In this document: positions 1-14,265 of the stretch, piece by piece | Layout: each line of letters begins with the position of its first letter | Numbering within the stretch: position 1 is the first letter of the stretch | IMG/VR virus record: IMGVR_UViG_2579778916_000002 | Reading direction: 5' to 3' (one strand) | Source of the DNA: a virus | Lineage: Duplodnaviria; Heunggongvirae; Uroviricota; Caudoviricetes | DNA: 14,265 nt | Made by a program: the position numbers and the translations under genes | The notes under the pieces: model-generated | Database searches by the model: none | What the model was told of the DNA's origin: nothing | What the model saw: only the letters and a program-made list of their open reading frames with translations

Positions 1-267
1 CACCGTCTCGGAGCCGGAGGATTCAAATCCCTCCGGCGGAGTCTGCTCCTGCTCACCAGCCCGGAACACCACCGTGACACCGGCGATGTTGGTATTCCCA
101 TCACTGTCCAGCACCGGCGTACTGTTCAGCAGCACGCTTTTTAATCCATCCACCGGACCTTCAATCGGCCCTTCACTGATGGCATCAATCACACTCAGCA
201 ACTGCGTGGACTTCAGGTTGTCCTTCGCTTCGCGCGGGGTATGCCCCTTACTGCTTCCTTTACCCAT
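1..267 (-). CDS. J: Tail tip / host-specificity protein J, N-terminal 89 codons only (gene continues past the window start)
   Basis: Minus-strand ATG at 267..265 preceded by GAGGA. Translation MGKGSSKGHTPREAKDNLKSTQLLSVIDAISEGPIEGPVDGLKSVLLNSTPVLDSDGNTNIAGVTVVFRAGEQEQTPPEGFESSGSETV matches the lambda J N-terminus as I recall it. Frame is open to position 1. Confidence 0.9.
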   Translation of the reverse strand, partial: MGKGSSKGHTPREAKDNLKSTQLLSVIDAISEGPIEGPVDGLKSVLLNSTPVLDSDGNTNIAGVTVVFRAGEQEQTPPEGFESSGSETV

Positions 268-283
268 TCCTCACGCTCCATAA
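74..283 (+). other. Antisense shadow ORF, not a gene
   Basis: Lies entirely opposite the strongly supported J coding sequence. No independent support. Confidence 0.1.
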
Positions 284-308
284 ACGACAAAACCGCCCGC
301 AGGCGGTT
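281..308 (-). terminator. Terminator-like hairpin (AACCGCC / CGCA loop / GGCGGTT) followed on the minus strand by a U-rich tract, in the I-J spacer
   Basis: Read directly: 7-bp GC-rich stem at 291..308; minus-strand downstream sequence is TTTTGTCGTTTA. Lies between the I stop (328) and J start (267). Confidence 0.4.
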
Positions 309-327
309 TCACATAAAACATTTTGCA

Positions 328-969
328 TCAGCGACCAATCACCACAACCTGACCACCATCCCCTTCGTCTGCCGTGCTGATCTCCTGAGAAACCACGCGT
401 GACCCCACGCGCATTTCACCGTACAGAACAGGCAGAACATTGCCCTGGGCAACCATGTTATCCAGTGAAGAAAAATAGGTGTTCTGTTTGCCGTTATCCG
501 TTGTCTGTGTGCGGGGGGTTTTGGGTTTAGGGGCCAGCATCTGTGCAACACCGCCAAGCGTCATACTGGCACCGAGAGAAAACAGCAGATTACTCGCCAT
601 AATTCCTACCCCCGGCATCCATATAGCAACCGCCATAACAGCCGCCCCCAGCACAGCCTGAAACACACCGCCACTTTTGGCTCCCGCCAGACGCGGCACG
701 ATATGGATCACAGCACCATTTGCCAGCGGTTCATTAAGACGGGCTGATAATTCCGTTTCACCTGTATCACGCCCGGCAATGCGTACCTGATACCAGCCGT
801 CGCTCAGCTTCTGACGAAACGCCGGGATCTGCATGGCCAGCGCCCGGATGGCTTCGGCCCCCGTTTTCACACGCAGATCGATGCGGCGGCCAAATCGTTG
901 TAAATCCCCGTAAAGGCAGATGCGCGCCATGCCCGGTGACGCCAGAGGGAGTGTGTGCGTCGCTGCCAT
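328..969 (-). CDS. I: Tail assembly protein I
   Basis: 213-aa ORF with ATG start at 969. N-terminus MAATHTLPLASPGMARICLYGDLQRFGRRIDLRVKTGAEAIRALA and C-terminus NTYFSSLDNMVAQGNVLPVLYGEMRVGSRVVSQEISTADEGDGGQVVVIGR match lambda gpI as recalled. Overlaps the K 3' end by about 100 nt, as in lambda. Confidence 0.9.
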   Translation of the reverse strand: MAATHTLPLASPGMARICLYGDLQRFGRRIDLRVKTGAEAIRALAMQIPAFRQKLSDGWYQVRIAGRDTGETELSARLNEPLANGAVIHIVPRLAGAKSGGVFQAVLGAAVMAVAIWMPGVGIMASNLLFSLGASMTLGGVAQMLAPKPKTPRTQTTDNGKQNTYFSSLDNMVAQGNVLPVLYGEMRVGSRVVSQEISTADEGDGGQVVVIGR

Positions 970-1619
970 TTGTCGGTATACCTCTCTCGTTTGCTCAGTT
1001 GTTCAGGAATATGGTGCAGCAGCTCGCCGTCACCACAGTAAATGGCGGCATGATTCGGCACCGATGAACCAAAGCAGCACAGCAGCACATCGCCCGGTTG
1101 TGCTGATGACAACGGCACCTGATACAGCCCTGTGGCCTCCAGATTATCCAGATAGAGATTCTGACCGTGACGCCACCAGTCATCCCCGCGATGAAAATCC
1201 GGCATCTCAATTCCCGCCAGATGGTAAGCGTCCCGGAACAGCGTGTAACAGTCCGTCACCCCGTGCTCAAAGCGCCGCCCGGTGAGATGCGGCACACAGC
1301 GGAATTTATGAATCGCCCCCCGGCAGACCAGCCACCACGGCAAATCACTCTGCACCTGCAGCCGCCGGTCGGCCTCACTCAGCCAGGGCAGACCACCGGG
1401 GTGGCTGTGGACCAGCGCCACAATCTCTCCCTGCATTTCTGCACTCAGCCAGTCCTCCGGCGACATCCGGAAATACTCCTCCGGCTCACCGGATATATTC
1501 ACGCAGGGAAAATATCTTTCCCCCTCCGGTGTTCTCACCACGAAGCCGCACGACTCCGCTGGCGCACATCGCCGGGCGTGCGCCAGAATCGCTGATTCTG
1601 TCTCTGTCATGGGATTCAC
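867..1619 (-). CDS. K: Tail tip assembly protein K (MPN/JAMM plus NlpC/P60 domains)
   Basis: HSHPGG JAMM-like motif and a Cys/His NlpC/P60-like C-terminal half. Sits between L and I. Start is ambiguous: GTG at 1619 overlapping the L stop (GTGA), or ATG at 1610. Confidence 0.85.
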   Translation of the reverse strand: MNPMTETESAILAHARRCAPAESCGFVVRTPEGERYFPCVNISGEPEEYFRMSPEDWLSAEMQGEIVALVHSHPGGLPWLSEADRRLQVQSDLPWWLVCRGAIHKFRCVPHLTGRRFEHGVTDCYTLFRDAYHLAGIEMPDFHRGDDWWRHGQNLYLDNLEATGLYQVPLSSAQPGDVLLCCFGSSVPNHAAIYCGDGELLHHIPEQLSKRERYTDKWQRRTHSLWRHRAWRASAFTGIYNDLAAASICV

Positions 1620-2314
1620 TGCGAAAGTTTGTTAATGGAAAGGAAGCCGCCAAAGTTGCCGACGTTATTGCGAAACTTACAGCCGCTCAGGCATTTGCTG
1701 CATTTATCCTTCGTGATATCGGACGTCGGCTGATCATATTCATCCGCGACCGCCGGACCGTGATAACCGCACTCATCACCGCGATAGGTCCAGGTGCAGG
1801 TGTTGGCCAGCATGATACGTCCCGGAAAAACGGCACCGTCCGTTTCCGTCGGCGTGGACAGTACAAAAGAGGCACTCACCGCGCTCAGTTCACTGCACTG
1901 CTCGATGCGCCAGCGGCTGATCACCTCCTGCTCCGGATCGGCGTCACTGTTTCCGTTGACGAAGTTCACCGCATCCAGAAAACGGGCGTAAACCTTACGC
2001 CGGACCACCGTTCCTCCGACCAGACTCTGCAGGTCTTCCGCCATCCCGGTGACCATGCCGTGCAGGTTAGAAACCGTCAGTGTCGGACGGGCAGCACTGC
2101 CTTTGCCGTTCAGTTCAAATCCCGTCCCCTGAATGGGATACGCCTGATACTGTCGCCCCTGCCAGGTGACCGGCTCACCTTTATCGTTCTGCTCATTACA
2201 GAAAAAATAACGTTCACCACCGACCACTGTCAGATCGATTTCCCAGAGCACCACCTGGGCTGACTGAGTGAGGCGTGTCGTCTCATGATGTGTTTCCTGT
2301 GAAATATCCTGCAT
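1616..2314 (-). CDS. L: Tail tip protein L (Fe-S cluster-binding minor tail protein)
   Basis: 232 aa, near-identical to lambda gpL as recalled (MQDI..., C-terminal CSKCLSGCKFRNNVGNFGGFLSINKLSQ). ATG at 2314 preceded by GGAGG at 5-nt spacing. Confidence 0.93.
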   Translation of the reverse strand: MQDISQETHHETTRLTQSAQVVLWEIDLTVVGGERYFFCNEQNDKGEPVTWQGRQYQAYPIQGTGFELNGKGSAARPTLTVSNLHGMVTGMAEDLQSLVGGTVVRRKVYARFLDAVNFVNGNSDADPEQEVISRWRIEQCSELSAVSASFVLSTPTETDGAVFPGRIMLANTCTWTYRGDECGYHGPAVADEYDQPTSDITKDKCSKCLSGCKFRNNVGNFGGFLSINKLSQ

Positions 2315-2323
2315 CAGGGCCTC

Positions 2324-2653
2324 CTATGCCACGACCTGTTCAAAATCTGCCGTTATGGTTACCCACAGCGCCCCCACGCTTGCCGACCATTTACGACAAA
2401 CCACCCTGATCGGCTTCCAGTCATAAGGTGGCGTCCACTGAAATGCGCGGACGCCACCGTGCCGTTCCAGAAAGGCTTTTAAAGATGGGTGTTCACATTT
2501 ACGAACACGTATCGTCACGCTGTAAATCGACAACTGGTTATTCAGTCCCGCCGCACGACGCTGTTCATAACCATCGCCCAGCTTCACTGTCACCACTTTC
2601 GGCTCTGATACCACATTCATATCCGGGCGCACTTTCCAGTGAAACGTCTCCAT
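2324..2653 (-). CDS. M: Minor tail protein M
   Basis: 109 aa, the lambda gpM size, in the expected position. ATG at 2653 overlaps the H stop (TAATG), indicating translational coupling. Confidence 0.9.
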   Translation of the reverse strand: METFHWKVRPDMNVVSEPKVVTVKLGDGYEQRRAAGLNNQLSIYSVTIRVRKCEHPSLKAFLERHGGVRAFQWTPPYDWKPIRVVCRKWSASVGALWVTITADFEQVVA

Positions 2654-5600
2654 TACCGATATGCTCCACTTAACCGACCACCATCACGGGCCTGCTGTTG
2701 CATAAAGTCCGCTGCCGCTTTTTTCCCGAGGTCATAAACCACCTTCAGGGCAGCCGGACCTATCTGCCCGTTCGTGCCATCGTTATTGATCTCGATGTTG
2801 TACTGCGGGGCAAACATCGCCATACCTGAACCACCAATATCCGCCACAACCCCCAGCTTACCGTCAGCACCACGACGCAGTGGCAGAATGGCTTCAGGTC
2901 CCGCTTCCCCCATCACACCCGCGCCTTTTGCAAAAGCAAAAAACGTCGGACGGTTAACCACCGTGCCACTGTAACGACTCAAATCAGCAGACTGATAAAT
3001 CCCCCCATTGGCATTCAGGGAAAGGCTGCTGAGATCAAATCCCAGTACACTGCCAATCCCTTTTATCGATTTCATCATGGTTGCCTGCGCCAGGATTTTC
3101 GCCATATCTGACAGCACAGAAGAGGTGAAGGATTTGAAATTGAGTTTGCCGGTAGTGACAAAAGTTGCCAGGCCATTTCCCATGTTGCTGAAGGCTGACG
3201 AGAACACCTGTTCTGCTGTTCCTGCCGTATTATCTGCATCCACGGTAAAATTCTGAAATGCACGCAGGACTCCGTTTTTCCAGTTACCCTGCACAACTTC
3301 AAGCTGTTGCCAGTAACGGCGATTCTCATTCAGTTGTCGGTTCAGGCTCTCCGTCAGCGCCTGCTCGGCCTTTCTGTAGTCATCCGTGTTATATGTTCCT
3401 TTCTGCTCACTATCCCGCCTCAACTGCTCCAGCTGTTGCTGGTATTTCTGGCGAAGACTCAGTTGTACCTGATATCGCTGCCGCTGCTGATCACCCATAC
3501 CCACCGTGGCGATATCCAGGTCATGTTGCTGACGCTGAGCGCGCTCTTCTTCAGCCAGTTGACTGGTCAGCTGAATTGTTTTTTTCTTCAGCTCGTTGAG
3601 TGCCGTCTGTTTCTGAAGCTCCTGCTGTTTTACATCCAGCAGCGTCAGTGCCTGAATCAGTTCATCTTTACGGGCCAGCACACTCTTTTCATCTGCCGTC
3701 AGTTTTTTCCCGTCCAGGTCGCTGATGCGCTGCTGCAGAGCCAGAAGCTGTTTATGCGCTTCTGTCATCCTTTCCGTGGCAATGCCTGCTGACTGTCTGG
3801 CAGCAGCAATCTGTCCTTCCACCTGTGCCTGTTGCTGACTGTACTGCAGCAATAACCGGGTGGCCTCATCATTACGGGGTTCGCGTGTTTTTTTCTTACC
3901 GGATGCCAGGGCTTTCTCGTAACGTTCATTTTCACGTTGTATCGCCGCATCCCTGACAGCCTGATCGGCGTACTGCATGGAATTAATACGCGCAATTTCA
4001 CGCTGATGTCGTGCTGCTTCCGTTTCATTCATCCGGTTCAGTGCAGCATTTTCAGCATTACGGCGTTTCTGTTGCTCCTGATAATTCTGCTCTGCCTGCT
4101 CTTTTGCATCCTGCAAATCCTTCTGGCGTTTTTTCTTCTGAAGCTCGTTAAGACGCTGCTGATCGTACTCAACCTGAGAAGATGATGCCGTCCAGGGGAG
4201 TCTTTTCGCCCGCGACACTTTCTCCTGTAAAGCGGAAATCTGTTCATCCAGCGAGTCTTCACGACCAATATTCATGGCCGCATCCCAGAAACGACTCCAT
4301 AAATCAGACAGATACTTCAGCGTACTGCCCAGCGCATTGAGGTTATTATCAATATCCGCAGTACGCCGACCGGTTTCCTCTGCCAGTGCAGACATGGCTA
4401 TCCGTGCCGCATCACTGGACCGCCCCTGTTCCCCAAGGACGCGTATCTGCTCAAGCTGAGTGGCAGTAAGAAAATGCAGCTCATTGTCCAGAGCCTTCGC
4501 GGCATTTACAGGATCATCCTTCAGCCGCTTAAACTGATTTATGGTATCGCTGACCGACTGGCCAACCGATCGCTCCATCTGTGCGGCAGCTCTCGCCACC
4601 ATACCGATATCGTTTCCACGAAATGCACCACTCCCCACCACCTGAGCCAGCGCACCGGCTGCAGCATGTTGCGTGATACCATTCCCGGAAATAGCACGAC
4701 TGAGCGTCCACAGCTGCCCGGCAGTGACTCCGGCATAATGCCCCGTCAGCGACAACTGGCGGTTAAATTCTTCCCCCTCCTTCTGACCATCATACCAGGC
4801 TTTACCCAGACCATAGACGGCCGCGGCAATACCGCCAATAACCCCGCCCAGCATCATGCCTTTCGGTGACATCAGTGTGTCTATCCATCCGGCACGGTTA
4901 GCCAGCGTTATCCCGGATCCCCTCAGCGCACCTAAATTGCCGCGAGCCAGTTCACCTATCAGAACGCCTATCTCCTGGCGGGCCGCTGCACTTTTCAGAC
5001 CCAGCGAATGCGTGGCTTTTCCTGCCTGCTCCATTTTGCGGATATACACTTCTGCAGCACTGCTTACCCCCAGCTGGGCAGCCTTAGCACGAAGCAACTC
5101 AGAAGAAGAAAGATTCTGGCGGGTTGCCTGCTCTTTAAGCTGACGGATAAACGCCACTTTCTGTCGGGTAGCCTCTTCCTCAGCCTGTGTAAGAACACGA
5201 GTTTTCGCAGTAACCTCAGAAATCAGCGCCAGATAATCCTGCTGACCAATCCCGCCACTGTTTCTGGCCTGTCGGATCTGCTGCTGAATACGCTGTAATT
5301 CCTGCAGCCCCGCACTGGCCTGTTTCACACTGTCAATCTGACGATAAAACGCAGCAGCCGCTTTATCCTGAGCCTCCGCCAGAGCCATGGCCTGCGCCTG
5401 TTCCTCGCGCATTTTCTGGCTCAGTGCCTCCATGCGCTGGCGGGTTTTCTCCACCTCGCGGGCCATGCGTTCATGAGCCTGTGCGTTCTTCTCCACCGTC
5501 TGCGCATGGACGGATGCGGCTGTTGCAGCCGAAGAAGCCGCCTGCATTGTCTGCCGGGCGGCCTGAGTCTGACGCTCCATAAAACGCTGCATACGGGCAG

Positions 5601-5718
5601 AAGACCGTTCTGCATCGCTGGCTGCACCATTCAGAAGGTTTTTGATACGGGGAATTTCATTTTTAAACTCTGCCGCATCAATCCCCAAATCAATGACCAG
5701 GTTGGCTATCTGGTCCAT
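2653..5718 (-). CDS. H: Tail tape measure protein H (1021 aa from the ATG at 5718; the track ORF begins 10 codons upstream at a TTG)
   Basis: N-terminus MDQIANLVIDLGIDAAEF and C-terminus EINNDGTNGQIGPAALKVVYDLGKK...DGGRLSGAYR are collinear with lambda gpH as recalled. Long Q/A/E/R-rich coiled-coil centre. ATG 5718 is preceded by GGAGG at 8-nt spacing. Confidence 0.9.
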   Translation of the reverse strand: MDQIANLVIDLGIDAAEFKNEIPRIKNLLNGAASDAERSSARMQRFMERQTQAARQTMQAASSAATAASVHAQTVEKNAQAHERMAREVEKTRQRMEALSQKMREEQAQAMALAEAQDKAAAAFYRQIDSVKQASAGLQELQRIQQQIRQARNSGGIGQQDYLALISEVTAKTRVLTQAEEEATRQKVAFIRQLKEQATRQNLSSSELLRAKAAQLGVSSAAEVYIRKMEQAGKATHSLGLKSAAARQEIGVLIGELARGNLGALRGSGITLANRAGWIDTLMSPKGMMLGGVIGGIAAAVYGLGKAWYDGQKEGEEFNRQLSLTGHYAGVTAGQLWTLSRAISGNGITQHAAAGALAQVVGSGAFRGNDIGMVARAAAQMERSVGQSVSDTINQFKRLKDDPVNAAKALDNELHFLTATQLEQIRVLGEQGRSSDAARIAMSALAEETGRRTADIDNNLNALGSTLKYLSDLWSRFWDAAMNIGREDSLDEQISALQEKVSRAKRLPWTASSSQVEYDQQRLNELQKKKRQKDLQDAKEQAEQNYQEQQKRRNAENAALNRMNETEAARHQREIARINSMQYADQAVRDAAIQRENERYEKALASGKKKTREPRNDEATRLLLQYSQQQAQVEGQIAAARQSAGIATERMTEAHKQLLALQQRISDLDGKKLTADEKSVLARKDELIQALTLLDVKQQELQKQTALNELKKKTIQLTSQLAEEERAQRQQHDLDIATVGMGDQQRQRYQVQLSLRQKYQQQLEQLRRDSEQKGTYNTDDYRKAEQALTESLNRQLNENRRYWQQLEVVQGNWKNGVLRAFQNFTVDADNTAGTAEQVFSSAFSNMGNGLATFVTTGKLNFKSFTSSVLSDMAKILAQATMMKSIKGIGSVLGFDLSSLSLNANGGIYQSADLSRYSGTVVNRPTFFAFAKGAGVMGEAGPEAILPLRRGADGKLGVVADIGGSGMAMFAPQYNIEINNDGTNGQIGPAALKVVYDLGKKAAADFMQQQARDGGRLSGAYR

Positions 5719-6040
5719 AACGCACACCTCCGGAAATACCTTCCCCAAGATGCATCAGTTCTTCGTCCGTTCGCTCCGGTATCCCGTTCTCTTCCGGTAA
5801 AAGGCTGAAATCAGCCACCGCAGCATCACTGCTACCGGACACCATTCTCACGATCAATGCCTTCAGCGAGGCAAACTGCGCATCCATCCACACATCACTG
5901 AAGCTCTGCATCCGGAAATAATCGCCCCACTCACCAAGCTCAGTGGCCGACATTTCCGACAGCATCCGCCGCCAGTCTGCCCGCCGGAACTCCCGGGCAA
6001 GCCGCATGACAAACTGCATTTCCCGCGTCAGGACTTTTCC
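5690..6040 (-). CDS. T: Tail assembly chaperone T segment, expressed as a G-T fusion by -1 programmed frameshift near the G 3' end
   Basis: ORF in the -1 frame relative to G, open from just upstream of the G stop, with no SD or start of its own. Lambda G/T arrangement. Its 3' end overlaps the H start by 29 nt. Confidence 0.8.
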   Translation of the reverse strand, partial: GKVLTREMQFVMRLAREFRRADWRRMLSEMSATELGEWGDYFRMQSFSDVWMDAQFASLKALIVRMVSGSSDAAVADFSLLPEENGIPERTDEELMHLGEGISGGVRYGPDSQPGH

Positions 6041-6414
6041 GGCGTCAGCACCTCATGCTCCAAATCCCCGGCATTCTCAATGACTCCCATACCGCTCAGC
6101 GACAGAACCATCTCCGCCCCCGCTCCCAGGGCATCATACGACCATGTTGTAATAACGGATGCGCAAAGCGTCTCAACATCCTGAGACTGTTCCGCATTCC
6201 ACAGTGAGCGGGAAACCAGCCAGGCATTGATATCCATCCCCATCCGCAGAAAAGCAATCTGTCGTTCAGCCTCCGGCAGTTCTCCCTCTTCGGCATCAAA
6301 CTTTGCCGTTCGCTGCTGAACAAACGCCAGATATTCAATTCTCTGCAGCCCGGACAGCTCACTGAGCACCACGGACTGCTTTTCATAATTAAACGTGCCC
6401 TGTTTCAGAAACAT
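6028..6414 (-). CDS. G: Tail assembly chaperone G
   Basis: 128 aa starting MFLKQGTF... (lambda gpG begins MFLK...). GGTGGAG SD upstream of the tandem ATG ATG (6417/6414). Stop TGA at 6030..6028. Confidence 0.88.
   Translation of the reverse strand: MFLKQGTFNYEKQSVVLSELSGLQRIEYLAFVQQRTAKFDAEEGELPEAERQIAFLRMGMDINAWLVSRSLWNAEQSQDVETLCASVITTWSYDALGAGAEMVLSLSGMGVIENAGDLEHEVLTPEKS
6034..6040 (-). other. Putative -1 ribosomal slip site GGAAAAG (zero-frame codons CCG GAA AAG) for the G-T fusion
   Basis: Read from the minus strand. Lies inside the 25-nt window where the G frame and the T frame are both open. Contains the A AAG lysine slip motif. Confidence 0.6.
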
Positions 6415-6430
6415 CATGTTCTCCACCTGC

Positions 6431-6454
6431 AAAAAAGCCCCGGATAACCGGGGC
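6431..6454 (-). terminator. Intrinsic terminator-like hairpin between V and G (GCCCCGG / TTAT loop / CCGGGGC, then TTTTTT)
   Basis: Read directly: 7-bp GC stem at 6437..6454 plus a 6-nt T-run on the minus strand (6431..6436), sitting between the V stop (6475) and the G SD. Confidence 0.55.
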
Positions 6455-6474
6455 AAATGATGAGTATCGTCCTG

Positions 6475-7218
6475 TTAACCTGCGGCGCTGACAGCCACCG
6501 CAGCCACTGCCACAAAATCGCCGTCAGAAGTCATGCCCACAATGCTGACACTGCCCTGCTTCACGCCTTTCACCGTGGCCACAAGCCCGTTCAGGGTCAC
6601 CGTGGCAGTCTGTGGATCTGTCGAATGCACACTGATCGCTTTGTCACTGGCTCCGTCAGGTTTTACTGTAAAGGTCAGCGTGGTGGTTGCTCCCACTTTT
6701 ACACTGGCAGATGCCGGTGCCACCGTCAGCCCGGTAACGCTCACTGTTTCAGTGCCTTCCTCTGCCAGATACGGACGCCCCACACCGCTGATTTTCACTG
6801 TGCGGGTCATCACGTCTTTTGAGGCAATGGTTTTACCCAGTGAGCTCAGCCAGCCACGGAAAACATCAACAGTGCCGTTGGGATATTTGATACGAAACGC
6901 GCAGACTTCACCGGAGTCGAACAACTGAACCAGTTTTTTCTGCCCGCTGTCACCCGGACGCCAGGCCAGCGTCGCCGAAGTATCACCAACGGATTTCTGC
7001 CCCTGGGTTGTCGTTTTCCAGTCTGCATCTTCATCATCGAGATAAGTGTCATCTTCTGCATCAGCGGTCATTTCGCCAGGTTGCAGATCCTTCACCATCG
7101 CAAGACGCAGCCAGTCAGTGTCCGATAAAGGGTTCGCAAACGCATCGCCCTTGCCGGTGTACATCCAGAACGTCGTTCCCGCACCTTTCGTTTTTGCCAG
7201 TGGATTTGGTGTGGTCAT
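6475..7218 (-). CDS. V: Major tail tube protein V with C-terminal Ig-like (Big_2-type) domain
   Basis: 247 aa from ATG 7218, preceded by AGGAGG at 5-nt spacing. KGAGTT..., YLDDEDADW and NGTVDVFRGW motifs as in lambda gpV as recalled. C-terminal T/V/S-rich beta domain. Confidence 0.9.
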   Translation of the reverse strand: MTTPNPLAKTKGAGTTFWMYTGKGDAFANPLSDTDWLRLAMVKDLQPGEMTADAEDDTYLDDEDADWKTTTQGQKSVGDTSATLAWRPGDSGQKKLVQLFDSGEVCAFRIKYPNGTVDVFRGWLSSLGKTIASKDVMTRTVKISGVGRPYLAEEGTETVSVTGLTVAPASASVKVGATTTLTFTVKPDGASDKAISVHSTDPQTATVTLNGLVATVKGVKQGSVSIVGMTSDGDFVAVAAVAVSAAG

Positions 7219-7229
7219 TGCCACCTCCT

Positions 7230-7631
7230 TTAATTCGTGTACGTGATCTGGTACGTGATTTCCGCCATCGCCCAGGTGGCCATCTCATTATCACGTTGAT
7301 AGTTAAAACCGAGAGGGATCAGGGTGTCGATGAGTCCGGAAAGTGCCGGTATATCATTCAGGGCCGGGAAAATGGTGCTCTCCATCCACATATCCAGCTC
7401 TGAATCCGGTGCCTGTGCCCGGATGAAGACAGCAATATGCAGAACAGCCTGCCAGTCATCTTCATCCGTCATTTTTCCGGTGTACTGAGCATCACTCAGC
7501 CACACCGCCACGGCAGGCAGTTCCTGCGCATCAATAAATGCCGGAAGCCCGTCAAAAAACGTGGCGCTGTCTCCACACTGTTCCCGAAGGCGTGCCAGTA
7601 CGGCCTGGCGGATTTGTGTATGTCGGTTCAT
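7230..7631 (-). CDS. U: Tail terminator protein U
   Basis: MNRHTQIRQAVLARL...ATFFDG...PAVAV resembles lambda gpU (MKHTELRAAVL...) as recalled. ATG 7631 overlaps the Z stop (ATGA). The track ORF starts 4 codons upstream at ATG 7643. Confidence 0.85.
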   Translation of the reverse strand: MNRHTQIRQAVLARLREQCGDSATFFDGLPAFIDAQELPAVAVWLSDAQYTGKMTDEDDWQAVLHIAVFIRAQAPDSELDMWMESTIFPALNDIPALSGLIDTLIPLGFNYQRDNEMATWAMAEITYQITYTN

Positions 7632-8206
7632 CGGGTCAGCCATAACCTCAGTTGTTGTTTCAGTGCATACCCCAGCTGTTTCGGCATTTCCGCAGCAATA
7701 ATGCGGTCGCGGGCATCTTCAAATGCCTGTGTCAGCGGTCCGGACAGCGGGACTTTCACCACATCAATGGGGTAACGATTTTTGCCATCAATACGCCGCA
7801 TCACATGCCAGCGACCATTCGCCAGTTGCTGAATAAACGCATCCCGGAAAAGATATTTACCCACCTTCAGCACACTGCCACGGTACTGCAGTTTTCCACC
7901 ACGCCGGGCCAGTCTGACCCGGGCTGTCCCCAGCTTAATAGCGGGCAGATTGCCCCGGTTAACGCGGATCCTGGCCGTCATTTTTCCTGACGGACTGGCT
8001 TTAAACACCCGGACACGCTGACGTACCAGTTTCAGGGGGATCCCTTTCACCTGGTTATCTCCCGCAACGGTATTCCCGGCAACCTGCCGGGTGGCGACCG
8101 AGACCGCTTTCTGTGCCACACGGTTTATCGCCCATGCGCTGGCCTGTGGCACCATACGGGTATCAAGGCTGTTCAGATTACGGATGGCATTCTCAAGCCC
8201 CTTCAT
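7628..8206 (-). CDS. Z: Tail completion protein Z
   Basis: 192 aa, the lambda gpZ size and position. N-terminus MKGLENAIRNLNSL. ATG 8206 preceded by AGAGG at 6-nt spacing. Confidence 0.85.
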   Translation of the reverse strand: MKGLENAIRNLNSLDTRMVPQASAWAINRVAQKAVSVATRQVAGNTVAGDNQVKGIPLKLVRQRVRVFKASPSGKMTARIRVNRGNLPAIKLGTARVRLARRGGKLQYRGSVLKVGKYLFRDAFIQQLANGRWHVMRRIDGKNRYPIDVVKVPLSGPLTQAFEDARDRIIAAEMPKQLGYALKQQLRLWLTR

Positions 8207-8217
8207 CCCACACCTCT

Positions 8218-8493
8218 TTACTCAATAAAGATCATTGGCTTACCGTTAAAACGTTCATGCCGTGTGACCGTCCATTGTTGTCCGTCATAAACAACGCGAT
8301 CCCCGCGCCGTGGGCGGTATCCCGAAGAAAACACCACCAGAGAGACCGCAGGTCCGGACAGAGCATTCAGCTCTGCCAGTGTTTCTCCCGGGATCACAGT
8401 CATATCGACATCATTAATCGAGGCTGTCTTTCCCATCTTTCTAACCGTGATAGCATCCATACGCGCTGCCAGCCGGGAAAAGGGATCAGACAT
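8218..8493 (-). CDS. Head-tail joining protein, FII-like (Gifsy-2-type family)
   Basis: 91 aa immediately upstream of Z. C-terminal RRGDRVVYDGQQWTV resembles the lambda gpFII RRGD region. ATG 8493 overlaps the stop of the upstream gene. Confidence 0.6.
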   Translation of the reverse strand: MSDPFSRLAARMDAITVRKMGKTASINDVDMTVIPGETLAELNALSGPAVSLVVFSSGYRPRRGDRVVYDGQQWTVTRHERFNGKPMIFIE

Positions 8494-8809
8494 TGAGTTT
8501 TACCGGCACTTCTTCTGCACTGGTTCCGGCATCTGCCCAGACAACCCCGACCAGCGGATCAGAGCCGCTGTTAGTCAGCTGAACTTTTCCGGACTTCAGA
8601 TAAACCTTCTTACCCGTTTTCATGTCATCCGTTTTCAGCTTAGGCAGCATAAACACACCTTCGGTCATGCCGTCGCCTGTTTCACCCTGTGGAATATCGG
8701 TCAGCGCCACCGCAAAAACATCGCCCACCTGCACCAGATCTCCGCTGCTGATGGCTGCACTGGCAACAATCGCCACCGTTTTTCCTTCTTCTACAAAATT
8801 CTTTGCCAT
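8486..8809 (-). CDS. Small head-associated protein, DUF2190-like (possible decoration/head-completion protein)
   Basis: 107 aa from ATG 8809, with GGAG at 6-nt spacing. Position directly after the major capsid gene. Family assignment is from memory of the sequence type, not a search. Confidence 0.5.
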   Translation of the reverse strand: MAKNFVEEGKTVAIVASAAISSGDLVQVGDVFAVALTDIPQGETGDGMTEGVFMLPKLKTDDMKTGKKVYLKSGKVQLTNSGSDPLVGVVWADAGTSAEEVPVKLNV

Positions 8810-8852
8810 AACTGTCTCCGCACAGCCCCGTTCAGGGGCTGATTTCAGGTAC

Positions 8853-8871
8853 AAAAAAAGCCCTTACGGGC
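8853..8871 (-). terminator. Short terminator-like hairpin (GCCC / GTAA loop / GGGC) plus 7-nt U-tract immediately downstream of the capsid gene
   Basis: Read directly. A second 7-bp hairpin without a U-tract follows at 8823..8841 (CAGCCCC / TGAAC loop / GGGGCTG on the minus strand). Confidence 0.4.
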
Positions 8872-8895
8872 CATCAGAGTTGTTGTCTGCGACGT

Positions 8896-10854
8896 TTACG
8901 CCGTACATTTCACCAGACCGCGGTGATCAACTGGCGCGACACCGGCGTCAATACGCACTTTCGTTGTCACGCCATCCACACTGAAGCCCTCCATCTGATC
9001 AATATATGGCGTATCCACACCGTTGAGATAAGCCACTTCAATCGTATCGGAGCCTTTTGACGCAGCCAGGTAGAAGGTGGTCTGGCTGTTATCATCAAGA
9101 CGAGGCTCTGCAATAACGGTCGCAAAATCTTTCACCGGGTTAATAATACCGGCGTTAATGTCAGCCCCCTTGACACTTGAGGAGCGAATGACCTGGTTAG
9201 CAACAGACTCCATCGCCGTCGGTACCAGTACGAACGCAGGACGAATATTCAGATGACGCTCCCCCTCTTTCTGAACGCGCATCAACTGGCGGGCTTTATC
9301 CAGCGATGCCACGTCCATTGCAGCGCTCTCCAGTACGTTTGCATGTTTCGCTTTATCGAACAGACTTACATTATCTGTGGAGATTTTCGGGTTAGACGTC
9401 AGAATGGCATAAACCAGATCGGCAATAGTGGATTTCGCCGCACGGCCCAGTTTCATCGGGACATCGGTCAGCATATTCAGATCATCATTGATAATGGCCT
9501 GACGGGTGATACTGAACAGCTCGCCATAGGTCGCCAGTGCAATAGTGGCCTGTTTATCTCCGGTGGTGACGTATTTATATTCCGCCCCTTCACGCACCTG
9601 ACGCAGAGCACTGAAGCCCCCCATACCCACACGATGGGCAATTTTAAAATCAGACAACTGACCTTTCCGCGTCCACTGTTCATAGGTTTCAGGGGCATCT
9701 TCCCAGCCCTGCAGAATGGCTTTGTTCGCAACATCCAGCAGAATATTACCGAAGTCAGACGTACTGTGTGTGAACGCCGCACCGACCATCTGCATCGGGT
9801 TATAACCGGAAACCCCAATACCCCGTTCAGTTAGTGACATACGGGCATATTCACGCAGGGTCATCCCGTTGTAGACATTATCACGTTCGGTTTTTTCAAA
9901 TCCGGCACGCGCCATCAGCGCCTGGCGGATCCCGTCCCCCACAAAATTACCGTTACCGGCATAAATATGAGCCGGGGTATTTTTATTGGATGGCGTGGAC
10001 TCGCGCCCCATCTCGTTCAACAGCTTTTCACGGGCCTGCTCCAGCGAACATTCAGGATCGGCAAGACACTGGGCCTGCAGCATCTGATAACGCCCGCCAA
10101 ACATGGCAAACAGATCATTAATACCGTTTACACGCGCTTTTTGCTCTGCCAGTACCTGCGCACGGATACTGTTTTCATCCACCACGGGTGCTGCTGCCTG
10201 CACTGGCGTCCGGGAGGCTGCAGGTTCATCATCCTGTACGCGTGGAGCACTGTTGCGTGGCGGAGTAATCATGTTTCGAATGGATTCCGGCATCTTTTTA
10301 AATTCCTCTGTACGTTTTGACTGAATACATGCCATTGCCTTAACGGCTGGTGTCACCTGATCAGCAAATCCCTGTGCCAGACATTCGGCACCGGACATCC
10401 AGGTCTCATCCGCCAGCATGGCAGCAATTTCATCGGTGGTTTTCCCGGTTTTCTGTGCATAAGCGGGTAACAGAACCGCCTCAACTTTATCGAGCAGGTC
10501 GGCATAGGTGCGCATGTCCTCCGCATCACCGCCCGTAAAGCCAAATGGTTTATGAATCATCATGAAGGAGTTTTCCGGCATAATGATCGGGTTTCCCACC
10601 ATCGCAATGACCGACGCCATTGACGCCGCCACACCGTCGACATAAACGGTAATGGACGCACCATGTGTTTTCAGTGCATTAAAAATGGCGATGCCTTCAA
10701 AGACATCGCCACCCGGTGAATTAATATGGAGATTAATGTGGGTGATATCGCCCAGTGCATTCAGATCACTGATAAACTGCTTCGCTGTAACACCCCAGAA
10801 ACCAATCTCGTCATAAATATAAATATCCGCGTCACTCTGGTGACCTGCCTGCAT
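8896..10854 (-). CDS. Tripartite head gene: ClpP-like prohead protease, scaffold-like linker and HK97-fold major capsid protein in one ORF
   Basis: 652 aa from ATG 10854 with no internal stop. N-terminal ClpP-like motifs (GVAASMASV serine, MMIHKP histidine), a coiled-coil-like middle, and a C-terminal ~350-aa capsid-like domain. Matches the Gifsy-2 tripartite capsid gene architecture. The track's 87-codon upstream extension overlaps the portal 3' end and is rejected. Confidence 0.8.
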   Translation of the reverse strand: MQAGHQSDADIYIYDEIGFWGVTAKQFISDLNALGDITHINLHINSPGGDVFEGIAIFNALKTHGASITVYVDGVAASMASVIAMVGNPIIMPENSFMMIHKPFGFTGGDAEDMRTYADLLDKVEAVLLPAYAQKTGKTTDEIAAMLADETWMSGAECLAQGFADQVTPAVKAMACIQSKRTEEFKKMPESIRNMITPPRNSAPRVQDDEPAASRTPVQAAAPVVDENSIRAQVLAEQKARVNGINDLFAMFGGRYQMLQAQCLADPECSLEQAREKLLNEMGRESTPSNKNTPAHIYAGNGNFVGDGIRQALMARAGFEKTERDNVYNGMTLREYARMSLTERGIGVSGYNPMQMVGAAFTHSTSDFGNILLDVANKAILQGWEDAPETYEQWTRKGQLSDFKIAHRVGMGGFSALRQVREGAEYKYVTTGDKQATIALATYGELFSITRQAIINDDLNMLTDVPMKLGRAAKSTIADLVYAILTSNPKISTDNVSLFDKAKHANVLESAAMDVASLDKARQLMRVQKEGERHLNIRPAFVLVPTAMESVANQVIRSSSVKGADINAGIINPVKDFATVIAEPRLDDNSQTTFYLAASKGSDTIEVAYLNGVDTPYIDQMEGFSVDGVTTKVRIDAGVAPVDHRGLVKCTA

Positions 10855-10867
10855 CCTGAACCAGGAA

Positions 10868-11362
10868 TTATTCTTCGGACTGGTCGTCGGTGTGCTGCGG
10901 CTCCTGTCGTTTCGTTGCGGCACTGCTGCCTCCTTTATCACTGGCCGGATCGGTATCAAATACCAGATCCAGCTTGCGGTTTTCATCAATTTCGGCCTTG
11001 CGCCGACGTTTGACATCATCCGGATTACGACCACCTGCACGTACCCAGTCTGATTCTGTCGCCGCTCCACCACGAATCTGAATTTTCCAGGCCTCAGCCT
11101 CCTTAACAGGGTCAATCCACGGCATCACCGGTCCGGAATACACCGCGGTATACAGTGAAGATCGGTCCAGATCGCGGGGTAGCCTGATAACACCGGATGC
11201 CACAGCCTGTTTCAGCCAGGCACGGTACATCGGGCGGGTGACGGCACCAATAAACCAGTCCTGCAGGATCAGGTAGCCATCAGTAGATTCAACCAGCTCC
11301 TGACGCTGGGCGCTGTAAGTGCCGTTATAGTTGCGCGCTGTACTGGAAAAACTCAGACGACT
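10868..11362 (-). pseudogene. Portal protein 3' fragment (164 codons plus stop), cut at the repeat junction with no start codon in this copy
   Basis: Frame is open from the junction to TAA at 10868. Acidic, charged C-terminal tail (...RRRKAEIDENRKLDLVFDTDPASDKGGSSAATKRQEPQHTDDQSEE) and position just upstream of the protease, typical of lambda-like portals. Confidence 0.6.
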
Positions 11363-11541
11363 GCCTGCATTGTCTGCCGGGCGGCCTGAGTCTGACGCTC
11401 CATAAAACGCTGCATACGGGCAGAAGACCGTTCTGCATCGCTGGCTGCACCATTCAGAAGGTTTTTGATACGGGGAATTTCATTTTTAAACTCTGCCGCA
11501 TCAATCCCCAAATCAATGACCAGGTTGGCTATCTGGTCCAT
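11353..11541 (-). pseudogene. Tape measure H 5' stub: 60 N-terminal codons of H, then Val-Val-stop across the junction
   Basis: Identical to the first 60 codons of H (copy 1) up to the junction at 11363. Diverges after 11362 and hits TGA at 11355..11353. Confidence 0.85.
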
Positions 11542-11863
11542 AACGCACACCTCCGGAAATACCTTCCCCAAGATGCATCAGTTCTTCGTCCGTTCGCTCC
11601 GGTATCCCGTTCTCTTCCGGTAAAAGGCTGAAATCAGCCACCGCAGCATCACTGCTACCGGACACCATTCTCACGATCAATGCCTTCAGCGAGGCAAACT
11701 GCGCATCCATCCACACATCACTGAAGCTCTGCATCCGGAAATAATCGCCCCACTCACCAAGCTCAGTGGCCGACATTTCCGACAGCATCCGCCGCCAGTC
11801 TGCCCGCCGGAACTCCCGGGCAAGCCGCATGACAAACTGCATTTCCCGCGTCAGGACTTTTCC
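11513..11863 (-). CDS. T: Tail assembly chaperone T frameshift segment (copy 2)
   Basis: Identical to 5690..6040. Confidence 0.75.
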   Translation of the reverse strand, partial: GKVLTREMQFVMRLAREFRRADWRRMLSEMSATELGEWGDYFRMQSFSDVWMDAQFASLKALIVRMVSGSSDAAVADFSLLPEENGIPERTDEELMHLGEGISGGVRYGPDSQPGH

Positions 11864-12237
11864 GGCGTCAGCACCTCATGCTCCAAATCCCCGGCATTCT
11901 CAATGACTCCCATACCGCTCAGCGACAGAACCATCTCCGCCCCCGCTCCCAGGGCATCATACGACCATGTTGTAATAACGGATGCGCAAAGCGTCTCAAC
12001 ATCCTGAGACTGTTCCGCATTCCACAGTGAGCGGGAAACCAGCCAGGCATTGATATCCATCCCCATCCGCAGAAAAGCAATCTGTCGTTCAGCCTCCGGC
12101 AGTTCTCCCTCTTCGGCATCAAACTTTGCCGTTCGCTGCTGAACAAACGCCAGATATTCAATTCTCTGCAGCCCGGACAGCTCACTGAGCACCACGGACT
12201 GCTTTTCATAATTAAACGTGCCCTGTTTCAGAAACAT
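11851..12237 (-). CDS. G: Tail assembly chaperone G (copy 2)
   Basis: Identical to 6028..6414. Confidence 0.85.
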   Translation of the reverse strand: MFLKQGTFNYEKQSVVLSELSGLQRIEYLAFVQQRTAKFDAEEGELPEAERQIAFLRMGMDINAWLVSRSLWNAEQSQDVETLCASVITTWSYDALGAGAEMVLSLSGMGVIENAGDLEHEVLTPEKS

Positions 12238-12253
12238 CATGTTCTCCACCTGC

Positions 12254-12277
12254 AAAAAAGCCCCGGATAACCGGGGC
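12254..12277 (-). terminator. V-G intergenic terminator-like hairpin (copy 2)
   Basis: Identical to 6431..6454. Confidence 0.5.
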
Positions 12278-12297
12278 AAATGATGAGTATCGTCCTG

Positions 12298-13041
12298 TTA
12301 ACCTGCGGCGCTGACAGCCACCGCAGCCACTGCCACAAAATCGCCGTCAGAAGTCATGCCCACAATGCTGACACTGCCCTGCTTCACGCCTTTCACCGTG
12401 GCCACAAGCCCGTTCAGGGTCACCGTGGCAGTCTGTGGATCTGTCGAATGCACACTGATCGCTTTGTCACTGGCTCCGTCAGGTTTTACTGTAAAGGTCA
12501 GCGTGGTGGTTGCTCCCACTTTTACACTGGCAGATGCCGGTGCCACCGTCAGCCCGGTAACGCTCACTGTTTCAGTGCCTTCCTCTGCCAGATACGGACG
12601 CCCCACACCGCTGATTTTCACTGTGCGGGTCATCACGTCTTTTGAGGCAATGGTTTTACCCAGTGAGCTCAGCCAGCCACGGAAAACATCAACAGTGCCG
12701 TTGGGATATTTGATACGAAACGCGCAGACTTCACCGGAGTCGAACAACTGAACCAGTTTTTTCTGCCCGCTGTCACCCGGACGCCAGGCCAGCGTCGCCG
12801 AAGTATCACCAACGGATTTCTGCCCCTGGGTTGTCGTTTTCCAGTCTGCATCTTCATCATCGAGATAAGTGTCATCTTCTGCATCAGCGGTCATTTCGCC
12901 AGGTTGCAGATCCTTCACCATCGCAAGACGCAGCCAGTCAGTGTCCGATAAAGGGTTCGCAAACGCATCGCCCTTGCCGGTGTACATCCAGAACGTCGTT
13001 CCCGCACCTTTCGTTTTTGCCAGTGGATTTGGTGTGGTCAT
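12298..13041 (-). CDS. V: Major tail tube protein V (copy 2)
   Basis: Identical to 6475..7218. Confidence 0.88.
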   Translation of the reverse strand: MTTPNPLAKTKGAGTTFWMYTGKGDAFANPLSDTDWLRLAMVKDLQPGEMTADAEDDTYLDDEDADWKTTTQGQKSVGDTSATLAWRPGDSGQKKLVQLFDSGEVCAFRIKYPNGTVDVFRGWLSSLGKTIASKDVMTRTVKISGVGRPYLAEEGTETVSVTGLTVAPASASVKVGATTTLTFTVKPDGASDKAISVHSTDPQTATVTLNGLVATVKGVKQGSVSIVGMTSDGDFVAVAAVAVSAAG

Positions 13042-13052
13042 TGCCACCTCCT

Positions 13053-13454
13053 TTAATTCGTGTACGTGATCTGGTACGTGATTTCCGCCATCGCCCAGGT
13101 GGCCATCTCATTATCACGTTGATAGTTAAAACCGAGAGGGATCAGGGTGTCGATGAGTCCGGAAAGTGCCGGTATATCATTCAGGGCCGGGAAAATGGTG
13201 CTCTCCATCCACATATCCAGCTCTGAATCCGGTGCCTGTGCCCGGATGAAGACAGCAATATGCAGAACAGCCTGCCAGTCATCTTCATCCGTCATTTTTC
13301 CGGTGTACTGAGCATCACTCAGCCACACCGCCACGGCAGGCAGTTCCTGCGCATCAATAAATGCCGGAAGCCCGTCAAAAAACGTGGCGCTGTCTCCACA
13401 CTGTTCCCGAAGGCGTGCCAGTACGGCCTGGCGGATTTGTGTATGTCGGTTCAT
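13053..13454 (-). CDS. U: Tail terminator protein U (copy 2)
   Basis: Identical to 7230..7631. Confidence 0.83.
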   Translation of the reverse strand: MNRHTQIRQAVLARLREQCGDSATFFDGLPAFIDAQELPAVAVWLSDAQYTGKMTDEDDWQAVLHIAVFIRAQAPDSELDMWMESTIFPALNDIPALSGLIDTLIPLGFNYQRDNEMATWAMAEITYQITYTN

Positions 13455-14029
13455 CGGGTCAGCCATAACCTCAGTTGTTGTTTCAGTGCATACCCCAGCT
13501 GTTTCGGCATTTCCGCAGCAATAATGCGGTCGCGGGCATCTTCAAATGCCTGTGTCAGCGGTCCGGACAGCGGGACTTTCACCACATCAATGGGGTAACG
13601 ATTTTTGCCATCAATACGCCGCATCACATGCCAGCGACCATTCGCCAGTTGCTGAATAAACGCATCCCGGAAAAGATATTTACCCACCTTCAGCACACTG
13701 CCACGGTACTGCAGTTTTCCACCACGCCGGGCCAGTCTGACCCGGGCTGTCCCCAGCTTAATAGCGGGCAGATTGCCCCGGTTAACGCGGATCCTGGCCG
13801 TCATTTTTCCTGACGGACTGGCTTTAAACACCCGGACACGCTGACGTACCAGTTTCAGGGGGATCCCTTTCACCTGGTTATCTCCCGCAACGGTATTCCC
13901 GGCAACCTGCCGGGTGGCGACCGAGACCGCTTTCTGTGCCACACGGTTTATCGCCCATGCGCTGGCCTGTGGCACCATACGGGTATCAAGGCTGTTCAGA
14001 TTACGGATGGCATTCTCAAGCCCCTTCAT
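13451..14029 (-). CDS. Z: Tail completion protein Z (copy 2)
   Basis: Identical to 7628..8206. Confidence 0.83.
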   Translation of the reverse strand: MKGLENAIRNLNSLDTRMVPQASAWAINRVAQKAVSVATRQVAGNTVAGDNQVKGIPLKLVRQRVRVFKASPSGKMTARIRVNRGNLPAIKLGTARVRLARRGGKLQYRGSVLKVGKYLFRDAFIQQLANGRWHVMRRIDGKNRYPIDVVKVPLSGPLTQAFEDARDRIIAAEMPKQLGYALKQQLRLWLTR

Positions 14030-14040
14030 CCCACACCTCT

Positions 14041-14265
14041 TTACTCAATAAAGATCATTGGCTTACCGTTAAAACGTTCATGCCGTGTGACCGTCCATTG
14101 TTGTCCGTCATAAACAACGCGATCCCCGCGCCGTGGGCGGTATCCCGAAGAAAACACCACCAGAGAGACCGCAGGTCCGGACAGAGCATTCAGCTCTGCC
14201 AGTGTTTCTCCCGGGATCACAGTCATATCGACATCATTAATCGAGGCTGTCTTTCCCATCTTTCT
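14041..14265 (-). CDS. FII-like head-tail joining protein (copy 2), 3' part only; start lies beyond the window end
   Basis: Identical to 8218..8442 of copy 1. The window ends 51 nt before the expected ATG. Confidence 0.55.
   Translation of the reverse strand, partial: RKMGKTASINDVDMTVIPGETLAELNALSGPAVSLVVFSSGYRPRRGDRVVYDGQQWTVTRHERFNGKPMIFIE

What the first reader, a model, noticed from the sequence alone, without database searches (positions are those of the whole stretch)
5540..14265. Perfect direct repeat of at least 2.9 kb with 5,823-bp period spanning the head-tail genes
Positions 5540..8442 recur exactly at 11363..14265, and the second copy is cut by the window end. If the identity continues, the repeat unit is 5540..11362 (portal 3' part, protease/capsid, DUF2190, FII-like, Z, U, V, G, T, H 5' 180 bp), present twice in tandem. 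That would add 5.8 kb to a cos-packaged lambdoid genome, which may exceed head capacity, and such a duplication would be recombinationally unstable. Zero divergence between copies means a very recent event, population heterogeneity or an assembly artefact.
Basis: seen in the sequence. Interest (0 to 1): 0.65.

Follow-up and report, generated by a model that had tools for sequence, protein, structure and literature searches.

The report
False prophage duplication from draft assembly
The exact 2.9-kb repeat is really in the sequence, but it is almost certainly an assembly artefact in a gapped short-read draft of an E. coli genome that holds two nearly identical versions of a lambda-like prophage, not a true tandem duplication of the head and tail genes.

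Summary
In detail: window 5540-8442 equals 11363-14265 exactly (2,903 nt, period 5,823). The genes lie on the minus strand. In gene order they read FII'-Z-U-V-G-T-H'(179 nt) | 'portal(495 nt)-ClpP/capsid-DUF2190-FII-Z-U-V-G-T-H-M-L-K-I-J'.

I found the source. The window is one whole contig of draft scaffold KK736383.1 (GCA_000692575.1), with runs of N on both sides. The "second copy" is therefore cut by a scaffold gap, and a full second unit was never assembled.

The H'|'portal junction is absent from 5,426 complete E. coli genomes, from the phage and plasmid collections, and from three contig collections. About 1,800 complete genomes carry the same module in single copy; the closest differ at two sites.

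The public record has its only ambiguous base 7 nt from the junction. Every contig end and the join sit at or within 7 nt of sites that vary between two allele types of this prophage. Independent Logan assemblies with the same very rare H allele run unbranched through the H breakpoint. They differ from the window at one base, the one next to the repeat's end. A second back-joined segment follows the next gap.

Verdict: false duplication built from two near-identical haplotypes (confidence about 0.8). Interest is low.

The parts
5540..8442 (.). Copy 1 of the exact 2,903-nt repeat. On the minus strand it holds H 5' 179 nt, T, G, V, U, Z and the FII-like 3' part, all inside the complete head-tail module.
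   Evidence: identity; gene content.
11363..14265 (.). Copy 2 of the repeat, the 'extra piece'. In gene order it begins the contig right after a 2,752-N scaffold gap and ends at the H'|'portal join. It equals L001 14928-17830.
11355..11371 (-). Join between H nt 179 and portal nt 1015 (11362|11363). Gene-strand sequence is ACAA[N/T]GCAGGC|AGTCGTCTGA. Exact microhomology to the L001 portal is only GGC (3 nt), or TGCrGGC (7 nt with 1 mismatch). H' is out of frame with portal and stops after 2 codons.
   Evidence: The join is absent from all collections searched.
11369..11369 (.). The only ambiguous base of the contig in the public record (N in L004 at 4350). It falls on SNP site s2 (gene strand: C in the L001 type, T in window copy 1 and the L003 type).
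5539..5546 (-). SNP sites s3 (5539) and s2 (5546) in the intact H. These are the only two sites where the window differs from the closest complete genomes over 11.4 kb. They bracket the H breakpoint at +1 and -7.
   Evidence: The allele combination occurs in 1 of 5,426 genomes.
8443..8443 (-). SNP site s1, the base immediately beyond the end of the repeat. On the gene strand it is T in the window and L001, and C in both Logan contigs and L003. It is the single difference found between the Logan contigs and the window across the ten 1-kb bins compared.
10868..11362 (-). Portal gene 3' fragment (last 164 codons plus stop), with no start of its own. A 120-aa ORF (10868-11230) is called inside it.
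8896..10923 (-). ClpP-like prohead protease / major capsid fusion protein (675 aa).
   Evidence: RefSeq name; PF00574, PF25209.
8218..8809 (-). DUF2190/'cement' protein (8486-8809) and FII-like head-tail joining protein (8218-8493).
   Evidence: PF09956, PF13856.
5690..8206 (-). Tail genes Z (7628-8206), U (7230-7631), V (6475-7218), G (6028-6414) and T (5690-6019), copy 1.
   Evidence: PF06763, PF06141, PF16461, PF06894, PF06223.
2653..5718 (-). Intact tape measure protein H (1,021 aa). This exact protein is on record in only 5 contigs of the whole gene collection.
1..2653 (-). M (2324-2653), L (1616-2314), K (867-1610), I (328-930) and J 5' 267 nt (1-267). The contig ends at a 2,412-N gap, and the next base (L001 23370) is a T/C polymorphic site.
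11353..14265 (-). Genes of the extra piece: H' (62 aa, 11353-11541), T (11513-11842), G (11851-12237), V (12298-13041), U (13053-13454), Z (13451-14029) and the FII-like 3' part (14041-14265).

Best explanation
The repeat is a false duplication made by a short-read draft assembler. The sequenced sample holds two nearly identical versions ('haplotypes') of an mEp460-like lambdoid head-tail module. These are most likely two prophage copies in one genome, or less likely a mixed culture. They differ only by sparse SNPs, about one per 2-3 kb. In the assembly graph each SNP is a bubble, so contigs end there. The 2.9-kb stretch between two neighbouring SNP sites (L001 14928-17823, plus the first SNP arm) was laid down a second time in the scaffold and abutted to the contig that starts just after another SNP site in portal. 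This produced the apparent H'|'portal tandem-duplication junction. Shown here: the window is one contig between N gaps; the junction is unique to this record; contig ends coincide with variable sites; there is an ambiguous base at the junction; independent contigs do not branch there. Inferred: that there are two haplotypes in the reads, and the exact software step that made the join without a long overlap. That step may be merging of blunt, pair-linked contig ends on a few shared bases, or gap patching.
For: (1) The window equals the reverse complement of KK736383.1 (GCA_000692575.1), L004 1454-15718, with one base different. It is bounded by N runs of 2,752 and 2,412.
(2) A 600-nt junction probe is contiguous in 0 of 5,426 complete E. 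coli genomes, 0 of 50,697 phage records and 0 of 72,556 plasmids. The 32-mer junction is absent from the viral, genome and metagenome contig collections. Meanwhile 1,802 genomes hold the module in single copy at 80% coverage or more, and the closest differ at two sites.
(3) The only ambiguous base in the 14,265-nt contig lies 7 nt from the junction, on a known SNP site.
(4) All contig boundaries fall on sites polymorphic between L001-type and L003-type alleles. The terL contig ends at L001 10029, and 10030 is A/G. The contig starts at 14928, and 14927 is T/C. The H breakpoint lies in the 6 nt between SNPs 17824 and 17831. The portal side starts 7 nt after SNP 12001. The contig ends at 23369, and 23370 is T/C. 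The background L001/L003 difference is only about 0.6%.
(5) The exact H protein is on record in only 5 contigs: this scaffold and 4 Logan contigs. The two Logan contigs shown (separate assemblies of SRR1187738 and SRR1187819) carry the rare T..G allele and run straight through H nt 179. By a base-composition checksum in ten 1-kb bins they match the window in nine. The one difference found (read directly in L005; L006 has the same bin composition) is the base adjacent to the repeat's end.
(6) The next contig of the same scaffold opens with a second back-joined segment. It is a J C-terminus-Lom-tail-fibre piece only 90-95% identical to its cognate, fused to J with 3-nt microhomology. That join is also not contiguous in any complete genome among the hits listed.
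(7) False duplications in drafts are typically associated with assembly gaps, erroneous k-mers and incorrect gap filling (PMC9516828; PMC2864568).
Against: The junction has only 3-7 nt of similarity between the two sides. A pure de Bruijn or overlap walk cannot create such a join, so I cannot name the software step that did. The assembler and library types are not known to me. I could not prove that the Logan runs are the read sets of this assembly; this is inferred from the rarity of the allele and from the SNP falling exactly at the contig end. Variation at portal site 12001, terL 10030 and J 23370 within this sample is inferred from other genomes, not observed in the sample. If the ambiguous base means C/T, it shows a real second copy of the H 5' region in the sample, which a true duplication would also give.
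Confidence: 0.8

Rival explanations
1. The junction sequence exists in some sequenced molecules but not in the bulk genome. It could be a chimeric library molecule. For example, the circularisation joint of a ~5.8-kb mate-pair or jumping-library fragment has exactly this 'downstream end joined to upstream end' topology; a PCR template-switch chimera is another option. It could also be a rare subpopulation variant, such as a duplication or rearranged concatemer in spontaneously induced cells. The assembler used such reads to patch contigs that had been broken at SNP bubbles.
For: A join with only 3-7 nt of similarity is easier to explain if some read carried it. The two back-joins span 5,823 and about 1,863 nt, which is within mate-pair insert ranges. 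The Logan contigs do not branch at the junction, as expected if its coverage is low.
Against: Blunt-ligation joints should fall at random positions, not exactly between two SNP sites and 7 nt after another. Library type is unknown. The second join connects two different alleles, which a single circularised molecule would not do unless the assembler switched haplotype just after it.
Confidence: 0.1
2. A genuine clonal tandem duplication of the 5,823-bp portal'-to-H' segment in a resident prophage. It would arise by microhomology-mediated illegitimate recombination or template switching, or equivalently by a ~39-kb deletion between H of the first and portal of the second prophage of a tandem dilysogen. 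It would give a second capsid-to-T gene set, a 62-aa H stub and a start-less portal fragment.
For: The contig as deposited contains the junction. The short microhomology is typical of illegitimate recombination. The ambiguous base at a C/T site suggests two copies of the H 5' region in the sample. An upstream gap in a repeat would be expected for a 5.8-kb exact repeat assembled from short reads.
Against: Only half of a second unit is assembled. Both shown 10-20-kb Logan contigs with this H allele are unbranched at H nt 179, which is impossible for a 1:1 junction if they are the same strain, and two further similar contigs were not shown. Biology has no reason to place breakpoints and contig ends on SNP sites. 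The copies would differ at s1 and s2, so the event would not be 'very recent', yet a 5.8-kb tandem repeat is recombinationally unstable. A second similar join sits after the next gap, between 90%-identical alleles. The junction is absent from 5,426 complete genomes.
Confidence: 0.08

Closest known systems
False (under-collapsed, 'heterotype') duplications in draft genome assemblies (Kelley and Salzberg 2010, PMC2864568; Ko et al. 2022, PMC9516828)
   Same: Two slightly different versions of one region are both placed in a scaffold, next to each other. The structure sits beside an assembly gap, with consensus trouble at the boundary and unsupported joining sequence.
   Different: The 'haplotypes' here are probably two near-identical prophage copies in a haploid bacterium (or a mixed culture), not two chromosomes of a diploid. 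One copy is only a 2.9-kb inter-SNP segment, and it is joined without Ns.
Tandem-duplication derivatives of phage lambda, formed by illegitimate recombination with little or no homology and unstable by homologous recombination (classical lambda genetics; from my own knowledge, not checked here)
   Same: The junction topology (a downstream gene joined to an upstream gene on the same strand), the few-base microhomology and the kilobase-scale unit.
   Different: Those were shown physically, by density, heteroduplex mapping and segregation. This one exists only in a gapped draft contig and fails the independent checks.
mEp460-like lambdoid prophages of E. coli (mEp460, Ayreon, cdtI; the prophage next to truncated ydfJ in strain 13KWH46)
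   Same: The head-tail module is 97-98.5% identical to these phages and differs at two sites from many chromosomal prophages. Gene order is the same: portal, ClpP/capsid fusion, DUF2190, FII, Z, U, V, G, T, H, M, L, K, I, J.
   Different: All of them have the module once. None has the H'|'portal join.
Genomes with several lambdoid prophages sharing long near-identical segments, which break short-read assemblies (for example O157 Sakai/EDL933; from my own knowledge)
   Same: Matching genomes have a median of 3 and up to 14 places similar to this window. The scaffold also contains a second, 90-95% identical J-Lom allele.
   Different: I did not see the second copy's own chromosomal location in this assembly.

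Membership tests
Genuine tandem duplication | Two complete head-to-tail copies of the unit | tested here: not met
   Only 2,903 of 5,823 nt of a second copy exist. Beyond window 14265 the record has 2,752 Ns and then the terL 5' part.
Genuine tandem duplication | Novel junction confirmed by independent data | tested here: not met
   The junction is absent from all collections searched. Logan contigs with the same rare H allele pass through H nt 179 unbranched. Caveat: that these runs come from the same strain is inferred, not proven.
Genuine tandem duplication | Breakpoints unrelated to assembly-graph features | tested here: not met
   The H breakpoint lies between two SNPs 7 nt apart. The copy starts 1 nt after a SNP. 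The portal side starts 7 nt after a SNP.
Genuine tandem duplication | Twofold read depth over the unit, and junction-spanning reads or long reads | not testable with these tools
   No access to reads.
False duplication in a draft assembly | Duplicated block abuts an assembly gap | tested here: met
   Copy 2 begins at the gap edge. A second case follows the next gap.
False duplication in a draft assembly | Consensus uncertainty or unsupported sequence at the boundary | tested here: met
   The single ambiguous base of the contig is 7 nt from the join.
False duplication in a draft assembly | Block ends coincide with sites that vary between the two collapsed versions | tested here: met
   s1 is observed as a Logan-versus-NCBI difference. 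s2 is N in the record. The sites at 10030, 12001 and 23370 are variable between L001 and L003 but were not directly seen to vary in this sample.
False duplication in a draft assembly | Single-copy-level depth on each of the two copies, and discordant read pairs | not testable with these tools
   No access to reads.
mEp460-like lambdoid head-tail module | Lambda-type gene order with a ClpP/capsid fusion, and high nucleotide identity to the named phages | tested here: met
   97.9% identity to mEp460 and 98.5% to vB_EcoS-569R4. RefSeq names and Pfam families agree.

The most novel reading that the evidence does not exclude
The junction is real. The strain would carry a 5.8-kb tandem duplication of the capsid-to-tail-chaperone genes inside a resident lambdoid prophage (or a deletion derivative of a tandem double lysogen). 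That would give about a 50-kb genome at the edge of packaging capacity, with the copies already marked by two SNPs.
Probability: 0.08. Interest if true: 0.3.

Novelty: not a real feature. Interest (0 to 1): 0.07.

Why it matters
The main value is as a caution. The duplicated structural genes, the 62-aa H stub and the 120-aa portal ORF annotated on this scaffold should not be counted as gene gains or as evidence of prophage rearrangement. The case also gives a practical diagnostic for false duplications in bacterial drafts. Check whether the repeat ends, contig ends and ambiguous bases fall on sites that vary between paralogous prophage alleles, and compare with an independent assembly of the same reads. 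What is probably real and mildly useful is that the sample contains two versions of this prophage module that differ by only a few SNPs, either as two prophage copies or as a mixed culture.

Tried and rejected
1. Gap arithmetic. The N gap is 2,752 nt. A single-copy layout needs 1,978 nt and a full tandem duplication needs 4,898 nt. I rejected this as evidence, because read pairs mapping into a duplicated block would bias the gap estimate in the same way under both models.

2. The N as a 1-nt gap placeholder between two contigs. Rejected, because the 6 nt after the N continue the H sequence exactly.

3. The two SNPs at the junction as mutations made by the rearrangement itself. Rejected, because the same T..G allele occurs in an unrelated prophage without any duplication (L003).

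4. The extra piece as a copy from a second prophage that shares only FII..H'. Rejected, because the Logan contigs would then branch at its ends.

5. Mate-pair circularisation joint. Kept only as a minor rival (see the rival explanations).

6. Look-ups of the 62-aa and 72-aa chimeric H' products found nothing. This is uninformative, because the record's product contains an X from the N.

7. Literature searches for the assembly, scaffold or run accessions found nothing. The assembler, the library types and the link between the SRA runs and the assembly therefore remain unverified.

I used base-composition bins as a checksum instead.

9. L003 and L005 never appeared in the Python sandbox, so those comparisons were done with get_sequence and DNA alignment.
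Full report
**Observation.** Window 5540-8442 is identical to 11363-14265 over 2,903 nt with no mismatch. The match stops abruptly on the left (spacing 5,823). The repeat is therefore real in the sequence as given.

**Anatomy.** All genes are on the minus strand. In gene order the contig reads:
- FII-like 3' part, Z, U, V, G, T and the first 179 nt of the tape-measure gene H;
- then directly the last 495 nt of the portal gene;
- then ClpP-protease/capsid fusion, DUF2190, FII-like, Z, U, V, G, T, full H, M, L, K, I and the first 267 nt of J.

The join (window 11362|11363) reads ...CAGACAATGCAGGC|AGTCGTCTGA on the gene strand. H' leaves its frame and stops after two codons, giving a 62-aa product. 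The portal fragment has no start of its own. Similarity between the two parental sequences at the join is only GGC (3 nt exact), or TGCrGGC (7 nt with one mismatch).

**What the module is.** It is the late-operon head-tail module of an mEp460-like lambdoid prophage.
- It is 97.9% identical to phage mEp460 and 98.5% identical to vB_EcoS-569R4.
- 1,802 of 5,426 complete E. coli genomes hold it at 80% coverage or more.
- In the closest genomes it differs at only two sites, always in a single copy. An example is strain 13KWH46, where it lies next to a truncated ydfJ.
- Against that reference (L001), the reverse-complemented window maps as 1-2903 = L001 14928-17830 and 2904-14265 = L001 12008-23369.

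**The junction is unique to this record.**
- A 600-nt probe across it is contiguous in 0 of 5,426 complete E. coli genomes, 0 of 50,697 phage records and 0 of 72,556 plasmid records.
- The exact 32-mer is absent from the IMG/VR, GTDB-representative and JGI metagenome contig collections.

**Source of the window.** Looking up the exact H protein found the source. The window is the reverse complement of NCBI draft scaffold KK736383.1 (GCA_000692575.1), locus L004 1454-15718.
- It is one entire contig, bounded by N runs of 2,752 nt on the side of window 14265 and 2,412 nt on the side of window 1.
- Beyond the first gap lies the 5' 1,344 nt of the large terminase gene, ending at L001 10029.
A complete second unit was never assembled.
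- The record differs from the window at one base. Window 11369, 7 nt from the join in copy 2, is an ambiguous base in the record. It is the only one in the contig.

**Boundaries coincide with variable sites.** Over 11.4 kb the window differs from the closest complete genomes at only two sites, window 5546 and 5539. These are 7 nt before and 1 nt after the H breakpoint. Both are natural alleles, seen together in an unrelated prophage (L003) that has no duplication. Other boundaries show the same pattern:

| Boundary | Position (L001 coordinates) | Neighbouring variable site |
|---|---|---|
| terL contig end | 10029 | 10030 is A (L001) / G (L003) |
| Portal side of the join | starts at 12008 | 12001 is T (L001) / G (L003), 7 nt upstream |
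| Start of the window contig (gene order) | 14928 | 14927 is T (window, L001) / C (Logan, L003) |
| H side of the join | within the 6-nt GCAGGC | between 17824 (C/T, N in the record) and 17831 (A/G) |
| End of the window contig | 23369 | 23370 is T (L001, Logan) / C (L003) |

L001 and L003 differ at only about 0.6% of positions in the 2.9 kb aligned. Three boundaries exactly adjacent to such sites, plus a join bracketed by them, is far beyond chance. Assembly graphs break at SNP bubbles. Recombination has no reason to.

**Independent assemblies.** The exact 1,021-aa H protein is on record in only five contigs of the whole collection: this scaffold and four Logan contigs of 10-20 kb.
- The two shown, from SRR1187738 and SRR1187819, carry the rare T..G allele. 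They run from mid-capsid to J nt ~1,400 straight through H nt 179.
- By base composition in ten 1-kb bins they match each other in all ten bins and the window in nine.
- The one difference I located is at window 8443, the base immediately beyond the end of the repeated block (read directly in L005, inferred for L006 from its identical bin composition).
- This coincidence argues that these runs come from the same sample, and that the site is variable within that sample.
- A k-mer assembly cannot pass unbranched through a junction present at the same depth as the normal path. The H'|'portal join is therefore absent or rare in those reads.

**A second case in the same scaffold.** The contig after the next gap opens with a J C-terminus-Lom-tail-fibre N-terminus segment. 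That segment is only 90-95% identical to its counterpart 1.86 kb further on. It is fused to cognate J with about 3 nt of microhomology. That join is also not contiguous in the complete genomes listed. This is an allele from another prophage placed in series before the cognate allele. It is the pattern described for false duplications in drafts, which go with assembly gaps, erroneous k-mers and incorrect gap filling (PMC9516828; PMC2864568).

**Interpretation.** The reads contain two nearly identical versions of this module, one of the common L001 type and one carrying L003-like alleles at a few sites. The assembler broke contigs at the SNP bubbles. It then placed the 2.9-kb inter-bubble segment twice and joined it to the contig that starts after the portal SNP. 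Contig 'copy 1' is itself mis-phased (T at 14927 with T..G in H).

I have not established which software step made a join with so little overlap. Possible steps are merging of pair-linked blunt contig ends on a few shared bases, gap patching, or use of a chimeric read. These are inferences. The assembler and library types are not known to me.

**Rivals.**
- A chimeric or rare molecule that supplied the junction sequence (confidence 0.10).
- A genuine clonal tandem duplication, or equivalently a deletion within a tandem dilysogen (confidence 0.08).

The second rival is contradicted by the unbranched Logan contigs, the SNP-anchored boundaries, the partial second copy and the second join. It also has to explain divergence between the copies of a recombinationally unstable repeat.

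**Packaging.** mEp460 is 44,510 bp. Adding 5,823 bp gives 50.3 kb, close to the upper limit known for lambda (my own knowledge, not tested).

**Verdict.** The repeat is correctly observed, but it is an artefact of a gapped short-read draft and has low interest. The only probable biology is the presence of two near-identical copies of the prophage module in the sample.

Noticed in passing
L004 18131-21567 (same scaffold, next contig after the 2,412-N gap); join at L004 19962|19963: A second back-joined segment. A J C-terminus-Lom-tail-fibre N-terminus piece, 90-95% identical to the cognate copy 1.86 kb downstream, is fused to J (L001 25645) with about 3 nt of microhomology (GGA). The join is not contiguous in the complete E. 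coli genomes listed. It is probably the allele of another prophage placed in tandem by the assembler.
   Followed up: partly
   Followed up: yes
window 2653-5718 (H): This exact tape-measure protein (Thr to Met from the C>T change at s2, window 5546) is extremely rare. It is on record in 5 contigs of the whole gene collection. The 121-nt DNA around the two SNPs is exact in only 1 of 5,426 complete genomes (CUVET20-1667, a different prophage next to tRNA-Pro).
   Followed up: yes
L002 12760-15965 (NZ_CP158429.1; also GF8, GF75, GF161 and M24FEP): Several genomes with a near-identical copy of this module have an ISEc22 (IS66-family) insertion that splits the K (C40 peptidase) tail gene.
   Followed up: no
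L007-L009 and L011-L014 (mainly >5.4-Mb E. coli chromosomes, including AE005174.2): The 120-aa ORF inside the portal 3' end is called as a separate gene in about 4,235 blocks of the collection. In those prophages the portal is split into a 350-374-aa part and a 120-aa part, which suggests a frameshifted or interrupted portal in a widespread prophage lineage.
   Followed up: no
Plasmid collection hits CP088498.1 (16.8 kb), NZ_CP019281.1 (33.8 kb) and NZ_CP148393.1 (44.6 kb): Small records filed as plasmids consist of, or contain, this phage's portal and tail genes. They may be phage genomes or assembly fragments deposited as plasmids.
   Followed up: no
L005 position 1 and L006 position 1 (about L001 13368/13360, mid-capsid gene); L005 end at J nt ~1,400: Both Logan contigs start within 8 nt of each other inside the capsid gene and end inside J. 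This suggests the limits of the stretch over which the two haplotypes, or a third prophage, are near-identical. Upstream of this point (capsid 5', portal, terL) the versions probably diverge more.
   Followed up: no
window 1464-1490, 5909-5935 and 11732-11758: A 27-nt direct repeat (81% identity) between the K/L region and the T gene. It is probably chance.
   Followed up: no

What the first reader, a model, noticed from the sequence alone, without database searches (positions are those of the whole stretch)
11340..11380. Novel junction joining portal interior to tape-measure codon 60
At 11362|11363 the portal reading frame abuts H-derived sequence in a different frame. This leaves a portal 3' fragment (10868..11362) with no start, and a 62-codon H N-terminal stub (11353..11541) ending Val-Val-stop. 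Both breakpoints fall inside essential genes, as expected for illegitimate recombination rather than site-specific or module-boundary exchange. No flanking homology is visible on the sides present in the window (11343..11362 versus 5520..5539).
Basis: partly seen in the sequence, partly recalled or inferred. Interest (0 to 1): 0.5.

Follow-up and report, generated by a model that had tools for sequence, protein, structure and literature searches.

The report
Prophage repeat joint, probably assembly artefact
The portal-to-tape-measure junction is really in the sequence and is the joint of a head-to-tail repeat in a common E. coli lambdoid prophage, but it sits in a gap-flanked contig of a draft scaffold, and contigs assembled from what are probably the same strain's reads lack it, so it is most likely an assembly or library product and at best an ordinary private tandem duplication.

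Summary
At 11362|11363, portal codon 339 onward abuts the first 60 codons of tape-measure gene H in another frame. This gives a 62-codon stub ending Val-Val-stop and a startless 164-codon portal fragment. 11363..14265 repeats 5540..8442 exactly (offset 5,823), so this is the joint of a head-to-tail repeat. An intact H remains at 2653..5718. Comparison with intact portals shows 3 bp of perfect microhomology (GCC) and 6/7 imperfect.

The junction occurs in none of 5,426 complete E. coli genomes, nor in the phage, plasmid, viral, metagenome or species-representative collections.

I traced the window to one contig of draft scaffold KK736383.1 (GCA_000692575.1), with 2,753 N on one side and 2,412 N on the other. 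Copy 2 is cut by the gap. The public record has N at 11369. The unambiguous part of copy 2 is bounded by two sites that vary in this strain's data (8443 and 11369).

Four independently assembled read-set contigs carry this strain's unique H protein. The two fetched read straight through H codon 60 with no junction. The same scaffold holds a second private non-homologous head-to-tail joint between 88%-identical J/lom alleles.

Most likely this is an assembly or library artefact, or a minority molecule (about 0.6). A genuine clonal microhomology-mediated duplication remains possible (about 0.2). Interest is low.

The parts
11356..11369 (.). The joint itself. Portal-derived sequence ends at 11362 and H-derived sequence begins at 11363. 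The breakpoint is ambiguous within GCC (11363-11365).
   Evidence: No natural portal allele has T at 11366, so 11363-11368 is H-derived.
11363..14265 (-). 'Copy 2': H codons 1-60, T, G, V, U, Z and the 3' part of the FII-like gene. It ends at the contig edge next to a 2,753-N gap.
   Evidence: Identical to 5540..8442. The gap is shown. Base 11369 is N in the public record.
5540..11362 (-). 'Copy 1': the full 5,823-bp unit, from H codon 60 through T, G, V, U, Z, FII-like, DUF2190 and the ClpP-protease/capsid fusion to portal codon 339.
   Evidence: It differs from the CP019250 prophage only at 5546 (5539 lies one base outside the unit).
11353..11541 (-). Chimeric 62-codon ORF: H residues 1-60 plus Val-Val-stop.
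   Evidence: No Pfam hit. The exact product is absent from the 15-billion-protein collection.
10868..11362 (-). Portal 3' fragment, codons 339-502, without a start codon. The first in-frame ATG is at 11230.
   Evidence: The full-length relative is 502 aa, with Phage_portal_2 over residues 35-372.
2653..5718 (-). Intact tape-measure gene H (1,021 aa), continuous with copy 1.
   Evidence: TMP_2, TMP_4, Tape_meas_lam_C.
5539..5546 (.). The only two differences from the closest complete genomes over 1..11362: 5539 C (relatives have T) and 5546 A (relatives have G, giving Thr58Met). They lie 0 and 7 nt from the H-side breakpoint. 5546 corresponds to the ambiguous base 11369.
   Evidence: C..A is a common natural H allele.
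8443..8443 (.). First base beyond the repeated stretch. It is the only difference between the window and the read-set contigs L154 and L155 (window A, contigs G), and it is a common natural SNP.
   Evidence: Contigs of unrelated assemblies start at 8442 in 86 blocks, against 21 for a control.

Best explanation
The joint is present in the deposited sequence but is most likely not a fixed feature of the bacterial chromosome.

The window is one contig of a short-read draft scaffold (GCA_000692575.1, KK736383.1) covering the late region of a roughly 45-kb lambdoid prophage at the ydfJ (Qin) site. The strain appears to carry two nearly identical versions of the tail-gene segment, probably from a second lambdoid prophage. 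These versions differ at a few SNPs and diverge in J/lom.

The assembler could not resolve them. It left gaps on both sides of this contig. It emitted the stretch between two variable sites (5546/11369 and 8443) a second time, and attached that stretch to the portal interior.

The joint itself has the topology 'end of a 5.8-kb fragment joined to its start'. I infer it came from a chimeric read, such as a mate-pair circularisation junction, from a gap-patching step, or from a minority rearranged molecule. It has no function.

If it were transcribed, the late operon would yield a 62-residue H stub and an untranslated portal fragment, while intact copies of the tail genes remain.

Shown here: the contig and gap structure, the ambiguous base, the variable sites at the repeat ends, junction-free contigs from independent read sets, and the second odd joint. 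Inferred: that those read sets are the same isolate, the assembler and library type, and the exact route by which the joint arose.
For: - The reverse complement of the window starts directly after a 2,753-N run in KK736383.1. The other end abuts a 2,412-N run.
- The record has a single N at window 11369, 7 nt from the joint.
- The window's exact H protein (Met58 on a CP019250-type backbone) exists only in this scaffold and in four Logan read-set contigs. The two fetched, L154 and L155, are 11.1 kb. They match window 10002..1 with one mismatch, at 8443, and continue 1.1 kb into J. They read straight through 8442|8443 and 5539|5540. A junction present in every cell would force a graph branch there.
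- 8443 A/G is a common natural SNP, and 8442 is a frequent contig edge elsewhere.
- The other side of the gap is terminase codon 448 (parent coordinate 13341). A complete second copy would need 4,898 bp, against 2,753 N in the record.
- The same scaffold has two J-C-terminus/lom copies, 88-89% identical, joined head to tail by another non-homologous 3-bp joint. That joint is also absent from 5,426 complete genomes.
- The junction is absent from every collection searched.
Against: - The joint is contiguous called sequence, not an N gap. No portal allele explains GCCTGC at 11363-11368, so some reads or a patch must have carried it.
- It shows more microhomology than chance: 3 bp perfect (P about 0.06) and 6/7 (P about 0.008). 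It also contains CTG/CAG triplets, like genuine E. coli amplification joints (PMC1428787). Blunt-ligation chimeras need no microhomology.
- The two breakpoints lie only 5.8 kb apart in direct orientation, which is typical of a local in vivo event.
- I could not verify that SRR1187738 and SRR1187819 are the reads of this very isolate rather than a sibling.
- I could not verify which assembler or libraries were used.
- The portal-side breakpoint is not a special contig edge. Controls gave similar counts.
Confidence: 0.6

Rival explanations
1. Genuine, clonal tandem duplication of 5,823 bp within the prophage. It would arise by RecA-independent, microhomology-mediated illegitimate recombination: template switching between sister forks, or unequal sister-chromatid joining, at GCC (GCCYGCA). 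The result is A-B-B-C, with an intact portal upstream, an intact H downstream, one chimeric stub ORF, and a genome about 13% longer (roughly 45 to 51 kb) that would probably exceed cos-packaging capacity.
For: - Direct orientation and a 5.8-kb unit.
- 3-bp perfect and 6/7 microhomology above chance.
- CTG at 11361, 11365 and 11374 and CAG at 11354, as at E. coli amplification joints with 4-15 bp microhomology and 7-32 kb units (PMC1428787).
- No differences between the copies, so the event would be recent.
- A short-read assembler facing a true 5.8-kb tandem repeat would also leave a gap.
Against: - Read-set contigs carrying the strain-specific H pass through H codon 60 without a branch.
- The gap is 2.1 kb too short for a full copy.
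- Copy 2 is bounded by sites that vary in the data (8443 and 11369=N), which a real duplication would hit only by coincidence (about 1e-3 for the H side).
- There is a second private head-to-tail joint in the same scaffold.
- The joint is absent from all other genomes.
- There is no selective reason to keep a duplication of silent late genes, and tandem repeats are unstable (established knowledge).
Confidence: 0.2
2. The joint is real but subclonal. It would be a rearranged molecule present in a minority of cells, or in replicating DNA of the spontaneously induced prophage, picked up by the assembler as an alternative path. It could equally have formed as a deletion between two tandemly arranged or concatemeric prophage genomes, from H codon 60 of one to portal codon 338 of the next, which gives the same product.
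For: - The microhomology and local direct topology argue for an in vivo origin.
- Its absence from read-set contigs is compatible with low relative coverage being pruned.
- Duplications are common in growing cultures (PMC3411829).
- The prophage encodes an 823-aa exonuclease next to xis/int.
Against: - A single specific joint would have to reach several percent of molecules to survive error correction.
- There is no direct evidence of induction.
- It does not explain the second joint or the coincidence with the variable sites.
Confidence: 0.15
3. The joint records inter-prophage illegitimate recombination. Copy 2 would belong to a second, nearly identical prophage fused to the first, so the two 'copies' come from different elements.
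For: - Two haplotypes exist in the data (8443 A/G and 11369 N).
- Two J/lom alleles are present in the scaffold.
- The window's H allele (C..A) differs from the CP019250 backbone only next to the breakpoint.
Against: - The same read-set argument applies as for a clonal duplication.
- The copies are identical wherever both are called.
- It cannot be told apart from scaffold interleaving without reads.
Confidence: 0.05

Closest known systems
False duplications next to gaps in short-read draft assemblies (two near-identical repeats or haplotypes both placed in one scaffold), and chimeric mate-pair circularisation junctions
   Same: - The contig is bounded by N gaps.
- The duplicated stretch is bounded by variable sites.
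- There is an ambiguous base beside the joint.
- A second head-to-tail joint of diverged alleles lies nearby.
- The 'end of fragment joined to its start' topology has a 5.8-kb span.
- Independent assemblies of the reads lack the joint.
   Different: - The joint has more microhomology than blunt ligation predicts.
- The assembler and library types are inferred from my own knowledge of such scaffolds, not verified here.
RecA-independent, microhomology-mediated tandem duplication or amplification joints in E. coli (long-distance template switching; Slack et al. 2006, PMC1428787)
   Same: - Direct repeat of kilobase size.
- Breakpoints inside unrelated genes.
- Short, imperfect, G/C-rich microhomology.
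- CTG/CAG triplets at the joint.
- All genes are preserved in one copy.
   Different: - The microhomology here is only 3 bp perfect, against 4-15 bp reported there.
- No selection for dosage is conceivable for silent late genes.
- The unit (5.8 kb) is slightly below the reported 7-32 kb.
- The joint's physical existence is unconfirmed.
Tandem duplication mutants of phage lambda (Bellett/Busse/Baldwin and Emmons/Baldwin, 1970s; recalled from my own knowledge, not retrieved here)
   Same: A head-to-tail duplication of a few kb inside a cos-packaged lambdoid genome, formed independently of the known recombination systems.
   Different: Those mutants were selected in deletion phages to restore DNA content. 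Here the parent is full length (about 45 kb), so +5.8 kb would overfill the head.
Mosaic module boundaries of lambdoid prophages
   Same: Neighbouring sites (5539/5546, 8443) are natural allele differences between prophage lineages.
   Different: The portal|H joint itself is not an exchange between homologous modules. It joins non-homologous gene interiors and is found in no other genome.

Membership tests
Tandem (head-to-tail) duplication | The same segment occurs twice in direct orientation, with a single novel joint of the form B-end|B-start. | tested here: met
   5540..8442 equals 11363..14265, and the joint is at 11362|11363.
Tandem (head-to-tail) duplication | The second copy is complete and continuous with the native downstream flank (the rest of the portal). 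| tested here: not met
   Copy 2 stops after 2,903 bp at a 2,753-N gap. The far side of the gap is terminase codon 448. A full copy would need 4,898 bp.
Tandem (head-to-tail) duplication | The joint is supported by the reads at clonal depth, with 2x depth over the unit. | tested here: inconclusive
   No reads were available. As an indirect test, Logan contigs L154 and L155, from read sets carrying the strain-unique H protein, show no branch at H codon 60. Whether they come from the same isolate is inferred.
Microhomology-mediated illegitimate recombination joint | No long homology between the parental contexts, and a few bp of identity at the crossover beyond chance. | tested here: met
   GCC is perfect (P about 0.058) and GCCYGCA matches 6/7 (P about 0.008). 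With the T..G allele of the closest relatives it is CTGCC (P about 0.007).
Site-specific or module-boundary exchange | The joint lies at an att-like site or at a gene or module boundary shared by other phages. | tested here: not met
   Both breakpoints lie inside coding sequence (portal codon 338/339, H codon 59/60). The joint is absent from all collections.
Assembly or scaffolding false duplication | It lies beside scaffold gaps, and the duplicated block is delimited by repeat or variant boundaries. | tested here: met
   There are gaps on both sides of the contig. The block 11370..14265 is delimited by N (11369, corresponding to SNP 5546) and by SNP 8443.
Assembly or scaffolding false duplication | It is not reproduced by an independent assembly of the same reads. 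| tested here: inconclusive
   L154 and L155 lack it. The run-to-isolate link could not be verified.
Lambda-like late operon (context) | Gene order: portal, protease/capsid, head-tail joining genes, Z, U, V, G, T, H, M, L, K, I, J. | tested here: met
   RefSeq annotation of near-identical prophages (2 mismatches over window 1..11362) and Pfam hits.

The most novel reading that the evidence does not exclude
The joint is real and is one of two linked illegitimate joints produced in a single complex event between two co-resident, nearly identical lambdoid prophages. This would be multi-template switching of the break-induced-replication type. It would leave a hybrid prophage with a duplicated head-tail module, and a short patch of the other prophage's H allele (5539/5546) exactly at the breakpoint.
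Probability: 0.08. Interest if true: 0.35.

Novelty: not a real feature. Interest (0 to 1): 0.1.

Why it matters
If genuine, this would be one more private, recent, microhomology-level tandem duplication in silent prophage genes. That would be a useful but unsurprising data point on illegitimate recombination. It would probably also make the prophage too long to package.

Its main practical value is as a warning. In gap-rich short-read scaffolds of E. coli strains with several lambdoid prophages, head-to-tail 'duplications' and chimeric stub ORFs can be produced by the assembly. They should not be counted as rearrangements, pseudogenes or new ORFs without read support.

Tried and rejected
1. 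**Hairpin-prone breakpoint.** The window's H allele forms GCCGCC..GGCGGC (-9.5 kcal/mol), but this is no better than shuffled sequence (z = -0.35). The portal side does not fold. Rejected.
2. **Portal-side breakpoint as a recurrent contig edge or mosaic boundary.** The 164-aa fragment occurs at contig starts in 29 blocks. Controls starting 1-3 nt or 42 nt away, or one codon upstream, gave 24, 51 and 50 blocks. There is no specificity. Rejected or inconclusive.
3. **The real break is at the single N, and GCCTGC is a portal allele.** No portal with T at 11366 exists in 1,853 genomes or in viral contigs. Rejected.
4. **The 5539/5546 pair as de novo mutations made by the event.** Both states equal a common natural H allele (773 genomes, 87 viral contigs). 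Carriers match the window exactly from 5487 to as far as 6987. They therefore reflect a second haplotype or a conversion tract, not random mutagenesis.
5. **Finding the joint elsewhere through its protein.** The 62-aa and 72-aa stubs with Met, Thr or X at residue 58 are not on record. The homology search returned only other truncated H N-termini.
6. **The joint creating a terminator.** A weak 5-bp hairpin plus T-run spans it on the transcribed strand, but an equivalent hairpin exists in the native portal. Late transcription is also Q-antiterminated (established knowledge).
7. **Rfam.** No RNA family was found in the window.
8. **Literature.** No paper mentions this assembly or a portal-H duplication.

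Full report
**What is in the window**

The window is the late region of a lambda-like E. coli prophage read on the minus strand. The gene order is J (5' end), I, K, L, M, H (2653..5718), T, G, V, U, Z, an FII-like gene, a DUF2190 gene, a ClpP-protease/major-capsid fusion (8896..10923), and the 3' part of a lambda-family portal gene.

- 5540..8442 is repeated without a mismatch at 11363..14265. The repeat runs to the window end, at an offset of 5,823.
The minus-strand ORF 11541..11353 is H residues 1-60 followed by Val-Val-stop. 11362..10868 is portal residues 339-502 with no start. The two frames differ.
- In this topology nothing is destroyed. An intact H follows copy 1, and an intact portal would lie upstream of copy 2.

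**Parent and microhomology**

Positions 1..11362 differ by only two bases (5539 and 5546) from the prophage at the ydfJ/Qin site of many complete E. coli genomes, such as CP019250. That prophage is about 45 kb.

- The intact portal there reads ...GACGACT GCCCGCAGCC.
- H in the window reads ...GAAGCC GCCTGCATTG.
- The joint reads ...GACGACT GCCTGCATTG.

The crossover therefore lies within GCC, which is 3 bp of perfect identity, or 6 of 7 with one mismatch. Random position pairs in the same DNA give at least 3 bp perfect in 5.8% of cases. They give a stretch of at least 7 with one mismatch in 0.8%. CTG/CAG triplets flank the joint. This matches the genuine E. coli amplification joints described by Slack et al., which have 4-15 bp microhomology and 7-32 kb units (PMC1428787).

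**Is it found elsewhere?**

No.

- A 400-bp query across the joint is covered by no record among 5,426 complete E. coli genomes, 50,697 phage records or 72,556 plasmids. Every match stops at the joint.
- Exact 40-mer and 25-mer searches found nothing in species-representative genomes, metagenome contigs or viral contigs.
- The chimeric product is not on record.

**Where the window comes from**

A look-up of the 120-aa internal portal ORF returned scaffold KK736383.1 of GCA_000692575.1, which has the same gene order, including a 62-aa ORF.

- The reverse complement of the window begins directly after a 2,753-N run. It matches the scaffold except at one position, window 11369, which is N in the record.
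- The other end of the window abuts a 2,412-N run. The window is therefore exactly one contig of a gapped draft scaffold.
- Beyond the first gap lies the large terminase, cut at codon 448 (parent coordinate 13341). A complete second copy would need 4,898 bp where the record has 2,753 N.

**Evidence that the repeat is an unresolved two-haplotype region**

*The differences from close relatives sit at the breakpoint.* The two differences from the closest genomes lie 0 and 7 nt from the H-side breakpoint. Their state (C..A) is a common natural H allele whose carriers differ further to the left. Position 5546 corresponds to the N at 11369.

*Independent read-set contigs lack the joint.*
- The window's exact H protein occurs only in this scaffold and in four contigs assembled independently from sequencing runs (SRR1187738, SRR1187819 and two more).
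- One NCBI assembly matched by four runs suggests these are the isolate's own libraries. This is an inference.
- The two contigs fetched equal window 10002..1 and run on into J. They have a single mismatch, at 8443, the base immediately beyond the repeated stretch.
- 8443 A/G is a common natural SNP. Contigs of unrelated assemblies often start at 8442: 86 blocks, against 21 for a control.
- The unambiguous part of copy 2 (11370..14265) is therefore exactly the interval between two sites that vary in this strain's data.
- These contigs read straight through H codon 60 and through 8442|8443. A joint present in every cell would force a branch in a k-mer graph at H codon 60.

*A second odd joint in the same scaffold.*
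- After the second gap the scaffold carries two J-C-terminus/lom segments. They are 88-89% identical and lie head to tail.
- They are joined at L153 19964 by another non-homologous joint with 3 bp of identity.
- That joint too is absent from all complete genomes.
- CP019250 has a single J/lom.
- Two private head-to-tail joints 8.6 kb apart, each in a contig beside a gap, point to pieces of two prophages being interleaved in one scaffold.

**Interpretation**

*Most likely, about 0.6.* The joint is a product of assembly or library preparation. Its topology, the end of a 5.8-kb fragment joined to its start, is that of a mate-pair circularisation junction. Gap-patching in an unresolved repeat could then fix such a read into the consensus. 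The assembler and library type are my inference, not verified. A minority rearranged molecule would look the same.

*Against this.* The joint is called sequence, not a gap. GCCTGC at 11363-11368 cannot be a portal allele. The microhomology is more than blunt ligation predicts.

*Rivals.*
- A genuine clonal tandem duplication by microhomology-mediated template switching remains possible (about 0.2).
- A real but subclonal event is also possible (about 0.15).
- A deletion between two tandem or concatemeric prophage genomes would give the identical product.

*Consequences if genuine.* They would be modest: a 62-residue H stub, an untranslated portal fragment, second copies of the genes from the capsid fusion to T, and a genome about 13% longer. 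That length would probably exceed cos-packaging capacity. The packaging point is an inference from lambda's 78-105% limits, which is established knowledge.

**Ideas tested and dropped**

- A hairpin at the breakpoint folds no better than shuffled sequence.
- The portal breakpoint is not a special recurrent contig edge, because controls gave equal counts.
- A neo-terminator at the joint is not credible, because an equivalent hairpin is native to the portal.
- No Rfam family is present.

**Verdict**

The biological reality of the joint is doubtful, and if real it is an ordinary kind of mutation. Read mapping or an outward-facing PCR on the isolate would settle the question.

Noticed in passing
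L153 19940-19990 (source scaffold KK736383.1, about 4.2 kb beyond window position 1): There is a second head-to-tail joint. The tail-fibre 5' end (about 193 nt in) of one allele is joined to the J interior of another, with 3 bp of identity (GGA). This puts two J-C-terminus/lom copies, 88-89% identical, in tandem. It is absent from 5,426 complete genomes.
   Followed up: partly
window 11369 (L125 9862): The public record has a single N where the window shows A. It is the position equivalent to the H allele SNP at 5546, and it lies 7 nt from the joint.
   Followed up: yes
window 5539 and 5546: These are the only two differences from the closest complete genomes over 11,362 bp. 5546 changes Thr58 to Met in H. 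Both match a common alternative H allele. Carriers of that allele match the window exactly from 5487 to as far as 6987, so the tract is between 8 and 1,501 bp long.
   Followed up: yes
window 8443: This is the only base at which read-set contigs L154 and L155 differ from the window (G versus A). It is a common SNP between lambdoid lineages, and 8442 is a frequent contig start in unrelated short-read assemblies.
   Followed up: yes
H codons 56-67 (window about 5518-5553); proteins P0001-P0011: Many short, frameshifted or truncated H N-termini in public assemblies break within codons 56-67, and four break right after codon 60. This suggests a local hot spot for indels or sequencing errors in this GC-rich stretch. 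The search's word filter limits how far this can be read.
   Followed up: partly
L122-L124, L126-L129 (E. coli O157:H7 EDL933 and relatives): In these genomes the homologous portal gene is split into a 350/374-aa ORF and the same 120-aa C-terminal ORF. This is an apparent frameshift pseudogene that recurs across many O157 assemblies.
   Followed up: no
L003 3036-5371 (strain CDF6; also GF8 and GF75): An ISEc22 (IS66-family) element interrupts the K-like C40 peptidase gene of an otherwise identical prophage.
   Followed up: no
window 6019-6060 (and 11842-11883), minus strand: The G/T overlap lacks the canonical lambda slippery heptamer GGGAAAG. G ends ...CCG GAA AAG TCC TGA. The site of the expected programmed -1 frameshift was not identified.
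   Followed up: no
window 11354-11367, minus strand: A weak terminator-like hairpin plus T-run spans the joint, directly after the stub's stop codon. An equivalent hairpin exists in the native portal sequence, so the joint does not create it.
   Followed up: yes
L125 1262, 1266 and 2244 (contig on the far side of the gap): There are three further differences from the CP019250 prophage in 4.2 kb, and two of them are 4 nt apart. Clustered SNP pairs therefore also occur away from the joint.
   Followed up: no
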